A stretch of DNA of 58,886 nt, counting the filler, from Catajapyx aquilonaris (Eukaryota), in assembly GCA_000934665.2 (NCBI GenBank). It is 3 parts of 3 records of this genome, joined end to end, with 100 filler letters (N's around TTAATTAATTAA, not from the genome) between each part and the next. Parts side by side here need not be neighbours in the genome. Positions count along the whole stretch, not along the records: positions 1 to 19,550 come from JYFJ02006436.1; 2 more parts are not named here. One strand, 5' to 3'. The translations under genes and the position numbers were made by a program. The notes under the pieces were generated by a model. The model did no database searches. It had not been told where the DNA came from and worked only from the letters and a program-made list of their open reading frames with translations. Shown here piece by piece: positions 1 to 58,886 of the stretch. Positions within the stretch are counted from its first letter, which is position 1. Each line of letters begins with the position of its first letter.

Positions 1-666
1 GCGTTGTCCCGGACGAAGCAAGCGTCGGACACCCCGGGACTTTTACACACTGTTTGAGAACATCATGAAGGACAACTGTACCAAAAATTAGCTTTCTATC
101 TCAAATTTCCACCTTTGGCTCTTTTTCAGTCTAGATTGACTGGGCTAGTAGGCCTATAACGGCTATAAAGTCACAAACCAGAGCAAAAACCGAACAACAA
201 CAACGATAAACTAGACATAAAATCAGAAAAAACTTGGGCAAAAGACACAAAGTTGAAACATGTATATCACTTGCTCTGGACTCTACTGAACACCGCTTTA
301 TTATTATACAGCGCGTTTCTCCACTTGCATAGTACTAGAATCTATAGATGTTACCAAGATGTTACCAAATATTTTTCTAGATTTTCTAGATTGGGACCGC
401 CTTTCGGTTCATACGAGTCACGGCAACATGATTCGTATGATCATATTATTTCTGAACGATTTTGGGTCCTTTCAGAAGCACAAAAAATACTCCGCAAGAA
501 ACAAACATGCCTCTGACGAAGGAATATAGGTTCGGAATAGGCCCAAAAAGTCCAGAAATTGCTTCAAAATGTGTAAAAGCTATCACATGACATCAACTAA
601 ACATGACCCCAAGGATATAGACAATGAAAAACTTCTTGTAATTACAAAAGTTGCTGTCAAGCTTCG

Positions 667-672
667 TTTATT
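667..672 (-). terminator. Polyadenylation signal of GPGG-repeat gene
   Basis: AATAAA on minus strand ~80 nt downstream of the stop at 754. Confidence 0.55.
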
Positions 673-753
673 AGCCGACAATATTTACTCGCTATTCCAC
701 CTATGACCTTCTGGAGAATCCCAAGTCTGAAGGCGAATTCATGTGGACGAACT

Positions 754-3700
754 TTATTCCTCATCATCATCCTCCTCCTCCTCCTCCTCCTCCTCCTGCT
801 CCTCTTCCTCCTCCTCCATGCCGTCGATGTCTTCCACGTCGTCTTCTTCGCTGGGGGGGTTGGCGTCCACCTTCTCCTCTTCTTCGTCGTCGTCGTCCAG
901 CTCCGAGCCTGGCTTGTTGATGTAAACCGTGCCACTCTCGTCGTCCTCCTTCGTCACAATGTCGTAGTTCTCCCTCAGATCTGTTGGGATTATTTACAAA
1001 CACGCATTACATACGGTTCCATGCACTCGATGGGTCTGGGGGTTTGGGTTAAGTTAGGTCACAAGAGCATGGAGGTCGCCAAAGCCACAATAACGTTCGT
1101 TGCCCTGCAGCGCCACAAGACGGACAGTAAGCATTGCGGATACAAAACATGCAATAAGAGCCCAGTTAAAATCATCAGGGAATGCGACCGACCGTGCCTG
1201 GCAGGGCGCCACAAGACGGCCAGTACTGGTGCGGTCACCCCAAAGCCATACAGATGACACCAACACAACGGGTTAGTTGTCAGGATACCCACATAGGAGA
1301 GCCTTGTAGATGGCAGCGTCGTCGAGGGAGGCAGCGATAACTGTCCTCACTCCATCCATAGAGGTCTTCTCAAGTTTGCCACCTTCGGCAGCAATCTTTG
1401 CGTCAGCCTTGGCCCACAGCCGACGAATTACCTGCAGGACCAGGCTCCTCGCCTGACGCGAGCTCCCACCCGCCTTCTGGCCGCCTCCTGGTCCTCCTGG
1501 TCCTCCTGGTCCGCCAGGACCACCTGGTCCAAAACCTGGTCCGCCTGGTCCAAAACCTGGTCCAAAACCTGGTCCGCCTGGTCCAAAACCTTGCCCACCT
1601 GGACCGAACCCTGGTCTACCTTGCCCTGGTCCACCGGGTCCGCCGGGTCCGAAACCAGGCCCCCCTTGTCCAGGTCCTCCTGGTCCAAAGCCAGGTCTAC
1701 CTTGACCTGGACCGCCTGGACCGCCTGGACCACCTGGACCGCCTGGACCACCTGGACCGCCTGGGCCAAAGCCAGGTCTACCCTGCCCTGGTCCTCCTGG
1801 GCCACCCGGGCCAAAGCCAGGTCTACCCTGCCCTGGTCCTCCAGGGCCACCAGGTCCAAAACCAGGTCTTCCTTGCCCCGGTCCTCCTGGACCACCCTGT
1901 CCGGGCCCGCCTGGACCACCCTGTCCGGGCCCGCCTGGACCACCCTGTCCTGGTCCTCCTTGGCCATAATTAGCCCAACCTTGTCCAGGCCCTCCTGGTC
2001 CAAAACCTGGTCCACCCGGGCCCGGTCCTCCTGGGCCATAACCTGGACCTCCAGGTCCGTAGCCTGGTCCGCCTTGACCCCCACCTGGTGGTCCTCCCGG
2101 TCCTCCCGGGCCATAACCTGGTCCTCCTGGGCCATAACCTGGCCCTCCTTGGCCATAACCTGGTCCTGCTTGTCCGTAGCCTGGTCCTCCGTAGCCTGGT
2201 CCTCCTTGGCCTGGTCCTCCTGGTCCATATCCTGGTCCACCTTGACCCCCACCTGGTGGGCCTCCTGGTGTGAGAAAGAGACAACAAGATTGGCAAATCA
2301 TGCGAGCGTGATTCTAGTATACTTTTCTCATTGGGCAGTGGGAAATAAGGCTGACAAACCCCATACGATACAACAGGATGCGAGTCTTAATCGGACAACA
2401 ATTACTATTGTTATCAGTCTCATTTGCAGCGGTTGCCACGGAACCCCCATTTATACGGTAATCTATGACTGTAGACTTGACCTCGTTGGATATAGTGTAC
2501 CCGGACAATCAGAAGTATTTGACCAAGAAACCTACTTATTGTCCACTGACTCGGAATCCGAAAACAGTTTGTCCCTATCTCATGCGGTTTAGGCCCTGAT
2601 ACCTGTCCACAGACGGACGGACAGACAGAGCCGTTCTATATAAGACTTTTTTCCGATGAGAAAAAGTCTAACAAGATTGGAAAATCACGCCGAGTGTGAT
2701 TCGATTAGACTTCATCACTGCCAAGGAAATTCTACAGGATGTAACACATGTTTCTGCCCCGCCACATATTGTGCTGAATAATTTTTTAATTGACATGTGG
2801 TGTATTCATTATGAATGTTTTACATGTATTCTTAATTGAAAGGATTGAGCAGCATGTCTGCCAAAACTATCCACAAGTTTGAATGCATGCTATGTGTGAC
2901 TGTTACCCATTTCTGGTCAAGTCTCTTAATTAACTGGCAGTAATTTTTTTGGACTGACTTGCTCACAGACATTGCACTACAACATGGCACTTAAGCGTTC
3001 AATATTGATGTCAGTCAGGGAGGCGGAGTGGTGCTGCGGTAACGTATGCGCCCACGGATGTTAAGGTCCCCGGGTTCGATCCCAACCCGGGGACACCCCC
3101 TTCTCAGGGTCACCTCTGGCTTCGTCTCGGGTGGTATTTCCTACAGACTAAACCACCCGGGGGAGTTCACTAAAAATGTCACAGTGTAAACATCCATATT
3201 CTAGAAGATTAAAAGATTTCTTTATGACTTTTGTTATGCACCTCAAATCTACAATATTAATGCTTAAGAGAACAATGCCTTAATCGCCTTTGGCCACCTA
3301 TCAGGTCTCGAGAACAAAGCACCTTCATGGGAGCCTCTCTCTACAGACAACACTTGCATTGCACATATGAGCACAAAATCAGGGCAGTGAGGAAATGGAC
3401 GGAGAAATTAGTCAGATTCGGATTCACCTGACACAATCTCATCGCGTTTGACGGTATATTTGTTTCAACAACCAAGCACTATGATAACTTTTATGCATCT
3501 GCAGGTAATCTACACTAATATATAATAATTTATATATACAATGCTACTATTAATTTTGTTGTAATGGAGTTTTGATGCTCAATGCTGCATTGTTGTGAGT
3601 ATAAGACATCAGATTACTCTCTTTTATGAGTCAAGGTTTGCGCAAGAACGCGCCAAATCATTGCGTAAAGCATACGTTTCCAAGTTACGACAACAGCTGC

Positions 3701-4280
3701 TAAAAATACGCTCAATTCATATTTGTTAAAAAAATTAGTTCCATTTAAAAGCTAGAGGAAAGTGAAATTTCGTTGGAATTGAGCATTCCAATCGTGGAGC
3801 ATTATTGATCACAATTGAAAAAAATCATATGAGACCACAATTTCAATCAATATCGAGTTATTTCACCTTGAAATTTAGATTCGATAAAATGTACGAGATG
3901 AGTTTTAAGAATTAACTTTTACCAACAGTTACTCATTAAAAATACGCTAAATTCGTGTTCAAGTATAATTACTTCAATTTAAGAATTTACAATCTTAAAT
4001 GAGATTCAGTTGGGATTGCGCATTAAAATCATGAAGCATTATTGATCATTACTGATATAAAATTATGTTAGACCACAATTTCAATCGCCATTTAGTTAAT
4101 ACATTTGGCAAGATTGAAGAAAATGCACGGCATAGTGAACCAGGCCCATCAGTTTGTGTTGAATGACCTCCTCGGGTCAAAGGTCACCTTACCCCTTTGT
4201 TGCTGCGAATATGCGCAAACACCCTGCATGACCACAGCCAGAAGGAGGAGGGCCAAAGGGATGCGCAGAGACACGCACAT
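754..4280 (-). CDS. Secreted GPGG-repeat (silk/elastomer-like) protein with conserved C-terminal domain and acidic tail; cluster member A, 428 aa
   Basis: Exon 4280-4193 encodes MCVSLRIPLALLLLAVVMQGVCAYSQQQR (signal-peptide-like) with donor G|GTAAGG. Exon 2264-1293 has acceptor ttctcacaccag, GPGG repeats, then LVLQVIRRLW...IYKALL and donor T|GTGGGT. Exon 980-754 has acceptor cccaacag and encodes LRENYDIVTKEDDESGTVYIN plus poly-D/E to TAA. Both introns are phase 1; 88+972+227=1287 nt. TATAAAA lies upstream and AATAAA downstream. Confidence 0.85.
2283..2670 (+). mobile_element. Non-autonomous Helentron/DINE-1-like repeat
   Basis: (GACG/GACA)n microsatellite at ~2611-2628 and terminal hairpin AGACTTTTTTC-cgat-GAGAAAAAGTCT. 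An inverted copy lies at ~11045-11397, and the start motif AACAAGATTGG recurs at 2671. Confidence 0.5.
3018..3180 (+). mobile_element. tRNA-derived SINE, family 1 (3'-truncated)
   Basis: A box TGGTGCTGCGG and B box GGTTCGATCC; near-identical to the minus-strand copy ending at 26098. Confidence 0.8.
3691..4086. repeat. Diverged ~235-bp tandem duplication in intron 1 of the GPGG gene
   Basis: AAAAATACGCT..AATTC, GCATTATTGATCA and AGACCACAATTTCAATC each occur twice at ~235-bp spacing. Confidence 0.6.
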
Positions 4281-4354
4281 CACTCGCACTGGATTGGCCT
4301 CGAACTCTCCGCCGCGCACGCACTCTCCTCGCCTCCTCTCTAATCAAGACTCAG

Positions 4355-4361
4355 TTTTATA
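4355..4361 (-). promoter_or_regulatory. TATA box of GPGG-repeat gene
   Basis: TATAAAA on minus strand ~75 nt upstream of the ATG at 4280. Confidence 0.65.
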
Positions 4362-4494
4362 TGCCATATTTTCAACCGATAATAATGCTCAAGCACCCTC
4401 CATTATTATTGGGCCGCACCGACCATTGATTGCATAGAAAGTGTCCATTCATTCTTCAGGTTGGTACAGGTCAGGACACTCCCCCTATTATCAG

Positions 4495-4717
4495 CTCTTA
4501 TCGCCTGCCGGGCCTGCCCGGGGCATGTTTCAGGAGGTGCCCGCATGATAGCGCACAATGGAGGTTTTCTTCACAGCTTAGACTAGTAGCGACACCACCG
4601 GACTCGGTAGAAGAGGAGCGAGTAGCCTCTCTTCTACCGAGTCCGGCGGTGTCTCCACTGCGAAGAAAACAGCCATAAAGGGCTATCATGCGGTCACCTC
4701 CCGGCAGGCGATAAGAG
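4495..4717. mobile_element. MITE/foldback element
   Basis: 18-bp inverted repeats CTCTTATCGCCTGCCGGG / CCCGGCAGGCGATAAGAG and an internal hairpin GACACCACCGGACTCGGTAGAAGAG...CTCTTCTACCGAGTCCGGCGGTGTC. Confidence 0.65.
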
Positions 4718-4781
4718 GTAGTGCCCAGACCATAGCTAGCAATTGAAACAGTTTTCATCCAAAGTAACAGTGTATACGTAC

Positions 4782-4930
4782 CCAGGAGGACCTGGAGGAT
4801 GGCTATGTCGTCTAGCATGTTGTGAAGGTTCTTCTTGAGCGTCTCTTAGTTGATCTCACCAAGTCTCATCGTTCTTCCGCCATATCTTCTGGATGACTAT
4901 CTCCCTCCCTGGAGGCAGCTGCACCGGAAC
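4782..4930 (-). pseudogene. Cluster member B, pseudogene fragment of the C-terminal domain
   Basis: LPPGREIVIQKIWRKNDET, then a frameshift, then EIN*ETLKKNLHNMLDDIAILQVLL, followed by the same phase-1 donor G|GTACGT as member C. It has an in-frame stop and no intact last exon was found. Confidence 0.8.
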
Positions 4931-5710
4931 CTCCCTGTCCTTGGTCGTTACAGTTGCACGGCGGAAGTGACGGACCCCATTGTTGCTGGGCATTGTCGTT
5001 GGCTTCAGCTTATGAAAAAGGAGATGTAACAATCTGACCCCCCAGTTCATAAGTGCAGAGACATGACACATGACTTCCTTTTGCCCTGGCGATGCAGCCT
5101 GACGCCTGAACGCCCTGCACATATGTTCTTCACGAGAATAAATTGTTGGTACAGTTTAATTGCGTCATGCATCCGATCAAATAGTCACATTGCCGGGATG
5201 TCTGGATTTTTATATTGGCCATTTTCAGAGCCATGAGAATGAGTCGTTCGTACCATTTAATAGCTGCATAAAAGTTACGGTATTGACCAGAGATACCTCG
5301 GATTTAGGAGACGGGTACTACAACAAGAACTCTACCTGAAATAAATTGTCTGTCCAGCTCCATTGTTGCCGAAAGACGTTGCCATGTCCCCCTAGAATTT
5401 TAACCTGGGTGGCTCTAATTTAGTTTTTTTAGCAACAGCTCGTGTGTGTGTATGTGCATGATTTTTTTAACATCAAATTTTCTGAGATGGTCGAGCCACC
5501 AACTTCTCTGGATTGACATGGAATGACCCAGTAATGTGATCCTGTCCACACTTTAAAATCTTACCAGTAAGAGTGCTGTCCCCAAAAATATTAGATGCAA
5601 TGAATCCCATAATTGCAAAATTGTTAAGTATTCAGACTTTATTTTTTGAAAGCTTCTCTGTTCCTTATAATTACTGTGAACATCTTGTCGTACGCTTCCA
5701 ATGAAAATGG

Positions 5711-7207
5711 TCAAGCACGGATGACGACCACTAGTCCCGGAACCTTCTCCTGGAACGTCACGATCTCTCCTTCTTGCTGGAGGGCTGTCCAGAAATATAT
5801 CGCAATGGTTCGTATTAAGCGCATGCAGCATGTTCAGAGTAATAGTGAAATGTACGTACCCAGGAGGACCTTTAGGATGGTGATATCATCCATGATGCTG
5901 TGGAGGATCATCTTGAGCACCTCCAAGTTGATCGCCTCCACCTGTCCAGTCCGATCGTTATTATCCCATATCCTCTGGATGGCCCTCAACACTATGTCCT
6001 TCCCCGGAGTCAGGTTCAGGACGTCCTCCAGCGCAGCCGCGTTGTTCGCACCGTACCTGCCCGGTCCAGGATCGGGTAGGTTATCGCAGTTGCACATAGG
6101 TGGTGGCCGCCATGGCGCCTGAGGACAATGCTGCTCTGGTGTGTTCTTGGGAGCAGCGAACAGTTTGCTCATGAACCTGACTCCCAACGCAGGCCCCTCT
6201 CCAGACGACTCTTTCGAGCCTTTTTTTTCTGCGCTTTTTGCCTCGCTTTCTTCTGGACTCCCTGTGAATGGTAGGGAACTCAGATGAGTCAAGGCGGCAG
6301 GAGTTTAAAAGAATGTAAACATAACCTGCTGTAAAAGATATCAATTTGCACATGAGTTACAGGCCTCTTTGGGAACCTCCGTTTACAAGGGAGTTTGAGA
6401 CCCCTTTGATATACGTAAACGGCTTTAAAAAATAAGTTGGATTTAAACATGAGCTGTCAAACGCAACAAGCCAGAAGAGCTTCAGTTGTGATTGCTAAAC
6501 AACATAATTTTTCAACTAATAATATTATATCACCTCTGAAAGTATCGGACACTTTCAGAGGTCATAAAAATTATTAGTCGAAAAATTGAACATTACAACT
6601 TAACGTCGACAACAGGATCAAATAATCTCAGCACTCCCCACTTGCAATATTAATTAGTGCACATTGTTAAAATGTCGGGTGAACTTAAAATGGCACTTGA
6701 CAATCAAAATGCTGCATTGTCATGTAACATAACATTATTATGCTATCACACATATTCGTATAATTTTTTTTATGACTTCGGTTTGTGAGGCTGTAAATCA
6801 GCCTACTTGTGAGACTTCAACATAGCAAGGTCACAAAAGGTCAGCATCACCTTTTTATTTTATTTTTAAATGAACATTTGGGAACATAATGATGTAAACG
6901 TAGCCATAATTACATACGATAATGGAAACCGGTTTGTTTCGGTCTGTTAGTTTTGTCTCAAAAATTAGTTGTCATGAAGAAAATTTCAGGAAGCATTTCC
7001 GCACGAGGCAAGTTTCATTTGAGGTCGAAACGCCTTTAGTGAGTAAAAACAAACTCTTAAAAAATACAGAGTATTATTACATTACCGGTATTATATGAAA
7101 TTATTATATTATTTATGAAGTGTTTACGTACTAGTTTTGCGCACGAGTTCAGCACAATTGCAAGCAGCCAAGAGCAGGAAAAGTGTGAGTGGTATTTGCA
7201 GAAACAT
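5711..7207 (-). CDS. Small secreted protein, cluster member C, 183 aa, apparently intact
   Basis: Exon 7207-7132 encodes MFLQIPLTLFLLLAACNCAELVRKT (donor A|GTACGT). Exon 6261-5860 ends ...DIVLRAIQRIWDNNDRTGQVEAINLEVLKMILHSIMDDITILKVLL (donor G|GTACGT). Exon 5784-5711 encodes ALQQEGEIVTFQEKVPGLVVVIRA*. 76+402+74=552 nt; AATAAA at 5643-5638. Confidence 0.8.
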
Positions 7208-8140
7208 GTCTTTCCTTCTCCTTGGCTTCACGGAAAGACCTTCACTTCACTAGCACTTGGACTCTGTAAAATTTTTATGGTCTAACTGCGTCGTCGTGAC
7301 TGTGATGTCAAACACTGTCAGATTGATATGGTGCCACATATTTATTCGCCATTTTCAAGTTCGAAAAGAATAGGTCGTTCGCACCATTTAATGACCACGT
7401 AAAAATCATCGGAGATACCTTCAGTAGCTGATTAGCAATTTTTAAGTGTTAATCTGCCGGCCTTTAAGCAGTTAATTTTGCTGCTAATCTTAACATGAAC
7501 AGGATCACATTCATATGTGAAACGCAATGAATTTTCTAGCAAATGAGAGTATGACCCATCAGTGACAATGTTGCATAAGTAGACAATCCTGCATTACTTA
7601 ACACTAACTTAATTATGATTACACAAATGGAGATTTTTGAGTTTCAAATATATCATTAGATAGACAAAGATGTGCACTATCCAGGGTTCACAGGGGGAAT
7701 GTTTTGGCCTCCGAGAAGTGTCAGAAAAAATTCACACTGCGGCGTAACTTCGGCAACTAGCATGTTCTTCTTGCGATAAAAAATTACACAATGAAAATAG
7801 GTAAACAACTCGCACATATGTTACGTAGATTTAAACAACTTTCTGACGATGTATAACGTTATTTTTTTGGACCATTTTCCTGGGAATTATTTAGAGTCAA
7901 ACACAGGGGCGAGTATTAAAAAATCCGATAGTACATGATTACGAGTACCAATCACCATCAGTAATCACGATGCGTAAAGACAAGAGTAACCAGGCAGCAT
8001 ATCGGAAGAGAGCTAATTAGTGCGTAACTTACCACTACTAAAATTAGACGCAATGAACCGGGAAATTGATTCAATACTAATAACAAAATTAGCTTTATTA
8101 TGTTTAACTTTTCCATTCCTCGTAATGTGTCCAATGAAGA

Positions 8141-8956
8141 TCAAGCATGGAAGAAGACTAGTCCTGGAACCCCCTCCTGGAACGTCACGATCTCTCCTTC
8201 TTGCTGGAGGGTAGTCCAGTGCAATGGTTAGTATTTAACGCATGTACAGTGATGGTCATAAATCGAGGCAACTGCCAGCGACATTTTCCGAAGCGGCAGA
8301 AGAAGGAATCTTGCTCGCCCGGCTTGTAAGTATGCTCATCTTCGATTCCTTCTTCTGCCGCTTCGGAAAATGTCGCTGGCAGTTGCCTCGATTTATGCCC
8401 AACACTGTACTGAGTAACAGTGAAGTGTACGTACGCAGGAGGACATTTAGGATGGTGACATCGTCCAGTATGTTGTAGACTGTAGAGGCTCTTCTTCAGC
8501 GTCTCCATGGTGACCTGTCTCACCAGTCCCATCGTTCTTCTTCCATTTCATCTGTATGACCCGCATCACTATCTCCTTCCCTGGAGTCAGATTGAGGATG
8601 TCCTCCAGCGCAGTCTCGTTTGCCGCTTCATACAGTCTGCTTGGTCCGTTCACTTGCTGCATGCAGTTACACGCAGGTTGTACTGGAGGCGGACACCGTG
8701 CTATCTTCGGTGTGTCCTTGGGCCGGTGAGCTCAGGAATCTGACTCCCAGTTTGGGTCCTTCTCCTGACCCATGTTCAGTCGAGCCTGATGCTAACTTGC
8801 TTGTGGCACTCCCTGTAAACACCGAACATAACGAGTTAAAAAATTCATTAAGCATTTAAGTAAATGGGAAATGTACGTACTGGTCTTTAGCACGAGTTCA
8901 GTGCAGTTGCAAGTGGCCAAAAGCAGGAGTACAATGAACAGTCGCGGCAGAGACAT
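8141..8956 (-). pseudogene. Cluster member D, pseudogene paralogue of member C
   Basis: Signal exon 8956-8881 encodes MSLPRLFIVLLLLATCNCTELVLKT. Exon 2 from 8812 needs about three frame changes (GEGPKLGVRFLS / ACNC...ALEDILNLTPGKEIVMRVIQ / VTMETLKKSL / NILDDVTILNVLL). The last-exon acceptor AG is lost (ggactac vs ggacag) and a MITE sits in intron 2. Confidence 0.85.
8247..8407. mobile_element. Tc1/mariner-type palindromic MITE (161 bp)
   Basis: TA-CAGTG...CACTG-TA with ~65-bp inverted arms; absent from the equivalent intron of member C; second copy at 27551-27712. Confidence 0.9.
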
Positions 8957-9750
8957 GACTTCCCTGCTTTGGCTTCACGACAATACTGCCGTCCTTACAT
9001 AAGGACAGAAGGCCATAACTCAGTAGCCACTTTCCCTCGTGACGAGAAAAGAATGAGCCGTTCGCCCTTTGACGGCAGCGTTTTTTGGACAGTATTTTCT
9101 TTTCTTTACCAAAATTTGTAGCAGGATGAGTGATGCTAATGAAAAAGAATGCACTCCGATATTTATCATTTCAACTCTTGGTGGTTCTATGAATGTAAAA
9201 TAACCAATTGGCTCAGGATATACCTAAAGTCACCTTGATGTAAAGTGATACTCCGGTGACCATATTATGTCCACTGTACACTGTACTGAATCTCCATGTT
9301 GTCTAGTGTCTTCATTTTGTACCGTATACATAAAAGACAATGTTAAGATAACTAGGCCACTAATTTTTTTTAAAAACTGTTTCAGATTGCCAATTATATG
9401 AGCGACACTGTTTCATGCAAGGACGTCCTGTAATAAAAGTGACATTACAGGTCAGCATTTTTTAACCTTCGTTATTTATTAATTGAAAGTGACCATAGTT
9501 CATCATTACATGTTGAACAACCCATATCGATCGCTTTACAATGAAAAAAATGGCAAAATACTTCTTCGTTTGTTGCATTCCATCTGAGGTTCAATTAATG
9601 GCGAGAATTACTGAATACTAAAAATTGGTCTCGCACAAAAATATCTCAAAACGAACATGTTTCCTAACTTATATAGTATGTAATGAGATGTGATGCACCC
9701 CGTCCGTTGTGATACAAAACTGATAAGTTAAATGAATCCTGACGAGGACA

Positions 9751-12373
9751 TCAGCATTGCGAGGCAGGTCCTTGGTCCTTTGCCTCAAGCTTGCTGTTGG
9801 CACTTGCGAATCCGGTACCACCCTGAAAATTGAGCGTCAGATTAGTTACAGGCAAGACTAAATTGCTGGATCATATTACCCTCTGCAGTGAAATTATGTC
9901 CGATTCAGTCAGAGTTTCATCAGTCATCGGATGAAGCCAGTCCTTCTTTATGATGCGATCGACACATTCCTGTGTCACCACATCCCCACTTTTGCCAAGA
10001 AAAAAGTAGGTCTTAGAGACACCAGACTATTAGGTACACTATGAGTAAAAGTACTGCAAAACTCACGTGGTTTTGATGACGCAACATGGCACCGAGTTTC
10101 TCAGGATGTCGTGCGTTACAGGGCACATGTATCGGTCGGTCCTGGCAATCAGAGGCGTTGCATTGTCAGGATCATTAACTTCAGTGAACCTGACGTCAAT
10201 TAGTTCCTTGATCTTCAGAGGCTTTCCGCTTACAGGGCAATAGATGGCCTTGTCCTGCAAGCGTGAGTGTCAAAATTAGCTATGTCCAAGTCATAACGGG
10301 ACTGAAGTGGACGTGACTTTACAGGTTTCCTGAGTAGTGTCTGCTTGGCGTCAGGAGTCTGCGTTGGGATCCAAAAACTTGGTAGCTCCTTGTCCCTCCC
10401 TTCCGTCATGTTGGACATCGTGTTGGAGCTGCTTTGACCCTGTTCGGGCATCTCCTTGCTGGAGACAATTTCCTTCTCCCTCTGCTTGAAGGCTTCCAAC
10501 TTGGCTTTCTTGCAGCTGGCAGCCTCCTCGGACACATCCTTCTCCGCCTGACGTTTCTGCCGCTCGTATTCCTTCGACTTGCGGGTAAACTCTTCACGCT
10601 TTGCTACCACATACTCCAGAACAGCCTCCTTGTCGTACAAGACTCCATCTGGCCTACAATTTAAATAAAATGTTATTCACTCACCTATAGAAAGTCAAGT
10701 TTGGCTGAGGAAAAATACCAGATGGTCCAACATGAAACAGACTACAAATAAATTATGCGCACTTTGCTGTATCATGTCAAATTTAATTTCACGCAAAGAA
10801 ATTTTGTCAGACAGATATTAAATCCGATGGAACTTCATCCAAATTTTTTAGCCCCATAAAATTGGTTTTATTGCTCAACAATGCCGAACGGTGATGTATC
10901 ACTCATAATTATGTAAACACAGGCTAATTCATATAACTTTTTTTTTTTACCGATATTAAGAAATATTGGCAGTGTTTTATGCATTTATTGCTGCAAATTG
11001 TCAACTAAAGGATCCCTTCCAGGATTGATTTTGCAGTGTTCTGCAGTCTTATAGAAAGGCTCTGTCCATCCGTCCGTCCATCTGTGGACAGGTATCAGGG
11101 CCTAAACCGCCAGAGATAGCAACAAACGGTTTTCGGATTCGGATTCACTGGAACCATCCGGATTCACTCTATCCGCCAAGGTCAAGTCTACGCCTTATAA
11201 ATGAATTTTTTTGGGGTTGCCTTTTCTTATTGGACAGCGGGAAGTAAGGCTGACAACATTCTATGCGAATTGTTGACCAGTTAGAATCGCATCGTGTCAC
11301 ATCGTATCGGATTCAACAAAGTTGTCAGTAGCACTGTCCACTGCCCCATGAGAAAAAGTGTACTCGAATGACACTGGCGTGATTTTCCAATCTCGTTTCA
11401 TGCAATATTATGGGGAACAGTTTCCAATAAAAATTATTGCGGAACACTGCCGTCAGTTGTAAGAAGACCGCAACTCAAAAACTAGTACGGGCGAAAGTCG
11501 CATGCATGCCACGCACTAATCCACCCTGGCTCAGAGGGGATAAGTGCAGGGCGTGCATGCGACTTTCGCCATTACTAGTTTTTGAGTTACGGTCTTCTTA
11601 CAACTGATGGCAGAACACTGCAAAATCAATCCTGGAAGAGATCAGTTTGTGTCTGTGAATCGGATTCCCTTGCATTGCTCCTTTTTCAATGAGGTTGCGC
11701 CAAGTTGTACAATCATCAGTTATTGGCGTGCCATGAAAGCATCACAATATTAATCGATTACAATCACATTGTGAGTGTCGTAAAGCGTGTTACGCCCAGT
11801 ACAGTCCTGGACAAATTAGCCGTCGCTGAATGTTTTTTTTTAGGCGGAGGCGGCGGCGGCGTTACCTGGCAACCCCGTCCGGCGGGCCAATTCAAACGTC
11901 AGCCCATGAAGAGCGCTTCCATTGTTGCCACTGTTTACAAATCGAGTGAGTGAGTGCGCAGGCGCTGGGTCGTCTGCGTCACTCACTCGATTTGTAAACA
12001 GTGGCAACAATGGAAGCACTCTCCTTATGCCGATGTTTGAATTGGCCCGCCGGACGGGGTTGCCAGGTAACGCCGCCGCCGCAGCCGCCGGAAAAAACCA
12101 TTCAGCGACGGCTAATTTGTCCAGCACTCTACCGATCTGCGTGTAAAGTGTCCCTAATTGCGACAATCCCTTAATTGAATCCGGCAGGTAGTCTTACGTG
12201 ATGACAGGATTCCTGCAGGGTTGCAGCGTGAGGCTGCAGCAGTCAAAGTCCTTCACCGAGTCCTTTCCCATCCGCTGCGACCTGGATCCATACCCAGAGG
12301 CCTTTGCATCCTTCCTTTTCTCGTGGTAAGTGTACACCGCACCAGCAGTGCAGTTCTTGGCATGGCGAGTCAT
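9751..12373 (-). CDS. NOSIP: Nitric oxide synthase-interacting protein (split U-box/RING-type E3), 291 aa
   Basis: Begins MTRHAKNCTAGAVYTYHE...GKDSVKDFDCCSLTLQPC; contains LPSFWIP, CPVSGKPLK, RYMCPVTHDIL and LQRGGTGFAS. Exons 12373-12198, 10653-10323, 10254-10067, 9988-9880 and 9822-9751 are all GT-AG, total 876 nt. Confidence 0.95.
11011..11643. mobile_element. Nested intronic TE complex
   Basis: Outer ~34-bp inverted repeats GATCCCTTCCAGGATTGATTTTGCAGTGTTCTGC / GCAGAACACTGCAAAATCAATCCTGGAAGAGATC enclose a Helentron-like copy (11045-11397) and a palindrome (~11446-11613). Confidence 0.65.
11802..12129. mobile_element. GC-rich foldback MITE
   Basis: ~150-bp inverted arms (CTGGACAAATTAGCCGTCGCTGAATG ... 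CATTCAGCGACGGCTAATTTGTCCAG), which explains the mirror ORFs on both strands. Confidence 0.8.
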
Positions 12374-12948
12374 CCTCTGCTGTCAGGCTCTTGTCGTAGT
12401 AGTCCGCAATGCTCTGGAATAAATAGGACCTTGTATAAAGTAACGCCCCAATTTCTACCATCCAGACATGAATTTACCCCCGTGCGTGTGTCCCAGCCTT
12501 GTCTTCAGCTCCTCGTAAGCCCCTCGGAGGTCACCAGTTCGGTCACAAACTCAGCTCGTCCGAAATTATTACGAATCGAACAGAAAACGTTCGAAAGCGG
12601 CCATGTTTGAAGCGGGCCGAATGCAACACAGCGGCTTGAAACTTGGGAGTAGCGGCTACACGGACACACGCTGCGATCGCGTCTCCGGAAAACGCTATCG
12701 GCTCTTTTTCACACTAATCTCCTTATTCGCTCTCTGTCCACAAGTTTGTCCTTGTTGGATATGCTGAGCTCATCAGCGCTGCAACCTAAGGCTCCAATGA
12801 AATGGCATACACAAATGTACACGAATAAAAGTGTTTACTACCAGTGCAGAGGAATACAAAGCATCATAATCCCTGTCGTAATAAATAGCACCTGAGGCAT
12901 GTCATCATGTGGCCACAAACACATATATGCCACGCAATCCAATAAGCC

Positions 12949-13419
12949 TTAGTAAGACATTGGAGGCTGTCCATACAATGGAGGCCCAAATGGAGGCCCA
13001 CCCGATGGGCCATGACATGCCGGTGAGGGAGCACGGAACAAAAACACTGTTTGAAAATACAGGACAGGTACATAGTAATGGAGCCAAATAACGGTAGTAG
13101 TGTTGACCCTGAGAGGAATGGAGTGCAGACGATATCCTGCTATGCGGACAAATCTGTTCGCACTGTATCCTGCTGGATACCCCCATGCCGGATGGCCAGG
13201 ACTTCTTTGTCCATGCCTCTCCTGGTCGTATGCCATGCGTTTCTCCTTGTCGATCAGCACCTGGTAGGCTCCATAGATCTCCTTGAACTTCTCTTCAGCC
13301 CCCGGATCCTTGTTCTTATCTGGATGCCACCTGAGGGCCAGCTTGTGATAGGCTCTCCTAATGTCCGCATCGGTAGCGTTGGAAGCAACGTCCAGGATCC
13401 CATAGTAGTCCTTCGGCAT
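12949..13419 (-). CDS. Small J-domain (DnaJ/Hsp40) protein, ~156 aa
   Basis: MPKDYYGILDV...IRRAYHKLALRWHPDKNKDPGAEEKFKEIYGAYQVLIDKEKRMAYDQ with an intact HPD motif; short atypical Pro-rich C-terminus; 3' structure uncertain. Confidence 0.8.
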   Translation of the reverse strand: MPKDYYGILDVASNATDADIRRAYHKLALRWHPDKNKDPGAEEKFKEIYGAYQVLIDKEKRMAYDQERHGQRSPGHPAWGYPAGYSANRFVRIAGYRLHSIPLRVNTTTVIWLHYYVPVLYFQTVFLFRAPSPACHGPSGGPPFGPPLYGQPPMSY

Positions 13420-14642
13420 CACTCTTGATCCGAAACAATCAATGGTGCTGGTCCATACAAGACAATAATGTACATGCTGGTACATATAGAATTCTAGAAA
13501 TGTTACGTACATATATAAAAGGTAAAGTTTGTTTATTTGTTCATGGCATCAGGTCTCCATGGCTTGATTGCTGCTTAGAGTGATTATACATACATTTGCC
13601 ATGGAAACAGGCAGTGCGTGGCAGTGCGGCATCTCTTTCTAAAGAGTGTTAATGTTACCCTTACGCTTTTATCCCCATGTTATTGAGTGCATAGGACTTT
13701 ATAGTTAAAAATGTAATTCCGTGCTTGTGTGAATACCTCTCAGTTCCAAGGAAATTAGTATAGTTGCAGCTCGTCCTTCCCTTCACGTGTAACCCGACTT
13801 AATAATTGTCTCAGGGCTCAAGACTTTTCCTCCATCACCAAGCAGCACCAAGTGTCCCTAATCTGCTTCCTCCATCTTCACGCCTGCCTGCAACCACAAA
13901 GTGCACGATAAAAGTAAAAAGAATATTGCGAAGGGAAATTGTCAAAAAATTACCTGAGCTGGAAGGTCGCCATTTTGGATCGGGGCCGAATGCAACGCAG
14001 CTTCCGATGGAGTAGCAGCGACCTGGTTCGCTGTTATTCGGGAATAACGAATATCGATCCCCTTTTCACATCTAAATCATTATTAAAATGCCTGAGATTC
14101 CTGAAATGACACTTTATATGCGTAATTACATGCGTAAGTAGCATTGCAGGTAGGCCACATGCTGACCATTCCAAATGGGTTGGGCTAATCCAAATGCATG
14201 TATTGATGTCATGCATTAGAAAAATGAACTGTACTTCACATATTGTAATACATACAGTTATTTAATATAAAATTAGACAATTAACATTGGAATATGATCA
14301 CAACCTACATTTTATTGTCACATAAAAAATATTACAACATTGGGCTGGGAAAGAATTTTGCAATTTTAAAATGTGCGGGGGGTCTCGGGGAAAATGCAAA
14401 GTGAACAATAATACATGTATTACTAACACTGAACTAGCCGGAGGTTATCTCTAATTTGCTGCGACCACTGTTTCCACACGGAACCCATCTGTCAGCAGCC
14501 TCGTCATTTACACTCTTTTTCAATCCACAATTGCACAGCAGTTAATGGAGTAGTCATTCGTCTGCTTAACGATTCAACTGCTGGAGCATCCCAGGTGTCT
14601 TTGGTAGGACACAACACAACTGTGCAGATCATACATCATGGT

Positions 14643-14992
14643 CAGGGAGCATATACTGCATAAGAGGCGCAAACATTCGATTTCCGCGTCTCTCTGTATG
14701 AGGCGTTGCCGAGGCTGGCGTCCATTTTGAAGTGTGGCCAACTCCAACGAAGTATAAATAGGGTACAGGCAAAAATAGGGTCCGCCATCTTTGATTCGCA
14801 CGTGTTCTTGCCCTGTAGTTGCCATGGTGGCCAAAACCATCAAAGATGGCGGACCCTATTTTTGCATGTACCCTATTTATACCTCGTTGGAGTTGCCCAC
14901 ACTTCAAAATGGACGCCAGTCTTGGCAACGGCACCAAACAGAGAGACGCGGAAATCGAATGTTTGCACCTCGTATGTAGTATATGCTCCCTG
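14643..14992. mobile_element. Foldback MITE (~350 bp)
   Basis: Long imperfect inverted arms CAGGGAGCATATACT...AGTATATGCTCCCTG; mirror ORFs on both strands. Confidence 0.8.
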
Positions 14993-15740
14993 CCGTGGTC
15001 ACTTAATTACTCACTATTTGTTCATATACATATTTTCATTTTCCCAGATTTTACAACAAACTCCCCTCATCCTGCCAAACTTCACGCTCGCTGTAGGTGT
15101 CCACTATACTACTTTCTTTACATCTAAACTGCTATACATAAACTTGTACTGTATACATGCCCAACTTGTCTGTCTACATTACAACTAGTTTGAATATTAG
15201 GCACTCAGCCAGAATAAGGTTCAGTTTGGTTACAGATACCAGCTGAATACCACCAAGTTATTTTCGTGATACAGCATTTGATATAGACTTAAAAGTTAAT
15301 TTAAATACATAATTTCAAGGTTGGATATATCTGCCCTTGGTCAATCGTCGTCTCTCCAGGAGCTGCTGCAGTCTGAGGAGAGCCCATTTACAAGGTCTGT
15401 GCTCCCACAGCCAGACGGAGAAGCACATACAGTACTTATATGCCATTTGCTAAGAACCCATTTTGTAGATTAAAAGATCGTACTAGATAGTACACTGGAT
15501 TTGTTCACCTAAAAGGCCAAAACCATAGGGAAGAACTTCGGCCACATGTCGCCAGCATTCCTCCTGTTTGGGATCCCATTACATCTGTCTTTCCCTGGAC
15601 ATTACCACCACCTTTTTTTCCCAATAAATCCCCCACCAATGGTGCCACTAAGGCCCTTCATAATAATTGAAACAGTCGCAGCTGACAGGCAACTTGACCA
15701 ATTCAGCACATCTCTGAATGAGGTATTAAACACCGCAAAA

Positions 15741-18700
15741 TCACTTCTTTTTGGTGTGAACCCCCATATGCCTCTTCAAATGCTCTGACCTACGGAACTT
15801 TTTCTTGCATAACTTGCAACTGAAGGGCTTGTCCTCTGTGTGAATTTGCATGTGCTTATTCAAATTTCCTGACTGACTAAATTCTCTCTTGCAAATCTGG
15901 CAACGAAATGGCTTCTTCCCTGTGTGAATTCTCATGTGGATAGTCAAATTTCTTGACTGACTAAAATTTTTCTCGCAAACCTGGCATTTGAATGGCTTCT
16001 CGTCTGTGTCAAGGTGAACCAACATGTGCTCATCCAAATGTTCTGACCGTCTAAACTTTCTCTTGCAAACCTCGCAACGGAATGGTTTCTCCCCTGTATG
16101 GGTTCTCATGTGTACCTGCAAAGTAACCGACTGACAAAAGGTTCTCTCGCATAGCTCGCAGCTGAATGGCTTCTCCTCCATGTGAGTCCTTTTGTGCACC
16201 TTCAAATTTTCTGGCAGACTAAAAGTTTTCTTGCAAACTTCACATGCGAATGGCTTCTCCCCATTGTGGGTTCTCATATGCCTCTTCAAATGCCCCGGCC
16301 AGTTAAATTTCTTCTTGCAAATATGACACTGCTTGTCTTTCTGGATCGCATTCTTCACCTTCTCTTGATCACCTTGTACCTGAAATGGTTATGACCTCAT
16401 GAAATTCATAGTTAAAATTGATACATAATGCAAGTGTACATGTAGAGAGAATTTGGAGGACTGGGTATGCTTGCCACGCAACTTTATTACCAGGGCATTC
16501 CATCGGTCTTCACCAATGTAATTTGGAATGCATGCAGGACTGGCATGGTCTGTGACAACTATATTATTTCATCTCCACTGGCAAGGTTCCAAAAATGTAC
16601 ACCGTACAAAGACACAATCAAGGTCCGTGCTACATACCGTGAGATCAACCACTACCCGGATTATTATAATAATATTATTATTATTTCACCTACTACTTAT
16701 AAGTTGTCAGATTACTGGGAAAGGTAATTTCACCCATTTTCTGGTGCATGCCGTAAGTAAAAGCTAAAAATGACTCGTAATTTATTATTACGCTTTGGTT
16801 TGTTGCAATATCTCAGATAATAATATTAATATTTTTGCACAGTTTCTCATGAACATGTCTGCTTCGAAGATGTTTCAAAGCTAAAAGTCTTAAAATTTTC
16901 AAATTTTGCAGTAGCCTTAACTTTCTCACAACCCTTGAGAAGTTCCTCAGAACGTCGAATTTGCACACCAAAGAGGCAAATTGGTCAGACATACCGTTAG
17001 GTGTCAGGAGCTTTATAGTACATTGAAAATAATTGAGGCGCTCAGAGGAAAAACGGCATATCCCAGTTCATTCTGAGATAAACGGCTTCTTGTGTTGCAA
17101 GAGAACAGAATTTTCCATTGCAGACCAATGTTACAAGTGTGATTATGTGAGATTTGGCATATCCCAATTCATTTGGGACTTCAGCACATGAAAGGTAGAT
17201 GGCAGGAGAGTACAACAGCACTACAATCTCAAAATCGGAGGTCGGTTGGGATATGACGGTTTTTCCTCTGAGCGTCTCAATTGGCTCAGGTATCTAATCA
17301 TCAAGAATTGAAGAAGGGTGCGGTGCAAGATGGTGTAAGTCAATTTTTGATCGGCATTCAAATGAATGGGTAGACCAGATTGATAAAAAATTGCCGGATC
17401 ATTTGGTACAAGAACGGGAATCAACGCCCTGTGCAGGGGCGACACCCTTCTGCCCTTCACAGGTAATGACAAACTGTGGCTAATTATTTGCAATTAGCCT
17501 ACTACACAATGGCCCACAAGACCAGTTTTTAAGGCATATCAAGTGTATATGTATGGAATTCAAATTTTATACAGAAACATCCTAAAAATAATACAGATGT
17601 GGATATCCCGACCACACTACCACCAATAGGCTACAACATTATAGCTCACCACAAGCAAATATAAAAAAACAATAAATAAATAAGGAAGTGTTCAAAAATG
17701 GCTTAGTGAAACAGACATTCCAATAGTTATCACTTGAATTGGCACCAGATTTGTACAAAATCATTTGCATTTAAAAAAATGGCATGTTTCATAAGAAGGC
17801 CTCATTGAAGAACTAGGTAACAATAAATCATGGTGTCAGTTAAAGAGAAATGACTTAACTGAAATACGAGTTGCAGTCAAGAATTACTTGCACGTAATTT
17901 TTTTTAGCCATTGGGCATGACATTGACATATTTGCATTTAAAGGAACATGAAATACAGTCCACGTGGGATTTTTTGACAGATGTTTCTTCGCTGACCGGG
18001 TGCCTGTTTCTCAGCCCTGCAAACATGGGACCTTACCAATACTTCAGCAAAGCTGATCAGCGTGATGTGGTGCGATTTCTTTTTCTGAAAGGGAAAAGTG
18101 CTCCTGTGATCCTCAAAGACAAGCAGTCCATATGTGGGAACTCCGTCATGCCCTTATGGACAATCCAGTGGTAGGTGAAGGAGTTCAAGGAAGGGCGTAC
18201 AAGTGTGACGCATGCCTCAGGAGCTGGCCGTCCGTCAACTGCCACAAACAACACCACTGTCAGCCGCATGGAGGAGATTGTCATGGGCAACAGGCACATG
18301 ACTGTGGATGCTGTAGCTGATGTCATGAACATTTCGCATAACATTATGCATGTTCATCTGAAGATGTCCAAGTGGTCCAAGTCATCCAGGTGGGTGCCGA
18401 AGAACCAGGTGAGGGATGTGCTGAAGGACCACAACATAGAGCTCTTGCCACACACCCCCTAGTCTCCGGTTGGCTCCAAGCGATTTTTGGCTGTTTCCTA
18501 TCTTGAAAGACGAGCTCAGAGGTCGCAAGCTCCCTTCTCACACAGCCCTCGGGAGTGCCATTTTCCAGCATGGGAAAAGATGATTTTTTGGGGACATACC
18601 GAAAATGGGTACACTGTTGGAAAAAATGTGTAGCAAGACTGGGTGACTATGTGGAGAAGTAGGCGAAAGCAAAAGACTGTACATCGCTCTTATGTCAGTA

Positions 18701-18932
18701 AAAACAAGTAATAGCAACAAGCAAGTAATTCTTGACTGCACCTCGTATAATGTCAAACCTGTCAAATATAATATGCCCATGACATTCGACCCACTGATTT
18801 ACGCATTACCTGACGGGCAGGATTGATGTGTATCTTCAGCATGTGACTCTCCAGGTCCTTCTTCGTGGCAAATGCACTGCCGCAATGGGCACAGTTAGGA
18901 AGCTCATCCAGTGGGATGAATGGTTCCAGTGT
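15741..18932 (-). CDS. C2H2 zinc-finger protein (5' end not located)
   Basis: Terminal exon 16379-15741 has seven C-x2-C...H-x3-H fingers and TGEKPF-type linkers. Upstream phase-0 exon 18932-18810 has one finger (CAHCGSAFATKKDLESHMLKIH). Confidence 0.85.
17867..18745 (+). mobile_element. Internally deleted, decayed mariner transposon in the zinc-finger intron
   Basis: TA-flanked TIRs CGAGTTGCAGTCAAGAATTACTTG / CAAGTAATTCTTGACTGCACCTCG. Transposase remnants QRDVVRFLFLKG, FKEGRTSV...GRPST and WVPK, the last joined directly to LLPHTP*SP (HPPYSPDL motif). Most of the catalytic domain is deleted. Confidence 0.9.
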
Positions 18933-19550
18933 CTGCAATGAGAACATTACAAGTTGACATACCAGTACTAGAATTCAAAATGAACAAGCAATCCAGACGC
19001 AAACTCCAGGCTGACGTGCATCACAAGCCGTTATTCCCTGCATCTACTGTTATCCAACCTATAGCCCGTTAAACCAGAGAACAATGTGATGTCACATCAG
19101 CCGCGTTTTCTGAGCATGTGCAGTAGTATGCTTGCAGAGCGACTCGGGGACATGACAGGAGGAAAGAGCCGGGTGGAGGCAGGCTGAAAGTGATGTCATG
19201 TCGGTCTTGGGTTTAACCGACTGTATTCTGAATGTAGGTCAACCAGCAGGCGACATATGGCCCTTGACATTCGTCAATCATGAGAATTATGGCGCATGAT
19301 GCGGGATGAACAGGGAGGGCTGGGCTGTGAGAATTCTTTACCAAACTTAATGGTTATTCAGGTAACACATCCCTTCCAAGAGTTAGGACTCCAGTCTATA
19401 GATGCATGCATTACATAAAATTTCATTTTATCTATATTTTGGGGAGTGCGGTTGATCGATTATTAACTATGGAAATCCAGGGGTATGCACATGCAGCACA
19501 TTAAACTAACCTACCAAGGGTGATTTTTTAGAGGGATTTAATGCCACATC

Positions 19551-19650
19551 NNNNNNNNNNNNNNNNNNNNNNNNNNNNNNNNNNNNNNNNNNNNTTAATT
19601 AATTAANNNNNNNNNNNNNNNNNNNNNNNNNNNNNNNNNNNNNNNNNNNN
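19551..19650. other. Scaffold gap with TTAATTAATTAA spacer
   Basis: N-run, TTAATTAATTAA, N-run; 100 nt; same as the second gap. Confidence 0.95.
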
Positions 19651-19699
19651 GGAGATCGTTTCCGTTTTCTATGCGAAATTACTTCCGCATGTTTTTTCT

Positions 19700-20036
19700 T
19701 TCTCTCCGGTGTGAGGGACAGGGAAGGGATAAAGAGGGAGGGACAGTGGTGCAGTGCATTGTCTTGTGGTGCGAGCCGTGTGCAGTCCCTCAGGGGGCCA
19801 AGCTTGAGACACTCCCCTAGGCTTGGGCCAGGAATCCCCCACCAACACCGCACCTCCTCCAGGTCAGGGAAAGGAAGGAAGCGGCTGTGGCCTATTTTAC
19901 GGTACGATCCCGGAATTTTCCTGGGGTGACCTTGGAAAACCACTGAAAACCAAGGTCAGGATCGCTGGCTTCCAGGACGCGAACCCAGGACATCCTGATT
20001 AGCAGTCGAACACCATATCCACTCCACCACGACTGC
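19700..20036 (-). mobile_element. tRNA-derived SINE, family 2
   Basis: Minus-strand A box TGGTGGAGTGG and B box GGTTCGCGTCC, then body GGTTTTCAGTGGTTTTCC...GGCCACAGCCGCTTCCTTCC; 3' boundary approximate. Confidence 0.65.
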
Positions 20037-21112
20037 TTTGGTGGCAGATAATGTCATTTAAGTTCATCTGGTTTATATCTGGTTGGTATATGCAAGATTT
20101 TGTCGTCCAAAATTCTGGTTTTATTTTTACATGTGAGAAAATAAAAGTCACACACTAACCACGTTACATAGTAGGAAAACGCTATAGTTTCACCAGTAGA
20201 ATTTTTTAAAGCCAGTGTATCAGCATATGATATGCACATCTAAATGGTGTTAATAAAATATAACATGATTATAACATTTTGGCATAACCAACCCTACCCA
20301 ACCAGTGCATCTGCACTACTTTGAAAGTTGGCGAGGAAGCATCGCAGATGCTGGCCGCTGCGCTAGGCGTCCCTGTGGCCAAGCAGGAAAGCCTGAGTCA
20401 AAGACATGCTGCCCTTAGAAAAAATTACCTTGTTTTAAAAGTTGGTAAACAAGATGTTGTCAGGTCAGAGTCTGAGACATGTTGCCTTCTGTTGTGAGAA
20501 AAAATAACAATGCCTACATTTCATCCGGAAGCATGTGGTGATGATCTAAAAATGGAACAGTCACATTGCCGACATATCGGCGTGCCCTCTTTCTCGCACA
20601 TCTACCCTCCGCCGACATGTCGGCTTGCCGGTCTCTGAGGGTTAAGGGTAAAGTACTGGTGCAGGAATGTTGAAGTGCACAACAGCTGTGAGTAGGTACT
20701 ATCAGCACGGAAATGGTTTGGACACTTGTCAATGTTCAGCTTACCCGCTAATGTCCATACCATTTCTGCGCCAATAGTACATAGAGCCAAAGTTCACAGG
20801 TTGATATTTGCAGCCATTTAGTTTTAAAGTGAAAAGCCCAGTATCCACGCAAGAGTTTTCTCTTGTCAGAGAAGCCAACTGCGCATGCCCGGATCAGAGG
20901 AAAAGTAAAGTTTTCATCTTTAATCTTTCTTCCGAGGGACCAGAGGGGGCCTGAGGCGAAATAGAGTCCGTCTCGATGTACAAGATTTCTCGGGCGAGAG
21001 GATTCTGTCAAGAGAATCTCTTGCATGGATCCCGGGCTTAAAAAAGGGATTGTTTTATGAAGGTGTAATGTTGGAAGAAAGTACTGTATGGTAATCACTT
21101 GCCTCTTTACAG

Positions 21113-23354
<2,242 letters not shown>

Positions 23355-23943
23355 GTGTCCCAGGTCCATGCAATACCTCATCCGTCATATTTGTCATTAA
23401 TATTTGCAAGCTCCTCTCAATTGCCTGAGAAAAAGACGCAAAAGTGTGGCCTATATTTTTATGCAACAATGAACATATTGTACACACAAATTGTCATCAC
23501 ATCATGTTTGCTGAATCATTAAGATTGTAAATAACGAGGCGAGTGGAAAGTGTTGAAAAATGCAAGAGGGGGTCATACTTACAGCATCTTCCTGCACCTA
23601 TTTAATTCTTAGATTATGTGATTTTTTGTTAAACACCCACCATGTTGGATCATAATTTACAGAAGATTCTGTGATTGATATTGTTAATGTTATCACTTGG
23701 CATGGGTTTTTTTTAAGGGGCCTCTTTTAGAAGGAATCTATGCACTGGGTAAGAAAACTGTTCTGATGCGCCGTTCTTGTAAAGGGTGTATCACAGATCG
23801 TGTGAGCAATATACATATAACTGTACTTGTTACTTTTAGCAAGTGAACTTAATGCTGATTGTATCCTCAATCTAACAAGTGAACCTCACCAAATGACTTC
23901 AGCTTAATTCAAGACATTTCCATTGTGGAGGATGTTGTGGATA

Positions 23944-24493
23944 CAGTAAAACTTCTATATGTCGAATCTCCATGGGACCGCGAAAAAACTAGAGAAGTTT
24001 TGATTTTTTTAAAGCACATAACTCTATAAGGAAGCCTACCTTTATATCTAGCGACGAAAGGTGTTCAAAACTTAAAAATAACTGTCACTATCACACTTGC
24101 AATGTTCCTCGTTGTTTTGTTGTAAAAAAAAATCTCTGTTATGGACTTTTGCCTACTCTTAGATTTAAAGATTCAATTGTCACAATCGAGTCAAACACTT
24201 CTTTCGGTACGTCTGGTAGACGGGGATCAGGACATTAGCCTTTCTGTACATGTGGCCTACTCTCGACCCTTCAGCTGGGAAATGAGAAAATTTTCCGTAT
24301 TTGCCAACATGAACTTCGACTTAGAGAGACTGAAAATGCATTGATATCCCATCATAAGGCCCTGCCAGCACTTCGAGTTATAGAAATTCGAGTTAGGGAA
24401 GTTTTTTTACATTGTGCCCAACCAAGCTCATCATTTTCTTTGACTTATAGAGAACTTCGACTTAGGGAAGTTCGACTTATAGAAGTTTTACTG
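23944..24493 (+). mobile_element. Tigger/pogo-like MITE, copy 1
   Basis: TA-CAGTAAAACTTCTATATGTCGAA ... TTCGACTTATAGAAGTTTTACTG-TA; second copy at 36653-37250. Confidence 0.85.
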
Positions 24494-25111
24494 TATTTTC
24501 TTTGTTTACAATTATTGCAATTAGTAAGTTCCATTTGGGTGATATATTTTCAACAAATATATATATATTTTTTAAGTCTAGGCAACCACATGATGGAGCA
24601 TATTATCTGTAGATACAACTCCTCACAAACACTACAGTATTCTGATCAAAGTGTTAAAAAAACTGGTGTCGAATTTTGTAAATACATGATAAGCCCATTT
24701 GCCGCCATCCTTATGTTTTCGCATCTTGGATGCACAATATGTGCTTGGCTGCTGAAAAATGGACTGTAAGAGTTGGAACAAGTGAGTGTCACTTAAATGC
24801 AGGTCTGGACCACTCTCTCTGGAATGCTTCAGAAATGATCAGTAACATGTGGGCATTATTACTCGCAAGTCTTGAATATTTACAGCAGACATAATTATAT
24901 TGGAGCACTCACACTATGGTGCAGAGTGGAGAGGAACCAAAGCAACTCTGGCTATCAGGTTATCACATCAGCCAATGTGAATGAGCCCAGCTATCTCTTA
25001 CCCAATCCCAAGCTTCCAGTATGGTGCAGACCTTTCACGGAGTGACTGTCACTTGTTTCATTCCCTACAGATGATTTTTGGCAGCTGAGAGCCCATAGAG
25101 TGATGAGGAGG

Positions 25112-25115
<4 letters not shown>

Positions 25116-25178
<63 letters not shown>

Positions 25179-26098
25179 AGGGCGATCAAACTTTTTTGTC
25201 GTTTTAGTTATTGACAAATTCGGCCTTAGTTGCTTATATTGTAGCCGTGTGTAGCAACCAGTTGTGGAAATCAGAAATCGGAAATAACAACAGTTGATAT
25301 TATACAGTTATATTAGGGATTAAACAACACAAAACAAATGAAGAATGGCATTCGAATTTGTCCGAATCGATCTTCACATCAACTGGATATCAACTGTTGT
25401 TATTTCCGATTTCTGATTTCAACAAAGAGTTCTGCTATATTATATATACACCTAGAGGAGGCACTCGGCCTGAAATGTGAGGCAGGCAACAATGCAGGCA
25501 ACAATATTACCTCCAACAAGATGGCGGATGCCTGACATTATTGAACTAATTGTCGCCCAGTTGTCATTATTGGTTGTTGTCCCAGTTGCTAGACAACTGT
25601 TAGAACAACAATATTACCTCCAACAAGATGGCGGCTTCCTCAGCCTGCCCGGCCTGTCTAATGGAAAAGGATGGGGAGTACCTCCTCTAGGTATTATATT
25701 ATATAATATCAGAACTCTTTGGATTTCAATAACTAAAGCGACAAAAAAGTTTGATCACCCTGTATAATAATTGTGGGGGTAGTGCTTCACCTTTCGGCGT
25801 TCGGCACGGACCTTTATTATTTGATCGTACATAGTGTACAAGTTGGAGCCATTGAGAAGCGCCCGGGCCCACGGGCAGGATGACAGGAGGGGATGTGCAA
25901 GTGCAGTGCATCTGACGTGGTGGCCATTTTTAGTGAACTCCCCTGGGTGGTTTAGTCTGTGGAAATACCACCCGAGACAAAGCCAGAGGTGACCCTGAAG
26001 TCTGCACGAGATGAAGGGGGTGTCCCTGGGTTGCGATCGAACCCGGGACCTTAACATCCGTGGGCGCATACGTTACCGCAGCACCACTTCGCCTCCCC
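25116..26098 (-). mobile_element. Full-length family-1 SINE with (TTA)n tail and 15-bp TSD, interrupted by MITEs
   Basis: TGATGAGGAGGTGAA is duplicated at 25101-25115 and 26099-26113; tRNA-like head at 26098; (AAT)n tail ~25114-25177. Confidence 0.85.
25178..25762. mobile_element. TA-targeting MITE inserted in the SINE tail, carrying a nested inverted-repeat element
   Basis: TIRs CAGGGCGATCAAACTTTTTTGTCG / CGACAAAAAAGTTTGATCACCCTG with TA flanks; inner IR CCTAGAGGAGG(C/T)ACTC at 25451 and 25691. Confidence 0.85.
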
Positions 26099-26329
26099 TG
26101 ATGAGGAGGTGAAAGCATATGGGTAGCAGCAAGGGCTGTTGCTTGTTCTTGCAGAATTTGGCACCACGTTTTGACAAGTCATTTCATCTGCATGCTGCTT
26201 ACGTACTGTTGTAACTGAAGATATGCTCCATTATGTGGCTGGTGATTTTCATGAGAAGGCTTTCAAAAAATTATGGCCCAACAGGACTTTTGCAATGCAT
26301 TAATGTCACAATTTTTTAAACCATTATAT

Positions 26330-26627
26330 CAGCAGTTCTCAACCGGTGGGACTCGTCCCCCCTGGGGGGCAGGGGAGGCGCGCGTACTTACCCTCACAAT
26401 GTAGCATTGTACTGATTTCGGCTATCGGCAACATTCTGCCCTGAATAAGACAATTATGTGACTCGAAACCGGCACAAAAGTTGCACTGATTTGGTAAGTA
26501 CAGTACGTCTGTACATTCCTAAACTACTTACTGGACTACTTACTAGTATAGTAAAGTAGTCGTAGTGTGTAGTTGGGTGGGGGCTGGAAAGGGGGGCCCA
26601 ATGTCACATATAGGTTGAGAACCACTG
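26330..26627. mobile_element. hAT (Charlie-like) MITE
   Basis: TIRs CAGCAGTTCTCAACC / GGTTGAGAACCACTG with a perfect 8-bp TSD CATTATAT. Confidence 0.9.
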
Positions 26628-26835
26628 CATTATATCGTTGTGCACTGTTTACCCCAAACATCATATCATGGTTATAATTATCTTCTGTCCAGAATTTAAT
26701 TTACATTAAGATTGGTGGAAATTCTATGAAGTCTCCTGCATTAAGGTTCCTTCCTGCTGCACACCTCCTCCCTGTTGCAGTCCAGGAGCCAACATGATGA
26801 TATGTGGTTGTGCATGACATTGCCACTGGTACTAT

Positions 26836-26926
26836 CAGTCCACCAAGAATTGTCGCAGCGGCAGTGTACGAACTACAGTTACGAGCACTTCTCCCCGCTG
26901 CCGCTGCGACAATTCTTGGTGGACTG
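26836..26926. repeat. Short perfect hairpin / mini-MITE
   Basis: 29-bp arms CAGTCCACCAAGAATTGTCGCAGCGGCAG / CTGCCGCTGCGACAATTCTTGGTGGACTG around a ~33-nt loop. Confidence 0.75.
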
Positions 26927-27550
26927 CTAGTACATATGGGAGGTCAATTGTAATGCATGCAGAATAGATTCCTGCAGATCATAATTCACAATTTGATAGA
27001 GTCCATTTACCTGTAGAAATATTTGCATCCTTTTCAAAAAGTTCGAAAATCTGTCACTGGCATCAAAGTGTCCAATTACACAACAGGATAACAACACCCA
27101 AAATTTAAAGGAAACTATAGTGAAACCACTGAAACCTTGTGGTTGGATCCTCCAAGATCCTCCCACCAATACCATCATCTCAAGTTGATGGGGTCATTAT
27201 AAAATGACCACACATTGAACAAGAGAAGTGGACAGTGATAATGCAGTTTGGACAACTTAATCTGGAACCCATTAAAATTCTAGCTGACCAACCTAACTCG
27301 AGATGTATGAGACATGGCTTCTGTCATTATAGCCTATGTTAGTTCTGCTAGCCACAAAGCTACAGCGATTGGACCATAGTTATAATTATATTAAATTTGG
27401 AAGGAAAATATAATTATTTATGAAAACACTCCAACTTTTGACCATTGACTATGTATTCCTAGTGCAAGAGTTACCGAAAGGCTCGAAATAATAGCTCTAT
27501 TTGTTGATTGGCTGGTGTATCATTCAGGGAAGTACAGTGATGTTTGAGTA

Positions 27551-27712
27551 CAGTGCTGGCCATATATCGAGGCAACTGCCAGCGACATTTTTCTGAAGCG
27601 GCAGAGGAAGGAATCGAAGATAAGCATGCTACAAGCCGGGCGAGCAAGATTCCTTCTTCTGCCGCTTCGGAAAAATGTTGCTGGCGGTTGCCTTGATATA
27701 TGGCCAGCACTG
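27551..27712. mobile_element. Tc1-type palindromic MITE, copy 2
   Basis: TA-CAGTG...CACTG-TA; same family as 8247-8407. Confidence 0.9.
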
Positions 27713-30067
27713 TACAAGGGAGTGGCTTCATCATGTAAGCTGGTCCAAGAGAGGATTACAATGGCCTTGCACACTCAAGTCCAAGTGTCCAACCAATGCT
27801 GCAGGATGTAATACCAGAGCTTATACTGAAATGAATGGATGCAGTGTAGCTAGGCCATGCTGACACTGCAATAAGTGAATGCAGGGCTTAACTGGTGTTA
27901 CATCAGGACTAGACTGGCCGATGAACCAATAGACCTACCGCCATTATAAGGGGTCAGTAAAAAGTGGGCTCTATGGAATTTGTAAATTGCCTGATATTTA
28001 TGAAAAACGGGGAAAAAATCTAGTCCATTTATTTGACAGCCTTTTGCAATGTTGTTGGGGTAGGTGTGTAACTAGGGGAGGGGGTGGGGTGGGGAAAAAC
28101 TATTGAGTTTGGTGTGGGAGATGAGAGGAGAAATTAGATTTGTCCTCCATTCTCCAATGTAACCTGCCTACCTTGGCAATAATTGCACAGTCCATCAAGA
28201 GAAGGAACTTATGACCTGTTGTTACAGTTACTATTATACAGCATCTTCCACAATGTGGACTGGTTTTTCAAATTAATAAAAATACCTTTTGGTGATATTC
28301 CCTTGCATTTTTCTTTTTATTTAGTGTGCTACTGATTTCATTGTGGCGCACTTGTCAGTATGTAATATGCAAGACAATAATAAAAAGTCACATGCTATGC
28401 TCTTGGGCTTTTCACACGAAATTCAACAGCAGATCGTTTTATTCGAAATCATTTTAGCTGCACAGAAGGCTTGCTACTTCAAACCTGGCCATGCCAAGCT
28501 AGGCAAAACATGACTGGTAGCAGTGCCACCACCTACTTGCACCCATACTGCCCTTAGAGAATTCATTTACACACCTGTAATGCCTGCCCTGTACTGGGGG
28601 TTGCTTAATTGTATGTGATGCAGCCTGCCTGCTCTAGTAAATCACAATCTGAAGTACTTGTCCTCTGTTTGTGACTGAATATTTACCTACCTTTTCAGCT
28701 GCATTGCCCTGTACCACTCACCATACTCCATACATTTGTGCTTGACAGAAATGGTTTTGTTCCAAACTAAAGTAAACACATGAGAGGCTCTGACTCTGCT
28801 TATATTGGCACTTCACATCTCAATAATTGCACAAGTAATTATGTAACAGCTTGCTTTAGGCTGAGAACACATACTTCATTTTCATTGAACATGAGATTAC
28901 TCAGGTATTGTACGGATGGTGTTACGCAAAGAGGAACCAACATATTTTTAATAAGGGCGTTGGGCAGGAGTGAGATTGGTCACTCTTACCACCCCTCCTA
29001 TGGTCAAGTCACTCTCACCTGGAGGAAAATTCATTTCATGAGCTCATACTGTCTCGGTATGGGTCATGCAACTGATCCTAGTTCATTTTATGTCCCCCTT
29101 CTCCACTTCATCTTACACAGATATAAGTTGCCTTTTGCAAAATACCATCCTATTATTGTCTATTCAGACCCTGAGCAGTTGTCAAATCTTACATGCATCA
29201 CTGTTACAATAATTTCACCGGGTTCAACATCAAAAATTGTTGAAATTAAAATTAACAATCCCAGAAAAATAAAATCTAAATTATAATAACAAGAAACTTC
29301 AAACAACTTAATAAATACTCTGCACATGCAATAAACTGTACATAAAAATTTATGCACCTCGTTGAAATTGCAAAAAGGTGAACGTCAAGAGAGCATTGTA
29401 TGTGATACATTGTATGATACAGGCTTTTGTTGCATCCAAATACTTTTTAGCACTCATTCAGATGACTAATACAGTTATGCCATGTACTGCATTGCGGTAT
29501 CTTACTCCATGTGGCCTGTAATACTTGTAGACATGCATTGTTAAGGCTCTTTTGTAAAAGTCTCTGAGTGTTCAACAAGTGTTGAATATTTTGCTCAATT
29601 GCAAGGAGGGAATTGAGAATGTGCCCGAGTCCAAATTCCAAAATTTACATAATGCTAAAGGATAAGCCACAAACCACATTCAAGACGATCCATGCAGCCT
29701 CACCTTCAGAATTCTTTTTGTCATTTTCCATCAATAGATCAGACTCAAATCACCTCATCCCTCTTATGATTACATGTAATTTTCTAGAGCAGTTATTCTC
29801 AAATTTGTTTAAAAAATGCACACATGTTAGGATCTAAATGCAGGAAGGATCCAGACTGAATACAGTGGCTAAGAGAGTTAAAAGGAGTGCGACAATAATC
29901 ACTGAAAGGAAGATGGGAAAGCAGTCTGAACTATATCACGTGGAACTGTCCTAGTGCTTGGCTAGTCTAAAATGTGATTTATGGAATCACCCCAAAGTAC
30001 TGTTTTTAGTACATGGAATCAGACACTTTTTTAGCCCATTTTGAATATCTAAAAGTCATGACTATTG

Positions 30068-33000
30068 CTATGCAGGACAATTTCTGAGGAAGTCAGTGTC
30101 AAAAAAGAGAACTGCTATGGTGATGTCATCCCTAAATGATCTGACAAGATCAGATGGGAGAGACAGCATCTGGGCAAGTCTAGCGTGGTCCAGTCCGTAG
30201 TCGGTGCCCCCCAGGGCATTTCTAACAAGGTGTGTCGCCACATTGGCATCCTGCGGCTTCATGGCCAGTCCCTTCTGGCGCTGCTCCAGCATCTGGTACA
30301 CCTCACTGACTTTCAAAGGGCGGGGTGGGAGACGGAGAGGACTCAAGGTCACCTTTCCAGACATGTGCTCTCCAACTAGACGTACCACCTGCATGGGGCT
30401 CATTTGTTCCCACAGGCCATCTGAAGCCAGAATCAGAAAGCGGTCACGGGGAGTCAAGCAGTGATGTGTCACCTATTTGGAATGGACAAACATTATATTG
30501 GCGTTTGAAGAGTCACAGATAGTTGGCGTTGACTTACCTCCGGCATGGCTGTAAGATAAGGTGGTGTGTAGTAATTAGGTGGTATCACTTTCTCTCCAAG
30601 CCTCTTGATCAGTACTTTCTCCATGACATCTTTCTTCCACTTGTACCTTGGGGTCACCCAGGAATGAGCAAGAATCAGCACAAACACTGAATTTATAAAA
30701 AAATCTGCTCTGATTTGAAGCAGCTTCAAGCAGTTTTTAGTTAACACTTTGAACTGATGTACCACACTGTTTTCATTGTTGTGTAAATATCTATTAACCT
30801 TTTTACTGGGCAGCACTTCCAGTCAAAATGAACTGCTAAAAATAGGGTTATTGAAAAATGGACAATACCAAACTAACCTGAAATCTCCCAATGCCCTGAG
30901 AGGTGCCAGCTGCCCTAGTAACCTGTGCTGCTGTATGACTGTCTCCTTCTCATTGTCTGGGTGCTCCCCAATCAGTCTGGCTACCTCCTCCGCATTGTCT
31001 GCATTATGCTCCTGGGTTAAAACACGGGCCTTCCAGCTCCCTGGTGTCTCTCCTGCCACTCCCAGCACAGCCTGGCAATCACCTGCACTGGCCACGTGCA
31101 TATGGGCTCCATCCACATGCACGACACATGCCACTGACCCTGACACAGCCACAGCCAAGGTTCGGGGATCAGCTGGAAAGTATAGGTATCCACATATCAC
31201 AATTAAGTTTTTTTTTTAAACTTTCATATCGTCTGACTTCACTTTAGAAAGAGAAAGCCAAGAAGTACATAATTCAACCTTCATTACCCCCGCCCCCTGT
31301 ATCGCCTTTTTTCGACCCCATACACCATGAGAGGGTCTCATAATAATAAATAACGGAGCAAAGAAACAATGGAAAACGAAAATATTGGTGGGGGAGTGGA
31401 GGATGGTGTATAGTGTATGGTGTATTCCTTGCACTCGTCCCTTCTTGCCCAACCTCTATGTGCGGGGCCAAATTTCGGATGTTTCTGTTGCTCGTATCTC
31501 GGAAACGGCTGGACAGTGTCAGCTAAAACTTTCACCACTGTGTCTATGGCACATGAATGACCCCTCAAGCAAGTTTCAACCAAATTGGAGGAGACCGACC
31601 TTGACCATTCCCTTGTCAGTAAAGCGATTAGGCTAATACATGAAGGTAGATGTAGAGATTTTAATAACCAACATGCTCCAGAGGCTCCACTGTTGCCATC
31701 CACTGCTTCCCTGGACATGTCAGCATCCAATCTGAGAAATGCTCGCTGCAACACTTGCTTCATGGAAAAATCTTTTCTTGTTCCATGCGAGGCTTGCAGA
31801 TCCTTCAGGAAGGCACGAAAGCTCTGAGCATATAGCCTCTGCAGGTCTTCCACGAGCTCAAATCGGTCGTTATAAATCTCCAGAAGATCAATAGGGCAAC
31901 CCGAATCTAAAGAGGCAATGTATTCAGACAGGAGGTCTGGTGGTAGTAGGCTTGCAGACACGTAATGGAACAGGCGCTCAGATATAACTTGGGAACAGGC
32001 ACTGCCTCCATGGCCATCGAACACACCAAACAGCATCCCTGAAAACAAAGATAAGGTGCATTCAAAAGTAGAAGAGTTCTTAAATGATACAAAATGCAAT
32101 CTACCATAAAACAGACATAGCATGAAACTGCTTGTTGGCTGAGTCTTTGGCTTACCAAGGTAGGACAAATTTCAGAATGGATATGTGACTGTCCCTTTCC
32201 CTTTTCGTGAGTGTACTTGATGACAACAGTGTTTCACCTTTCATGCCACTATAAAGCGGCACCAGTGTAAGATACACAGGGTGGAGGGAAAGTTGCGCCC
32301 AATCGCCAGGTAGACTGATAGTACTCACAAAATTAATATAGGGATGTGTTTAGGGAATAGGCTCTGTTGCATAGTTAATGTGTATGGCGCCCTTAAAGTG
32401 TAGAGGGCCAGATGGTAAAATATGAGGTAAAAATGACACCCGGATTCTTACTCTGACAGGATTTGATCGCCTTTTGCACATGGACGAAGCATTAGGGGAC
32501 CAAGGCTGGATTATTCAGAGGCCCGCGAGCTTACTTTTGCTTCCTCGAAGCTGGCGGAATGGATGTGACGTCACAAAACTTTGACGGCACCACACACATT
32601 AACTACGCAACGGAACCCAAAACTAATTGCACATCCCTATATTAGTTTTACGAGTACTATCAGTCTACCTGGCGATTGGGCGCAAGTTTCTCTTCACCCT
32701 GTATACTCTCTAGTAATAATGTCTAGTAATTTGCATTAAATCTACCATCTACTAGCCTGTAGTCAGCAGACATCTGGCTTCAGTTCTGCAGTCTTCAATG
32801 GGACTGTTTGATGCTAGCTGGTTGGTGTCAAAGGACTTGATACTGCCGGGGATGTTGATGTCCTCAGTATGTTCTTGTGCACGTAAGATGGTGGTTACCT
32901 TATTTTAAAAATCAGGTGTGATTTTTTAAATTGAAGAACTAGTATTATTTCAGTGTAACTTTAAATATTAAATTAATGCACTTGTTACAGAGCCAATAAG

Positions 33001-33560
33001 AACTTTCTATTTGTTCGATGAGTAAGATTTAGACTAATAAAACTACACCTGGGAGAAGAATGGAAATAAATTTAATGGCCTGAATCACAGAAAATGGGGA
33101 AACACATATTGGAAGGGGGGCAAATAGGTGCTCTATCATAAACAAGAAAATAATTTATCTCTCTAATTTTTTTATACTCAATGAGGTAATATTTTATCAA
33201 ATCAGTTGGCTACTGACATGTAGTTATTTAAATATTTCCCAACCTAATTGTAGCCTTAAGGACCTATTGCAGTTTTCCCCTGCATTTGGCACACCATTGT
33301 TAGGTATCCCAATATTATCATCTTCAAATAAAATGTCAAGGATAAATTATCCTTTCTAAATAATCTCTCACTCATTCTTGCTGATGTACAGTACATACTT
33401 CCTGGGGTGAGAGGTGTGCAGGCCTGCTTCTAGAGACACGTAGTGTTCTGGCAGAAATAAGCCTGCATCCACAACAGTTGGGGCTACGATGCACATTGTG
33501 GAACTCAATGCAGCTTCTCTTCAGCAGGTGCAGGCTTGCACGTGTTGCCCCAACAGCCAT
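30068..33560 (-). CDS. PDP1: Mitochondrial pyruvate dehydrogenase phosphatase catalytic subunit (PP2C family), 492 aa
   Basis: Exons 33560-33399, 32898-32757, 32038-31673, 31172-30878, 30646-30538 and 30472-30068 (1479 nt). Motifs NQLASNSPIED, GVFDGHGG, AGDCQAVLG, LRALGDFRYKW, TPPYLTAMPEV, ASDGLWE and FRDDIT; Arg-rich transit-peptide-like N-terminus. Confidence 0.93.
32277..32701. mobile_element. MITE in PDP intron 2
   Basis: ~50-bp TIRs CAGGGTG...TTGCGCCCAATCGCCAGGTAGACTGATAGTACTC and its reverse complement. Confidence 0.8.
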
Positions 33561-36520
33561 CACTCCAGCTCAACCCCAGGCAGTCACCACCTGACAGAGA
33601 CGGATACAGACGTTGATCACTTACACATTACCGCTAATTTGGCAGAATATCAAATGATGCTAGTCTTAATTTACTCACTTAAGATAATTAGGCAATCAAT
33701 TCTGATCTAATCTAGACCATTTGCATTTGCACCACAATACCATATAATATATGCAATGGATGATAGAAGGCTGCATTCAGGAAATAATCGTTAGTTAAAT
33801 ATAGCATATAGCAGCAGCATGATGTGCCTGGAGAGTAGGTCATGAGAAGCAACAAAACATGGCATGCAGCATCTGTACAATTCATCTGCACTTTGAACAT
33901 GTCTGAAAATGTTCTTGCTAATAATGTGACGGAAATATGGCACGTAATGTGCTTATACGAGCACATTCTGGTAAATGTTACGGTCTGTGCTGGGCCTCCT
34001 GAGCAGTCCATCTCACCCATCACAAATCCATCATCCACTAATTAATATTACCTCACAAATATTCTACCCACTGTAACACATGTTTCTGTTTAATTATGTG
34101 CCGTTTACATCACCCTGAAATTTACAATGGCAATTATTACATGATAGAACAACATACAGGGAAGGAAAAAAGATACAAAACTTTAACTCCGTAAAATTTA
34201 ACTGCATTTCCCACCATCATAAGCTTAAAACTATTCAGAAAGTATGAATTGGATACAGTGACCACATAAATTAAAGCAATGAGAGCAAAATTCACTTTAT
34301 ACACAGCCATGACGACACGTAATTACTTGTCCTTAGTTTACACGCTGCAATGAATTACCGTGCAACACGTTTTCATTCGGCAGCGGAGCACATACAGGTT
34401 GAAATATCGGGAATAAAAAGATTAAGAAAAGATTCAGCACACCTAACCTTGAAATTTTCTCCCAGTGTTTCCAACCCGTTCCAACCTTTGAAACACGTTC
34501 CTCTAATTCACTTTTAGGTCTTCACTACATATACATGTGCATAATAATCAAATCTATTACATTACATTTAAAAAAAACATCTTAAAATCAGGCAATGTCC
34601 AGGTGGCTATCAAGCTGCCAACATGCAAAGGCATTGAAAAGGCAATGGATACATATGACGCAAAGTACAGGTGGTACAGGAGGCTGCTGGAGGCCCTCGC
34701 CCGCCCTCGCCCAAGACATCCTGGGCTACACGAGCTTTCCGCAAGAAGAGTGGCGTACAGTTGCAAATAATAATCCTGGCGCTGTGGCGGGCAGTATGGA
34801 CGACAAAGGGCTGCGGCGACCGCCTCGACCGATGCCGGGTATGTCAACTCCGAATTTTCACCCCGAATCATTTACATTTCACAAATCGATCGCTGTTCTC
34901 GCTAAAAGAGCAGAAGAATTTGAAATCGTAACGTCACATAACGCAAAACCAACGAGGTCTCGAAAAAGTTTTCCATTATTTCATTACCCGAATTTCAGGA
35001 ATATTTCACGATCAATCATCCTGCGATGATGTTCATGAATTCCTAAGGTATTAAAACTATGTTGCCATAGAGTAGTAATTAAAGGTCATAATATATGTTA
35101 ATAATCAATAACAACAATTTCATTGTCATTATTATTAGCCTCGATTAGCCTACATTTCCTTATCATGTCCTTTGCTTGGGGTTGGAGTATTTAGCACATG
35201 ACTGTACAAATTATCCAACACTGTGGAAACGCACAGAAATGCGCATCGGTCACATGCCAGTTTACAGCCGATTTGCTATTTGTTTGTTATTGTTTTAATG
35301 CGATTTAAATAGCGCAATTATAGAACTATTCAATTTCAATAATTGCCACTGCAAGAATGGCCAACCCAGTGTTTGAAGCGATTTGCGCGCCTGAAGAGGA
35401 AGGAGAGATCACGTGACGCATGTGCCAATGCGCACAGTGAGTGCAGCATGCAGGAATGAGGCTGGCCTTATCATCGGAGGAGAGAAACATGTCTGACACC
35501 AGTTGGTGCATGATCCTCCTTCGTTTGATCTCTTGTTGACCATTCATCCGCCGGCTGACCCACTGCCCAGCCCCTGGCCCAGCTGCCACCCGCCGCCGCT
35601 TCTCCTTCCTCCGCATCAGGGAGGCTGACGGAGTCCCGTTTGGGGCCAACTCATCCGCCGTGAGTTGTCATCAACCGACGGTACATTATTTTTCCAGCGG
35701 ATCTCCATTCGAAGATAACAATCGACCGTTAATCCCGTTCGAGAGAGAGAGAGAAACCTGTACTTTTGTTTGATCCAGTGCAATCACTTCAAATTAAATT
35801 ATCGGCAATCGTGCAGCCATCTTGAGGAATATGGCTGTGACATCACAATGGTCAACAATGCGACTGATAGAGGCATGTTGTACTTGTTGGCAGTAATTTA
35901 CGGCCATTACGGGTAATTTAGTAGGCCTGCTTTTGACAACAGTTGTCAGGTCTTGAGGTGTGTCACTTTGAAGGCCCTTTTGCATGATGCATATATCTGG
36001 AAGGCAGTGTTTCATGCACATGCAACTGACTTGTCCGAGTTACGGGGACCGGACCATAAAGGCCCCACACCAAAACTAGCTGCACAGTAGAGTTTATGAA
36101 TTTGATTGATAATTCGTATTTGTGTGGTTCCGACATGGTGCTGACGTAATTCCTCCATGTTGATGAACAGTCAAATAATCTGTGACCTTGAGTTGGCAAT
36201 TGTGTATCTTTCCCACCAAATGGTGGACCAGTGTTTTGTATGCCTGGTTACATTGTATTCTGATGTGCCCCTCCATGTGAAATGAGACAGGGAGGTTAAA
36301 AGAAATCAAATGAAAATTAAATGATAGTGGACCAGTGTTAGACTGTGCCAAGTTTGACTGGAATCATTAATTCCTCTGAGGAATGGTTTTCCTATGAGAT
36401 GTTGTCGGACCAGGAACTAGTAACAACTGGTCACTCCCCCTCTTATCACATTGGGAGGCTAACAGGGTGGTTATGTGCTCCAGAGTCACAGGCGGCGCTG
36501 ATCAGAACTCAGATTATGTA

Positions 36521-36650
36521 TACTCTACGGCCCATACCTGTGGCGCTCCTACCGGGGCCCTATGCGAAACTGGCTTCTCTCACTTATTCTATTCTACCTC
36601 ATTGCATAGGGCCCCAGTAGGAGCGCCACAGGTATGGACCATAGAGTGTA
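36521..36650. mobile_element. Short foldback MITE
   Basis: TACTCTACGGCCCATACCTGTGGCGCTCCTAC ... GTAGGAGCGCCACAGGTATGGACCATAGAGTG. Confidence 0.7.
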
Positions 36651-36652
36651 TA

Positions 36653-37250
36653 CAGGAAAACTTCTATAAGTCGAATCTCCTTGGGACCGGAAATATGCTT
36701 CGAGTTATAGAAGACACGACTTGTTAGAGAAGTTACCCTTTTTTAAGCACAGAACTCTATAAGGAAGCCTACCGTACCTTCATATCCAGCGACGAAAGGT
36801 GTTCAAAACTTAAAAATAACTGTCACTATCACACTTAACAATGTTCCTCGTTTTGTTGTAAAAAAAAATCTCCGTTATGGACATTTACCTACTCTTACAA
36901 TTAGATTCAAGGATTCAATTGTCACAATCGAGTCAAACACTTCTTTTGGTACGTCTGATAGACGGAGAGTCTCAGGAAATTGAGCATTTCGGTGCATGTG
37001 GCCTACTCTCGACCCTTCGGCTGGGAAATGAGACAATTTTTCGTACTCGCCAACATGAACTTGGACTTAAAGAGACTGAAAATGCATTGATATCCCATCG
37101 TAAGGCCCTGCCAGCACTTCGAGTTATAGAAATTCGAGTTAGGGAAGTTTCTTTCCTATTATTTTACATTGTGACCAACCAAGCTCATAATTTTCTTCCA
37201 CTTGAAGAGAACTTCGACTTAGGGAAGTTCGACTTATAGAAGTTTTACTG
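36653..37250 (+). mobile_element. Tigger/pogo-like MITE, copy 2
   Basis: TA-CAGGAAAACTTCTATAAGTCGAA ... TTCGACTTATAGAAGTTTTACTG-TA; colinear with 23944-24493. Confidence 0.85.
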
Positions 37251-37400
37251 TATGTTACAGTCAGTGTGTCCAACTCGGGCGTTTTATAAAATGACCAGGC
37301 ACTGTATAGAATGCCCAATTTTTTGGGCATTCTGTATAATGCCTTTAACAAGTTTCGGTCAATGTATAAAATGTCTGGGCATTATACCTAATGCCTAGAG

Positions 37401-37656
37401 CAGTGGTTCCCAACCTTTTTCGGGTCGCGACCCCCTTTTATGATAGTCAAGTAACCTGCGACCCCCCCTCTCCCGAGTGTTAGTAGATGTTGAAAAATAA
37501 CCTTCGTGATGAAATTTCCTATAAAGTTTATTTTATTAATTTATTAATTTCAGTTATTGTTTATTTTATAAAAATAGCCTCGACCTCTCACGGCCCCCCC
37601 TGGACCTGTTCCATGGCTCCTTTGGGGGGTCGCGACCCCCATATTGGGAACCACTG
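37401..37656. mobile_element. hAT (Charlie-like) MITE
   Basis: TIRs CAGTGGTTCCCAA / TTGGGAACCACTG; partial TSD ..TAGAG. Confidence 0.8.
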
Positions 37657-37849
37657 CTGTAGAGGGTGGTGGTCAATGCATTGAATCAATCTGACACGGA
37701 TATTTCAAAAATGTATTTTTTATTGAGACAATAACTTGCAGTTCTCCCAATCATCTCTACACGACCAAAAAGAAAAATTTCGGGAGCATTGGTCAAACAC
37801 TCGCAGAGAATTCCAGGTGTAACCATGGAACCTCAAGGAGACTGTTAAA

Positions 37850-38490
37850 GATAAGGTGTGTAGGTCTACTCTAAGGTGTTTTGGCCATGTGGAGAGGATG
37901 AAGGAGGAGGAGATTGTGAAGAAGGTTTATTTGGGTGGAGTCGTTGGTAAGAGGGGCAAGTGTAGACCTAAGGAAGACATGGTTGGATCAGGTGGGTCAG
38001 TGTCTCAAGGGTGTTGCTAGTGTTAAGCCAAGACGTGTCAATAGGACCATGGACGTGGCTGAGGCTAGGGTTGTTTGTTTGGATAGGTGTAAATGGCGTA
38101 GGTTAATTAATGGGTAAATAGGTATGTGGATAAGGCTTCCTTCACTCCGGCGAGTAGAGGGGACGTCCCTGGCGGGGTTGATGAGGTGCAAGGGTGGTGC
38201 GATACACGTCGGCGTGGCCAGGGCGTCCGGAGTAGTGGCTGGTGGCGAGGGAGGGGGGGGAGGGGGGGGGCTTGATTTGGTGAAGTATCGCATTGCATCT
38301 TAGTGTAATATTTAAATTTAATATTCAGTATCTGTCGTCTGAGATGGGCAGTGGTGGGGTGTGGGACGGGTTGTTGATAGTTTTATTTTCACAAGTTTGA
38401 ATTTAGCTCATAATATTATGTTGGGTTAGCTTGTGTCTCCCTTCATTGCTGACTACCCCTCATAGGGAAATGTCGTGATGTTGTTGTTAT
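37850..38490 (+). mobile_element. 3' fragment of RTE-like LINE
   Basis: Frameshifted LRCFGHVERM...IVKKVY...RKTWLDQV...DRCKWRRL, typical of RTE ORF2 C-termini; 3' UTR ending CATAGGGAAATGTCGTGATGTTGTTG. Confidence 0.75.
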
Positions 38491-39187
38491 TGAGAAAATA
38501 AATCCCTTAGTCAAAATCAACATACAGGCATTACAATCAGAGTTAATCATAAGGATCATTTATTGGAGTAAGCCAAAGAACTATGGCACTTGGAATATAT
38601 TACAGAGCTGACCGGTAGCCCTGCACGTGCACTTTTTTGAAACACATTTGGTTTTGCAGTTGCATTTCTTATACCCCTGTGACCCTGACACACTGTTGTA
38701 AGTTGCCACCTCCCTCAGAGAAATCAGTTTGCTATCCGCCTTTGCAGTAACAACAGCTAAGTCTAATAATCTTTCTTTGCACGGGTGTATTTCTGCATGC
38801 GTGTACAGTACTTGTGCTTGAATTGGCCATGTTCAGAGCACAGTGTGTACAGGTCATCTTCATTCTACATTCTTCATCACTGCTAGGATGTTGTTGGGGG
38901 ACCCACGAGCCCTGTCGATGTCAGGAATTGGTAGAATCAACACACTTCCCAGGGAACAGTGGGCATTATATAAAATGTCCAGCCCATTTGTGAAATGCTT
39001 TCCCATTATACACACTGCCCAAAATTGGGGATTCTATACAGTGCCCCGGTCATTTTACAAAATGCCCGGGTTGGACACATTGACCGTAACATATACAGGG
39101 TGATCCAACTCTATGGCACCAGTAGTTATTGAAAAAATCGCGCAAGCTGCTTGTTTATAAGCAAGTCGTTGCTAAGAGATGCTTTCT

Positions 39188-39287
39188 NNNNNNNNNNNNN
39201 NNNNNNNNNNNNNNNNNNNNNNNNNNNNNNNTTAATTAATTAANNNNNNNNNNNNNNNNNNNNNNNNNNNNNNNNNNNNNNNNNNNN
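39188..39287. other. Scaffold gap with TTAATTAATTAA spacer
   Basis: Same structure as 19551-19650. Confidence 0.95.
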
Positions 39288-42200
39288 GACGTAAGAAGCC
39301 ATTTTCCTCAGTTTTCCTCGGCCGAAAATTGCTGATTACTCCGGAAATTACGTTCGCACACCGTATGTCTGGGAGGCTAGTTCTAGCGGTGTGCCCGTGA
39401 GACAAACGACGCAATAATGTCCGGTGACTATACTACCCGCGAGTGTGAATAACGCCTGCGGGTATACAAGATGCTTCTGTGTACTTGTGCAGGGTGCTGC
39501 TGCCGATGCAGACGATGTATGACTCACTCCAACGACACAAGGTTCCGTAAGTAAGCTTACATACAATACTACCCATAAGCATAAATTATGCCTGCGGGTA
39601 AACAAGGACGTATGGTATCTTGTATTAGGATACCTTGCATCTGGGTGACCAACTGCCGCTGCAGATGATCCAAACTGTGCCGCTGCAAATGACACCTCTC
39701 GCAGCTATGTGGCGGCGTGCCCGGGAGACAAGCGACACAATATTCGGCGAAGTACTACCCACGATTGTGAATAAGACCCACAAACTAAGATTATCTGCAT
39801 GACCTTCTATCATAAGTTATAGTCACATCCTTTCTTGGCTGCTTAGCTGGATCAGTAACTATCACATACACATATAAGCTACAATATTATATTGTATAAT
39901 AAATCTTCAGGAGAAAATTAAGCAACCAGTACCAACAGCAACTGCCAACAAAACGCTCATTTCAGTGTTGTAGGAAAACCATCACACATGTAGTAATAAA
40001 TTATTCGCGTTGATTTACAAATAATGATTAATAGAAGAAAAAGTAAAAACCCACTCCTTCACACAGTAGAAACACAATACATAGGCTTCGCAAATACACA
40101 TTGCAAACACTATGGAGCATAAATCACCGAGAATTCACCTATAATCGTAGTATGACACATACAAAAAGGGCACAGAGATATGTTAAAGGCACATGCGCAG
40201 TGATGATGATACAGCAAGTTGCGCGACATTAGCCGATAATTGGCGGATCTAAACTGCATTGACTGCACAAACGACGCTCACGTTTACGGGTAAAGTGAAC
40301 TTTACAAGAAAACTTTTCAGTCTCACAGTCAGCCTGGAACCATGGAGCAGGCAGATACTTGATATCCCAAGCTCCTGCATCAAATCCTTAGGGTTACTTG
40401 TCCACTCGTCGAGTCTCCCATTCTATTGCAGCTAAGGAGTCATTTATGTTCTTATTAGCTACATTATGTTGGAGAAAAGCAAAGGCGAGCATCACAGATC
40501 GGTGCTGGACACCAATTGTCTCAGTCTTTTGAACAAAGACAGGCCAAGACGTGGCCATTGAATGCCCATGACGACTAAAAGAGAGGCACTACCAAGCTCA
40601 CGTGGTGTGCCCATGAAACAGACGAACGGTTAGTGAGAACATACATCCCCCGCGGCCACTGGGAATAAGCCGTCATTCGGTCATACCAAGACCGTTTGAG
40701 TTGACAACATATCAGTGCCAACCATGAGTTCCCTACATGTATACCAAGTGGAAACAACTCACTCCGACGGCACAATGCTCGGTAAGAACTGTACCTACTA
40801 GCTACGAGAATAAAATAACGATCCCTGTGGGCATAAAAGGACACAAGGTAATATACCTCGTCAGCATAAATAGCAAGCCACAGAAAATTTTCTAAAGTCA
40901 GACGCTGTTAACAATTTTATGTGCTATAAATTCACCATAGAATAAACAGTGCAATTTATTATCCTATTTATTTATCAATTATTTATTATCCAAACAGACA
41001 GCCCCCCCCCCCTTCTGGGCCACCCATTTATTGTGTAAAAACTCTACACATTGATCCATCGAGTCAGGTGTTTCCTGCAAAAAGTCCTTATTTTGCACTG
41101 AAGCCAGAATCATACCATATTAAAACCATAATCCTGCTGCATCTGACATGATGAGTCTCTCATAAATGAATAATGCTGCGCCGTAGAAATCACTGATATG
41201 GAGCTCACCCTTCAAAGCATTTCATTGCCAAACGTGGCGACTATTAAATGTGACCATAAAAGTGATGACAGAAACCAAAATGCCACAATCGTTGAATGTG
41301 ATAAGATAAGGTGTGATTTTTTCGTCGTGTTTAAGGTTTGATTTATACCTATAATTCGAGAAAATTCTGAGGTTGATTCCACTTATTACAAGTGATACAA
41401 ATTACAGCACAACTATTTTGACAGGCTGAGATCCTCGCCCTTCACCTTAGTAACTAATAGTCCATAGCATTCCACTTCACAGTGAGGGTTCCTCACTCGC
41501 AGGTTTGCTTCTGCGTCAAGAACAAAAAAACAACTGCTGCAAAGAGGTCTGCGCACTTGTTCTCGCACAGACAATCGACGGAGTAATCAAAACCATTTAT
41601 TCAGAAAGGTATGACGCTACCAATGATGTACATTGCAATGAAACTGAGCTGATTATAAGACGTATTATTCGGCAACGGTTTATAAGCTGATGATACTATA
41701 CTTTATGACTCCAACGACCTCCAGGCACCAACTTGGAAAAAAAAACCACTCATATTAACAAAGCCATCATTTCAGTACTGTTAATGGAAAACCATCATAA
41801 ACGTAGTAATTCTTCACTCTCACTGTCAGTTCAATATTGAGAAATTGAAAAAAGACGAAGCATCCCACTACTTCCTTACAGGAACAAAACAACAGGCAGG
41901 CTTCACTATGCACATTGCAAAATCTATTATGCAAAAATCACTGACAATTTACAAATAATCTCACTTTAGGTCCTAGAGTAAGGGCAGAGAAGTGATTGTT
42001 TTTTCTGTGTTAGGATCAAGTTGTGCGACATAGGCTGATTGGCGAATGGAAACTGCATCGACTGCACAAACGTGAAACCCGTTATACCTTGGGGAGGGGG
42101 GACTGAAAACCTGGAGCAGGAAAAAATCTGACTGACACCACATCCAAAGACTCATCTGACCACTCGTTGAGCCTACCAGCTAGGTAAAATGAACAGGATA

Positions 42201-45200
42201 TAGCAAAAACGTATGTGTAATAAAGATTAGTTTCATAATATTTCTAGTAATATCTGCCATATTTGCATGAATAACCTTGCATTACTTATCCTACGACATG
42301 AGAAACATTATTCAAGATATACATTCCTCATTCTTGCCACTCCTTATTGGTCACATTAGTGTTTTATTTACGCTGACACTTAAAATTACGCTAACTGACA
42401 ATATCTCAGGGGGGAAAAAAAGGCGAACCACACCTGAAACTATGGCGAAAACTTTGACGGGGCTACCGAAAATGGACATTATTTCTTTCTGAAGAATTAT
42501 ATCCCTGCACTGACCTTGGACTAACTGACGCAACAGCCGTTAGCAACAATCCATATGAGAAATCCATACACAACTCATATATCCCATTAACAAAAGAGGC
42601 AAATGATTACTTTTAGCCATCTGAAAATGCTACATCACAGGAAATAGTCAGTGCCACATTTGATTTCTCCCCATTCACCTTGCAATTTGACTCACATGTA
42701 GGCTACAGAAGACGAGGCATGTCACAATCAAAGCAATCACTCAATTCAAATCGTGTTACGATACTTATGAAAGACATTGTCTGACAGTGAGTAAAAAATT
42801 GTAACCACACACTAACAGTGTGTTTAGAATCAACTGTTGTGTTGCATGCCTGCTAATAGGTATCATGCTACTCAAATCAGCCACTTTTCGTAGTTTTATT
42901 CTACGGTCGTATGATAATTAGCGAAAGGCTATCCATCCCGCAGACCGAAGCCAACATCCGTCACATCGGGGCAAGAGGTGATGTGAGTGAAATATCTACG
43001 AAAGATCTCCTCGTAGATGAAAGAGGAAAGACGCGCAAAGGCGCATGGTGTGATGTTTAGTGTTCAGTAGGTTAGAAACCAGGAAACCTCATGTGAACTG
43101 TTGTCCAAAATCGAGAGTGGAGTTTTCTGGTTGTTGTCAATGCACAACATAGATAATAACTGTCGTAATGAATAGAACCAAAGCAGCTACATAGATGGAA
43201 CATATGGGACTAAAAAATTTTGGTACTGATTACAAAAGGTATTTATTAAAGACGCCCACGTACTAGAGAAGAAGATGAGCTTACAAAAATAACAAAATGT
43301 GCTTGGAGATCAATGATTCTATAGCTATTATACGCTCCAAGTGTCCTGTCGTATAAGGAGAACAAAGAACACAACACAGTGGGCAAATATGAAACTGTAA
43401 GATTACATCTCTCCATGATGGCATTGGTTTATATGGACGTGCTGTATGTTACATAGAGAGTGTAAAGGATAAAAACAGCAACTTTTCTCAATGACACACA
43501 CTAACGGAGGTTTAAGGACTGTCCCAGCCAATGCGGACCAGCAGCCCCTTATTACCGGTGTATTTACAAAATGACAATGCAATAATAATTAAATCCGATC
43601 TGTTGCAACTTCGTCCCCTTCTTCCACGGCACTTCAATTGAACATTTAAAAAAAAAAAACCCTCGAGATCTCCGTCCATTCACCGCCTCCTCCTCAGCTG
43701 CTCAGGCGTTTTCTAAAGCAAAACTTGTTGAAGGGGACCCAAGCCAATGGAGGTAGACATAGGAGTGTCTGGAGAATGGACACCCTTTCGGCCGAGCCTC
43801 CATCATGATTAATAAGCCGAACTACCAATTACTATAATATCCAGAGGAATAAAGGGGATCAATGAAAGGAGTGCTATTACGAAGGCTGAGATCATGGGGT
43901 GCATTCTGGTCAACTGCCTGTAGGTGCCTAGAGAAAGCCACTAAGGGACTGTCAATGTCACTATTTCGAAATGTTCAGAACAACCACTTGAGACAAGCAG
44001 CAACGGTAGCTTATAACTTCTCCAAAAAATGACACGTTGTTAACACTTTAATGCGCTGCTAATACGCTCATTATAATTTTCGGAAATCCCCATCAAATAT
44101 TACACATTCAAAGATGATTTCATTACATGGACAATATATTGGAGATGATTGTATCTGACAGTGAGTTATAAAGACGGACCCTTATGACTTTTACAATCCT
44201 TTGTTTAATCATCGTATCTTGAACCTTTAATAATGGCCAAAAAATGTGAAACATTAATTAAGCAAATAAATTCCACCTAAATTCACATAAAATACATACA
44301 CCGTGACACATGTATAGAAAGAAAAGAACTGATGACAAAAATAGACCACCACAATATTGCTAACTCTTTAATGGGTCAATTATTATTAAGTCAGATATGG
44401 AAGGATATGAAATGGAGGACAAATTCCACCAACTTGCATTTCTTGCCTATGCTGCTGGCGTACTGTTGCTAACAACACGCAACTTATATCTTATTTCCTT
44501 TCTAATAAATGTAATACTAATGTTACTTGATGTTGACTATTAACTGGACCAGAATCCCATCAGTATGAGATTTTGTCATGAGCTCGGAATGCACCACAAT
44601 TTTTGTATTTTTACCAACACAATGATCTTGTTTGCTATGAAATCTACTATTACTCCTATTATACTCATTCATAACGCATACATTATTATATGACGTTAAT
44701 CAGATATAAATTGTCAAAAATACTTATGAACATATTGCCCAAGGTTCTGAGTGACTGATAGATGGGATTGTGGTCTTGCATATATATACATCAGCATCAG
44801 GCATGATAACCTGTTGCTTTTCAACCTTCTCACTGACCCCCGATCGTTGGGTCGTACTGCCCAGGACTGCCAGTGTTGCAGAAGAGGTTTTGACCTTTGC
44901 GGACAACATAACCATCATCCCGGACATAACCAATTCCAGACACCAACTGCCTACGTCATTTTAACAAATACAGGCATTTCCTTATTTTCTAATTCCCAGA
45001 TGAGATATCCTTTTTTCGGTAACTGTTGCTTAGCCTGAATACTTCAAATTAATCATGAAGTCAATTCAAAACTCCAAAATTTACTGAAATGCTAAACCAG
45101 AACACGTGCATCAAAACATAAATCATCTGCATGTGTAAAAAAATACCTCCCTGCCATACATAATTTTCTTATAACAGTATTGACATGTTCAGTCCGTAGT

Positions 45201-46884
45201 ATGATGGGCCAAAAAGCAAAGTGCCCAAAAACGAAGGCGGTGAACTCCCAGGAGAAGGACGCAAAAATCGGATATATACCAGGTGGCCCAATATGACCAT
45301 TGTTTTTTTCGAAAGTTCATTATTTTAACTGTTCTTCACCTTGTACTGAGCCATTGGACAGCTGCAACCATCTACAATATTTATCCAAGTGACACCTCTT
45401 TAAAAAGTAGATTAAGTGGTGATGGGGATGCTAAGAATCACACCCCCTTTCCGTTCCACCTTATAAATTCAAGCACTCCAAAGAATGACTGATTGTTGAC
45501 TTCTTAAACATGAAATATACTCCGACTGCATTGCAATTATATACCAAGTTATGAGTGTTTTATACACCGATACGCCCAAATAAGGTCCCAGGAATCTCCA
45601 TAAGTATTACCCATTCAAAAATGAAATCACTCCATCTCAGGTACACTTGGAGACAAATATTGTATCAGAGTAAGAGACACACAACATTGTTAATCTTACA
45701 ATCCTTTTTGAAATCCAAGTTCCCCCTGAGGCATCAGGTGGTACTGTACCTCTAATGAAAATTCCAATAATATTTCAAACATACATATTCAAAGATTGAA
45801 GGGGAATAAATCTTGTGACACAAAAATGTTACAACACAATGCAACACTGCCACTTGCTTGAACAGCATGGTCATGTGATCCTGTTACTAGAAGGACATGC
45901 CTCATATTCAATGATTATTTGGTCCTCTAGAAGTAGCTTGGTACCAGTGACGATTGCTTTCTGGAGGAGAGTGAAGGCAGAATACACTAGCGCACATCAC
46001 TGACATCTTCCTTCCTTCCCGAGTTGTGTGTGTTGTGCTGATAGATTTGAACCCACATGGCTGGAACAATCCAAACTAAAATACTGTTTGAAAATCCCGG
46101 ATTACAACATCATTAGTTTACGATAAACACTCCCTAATTAGGTAATATTAGTCTGATTATAATTTACCCTCCACAATTAGCCAACCATAAACTGATTGCT
46201 ACAGAAGTTCAAGAATTCCAAATCATGCCCATACATCATCGATATATCCTGGTTGTTGTTTTTTTAAGAGGCGAAGAGCAATAAATATATCGAATCCCAA
46301 CTCTTGGCTGCTGATTACAGTTTTACCAAAGAAGATGCCGACACAGCTGAGCACTTTGCATTCGAACGCTGATTACAGCATTCGTCAGTATATCACCAGA
46401 GACGAAGCCCCTCATTTCCTCTCACTGACAATGTGTTGAACATCTCCGTTTTCTCTTGGTCTAAGACCAATCAAGTAGTCTCTCATCTAATCAAATATAC
46501 CTTTACGAATAAGTGTACGAGGAGCATTTGTGAACTTGCCTGATAATTTCATCATGAAACTTACCATCACAGTCCGATCATCCCAATAAAAATCAAGGTT
46601 CATCTGATCATCTCCAGCATAACCCTGCAACTATAATTATGGACAAATCCATATGGTTACCTACAACTGACCGACAAGACTGACTGAAAGCAGCGTGGCC
46701 AGAGAATTATGCCATCTAATGAAGAGGATGAGGAATAATTTTGTACATAAATCCTCACCAGTACAATGTTTAGGTAGCAGGGAAATGAAAGCATTTCCAA
46801 CATCAAGAATGACAAAAATCAATGACCAATAGCGCACATGACCTACTTTTATCACCTTTCACTGCAGCAATAACAATGATAGCT

Positions 46885-47117
46885 ATGGCGGAAGGAGGGA
46901 TAGAGGACATGGTGGCTAAGGTGAATCAGCTGGAAGGGCATGTGCGGGATTTAACCCTTGCATTACACGCCCGAGCGCAGGAACCTGAGAGAAGGGGCTC
47001 TGATCTGTTGAAGGCGTTAAAATTTATGGGGTATCTCTTTTTCTGATGCGCCCTCGGAAAGTGTTGATTAGTTTATGGAAGCTGTGCTTGAATTCAAGGA
47101 GGTGGCCCATTATAGCA
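46885..47117 (+). pseudogene. Decayed Ty3/gypsy Gag (Arc-like capsid N-lobe) fragment
   Basis: Coiled-coil MVAKVNQLEGHVRDLTLAL, then after a frameshift FSDAPSESVD*FMEAVLEFKEVAHYS, resembling the Gag F-x-G...V-x-x-F...F/Y-K motif. Confidence 0.5.
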
Positions 47118-50100
47118 CACAGCTTGGGATACGGAACGAAGCTGAGACGTCAGAACCGGAATCATATGTCATTATCAGCCAGGTGAGAGCCGCACGTACA
47201 GGAGGACAGGTCTGGACGAATGGGGCCAGTTGCTAATAGTGACCTTACTCAAGCGAGAATTACGTAATAATTGGGATTCCAGATCAAAATATTTCAATAA
47301 CCAGTTCAATCAATCACTGTCTTGTATCATAATAGGTACCTATATTTTGCTTTGACCAAATATTTTCCCAGATATGAACAACCAACTGTGATGTGGTGTT
47401 CCTCATTATAATTATTGTAATCATATAATTAATCTGACTGCATCAGTTTAAACGTTACACTAGTTGGATACCAACTATTGCTACAATTTTACTCCCAAAC
47501 TAGAAAACATAAGTAACACATAGCCTACTTAAATTTTCATTTACCAATATCTTCAATTAGTAATTTGTGGAATGGCTGTTCATGATGCATACATTTACTG
47601 TATAAGTACAAAAGCAGGTCAGCGCCTATCAATTCTTGGTGGTTGAGTGGCACACACTGATTGGCTGATCCAAACCACAACGACAACGACGATGACAAAC
47701 TACGCTTGTGTAAACCCATCGGTTTGCATATATTGACAGACTGGCAGAATATGAACTCATGACATGTGATCTAAGACAAGACTATTACGAGGGAAGATGC
47801 CTGAAGCAGTTTGTTGGATGGGTGTTGAGAGTACCTCCATGGGATGTAGCCGTTCTCTGCAGCACCACTGCACTGCAGTGAACTAGATGGAAGGGAAAGA
47901 CAGGCCTAGGTGTCACAAGAACTAAAAACATCATGCATCTCACATACTGGACACATGCCTCATTCTGGGCTTCAAAGAGTACCCCAGGTGTCCCTTTTAT
48001 GAGGCCTTGCCATCCATACGATCCAAACCCTCTAAATGTCAGACCGTACATGCCATCAGCAGGACAACCACAGAGCCAATCCACATTCTGTAACTTGTGT
48101 AATTACATCTTACAATTGGATAATTCCACTTGGATATTACAATGATAAGGTCGGCAACCCAGCTCAAATAAATGTGACATCTTGCTAGCAACTGTTGTGA
48201 CATCTTGTCTACTGACAATAAGCAAAATGCCTGCATGTGGGGCAGCAAGGCAGACTGCTTTGGCAGCAAGAAGGAAATGAGTTCAGCTGGCTACGCAGGG
48301 GCACAAGTGTGAATTTGAACTAACATTTAGTCAAGAGAAGGCTACTCATAAAGTCCATCAAAAATAATGTTGTTTCATATCACAACCTCTGAAGATGAAT
48401 TTCAAATTCGTCTCACACCAAAATGATGACAAACACAGCCATAAACCATGTACCAGTATATTTAATAACTTCATATTTTCAGACTCGCATCGTAATACAT
48501 ACAACGGAACAAGGTACTAGTTAATTTCTGAAATGAAAGTTTGCTCCGTCATATGAAAACCCCCATAAAATATCAAGAGCTGCAAATCACTTATGGTTTA
48601 ATACAATTGTATGTAAAGTAATAGGTAAAAATATTCAAGGTAATACACAATACTTTCTGAAATGTTAAAAATAGTAGGCCTACTTGAAATTATTCCAAAG
48701 ATACACAACTTCTATCTACCACATATCACTAATATATGGAGAATGATGAAACGAGCCCAACTTTGGTTCTATTATGAATTAATTTTTTTGATTAGGATTA
48801 GTTTACTAGAAGGTAGATCTACTGAACTACAACATATCTGCCGTTATCACTCTGGGCCAACACCTTTCGCTCATAATAAAATTATAAATAAATATTGTAC
48901 GCAACCAGATTGTCATCTTACCGGAAGCCTAAATTTAACAGGACATATGCACCCCTTCAGAAAATACCAGCTTGTTTCATCAACTTACTGATTATGCGGC
49001 CTAATTTCTCATATAATTAATCCGACTGAATCTGTTTAAAAGTTACACCAGCTTGCTATTGCTACAATTTTTCTAACCAGGCTGCAAAATGGAACAAGCC
49101 CATACCCAAATTTTCATTTACTTCAATTAATAATAAGTTTATGGAATAATATTATCTACTAATGCTTATATTATTCATAAGTACAGAAGCAGGTCTTATC
49201 GATACATTGTGTTTGGCGTGGCAAGCTCTGATTGGCTGATCCTAACCGCAACGACGGAACGACAACAACAGAGCCGAACGACAACGACAAACGACCCTCA
49301 AGTGAACTCATCCTTTTTACCTGCACCTTCGAACCGGGTGTCTGGCCCACACCCAGGCTTCCCCAGACCCGACTCGACTTCCCTGGTCTCCCCTGACTCT
49401 TCACCGAACCTTCCAGCAGGGGCAGTGCACTGGGGCGGACCCAGGGGCGGCCCCTGAGTCGGACCCGAGGCGAAGTGCCACCTCCACGAAATGAAGGGGA
49501 GGAAAAGAAGAAAAAAAAGGAACGCAGACTGATAACAGTTTATTTGTGTAACTAATATAACTAATACATACACAATGCGATGGTCAAACAGGGTGCCAAA
49601 CTGTCCGAACTAATTGGAACATGCGGTAATAATTGCCTGGAGTGTAAATGGCGATTAAATCTGACCAGTTTGCAGCATTTGGTACATTTATGATGTCGAA
49701 ATGTTGGTCAGTAACTTGTAGTAAGCTAATGTCCGTAACTAATATTAATTGCTACTGGCTACATCCGGGGCTTTTTTGTGACGTCATGGTTGCGTTCAGT
49801 CATTTACAGCACGGATGCACACTTGCATTTAGGCAAGTTTTTAAACTTCATTTTGGTGTTAATACGACACGTTATGTGAAAAAATACTATAATATTAAAT
49901 AATTAAGCACATGAATAACATTAGTTTGGCAAACACTTACATTAATAAGCGAGCTTGGGGCCACTATTATGTTTATGAACGCACCCCAAATATGGTGACG
50001 ATCCAATGACGTCACCAATGTTGCCGGATTTACAATCACAATTGTCTGATTTACGTGGCAAATTAATTTTTGCAATTACACCATTGCAACAAAGTTATTA

Positions 50101-50619
50101 ATAAACCGGGCAACAAATTCGTTATAATATGCAAGCGGATTCTACTAACCGATGGCGAGAGATTTTGCAAAATTAATTTGCAAAAATATTGTGAGTCACT
50201 TTTTTTAGTTTAGGAGACGATGTTTTTACATAATAAAGTGCGCAAAACTTGTAGAGCAATCAAAAAGGCACTCAACTTATGTCTGTTTGTTTAATAATAT
50301 TGTCACAACATACGCATATTTGCAGCGACGAAATTATTTGTGAAGGCAACGACAATAAAATAACGCGTGTTGCGCGTGTTATACGTAGTACGGTAATCAA
50401 AACTATATGGACATGTGTTGCCCTTACAATCACTGATTTTGACTTATCCTACTCGGAAATAGTCTATCCTTCGGTCTACATAAGACGAAGTTTATTTCAT
50501 CTAAATATTTCTGTGAAACTATTTCTGCCAGTCACAATAAGGAACCAGTCATATTTTTATTAGTATGACAAAATATGGCTCAAAAATTGCAAAAAATGGC
50601 AGCGTTGGCATATGACGTC

Positions 50620-51810
50620 TACTGCTGGACAGAGGTGCCTCAGTGAACACCCGAACCATCCCGTCACAGGTCATTCTCAGGGCAACACCGTTAAGATTGG
50701 CGACTTTGCTTTATTTCAGCACCTCCTCTTACTACATGCCAAGTGATTTTCACGGCAGACAGCATGAATCGCATTTTATGAAGAGAATATGGCCACAAAT
50801 CGGACGTATTCTCTATATGGGCCTCATCCTGTATATGGTCAGTTTCCTACTATAGCTGGGAATGGACTGCATGAGCTTTCATGCAGTGGACTGAGTGGAC
50901 TCCACTGGGCTGCCAAACATGGGAAGAACAAGTGAATTAACATGTTTTGAAGCCATCCCTCAGCATATTACATTTTCCATCATATATCTCCAGCAGTGTG
51001 CGGCATATACACACAGAGATTGTTCCACAGCGACTTGAAGCCCCACAACATACTGTTTTTCATAGAGGGCAAAAACAAGGTCAAAATAGGCGACTTTGGA
51101 CTTAGTACATCACTGATGCTTAAATGGTCCAAAAGATAAAGTTTCATATATGAAACTTTCAGAGCAGACGGCAGGAATCGGAACCCAGCTTTTAAGAAAC
51201 GACTATGGTCCCACAACCGACATATACACGATAGGTCTGAGCTTCTATGAGATGCTGTATCCATTCGGGACAAACAAGGATAGCAGGACACCGCTTCACC
51301 TGGCTGCATATCATGGCCACGAGTCCACTGTTCTCCTCCTTCTGGAATGAGGGGCAAACCTGACAAAGACTTGCTCGGGATTCAAACCCAGCCCATTTTT
51401 CCTTATGGGAATTCATTACTCGCAAAACATGCTTGCATGTTGATGTAAAATTGGCTGATAATTAGAAACACCTATCTCAGCATATATGTGTATGTAACAC
51501 TTTCATAAAATACAATATCATGCAATTGCTCACCTTCTTTTTACTTGGAGGTACGTAAGTTGTGACCTTGTACTGGTTGTGGCTAGATAACCACAAAAAT
51601 AAGTAAACATCCAGCATATATACCATCTTGCTATCACCTAAAATCCACACATTAATATATAGCTCTGTCGAAAAAAAGCGAACAAGCAAGAATTCCTCTC
51701 AAGTTTTTTTAAAGTTGTGTCACCCCAAGAAACCTCAACGCCTCCTGTTTCCTTCCGCTGAGAGTGGAGTAGTAAAGGTTGGAGACTTTGGATTGGGCAA
51801 GGAGAATTTA
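50620..51810 (+). pseudogene. Decayed protein-kinase C-lobe and ankyrin-repeat fragments, three tandem units
   Basis: Unit 1: LLDRGASVN, VKIGDFAL, YGHKSDVFS, LHWAAKHG. Unit 2: HSDLKPHNILF, VKIGDFGLS, TAGIGT, DIYTIGLSFYEMLYPF, RTPLHLAAYHGHESTVLLLLE*GAN. Unit 3: VVKVGDFGLG. Stops and frameshifts occur throughout. Confidence 0.8.
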
Positions 51811-54800
51811 TATCCGAGGAAAACCCGCTATATTTCATGAAATTATTGTTCTGCTCCTAAGAGGCTCATATTGTATAATACATTTAATTGCAAATTCGTG
51901 ACTTCGTTTGCAAATCGCAGACTTCAATCGCCACCTTGAATCACTGTGACCACATACATTTTACGCCTTATTTATACACCTCTAATATTATGACCATCGG
52001 AAGTAAAAATCCACTCACATAACTCTGCCAACATAATTTTAAAGAAATAAACCTGAGCGACTTACACCCAGTTAATGTTTCCATTGTGACGTAAGCAATA
52101 ATATTACATGACTGAGCCAGTGTATTCTATTTGGGCCTCATATTTTAACTTGGGACGTGAAGAGGCCATCGGCGGATGATGTAAAAAAACGAATAGCAGA
52201 ATGGATATCTTTACACGTTATCTAGCAGCTTCCTGTGTCACAAAGCCTCCAAATTATTGTCAACACAAAATAGTCAAAGATGACACACGGAAAAGTTATC
52301 AGCAGTCTAGGTGTAAGGTACAGCATCTTGAACTCACGCCATGACCAGGCCATAGATAACATTATACACCGTGTTGCAACGTCTCAAACAGTATTACACG
52401 GTATGATTACAACAGTTCCGTGCGTGATCTTTATACATAAAAAATAGACCTGAATATTGGCTTCATTCCTGCCACTGTTTCAGTGCCCTGCTGACAGTAT
52501 AGTGTATTATTCCATACATTCAATTTCACAATGCAGGCTTCAAACACCAATTCGAATCTTCCAGACCAAAATAATTTTACGACAAAATGTGACCATTCTA
52601 ATACTATGCAATGATTATACTATACTAATGACTACTTATAAACCTTAGTGTTACACAACTAGCCTACCACTTGACATTCACTGATTTCTGATTACCACAT
52701 CGTAGTTATGACCCTTGTCAATCGCCATAATCACTTCAAAATGTCCATCGTCTTCAGAGGCCAGGTATGCTTTCATTCGTCACCTGATCTTTGTGTTAAC
52801 CTGTACACCATCAGACGACCAGATGTTGCAGCCAGATAAAGAGGAGTGACCTGCTCGTGGGACGGATGGCCCGATACACCTGATAGTCCAATAGTCCACA
52901 CCTTCATCCTGGGCTTGAACTCCGCAATCAGCACGACTGAAGCAGGGGATTACCCAAATTACTTGACCTCACCTGGAAGAGTAAGCGACTCTTAGACCAC
53001 TGCACTGGACGACATAAAAATGACCCCAGATTTCGATGCCTCTGCGCAGAACAAGTAAACCAGAATAATATCAATTACTCACATTCAGTGAAGTGTCACG
53101 TGCAACAATATGATGCTCTGTACGAAGTAACAGCGGTGTGATTTGAAGAGACGTCTTCTATCTCTGAAGGGAATTGGCTGCACAGAGTGGCTGAATTCAG
53201 CTCATGTTCGTCCGGTATACCCAAGAATAGTTTATCTTATCACCGAGATAACATGCTGCTTCAATTTCTACTGTGGCCCCAGTGACATATGCACAATATT
53301 TTCAAATTTCTCTTCTTGTTTGCACAGCTTGACACACTTGACTTCGGCAGGGTTTTATCTCGGTTACCTAGGCGCTAATCATATTATTGTACAAGTACAG
53401 GGGGGCTCACCTGATGATATTGAGCAATGCTCTTCCATCAAGGTTAGACCAAAGTGATACAAGTACAACACCACGACGTGGATAAAAGTGCGCAATTTCT
53501 CGCTGCTAAATCCAAATTTCTAAACCACCATTAGCAGTTGATTTTTGGCAATTTTGGCCTGTATGTAGGCCTATTCAGTAAAAATCGAAAAAATTCAATG
53601 AATATGGAAGTGAAATGTGCAACTTTCAGTGGACGTTAGGGCCTATTAATTAAATTGAATGCTGTGTGATGTAGTGGAAATATACAATAGGTAAATTTTT
53701 CTGATAATGAATTTTTGTCAGTTAATGTCATTTTACTCAGTGTTCATATTTTTCCCAACGAACTGCAGAAGTTCAATATTGAAGCTCGAAATTTGCATTT
53801 TAATCAACAAATTATTTGACCTGATAATGTCTTACTTAACAATAATTCAAAATAAATGCACAAAGAAAAATGCGATATGCCCAGCAGGGAACTGGAGAAT
53901 AAATTGAGGTTGGTACAACAAGTTTGCATTTCGCATTTTAGATTATTCTCAACACGACATGAACAGGGCATTCGCATAAATTCATGCATGACGAAGAATA
54001 GGCACGGCGTCAGAATACTATTATGCTTCAGATTGACACAAGTAACGTGAGCAGTGAGGGACTCACCTATACTGGCTTGGTAAACATGATTTGCATTTCA
54101 GATTATTGTTGTTGCATTGCCCCACATTTCTCTTCCAATTCCACACTGACAAGTTTGAAGTGATGGCAGATGTTACCTGACAGGTGAAGAAGGAGTCAGT
54201 TCAGAGAGTACTTCTCTAGTTGGTGAGGGAAACGTGTGTGAGGCAGTGCGGTTGGCTGCAAGTTGTGCCAGTGCAATATTACAATGTGCTGTATGGAACA
54301 GACCCTATGTACGGTGGAAGTGTGTCCTGACATTACTTGCAAGATGGAGGAATATGATTATTTTGTGATAAGTACTAATGGTGCACACATTGGGGACATT
54401 TCAGTGTTACGTACTGTAGCAGAGTGCAGAGTTCGTTACCATTTTACCTTTTCGGGCAGGTAATTACAGGCATCGTTTTGGTGTGTACCTTTCTCCTATA
54501 CTGAAAATGAAACGGATGATTCAGTGACGCATCTTTACTTCGTTGAACACTGGTATACATTTATTGCGGTTACATTTTATATGACTCCAAACCAAAGAGA
54601 AAATAAAACTGTTAACAAGGCGTAGCACACTATAATTCTCGCACATAATAGTGATTATGATTAGGTAGAGCTGGTGAGTTGACTCAGATCCTTGTCTGTG
54701 TGTGAGATGGTCGAATGCAAGGCTCATCGGTCGTATTAACCAACAGACTGTTTGGAAAGGTTGAAAAATAAGATAAAGATAAAAGTGTCAATATTATGGA

Positions 54801-54813
54801 CACGAGTTTCGAA

Positions 54814-55008
54814 TGGGTAAATAGGTAAATATGTCTGAGGATAAGGTGATGTCTGAGGTGGGCAGGGGTGGGGGGTGGGACAGGTTGTTTTTAGGTTTAT
54901 TCTCATGAGTTTTATTAGTTCATATATTGGGTTAGCTTGCGTCTCCCTTCATCGCTGACTACCCCTCATAGGGAAATGTCGTGATGTTGTTGTTGTTGTT
55001 GCTGTTGT
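54814..55008 (+). mobile_element. 5'-truncated non-LTR insertion (RTE 3' UTR) with (GTT)n tail and 10-bp TSD
   Basis: GAGTTTCGAA at 54804-54813 and 55009-55018; sequence matches ~38110-38490. Confidence 0.8.
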
Positions 55009-55229
55009 GAGTTTCGAAATTATTTGCTATAAAATAGCAGCAGCGTGAAACATTGAAAAATATATATTGTCGCAGAAGACAAGCAGAAATTCCAAAAATT
55101 GTGCATATTAAAACTCATTTAATGTGTTCTGAAAGGATCAAATAGGTGCATGTCGAAATTCGAAATTCTGATATTGATAAAATTGCTAAAACATGATTGG
55201 ATTGTTAGATAGGAAGGTCGTATACATAC

Positions 55230-56003
55230 TTGCATCTGCTGCTTCATCTTAGTCTGCCAAGCCGCAGCCCGACCTGTGAAGGAAGATTATTATTATTATT
55301 ATTTTAATGAATCAATATTACAATCAGCATTTGGAACAATCTAAAATGTGGATGATTTCATATACCGGAGGATCTGAACATCATGGATTTGCAACTATAC
55401 ATACACACAGTCTTGACTTGAATGAACAAATCTGATACGTTTTTTCCCTAAAATTTCATTCATTCTAAATATGACACTTTATTGAGACGTTCATATGCCA
55501 AATCGACAAATAGACTGGTCAGGTGAGAATAATCCAACAATGATGGAGATCGCGACAGTACCAGCCGGTGCTGCTGGTTTTGCGGCTGGTCGTTTCTGTG
55601 GTCGTGATCGTCGTTTTGCTGGTGCCTTTGGTAGTACTGCTGGTGCATCTGGTTGTGCTGCTTGTGGTGATGCTGCTGCAGATTTTTGTGCAATTAATGC
55701 CGATTTTTGTACTTGTAGCGGTACAGCGCCTGAATTAAAAGCATGCCAATGAATGCATAGCTCTACCATGAGCAACTGAACTGTATATACGAGGTTCATT
55801 CAGGTGCAAAACGTATAGACCAGTTCAAAGTTTAGGCACAACTTTTAAAGTTTAGTCGACATACGTACAGTAAGTCTGTGGGTGCTTTTTCATACGGCAT
55901 GACTGAAATAAAGCTTGGATTTACCTTCTACTGGAGAGATTAAGTCACGGGCGAGAGTGGCCAGCACTGCCAGCATGACAGCGATGCGAAGGATATGTCC
56001 CAT
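55230..56003 (-). CDS. Small secreted Ala/Pro/Lys/Arg-rich protein (3' end uncertain)
   Basis: Exon 56003-55925 encodes MGHILRIAVMLAVLATLARDLISPVE (donor G|GTAAAT). Exon 55729-55562 encodes AVPLQVQKSALIAQKSAAASPQAAQPDAPAVLPKAPAKRRSRPQKRPAAKPAAPA (phase 1-1). A probable exon starts at 55273. TATAAAA at 56106-56100. Confidence 0.65.
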
Positions 56004-56204
56004 CTTTCTTCTTGTTGGAATACTTCTGATCAAGTAGCCCCAGACTATGCTCTCAGAAGATCCAGACCAACACTGGAAGAAGGAGATAAGTACCCACCTT
56101 TTTATACAGAAAATTACTAGTATGGTAGAAACGGTTATACTGCAAAGTGAAGAATAGGCTGGTGTAGAAGCACACATGTAGAAATAATAAAACGATGTGA
56201 ATCA

Positions 56205-56288
56205 CTTGTATTTGTATTGTGTTCAATAATTGTATTGTATTGTGTTCAATTGTATTGAATTGTGTTAGATTGTATTGAATTGTGTTGT
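56205..56288. repeat. Degenerate (ATTGT)n pentamer repeat
   Basis: Run of ATTGT/TTGTG units upstream of the secreted-peptide gene. Confidence 0.7.
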
Positions 56289-57567
56289 TTTGAACACCTG
56301 CAAAAATTACCATTTACCTTTCTCCTATTCCTTGCCAACTAATGAATATTCAAAGCACGCGGGGTATGTAAATTTGCCGCACCTGAGACATCTGGCGTAA
56401 GTGATGTCCAATCTTGGTCCCCTCTTTACCTTCCTCGTGCCTTCCTTGGTCTCTGGTCTGGTCCAAAAGCCTTGAACTTTCCATGTTTCCATCATCCAGA
56501 GACAGGAATAGTGATGGGAAAAAAACGTTATTTTCGCGTAACGATTACAACGTTACCCGTTATTTTAAAATATGCGTTATAAATATGCGCTACTGCCATT
56601 AGCTATTTATAATAGTTAGTTAAACGTGTTATAAATAACTAATATAATTAACTGCTATCGATATTAGCTATGTATGTAATTACCAAGCCCTGGGTAATTT
56701 TTCATGGCTCCAGCCGGTTGTAATCGAATCTATAAAGAAAAACAGTTAATAATAATTACAATTTTGACATGTTAATCATTATTAACCTTCAAATTAACGT
56801 TCAAATCTCCAACAACCTCGTCCTATACAGTATATTACTCTACTCTTGTGGGTCACATAAAATTAAGTATTCATAATTGATAAGTGGAAAGTGTGTGGGG
56901 GGGGGGGGGGGNGGGGGAAATATATAACATAACTTCGCTCATCCGGAAATACCAGATGATAGCGTTCTAAAACTTACAATATGCTGCTTGGGATTTCAAT
57001 AATAGGGCGGAAAAAAACCTGCATTGAAACATTTAGTGTCATCTACAATAAGTAGAAAGCAAAATAAACAATGATAGACCATTCAGACCCTCCAAAGTAA
57101 TATGCGACCAAAAATTTGGGAATGTTTTATTTAAACACATTTTTTCGTTCGTCTAAGGCCCGGTTGTGTATGAATATGAGTTAAGAGCGTGCTCTAGGCT
57201 ACGCTATCCATTGTTGCGGGGAGCCCGTCGCGGGCCGGCCCGTGAGTTTGACACTTCTTCCTCTCGCTGTCACGGCCGCAAATATGGAGGTATCGGCATG
57301 AAACTGGAGTATATGGACGCGAAAGAGTTGCACTTTGAGTTGGTGCGCTTATTTTTCTCCTGGGGCGATATTTGCGGCCGCCGCGGCCAGGTACAGTTTT
57401 TTATTTTGACCCGCAATCACTCCTTTCTATGTCGGTACCAGTGAAATTCGAGAGGGTCACGAGGTTTCTACGCCGAATTACCGTAAGTGTGTGAAAGGGC
57501 ACGAGTGTGGCAGGCTTGGTTTGGCCAAACTTTGGGATCGAAAATACCCCCCGCCATGAACAATAAC

Positions 57568-58429
57568 AACTCGCACGAAGAAAGCGACGATCTGGCAGCG
57601 CCGCGCTGACTGCCAGTTCGGTAACCACGGTGACGGCCGGATAAAGTAGAGCGCTAATAATGGGGAAGTAGCCTTCATTTTGGAAACTACATAATAAATT
57701 CGCCCATATTTTTTGGATTTTTTTGGCATATTCCGTTTTAAGATATCAGTTTCAGTTCCGGAGTAATTGGGGTTTTTATGTAGGGAAATGGTGACGTCAC
57801 TGTTTCCCTAGAAAATGTTGACGTCACGCGAAGTGAAATGAACGCAAAAATGATGTTATAGAACGCGCCCCGTCATTGTTGTAAAATGCTTCGCTGTTGT
57901 TAGCAACCGTCCCATTCCGTGAGCAAGATAGCGGCCGGGGCGCGTATTTATTCCAGGCCGCTCAAGCCGCTTCTGGTCTGACAGTGGTGCCAACTGGTAG
58001 GAATTATCTGTCACCCGAATTCGGCACATGAAGGTCCCTTTTCTCCACCTCGATGGCCTACAGCCGCCTTGCGAATGCTTTCCGTCGTGTCCACGGTTAA
58101 TTCAAAGTCAAATTCCTCATATCTCGCAGTCAACCAGGCATTTCAGTGTATCCTTTCGATTGGCACCACCCGGCTGCGGCGTTTTTTCCGCCAATTTGGA
58201 AGGCACTTTTAAATGTGCCGTAATTTATCCTGTAATGTCATTTTGATGCAACAGAGTGGTGGAATGTATGTTTACAGGCATGGGCTAGCTAGTTATGAAC
58301 AAAAATCCCAAATCCCAGACCAAGGCTACTTCCCCATTATTAAAACGATGTAAACATACGATGTCGCCGTGGTTACCGAACTGGCAGTCAGCGCGGCGCT
58401 GCCAGATCGTCGCGTTCTTCGTGCGAGTT
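57568..58429. mobile_element. Element bounded by ~65-bp inverted repeats
   Basis: AACTCGCACGAAGAAAGCGACGATCTGGCAGCGCCGCGCTGACTGCCAGTTCGGTAACCACGG and its near-perfect reverse complement at ~58367-58429; no ORF recognised inside. Confidence 0.6.
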
Positions 58430-58886
58430 CGTTATGGAAAACGTTTGCATTAAATAAATAAATAAATACCATTTTTTTCGTATATTCGTTGTGGAATACT
58501 TCTTTCTCATAGGGCTGGTTGTATAAACATGAGTTAAAGAGTATGTTAACTATGGAGTTAGCGTACATGTAAACAAAGTGCTTAATTCCGTATAGTTAAC
58601 CTTAAGGTGGAAATGAAGCGACTTGCTAATCAAATGAGAGTCTAGAATTGGAATGTTAATAAGAAGGGCTAAAATCAGGGAAACATACGCAACCGATGCA
58701 GCAGGAAATGCTGTTCAATCCTATGCATTCCATTCGAATCTGCGTTTTAAACTCGATTTAATATGGGCCCATTACCGGCGGCAAGTTTCTGTGCGCAGGC
58801 GCAATTGTCACGGCTGCCAACTTAAACATGGTATTTGGAGGTGTGCTTAATATTTGTTATTTTTGATGGAAATCGATTTTATTCGG

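Follow-up and report, generated by a model that had tools for sequence, protein, structure and literature searches.

Arthropods secrete a range of Gly-rich low-complexity proteins, among them the cuticular glycine-rich proteins, the tick cement glycine-rich proteins and the type II crustins with their glycine-rich regions. In spidroins, both the N-terminal and the C-terminal domains are conserved and Pfam models exist for both. Spider flagelliform and MaSp2 spidroins combine elastomeric repeats of the GPGGX / GPGQQ kind with terminal domains that are not repetitive (PMC6168590, PMC8753598). Here we compare these systems with a gene cluster from the genome of Catajapyx aquilonaris that, judged from its sequence, would encode a real, probably lineage-restricted family of secreted proteins.

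Four copies of a three-exon gene

Between positions 754 and 8956, on the minus strand of the window (the whole 58.9-kb stretch of DNA that was analysed), lie four adjacent copies of one three-exon gene, two of them intact (A and C) and two decayed (B and D). A tblastn search of the whole window with spliced A and C as queries did not find an additional copy. The features of the cluster are as follows, with a slash marking the exon/intron boundary at donors:

754..980, minus strand: exon 3 of A; end of the shared domain at 916-980, polyacidic tail at 757-915, stop at 754-756
1293..2264, minus strand: exon 2 of A; Gly/Pro-rich repeat core at ~1480-2264, then the first ~52 residues of the shared domain at 1293-1446; phase-1 donor CTA T/GTGGGT
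4193..4280, minus strand: exon 1 of A; ATG at 4280-4278, 29 codons, signal-peptide-like; phase-1 donor G/GTAAGG
4356..4361, minus strand: TATAAA of A, ~75 nt ahead of its ATG
4533..4701, no strand: palindromic element directly 3' of B, at the expected place of exon 3
4783..5071, minus strand: copy B, a pseudogene; family-type ATG (5071-5069) and exon-2 homologue kept, with one frameshift and an in-frame TAA; phase-1 donor after LL kept at 4783
5711..5784, minus strand: exon 3 of C; end of the shared domain, stop at 5711-5713
5860..6261, minus strand: exon 2 of C; non-repetitive middle with three Cys, then the beginning of the shared domain; phase-1 donor CTG G/GTACGT
7132..7207, minus strand: exon 1 of C; ATG at 7207-7205, signal-peptide-like; phase-1 donor A/GTACGT
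8141..8211, minus strand: exon-3 homologue of D; TA where C has the AG acceptor; AATAAA at 8094-8099
8244..8410, no strand: MITE-like palindrome of 167 nt, inserted into intron 2 of D; second copy at 27548-27715
8435..8812, minus strand: exon-2 homologue of D; three frame changes, pieces in ORFs 8667-8855, 8447-8731, 8185-8547 and 8256-8495
8881..8956, minus strand: exon 1 of D; ATG at 8956-8954, signal-peptide-like; phase-1 donor A/GTACGT

Each of the four splice junctions put forward in the original prediction (4193/2264, 1293/980, 7132/6261 and 5860/5784) was borne out by inspection of the sequence: all are GT..AG, in phase 1 and with a pyrimidine-rich tract at the acceptor, and joining the exons by script gave stop-free products of 428 aa for A and 183 aa for C. 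Intron 2 of C is 75 nt long and in frame. TATA-like boxes lie about 70-75 nt upstream of the ATG in A and C, with ATAAAA at 7273-7278 near exon 1 of C, and AATAAA is located at the stop or no further than ~75 nt past it in A, C and D (overlapping the stop of A at 753-758, and at 5638-5643 near exon 3 of C).

The first exons of A, C and D are hydrophobic as proposed, with best 9-residue Kyte-Doolittle means of 3.44, 2.74 and 3.59, respectively, and each is closed by a phase-1 donor. From this hydrophobicity and from inspection by eye, exon 1 is predicted to encode a cleavable-looking signal peptide; secretion of the family proteins is proposed from these predicted exons, and expression is likewise presumed. 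The expected phase-1 GT immediately 3' of the LL codons is present in all four copies (A CTC CTA T/GT; B CTC CTG G/GT; C CTC CTG G/GT; D CTC CTG C/GT), and the intron after LL falls in the same alignment column in all four. Exon 2 encodes a variable, probably disordered middle together with most of a conserved module of ~75 residues, which exon 3 completes. By eye, A, B and D resemble one another in short stretches around the ATG, and copies B, C and D do so in their 5' leaders; the similarity between C and D in leader and exon 1 is a tool-found match.

The open frames of A and C beside the disrupted B and D agree with the two intact and two dead copies, and with the birth and death of copies, that had been described. 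Exon 3 of B was not found. The lesions of D comprise three frameshifts, a lost intron-2 acceptor and the 167-nt palindromic insertion, and because its exon 2 shifts frame three times, the homologous pieces are spread over four ORFs. The DNA of C can still be aligned with that of D in the exons, short flanks and intron 2 only (74-79%), and over 158 aligned codons dN is 0.269, dS 0.559 and omega 0.48, a value that would be expected if D decayed after a period of purifying selection and is also compatible with weak constraint.

The shared C-terminal module

The original prediction had made its case for one spliced family with a common C-terminal domain depend in part on a significant alignment between A and C, and the spliced domains do align: BLASTP gave 39.7 bits (E 9e-11, 27% identity over 73 residues), phmmer gave E 1.8e-9, and the Smith-Waterman score of 92 compares with 24.8 +/- 4.4 in shuffles, none of 5000 shuffles reaching 92. 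When exon 2 of A and C was compared alone, BLASTP returned no match and tblastn without composition correction gave E 0.001-0.004. The MAFFT alignment leaves out the short exon-3 piece of A, which was misplaced there. The significant similarity of the spliced modules, together with a phase-1 intron that follows LL in one and the same alignment column, points to a new family.

That the domain is unrecognised, as had been claimed, also held, since no described family was matched in Pfam, in PDB sequences or in the profile search. In Pfam, no family was found at E <= 1 for exon 2, exon 3 or the domain part of A or for exon 2 of C, and the unspliced read-through of C gave a chance-level, sub-threshold match to an unrelated viral family. 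A word-indexed protein search scored none of 3 candidates for exon 2 of C and none of 56 for the domain region of A; a profile built from the portion of the domain that lies in exon 2 of the four copies had no match at E <= 0.001 among 1.84 billion representatives; the best PDB sequence match was E 0.89, and two Atlas searches returned no usable match. The word-indexed, profile, PDB and Atlas queries consisted of sequence without exon 3, and exon 3 of A entered the Pfam search singly. Two metagenome loci, out of 431 pattern matches, were rejected as spurious, their likeness to A and C being confined to the seeded Pro-rich motif of 13-17 residues. Poor coverage of this lineage in the protein libraries makes the restriction of the family to it uncertain: a NOSIP-like exon nearby had only one relative at E <= 1e-10 (49% identity) and two sub-threshold matches in Pfam.

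The finding of no homologue in the searched protein libraries, taken with the two clearly dead copies out of four, would also suit a cluster of decaying or never-expressed ORFs in which no copy is a working gene. We judge this very improbable, given that two multi-exon frames are open and have a full set of promoter, splice and poly(A) signals, that omega between C and D lies below 1, and that the domain is kept at 27% protein identity between A and C despite their DNA no longer aligning.

Neither of two AlphaFold attempts yielded a usable predicted fold of the module. The exon-2 part of C, modelled with a shallow family alignment, reached a pLDDT of 50.7; three helices were placed there, at low confidence. 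A model of the unspliced read-through of C (exon 2, the 75-nt intron and exon 3, with X at the intron stop; pLDDT 61.8) was rejected as an artefact; its sole confident region was a set of intron-coded hydrophobic helices, and it had no hairpin. The module pattern, helix ... helix ... L-x-x-L-x-x-E-G-x-I-V plus a short hairpin, may resemble the C-terminal winged helix of RPA32 and other domains of that kind, and this likeness would be consistent with a winged-helix-type fold derived from an intracellular protein, which either moved into the secretory pathway or, if the first exons are misassigned, still belongs to intracellular proteins. An internal ATG of A at ~2301, a little way upstream of the acceptor of exon 2, might serve as the start of an unspliced product and would suit such an origin. 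However, no winged-helix family was matched in Pfam or PDB sequences, and the homologous hydrophobic first exons of three copies, whose donor phase fits exon 2, argue against misassignment, so that we hold this explanation to be improbable.

Repeat core, acidic tail and possible roles

Among the copies, only A carries a repeat core. Its residues 31 to ~293 (~260 residues) are 57% Gly and 25% Pro and form GPGGX-, GPGQG- and GPG(Y/F)G-type units, ordered as a Tyr-type block, a Gln/Gly block and an Arg/Phe-type block. The peptide repeat is kept although its synonymous codons differ, both for Gly (GGA 60, GGT 47, GGC 32, GGG 15) and for Pro; some units are 100% identical, which indicates recent expansion. 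A full-text literature search with three of the repeat motifs returned no match. The tail of A has 53 residues with a net charge of -34 and is encoded by a (TCC)20-type trinucleotide array. Past the signal peptide, A has no Cys. A 431-aa plus-strand ORF at 1297-2592 was rejected as a gene, being the antisense of the Gly/Pro repeat and having no signals of its own.

The middles of C and D, at ~75 residues each, are non-repetitive and hold three Cys, so the design of repetitive core plus conserved terminal domain that had been proposed for the family is not a family trait. The proposed structural system (silk, cement or coat) is for the same reason only partly supported: the repetitive core of A speaks for it and the non-repetitive middles of C and D do not. 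A structural role may not extend to the whole family, A alone being repetitive. One could instead regard the family as small secreted proteins of a non-structural kind (signalling, immune or other), with C ancestral and with the middle and poly-Glu tail of A grown by microsatellite slippage, having no material-forming role. Three of the four copies (B, C and D) are indeed short, non-repetitive and Cys-bearing, the tail of A comes from a (TCC)20-type array and the perfect tandem units of its core are typical of slippage, and immune and reproductive gene families commonly gain and lose copies fast. Yet the 428-codon frame of A stays open through ~800 nt of repeats while the other two sense frames have 2 and 7 stops, its repeat chemistry is block-ordered, and no dibasic-flanked peptide or amidation motif was seen by eye in C. 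We therefore consider a non-structural family unlikely.

Our preferred explanation, to which we give slightly better than an even chance as a whole, is a real tandem three-exon family for secreted proteins, probably lineage-restricted, in which A is likely an extracellular matrix or secretion component and C its short partner. The module would be a small alpha/beta fold of about three helices followed by a beta-hairpin, and would serve as a common docking or self-association unit. A short GPG-x-YG stretch just before the module, also seen in C and D, would have been expanded by slippage in A to ~260 residues of GPGGX / GPGQG / GPG(Y/F)G, giving an elastomer-like, Tyr/Phe-bearing disordered chain. 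A would also have gained its polyanionic tail, which could help solubility or act as a binding site for Ca2+ or for a cationic matrix. The combination of repeat core, acidic tail and module makes a component of cuticle, egg or spermatophore coat, glue or a similar matrix or secretion the most likely role of A, with C presenting the same docking module, and with B and D decaying after duplication while A and C stayed intact.

A bolder version is, in our estimate, a long shot: a winged-helix-type, normally intracellular fold would have been recruited to secretion and, in an animal that is not a spider, would form the conserved terminal docking domain of an elastomeric protein of GPGGX type. This would be an independent invention of a repetitive elastic core with a small folded terminal domain; the polyanionic tail would switch solubility or mineral binding, and the short paralogue C would cap or regulate its partner.

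Should A and C prove to be expressed and secreted, an unrecognised folded module would join the few terminal domains known to accompany elastomer-like Gly/Pro repeats, and, since an intact short paralogue and two dead copies adjoin A, the cluster could show how a repeat core grows from a few residues in a young gene family. For biomaterials, A would offer a compact GPGGX-type protein of 428 aa that carries its own polyanionic tail and should be easy to express. If the genes are silent, or the module is known in better-sampled relatives, this would be one of many fast-evolving arthropod orphan clusters.

Comparison with known systems

The family may be likened to the arthropod Gly-rich proteins in its predicted signal peptide, its Gly-rich low-complexity region, its tandem clustering and its fast copy turnover, but the conserved module here matches no Pfam domain. 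Neither the R&R chitin-binding consensus nor another cuticle domain was found in Pfam, which sets the family apart from CPR-type cuticle proteins. No WAP domain was found there either, and with no Cys in A after the signal peptide and three in C, the family does not correspond to type II crustins.

In architecture only, the cluster might also be compared to PRNP/PRND, where a signal peptide, Gly/Pro repeats and a small C-terminal domain of helices plus short strands occur beside a repeat-less neighbouring paralogue. These are, however, vertebrate genes whereas the present genome is arthropod-like, there is no sequence relation, and A has an acidic C-terminal tail where a GPI signal was not seen by eye.

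The four family pieces searched in Pfam at E <= 1 did not reveal spidroin terminal domains, and thus there is no sign of spidroin or fibroin membership. Whereas spidroins have a very long poly-Ala/GPGGX core with thousands of repeat residues, GPGGX-type units occur in copy A only, over just ~260 residues. Unlike spidroins, A lacks an N-terminal domain, has introns and a polyacidic C-terminal tail, and has paralogues without repeats. Like them, A joins its GPGGX-, GPGQG- and GPG(Y/F)G-type core to a conserved non-repetitive C-terminal domain behind a predicted secretion signal, and its resemblance to the spidroins is one of design rather than of membership.

Gene structure and kinship of the copies

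We read the minus strand from 700 to 9100 and examined the four junctions of the original prediction, which placed four paralogous gene copies (A, B, C and D) at 754-8956. All four junctions are in phase 1, and joining the exons by script gave two intact proteins, as predicted: A, of 428 aa, has a signal-like start followed by a Gly/Pro repeat of ~260 residues, the module shared by the family and an acidic tail, and C, of 183 aa, combines a signal-like start with the same module, the two being joined by a non-repetitive middle that contains three Cys.

Table. Minus-strand features of the cluster (junctions as exon end/exon start; slashes in donors and acceptors mark exon edges)
4280-4193, 2264-1293, 980-754: exons of A, script-joined
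4193/2264: junction of A, phase 1, donor AAAGGG/GTAAGG, acceptor CTCACACCAG/
1293/980: junction of A, phase 1, donor TCCTAT/GTGGGT, acceptor ATCCCAACAG/
7207-7132, 6261-5860, 5784-5711: exons of C, script-joined
7132/6261: junction of C, phase 1, donor AAACTA/GTACGT, acceptor CCATTCACAG/
5860/5784: junction of C, phase 1, donor TCCTGG/GTACGT, acceptor TTCTGGACAG/
4356-4361: TATAAA, ~70 nt upstream of the A ATG
7273-7278: ATAAAA, ~70 nt upstream of the C ATG
753-758, 5638-5643, 8094-8099: AATAAA of A, C and D, respectively
8956-8881: exon 1 of D
8667-8855, 8447-8731, 8185-8547, 8256-8495: ORFs holding the exon-2 pieces of D
5071-4783: B

When exon 2 was compared alone, the similarity of A and C was marginal, with no BLASTP match and a tblastn E of 0.001-0.004 without composition correction. 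The spliced modules align significantly (BLASTP 39.7 bits, E = 9e-11, 27% identity over 73 residues; phmmer E = 1.8e-9), with a Smith-Waterman score of 92 against 24.8 +/- 4.4 in shuffles, none of 5000 of which reached 92. Further, a phase-1 intron lies at the same alignment column, directly after LL, in all four copies, which supports the family independently of module similarity, and the proposal of one family with a common C-terminal domain is thus borne out. The first exons are hydrophobic (best 9-residue means of 3.44 in A, 2.74 in C and 3.59 in D), and the copies form a coherent three-exon family with first exons that are signal-like by this measure and a conserved C-terminal module.

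Two intact and two decayed members

Two members of the cluster are pseudogenes, in agreement with the predicted count of two intact and two dead copies. D retains exon 1 and its donor, but its exon-2 homolog is readable only with three frame changes and its intron-2 acceptor reads TA where C has AG. A palindromic, MITE-like element of 167 nt (8244-8410; arms 97% complementary) sits inside D intron 2 and has a second copy at 27548-27715 (90.5% identity). Still recognizable in B are the domain, the PPCNCN motif and a start codon region of the family type; its frame is shifted after ...KNDET and also contains a TAA stop. Its exon 3 was not found, and a palindromic element at 4533-4701 occupies the place expected for it. 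A tblastn search with A and C across the whole window revealed no further copies.

Decay of two copies raises the alternative that the cluster as a whole is non-functional. Beside it stand the intact frames of A and C and the comparison of C with D, whose DNA aligns at 74-79% identity in only three stretches: one covers exon 1 plus its short leader, one the latter half of exon 2, and one intron 2 together with exon 3. Across 158 aligned codons, dN is 0.269, dS 0.559 and omega 0.48, which is compatible with purifying selection during part of their history. We give a non-functional cluster very little credence.

The shared module and the search for relatives

The module, of ~75 residues, begins in exon 2 and is completed in exon 3. 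Its pattern (one helix, then after a short linker two more that end L-x-x-L-x-x-E-G-x-I-V, and a short hairpin) is one we take to resemble winged-helix domains, as a lead only. AlphaFold modeled the exon-2 part of C as three helices with a pLDDT of 50.7. A second model, in which C was left unspliced and its in-frame 75-nt intron read through with X in place of the stop, reached 61.8, but its sole confident region was intron-coded and the hairpin was absent, so we rejected it as an artifact. An intracellular winged-helix protein, repurposed or misassigned, would fit the pattern; we consider this improbable.

All library searches for relatives used queries that comprised sequence without exon 3. 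With these, four family pieces matched no Pfam family at E <= 1, a profile search of PDB sequences gave a best E of 0.89, and none of 3 (C exon 2) or 56 (A domain region) candidates scored in the word-indexed search. A profile search of 1,835,955,588 representatives gave no match at E <= 0.001, and the Atlas gave no usable match. Two loci from a metagenome scan were discarded, as each matches only the seeded Pro-rich motif of 13-17 residues. A full-text literature search with three A repeat motifs, the only features by which the family was compared there, found no match.

Adjoining the cluster is a NOSIP-like exon (10233-10676, minus), whose sole relative at E <= 1e-10 is the protein P0001, with PF04641 (the Rtf2 RING-finger family) and PF15906 (the NOSIP zinc-finger family). 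Their identity is only 49% for a conserved housekeeping gene, which shows that coverage of this lineage in protein libraries is thin, so the negative results for the module carry limited meaning and its orphan status is weakened. The cluster is a genuine, seemingly orphan group of putative secreted-protein genes with an unrecognized module and one silk-like member.

Other features of the window were tentatively assigned by eye, most of them in ORF translations:
3010-3200: tRNA-derived, SINE-like repeat in A intron 1; second copy at 25925-26097, 88% identical
12949-13548, minus: DnaJ-domain exon
15741-16388, minus: C2H2 zinc-finger array
18175-18462, plus: mariner/Tc1-type transposase remnant
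21258-23146, plus: VPS4-type AAA ATPase exons
30068-32171, minus: PP2C-type (pyruvate dehydrogenase phosphatase-like) exons

Short N runs (19551-19650, 39188-39287, 56912) were read as assembly gaps or masked stretches; the first two are the filler between joined records.

The repeat core of A, its possible role and known systems

Repeat expansion and an acidic tail are present in A. The first 262 residues of its exon 2 (protein 31 to ~292) comprise G 149, P 66, Q 18, F 11, Y 9 and R 5, with units arranged in a GPGYG-type block, a GQGGPGGPG block and a QGRPGFGPGGPG block. The tail has 53 residues with a net charge of -34, part of it encoded by a microsatellite that reads (TCC)20 in plus orientation. 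Because the end of the repeat aligns with GPGRYG in C or GPSRLYE in D, just before the module, the core may have grown from such a short seed. Antisense to the repeat runs a 431-aa open frame (1297-2592, plus), a by-product of low-complexity sequence that could be miscalled as a gene.

In Tandem Repeats Finder the periods range from 9 to 81 nt, with 100% identity among some units, which points to recent slippage or unequal exchange. The repeats could accordingly be slippage by-products in a protein with a non-structural secreted role; set beside this are a peptide pattern that stays constant while Gly and Pro codons vary, and 2 and 7 stops in the remaining two sense frames. We regard that role as unlikely. 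We lean, with some reserve, towards a structural one, in which A and C would be secreted, the variable middle would be disordered and the shared module would act as a common docking or self-association unit. A would then be an elastomer-like component of a matrix or secretion, with a polyanionic tail that may help solubility or bind Ca2+ or cationic partners, and C a short partner employing the same module.

The original prediction had proposed a secreted structural system (silk, cement, egg or spermatophore coat, or cuticle) for the family, which is supported in part: the genuine cluster and unrecognized module stand, and the silk-like character is confined to A. Among arthropod Gly-rich families considered, A carries none of the defining chitin-binding, WAP or other domains by Pfam. 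Judged by sequence, A would not be classed as a spidroin: no spidroin terminal domains were detected in it by Pfam, the repeat core is short, introns and an acidic tail are present, and its paralogs are non-repetitive. What A has in common with flagelliform and MaSp2 spidroins (PMC6168590, PMC8753598) is its repeat chemistry together with a non-repetitive C-terminal domain.

Follow-up and report, generated by a model that had tools for sequence, protein, structure and literature searches.

A gene on the minus strand of the Catajapyx aquilonaris DNA analysed here (58,886 nt in total, referred to as the window) encodes a 428-residue protein in three exons, the first junction of which is predicted, and a Gly/Pro repeat block forms the middle of this protein. 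Judged from its sequence, the product is probably a secreted, disordered and cross-linkable elastic protein of a gel, glue or matrix. The gene model comprises the following features:

4355..4361, minus strand: TATA-like box TATAAAA, a motif match only, 81 nt upstream of the start codon
4193..4280, minus strand: exon 1, predicted signal peptide with probable cleavage after residue 23; phase-1 donor GTAAGG
2265..4192, minus strand: intron 1, predicted, 1928 nt, GT-AG
2264-1293, minus strand: exon 2, 972 nt, the block being its first two thirds
1480..2262, minus strand: Gly/Pro repeat block, 261 aa of PGG triplets, [Y/F]GPGGPG heptads and QG inserts
1293..1464, minus strand: family domain, exon-2 part, amphipathic helices
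981..1292, minus strand: intron 2, 312 nt, GT-AG, phase 1, joined in an X1 contig
980-754, minus strand: exon 3, end of the domain and acidic tail
910..980, minus strand: family domain, exon-3 part, aligning with the last exon of the paralogues
754..909, minus strand: acidic tail of 51 aa (36 Asp/Glu) and stop codon; 821-980 lies within the spliced contig
667..672, minus strand: candidate poly(A) signal AATAAA, a motif match only

Transcription was assessed with the public run X1, the kind of which is unrecorded; since GT-AG introns are missing from its contigs, it was taken as RNA. One X1 contig joins 1551-1293 to 980-821 without a single difference and skips exactly intron 2, its short side measuring 160 letters. 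The end of the block, the domain and the tail are thus located on one spliced transcript. Lack of expression had been named beforehand as a finding that would speak against a structural protein; the gene is transcribed, and it is spliced at intron 2. In a further X1 contig (record 3) the match to the genome ends at 2265 and is followed by 17 additional letters, as expected of a splice acceptor. The X1 contigs examined left exon 1 and paralogue A uncovered, which does not mean that these are silent, and none of them ran across the whole block.

Exon 1 was the best of seven candidate first exons in 2300-5700, with a hydropathy of 3.29 compared to 1.49 for the runner-up. It is single copy in genome G000 and weakly similar to the signal exons of three paralogues (26, 59 and 26 of 2000 shuffles). 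Its phase and the resulting layout of three exons with two phase-1 introns match the family. Lack of secretion had likewise been listed as a possible objection. On these grounds the exon is a convincing prediction of a signal peptide, and its junction with exon 2, like the secretion into an extracellular network that depends on both, is predicted. The mature protein would comprise 405 residues with a mass of 37.6 kDa, a pI of 4.2 and a net charge of -27, the block itself contributing +5. No hydrophobic segment follows the signal peptide (best 19-residue hydropathy 1.18), and the non-repetitive domain after the block spans 76-81 residues. Signal exon, family domain and acidic tail were not part of the sequence-only reading.

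The block was read from 2262 to 1480 as 261 codons without a stop. An earlier span of 1480..2264 with about 265 residues had located it correctly and overstated its length, while the alphabet of almost only G, P, Q, Y, F and R accounts for 257 of the 261 residues. The composition (G 149, P 66, Q 17, F 11, Y 9, R 5, A 2, W 1, N 1) corresponds to 57.1% Gly and 25.3% Pro and agrees with the elastomer-like make-up proposed earlier. Chance was controlled with six-frame 261-codon stretches of window positions 2401-58886 and with 300 dinucleotide resamples. The sum of Gly and Pro was 82% in the block versus at most 20% in the other stretches; in the resamples it averaged 36% and did not exceed 45%. 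GPGG occurred 32 times in the block and no more than three times in any resample. Neither the composition nor the GPGG count is due to chance.

The residue after GPGG was Pro in 30 of the 32 cases and another residue in two, so the register of the repeat is PGG. The spider-type GPGGX label of the sequence-only reading did not hold: GPGGY and GPGQQ, its quoted Flag/MaSp2 motifs, were absent from the block in the motif count, as were GPGGA and GPGGS. The block contains 34 PGG units, 14 heptads [Y/F]GPGGPG with QG or other X-G inserts between PGG triplets, and 24 tetrapeptides GPG[Y/F/Q]. Triplets in PGG phase make up 73% of its length, and 30 of the 65 Pro-Pro spacings are exactly three. Gly at every third position persists for 5-7 triplets in the longest runs, in line with the earlier statement that there is no continuous Gly-X-Y collagen frame. 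The 21 aromatic residues have a mean spacing of 11.6, GRPG occurs five times, and the block holds neither Ser nor Thr, neither AAAA nor any other poly-Ala, and no other crystal-forming block.

Two further frames (+0 and -2) are also open through the block. The G/P frame was assigned as coding because the third positions of its codons hold 68 of the 85 mismatches between repeat copies, as counted in 23 partly overlapping, DNA-selected blocks, and because it passes in frame through the spliced junction. The same evidence led to the rejection of the two shadow frames. The 34 PGG units are encoded by 17 different 9-mers, which together with the silent-site mismatches shows that the array is not a fresh expansion of identical units and that the amino acids of the repeat are maintained by selection.

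Within the block, the ordered sub-blocks described earlier, from Tyr over GPGQGGPG and Arg plus Phe to Phe, were found as claimed:

1966..2262, minus strand: Tyr zone with 9 Tyr, 1 Phe and 1 Trp, the Tyr lying in block residues 12-99
1870..1965, minus strand: Gln zone, GPGQGGPG three times
1606..1869, minus strand: Arg/Phe zone, GQGRPGFG five times, every Arg encoded by AGA
1480..1605, minus strand: Phe zone and terminal PGG run, Phe being the sole listed aromatic residue

The order of Tyr and Phe, YYYYYYYYFYFFFFFFFFFF, contains one inversion and was equalled by 4 of 200,000 permutations, a figure that overstates the step because the units are not independent and neighbours descend from each other. 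The proposed Tyr-to-Phe gradient was therefore retained as an order and rejected as a smooth change; the transition is a near-perfect step. All five Arg share the codon AGA and the context GQG-R-PGF, and AGA is one base away from GGA, the commonest Gly codon. The Tyr and Phe codons TAT/TTT and TAC/TTC also differ by one base. With such single-base changes and local tandem duplication, zones are possible without selection for zoning, and local unequal exchange that spreads one or two point changes can explain exactly the zones observed. The Arg-bearing units show many silent differences while Arg and Phe are kept, which fits selection, although the units were chosen by their amino acids and the observation is partly circular. 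Separate crosslinking and cation-pi zones, as put forward earlier, would rest on nine Tyr and five Arg in zones that tandem duplication can make; that claim was not sustained, and a functional zoning of the block appears doubtful. In a chain with a net charge of -27, pairing of the five Arg with the acidic tail would be no less likely than pairing with Phe.

The window contains four loci of the family, the block gene and paralogues B, A and E, two of which are broken. The three paralogous loci are:

5711..7207, minus strand: paralogue B, intact, 183 aa, exons 7207-7132, 6261-5860 and 5784-5711
8141..8956, minus strand: paralogue A, broken, signal and last exons recognisable, middle exon split over several frames
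4782..5071, minus strand: paralogue E, a remnant; pieces of the domain lie in two frames, and a last exon was not found

Two further intact paralogues, C (140 aa) and D (185 aa), are located on contig C3789 of G000. Paralogue B consists of a signal peptide, a Pro/Cys linker and the common domain and has neither repeat block nor acidic tail; both of its introns are joined in X1 contigs, including the one behind the signal exon. With 140-185 residues, the intact siblings B, C and D hold little beyond signal peptide, linker and domain. Three exons and phase-1 introns are common to all four intact genes, with intron 2 at the same site of the domain and intron 1 of the block gene being predicted. 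Of 76 domain residues, the block protein has 20, 24 and 22 in common with B, C and D, respectively (26-32% identity). Its alignment to paralogue B scored 92, whereas 2000 shuffles averaged 23.5 and did not exceed 45; for the exon-3 part alone, one of 2000 shuffles reached the score. On the basis of this domain alignment, the block protein is a divergent member of the family.

The Cys/Pro linker that precedes the domain in the siblings (C..W.PPP..C.C) is absent from the block gene, which carries the G/P block in its place, and the acidic tail is absent from the siblings. Divergence of the block gene from its siblings amounts to dS 1.65-1.96 and dN 0.67-0.77, with silent sites near saturation; B and C differ by dN 0.30 and dS 0.38, indicating a weak constraint on the family domain. 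Judged from the four genes alone, a gain of the block in one copy would be a simpler reading than its loss in the others. By eye, a short GPG..YG stretch was seen in paralogue B at the place of the block, a possible seed. No second G/P block of this kind was scored in G000, and contigs C3970, C3971, C3788 and C3790 yielded no additional family members; a search of the whole genome would miss members as divergent as the block gene. Among the 120 of 242 matches listed for a neighbouring exon of a pyruvate dehydrogenase phosphatase, the named proteins came from many insect orders and showed 59-68% identity, none being clearly nearer, and one unnamed protein reached 84%. These matches suit an arthropod near or inside the hexapods yet not in the named orders listed, perhaps a wingless hexapod.

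Searches outside the genome relied on the exon-2 half of the domain, a query with which a distant family could be missed. Region 262-323 of exon 2 was compared with proteins of 177-566 aa, and none of 57 candidates was retained at E values up to 10; alignment A1 was scored against 7999 proteins of 47-237 aa and returned none at E up to 1. Profile A2 gave one match among 1.84 billion representatives, P0001 (E 5.5e-9, four stretches). This 1543-aa repeat protein was rejected as a relative, its score adding up the contributions of a short helical stretch that recurs within it. In the ESM Atlas the half domain reached at best 0.85 with hypothetical clusters, a recognition under the useful level. 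With E cut-offs of 1-10, neither exon 2 nor the block nor a member of the half-domain alignment matched any Pfam family, and the sole match of exons 2 and 3 was a sub-threshold Prothymosin on the acidic tail (E 0.26). No Rebers-Riddiford or other chitin-binding Pfam domain was found in exon 2 or exon 3, which were scanned separately, and PHROGs contained nothing at the cut-offs. Sequence matches of A2 in the PDB, designed helical repeats and dynein, were treated as composition matches. Thus, for searches on the exon-2 half, no relative of the family was found outside the genome. AlphaFold modelled the exon-2 half domain as two long helices with low confidence (pTM 0.39 and 0.32), and Foldseek found no match with these models. 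By eye, the whole domain follows a helix-strand-helix-helix-hairpin pattern that resembles a winged helix, which the half-domain models neither show nor exclude. In titles and abstract starts of the literature on silk, Gly/Pro repeats, mating plugs and Diplura, no description of the protein or its family was found.

Several known classes were considered for the block protein. An assignment as spidroin was rejected in view of the missing N- and C-terminal spidroin domains (Pfam, PDB sequences), the size of 37.6 kDa, a non-Pro residue after GPGG in only 2 of 32 cases and the lack of poly-Ala. Collagen and collagen-like silk were dismissed on the Gly-X-Y runs of at most 5-7 triplets and the lack of a Collagen match in Pfam, and resilin and CPR cuticular proteins on the lack of a Rebers-Riddiford match in exon 2 or exon 3. 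Identity with a known collagen or cuticular orthologue, the remaining objection foreseen in the sequence-only reading, is thus not borne out by any collagen, Rebers-Riddiford or spidroin match. Drosophila PEBme is a secreted, plug-forming protein of the mating plug with PGG repeats and a size similar to the block protein; no sequence link to it was found with the exon-2 half.

The class of secreted proteins with Gly/Pro repeats is well known. In MaSp2 and Flag, extensibility is ascribed to GPGX motifs (PMC12586329, PMC8957953), the motif being given as GPGX/GPGXX with X = G, Q or Y (PMC12586329). A high content of Pro and Gly is reported to separate disordered, amyloid-avoiding elastomers from amyloids (PMC5424786), and Gly-rich resilin to be set by dityrosine (PMC9999432). 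The block protein resembles Flag and MaSp2 in its Gly/Pro-dominated repeat, the 24 GPG[Y/F/Q] tetrapeptides, a C-terminal domain that is not repetitive and a signal peptide, here predicted. It differs from spidroins, given as larger than 250 kDa, in its 38 kDa and its polyacidic tail (PMC8957953), and the relation is one of analogy only. Insect resilin of the Drosophila CG15920 type is likewise secreted (predicted here), Gly-rich, Tyr-bearing and of similarly modest size. Its exon-3 motif as printed includes the GRPG found five times in the block (PMC9999432), whereas the block protein is devoid of a Ser-, Asp- or Asn-rich resilin consensus, contains far more Pro and has its Tyr limited to the first 99 block residues. 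Scallop abductin and the elastic flanks of mussel preCol-P are presented as Gly-rich elastomers of short or modular build, the former with Phe in the repeat and the latter with GXGPG repeats, and Tyr near a terminus is proposed for crosslinks, a further likeness (PMC9999432). Abductin contains about 1% Pro and much Met, and preCol-P a collagen core and His ends, neither of which is present here. The species-specific, silk-like secretions of Keroplatus testaceus are described as webs formed in the absence of a fibroin by secreted orphan proteins that are disordered, rich in proline and grouped in small families (PMC13728221). These proteins have 10-27% Pro and other alphabets (PK-rich, collagen-like GVP/GQP) than the block. 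By analogy, the block protein would most likely work like the amorphous regions of Flag and MaSp2, resilin and abductin. Judged by the sequences compared, the novelty lies in the architecture of signal peptide, PGG/heptad block, orphan domain and polyacidic tail, with surviving block-less siblings.

In the favoured reading, the family would be lineage-specific and made up of small secreted proteins; in one copy, PGG and [Y/F]GPGGPG units amplified in tandem would have taken the place of the Pro/Cys linker, and the same copy would have acquired the acidic tail. The product would act as a structural protein of 405 residues (about 38 kDa) in an arthropod gland or epidermis. All of its mechanics are inferred by analogy. 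Following the rules for elastomers, Pro-Gly turns and the 82% of Gly and Pro would keep the chain hydrated and free of beta-sheets; aromatic residues at about every twelfth position may provide reversible sticking, and Tyr-Tyr or Gln-Lys bonds (the mature chain holds 24 Gln and 9 Lys) may fix the network. The family domain could dock the chain on sibling proteins or on itself, and the acidic tail could keep the protein in solution, setting being triggered by cations, low pH or a basic partner. The mature chain contains neither Cys nor His and exons 2 and 3 gave no Pfam domain, so that a partner for anchoring or crosslinking was not identified. At 38 kDa and with no poly-Ala or other crystal-forming blocks, the protein would fit less well into a spun crystalline fibre than into an extensible gel, a glue, a plug, a stalk or a cuticle matrix. 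On the same grounds the elastic fibre suggested earlier was not supported, as the protein does not resemble a fibre-forming silk. An elaborated version, in which the protein is an elastomer at an early stage of its origin with a dityrosine N-terminal zone, a coacervating Arg/Phe zone, a self-assembly domain, an ion-triggered tail and co-assembling siblings, making it a silk or glue, with perhaps a winged-helix-like domain, of an arthropod lineage from whose secretions no proteins are known, seems unlikely.

The protein could also be secreted and bear no load, its domain binding a surface, a partner or a microbe while block and tail serve as tether, lubricant or hydration brush. In three intact siblings the domain is accompanied by hardly anything but signal peptide and linker, which suggests a role of the domain independent of any elastomer; the block occupies the site of their Pro-rich linker, and the protein is small and single-copy. 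A mere tether would have no need, however, of aromatic residues as regular as these, nor of a narrow alphabet kept against silent drift, and this explanation is rather unlikely. Poly(Pro-Gly-Gly) packs in an ordered fashion, and a block with 73% of its residues in PGG phase and nearly half of its Pro-Pro spacings (30 of 65) at exactly three might form polyglycine-II/polyproline-II sheets or bundles, or be tanned through Tyr into hard cuticle or eggshell. The X-G inserts break the three-residue phase every few units, the longest in-phase run being seven triplets, which makes a stiff material quite improbable.

The sole PDB sequence matches of exon 2 were four RPB1 sequences (E 1.3e-4, query residues 10-93). 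These matches, the [Y/F]xPxxP spacing that the 14 heptads share with the RNA polymerase II tail, the winged-helix-like pattern of helices and strands seen by eye and the lack of X1 coverage of exon 1 would suit an intracellular, probably nuclear, condensate protein with an aromatic low-complexity block and an acidic tail, the signal exon belonging elsewhere or being unused. The RPB1 match was rejected as homology, since a block devoid of Ser and Thr points to a composition effect. Moreover, the siblings have signal exons, that of B shown to be spliced, and the predicted exon 1 combines a TATA box, the right phase and a likeness to these exons, so that a condensate protein is highly improbable. 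Hardly more probable is a repeat expansion that is recent and nearly neutral, or mis-assembled, in a gene undergoing decay, even in a fast-turnover family with half of its loci in the window broken and with no X1 contig spanning the block. The frame is open over 783 nt with mismatches concentrated at silent sites, the splice sites are intact and the transcript is spliced, and the three X1 pieces listed from inside the block match the genome without differences.

Gly/Pro-rich secreted structural proteins have arisen many times, and one more is no surprise. Here, the block-less siblings next door show the starting point for the gain of a repeat and an acidic tail, and they are ready-made controls for the contribution of the block. 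If the protein is an elastomer, its [Y/F]GPGGPG heptad and compact size of 38 kDa would make recombinant production of the material easy, and the natural switch from Tyr to Phe would allow a clean test of covalent versus reversible aromatic sticking. To judge from its sequence, the block protein may be an elastic protein of a glue or matrix that has newly evolved.

Contig C3972 begins with the gene cluster that carries the Gly/Pro repeat block. The window contains paired runs of N with 12-nt islands (19551-19650 and 39188-39287) and therefore spans at least three contigs. The following genes of the window are ordinary neighbours:

12370-9780, minus strand: NOSIP (Pfam zf-NOSIP)
13548-12949, minus strand: DnaJ-domain gene
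16388-15741, minus strand: zinc-finger array, presumably of the C2H2 type
22216-23146, plus strand: AAA ATPase, which we take to be VPS4-like
32171-30068, minus strand: pyruvate dehydrogenase phosphatase

Nested or long MITE-like palindromic elements were located at 11004-12132 and 14643-14992, the latter with a further copy on contig C3789 (90% identity). Inside intron 1, a repeat at 3018-3180 is probably a SINE; over it, the contig depth of X1, a public sequencing run taken as RNA, was very high (bin mean 4734). A tRNA-like B-box is visible by eye in this repeat, in which ARAGORN found no tRNA.

Besides the intact paralogue B (7207-5711, minus strand), the window holds two broken family copies:

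8956-8141, minus strand: paralogue A
5071-4782, minus strand: paralogue E

The second intron of paralogue A contains a palindromic element with 97% complementary arms (8244-8310 and 8344-8410), and a second one (4533-4701) is situated just behind paralogue E. Joints in X1 link the regions of paralogues A and B (5785-8484 and 8126-5548). Rather than real splicing, they probably represent transcripts of another family copy that were placed on two similar sites. Two intact family members, whose domains agree at 71 of 76 residues, are encoded on C3789 of the same genome (locus L007):

G000:C3789:18196-17402: intact family member
G000:C3789:12332-11610: intact family member

A lone copy of the signal exon was seen near position 13089 of C3789. 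Several long ORFs surround the two family members and this lone exon and presumably resemble peptide-receptor GPCR paralogues.

The following features belong to the gene itself or overlap its block (2262-1480, minus strand):

1464-1293 and 980-910, minus strand: full family domain, its second part matched by the last exons of the paralogues
1297-2592, plus strand: shadow ORF of 431 codons, overlapping the block
1428-2297, minus strand: shadow ORF of 289 codons, overlapping the block

Judged by eye, the full family domain looks winged-helix-like, the modelled portion being its exon-2 half only. Such a look is odd in a secreted protein. The codon composition in the G/P frame explains the two long shadow ORFs. 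Within the block, 14 [Y/F]GPGGPG heptads match the spacing of the RNA polymerase II tail heptad (aromatic-1, Pro-3, Pro-6), and a phmmer search with exon 2 as query returned RPB1 as sole PDB matches. The block heptads lack Ser/Thr, and the likeness to the RNA polymerase II tail is therefore probably one of convergent turn spacing.
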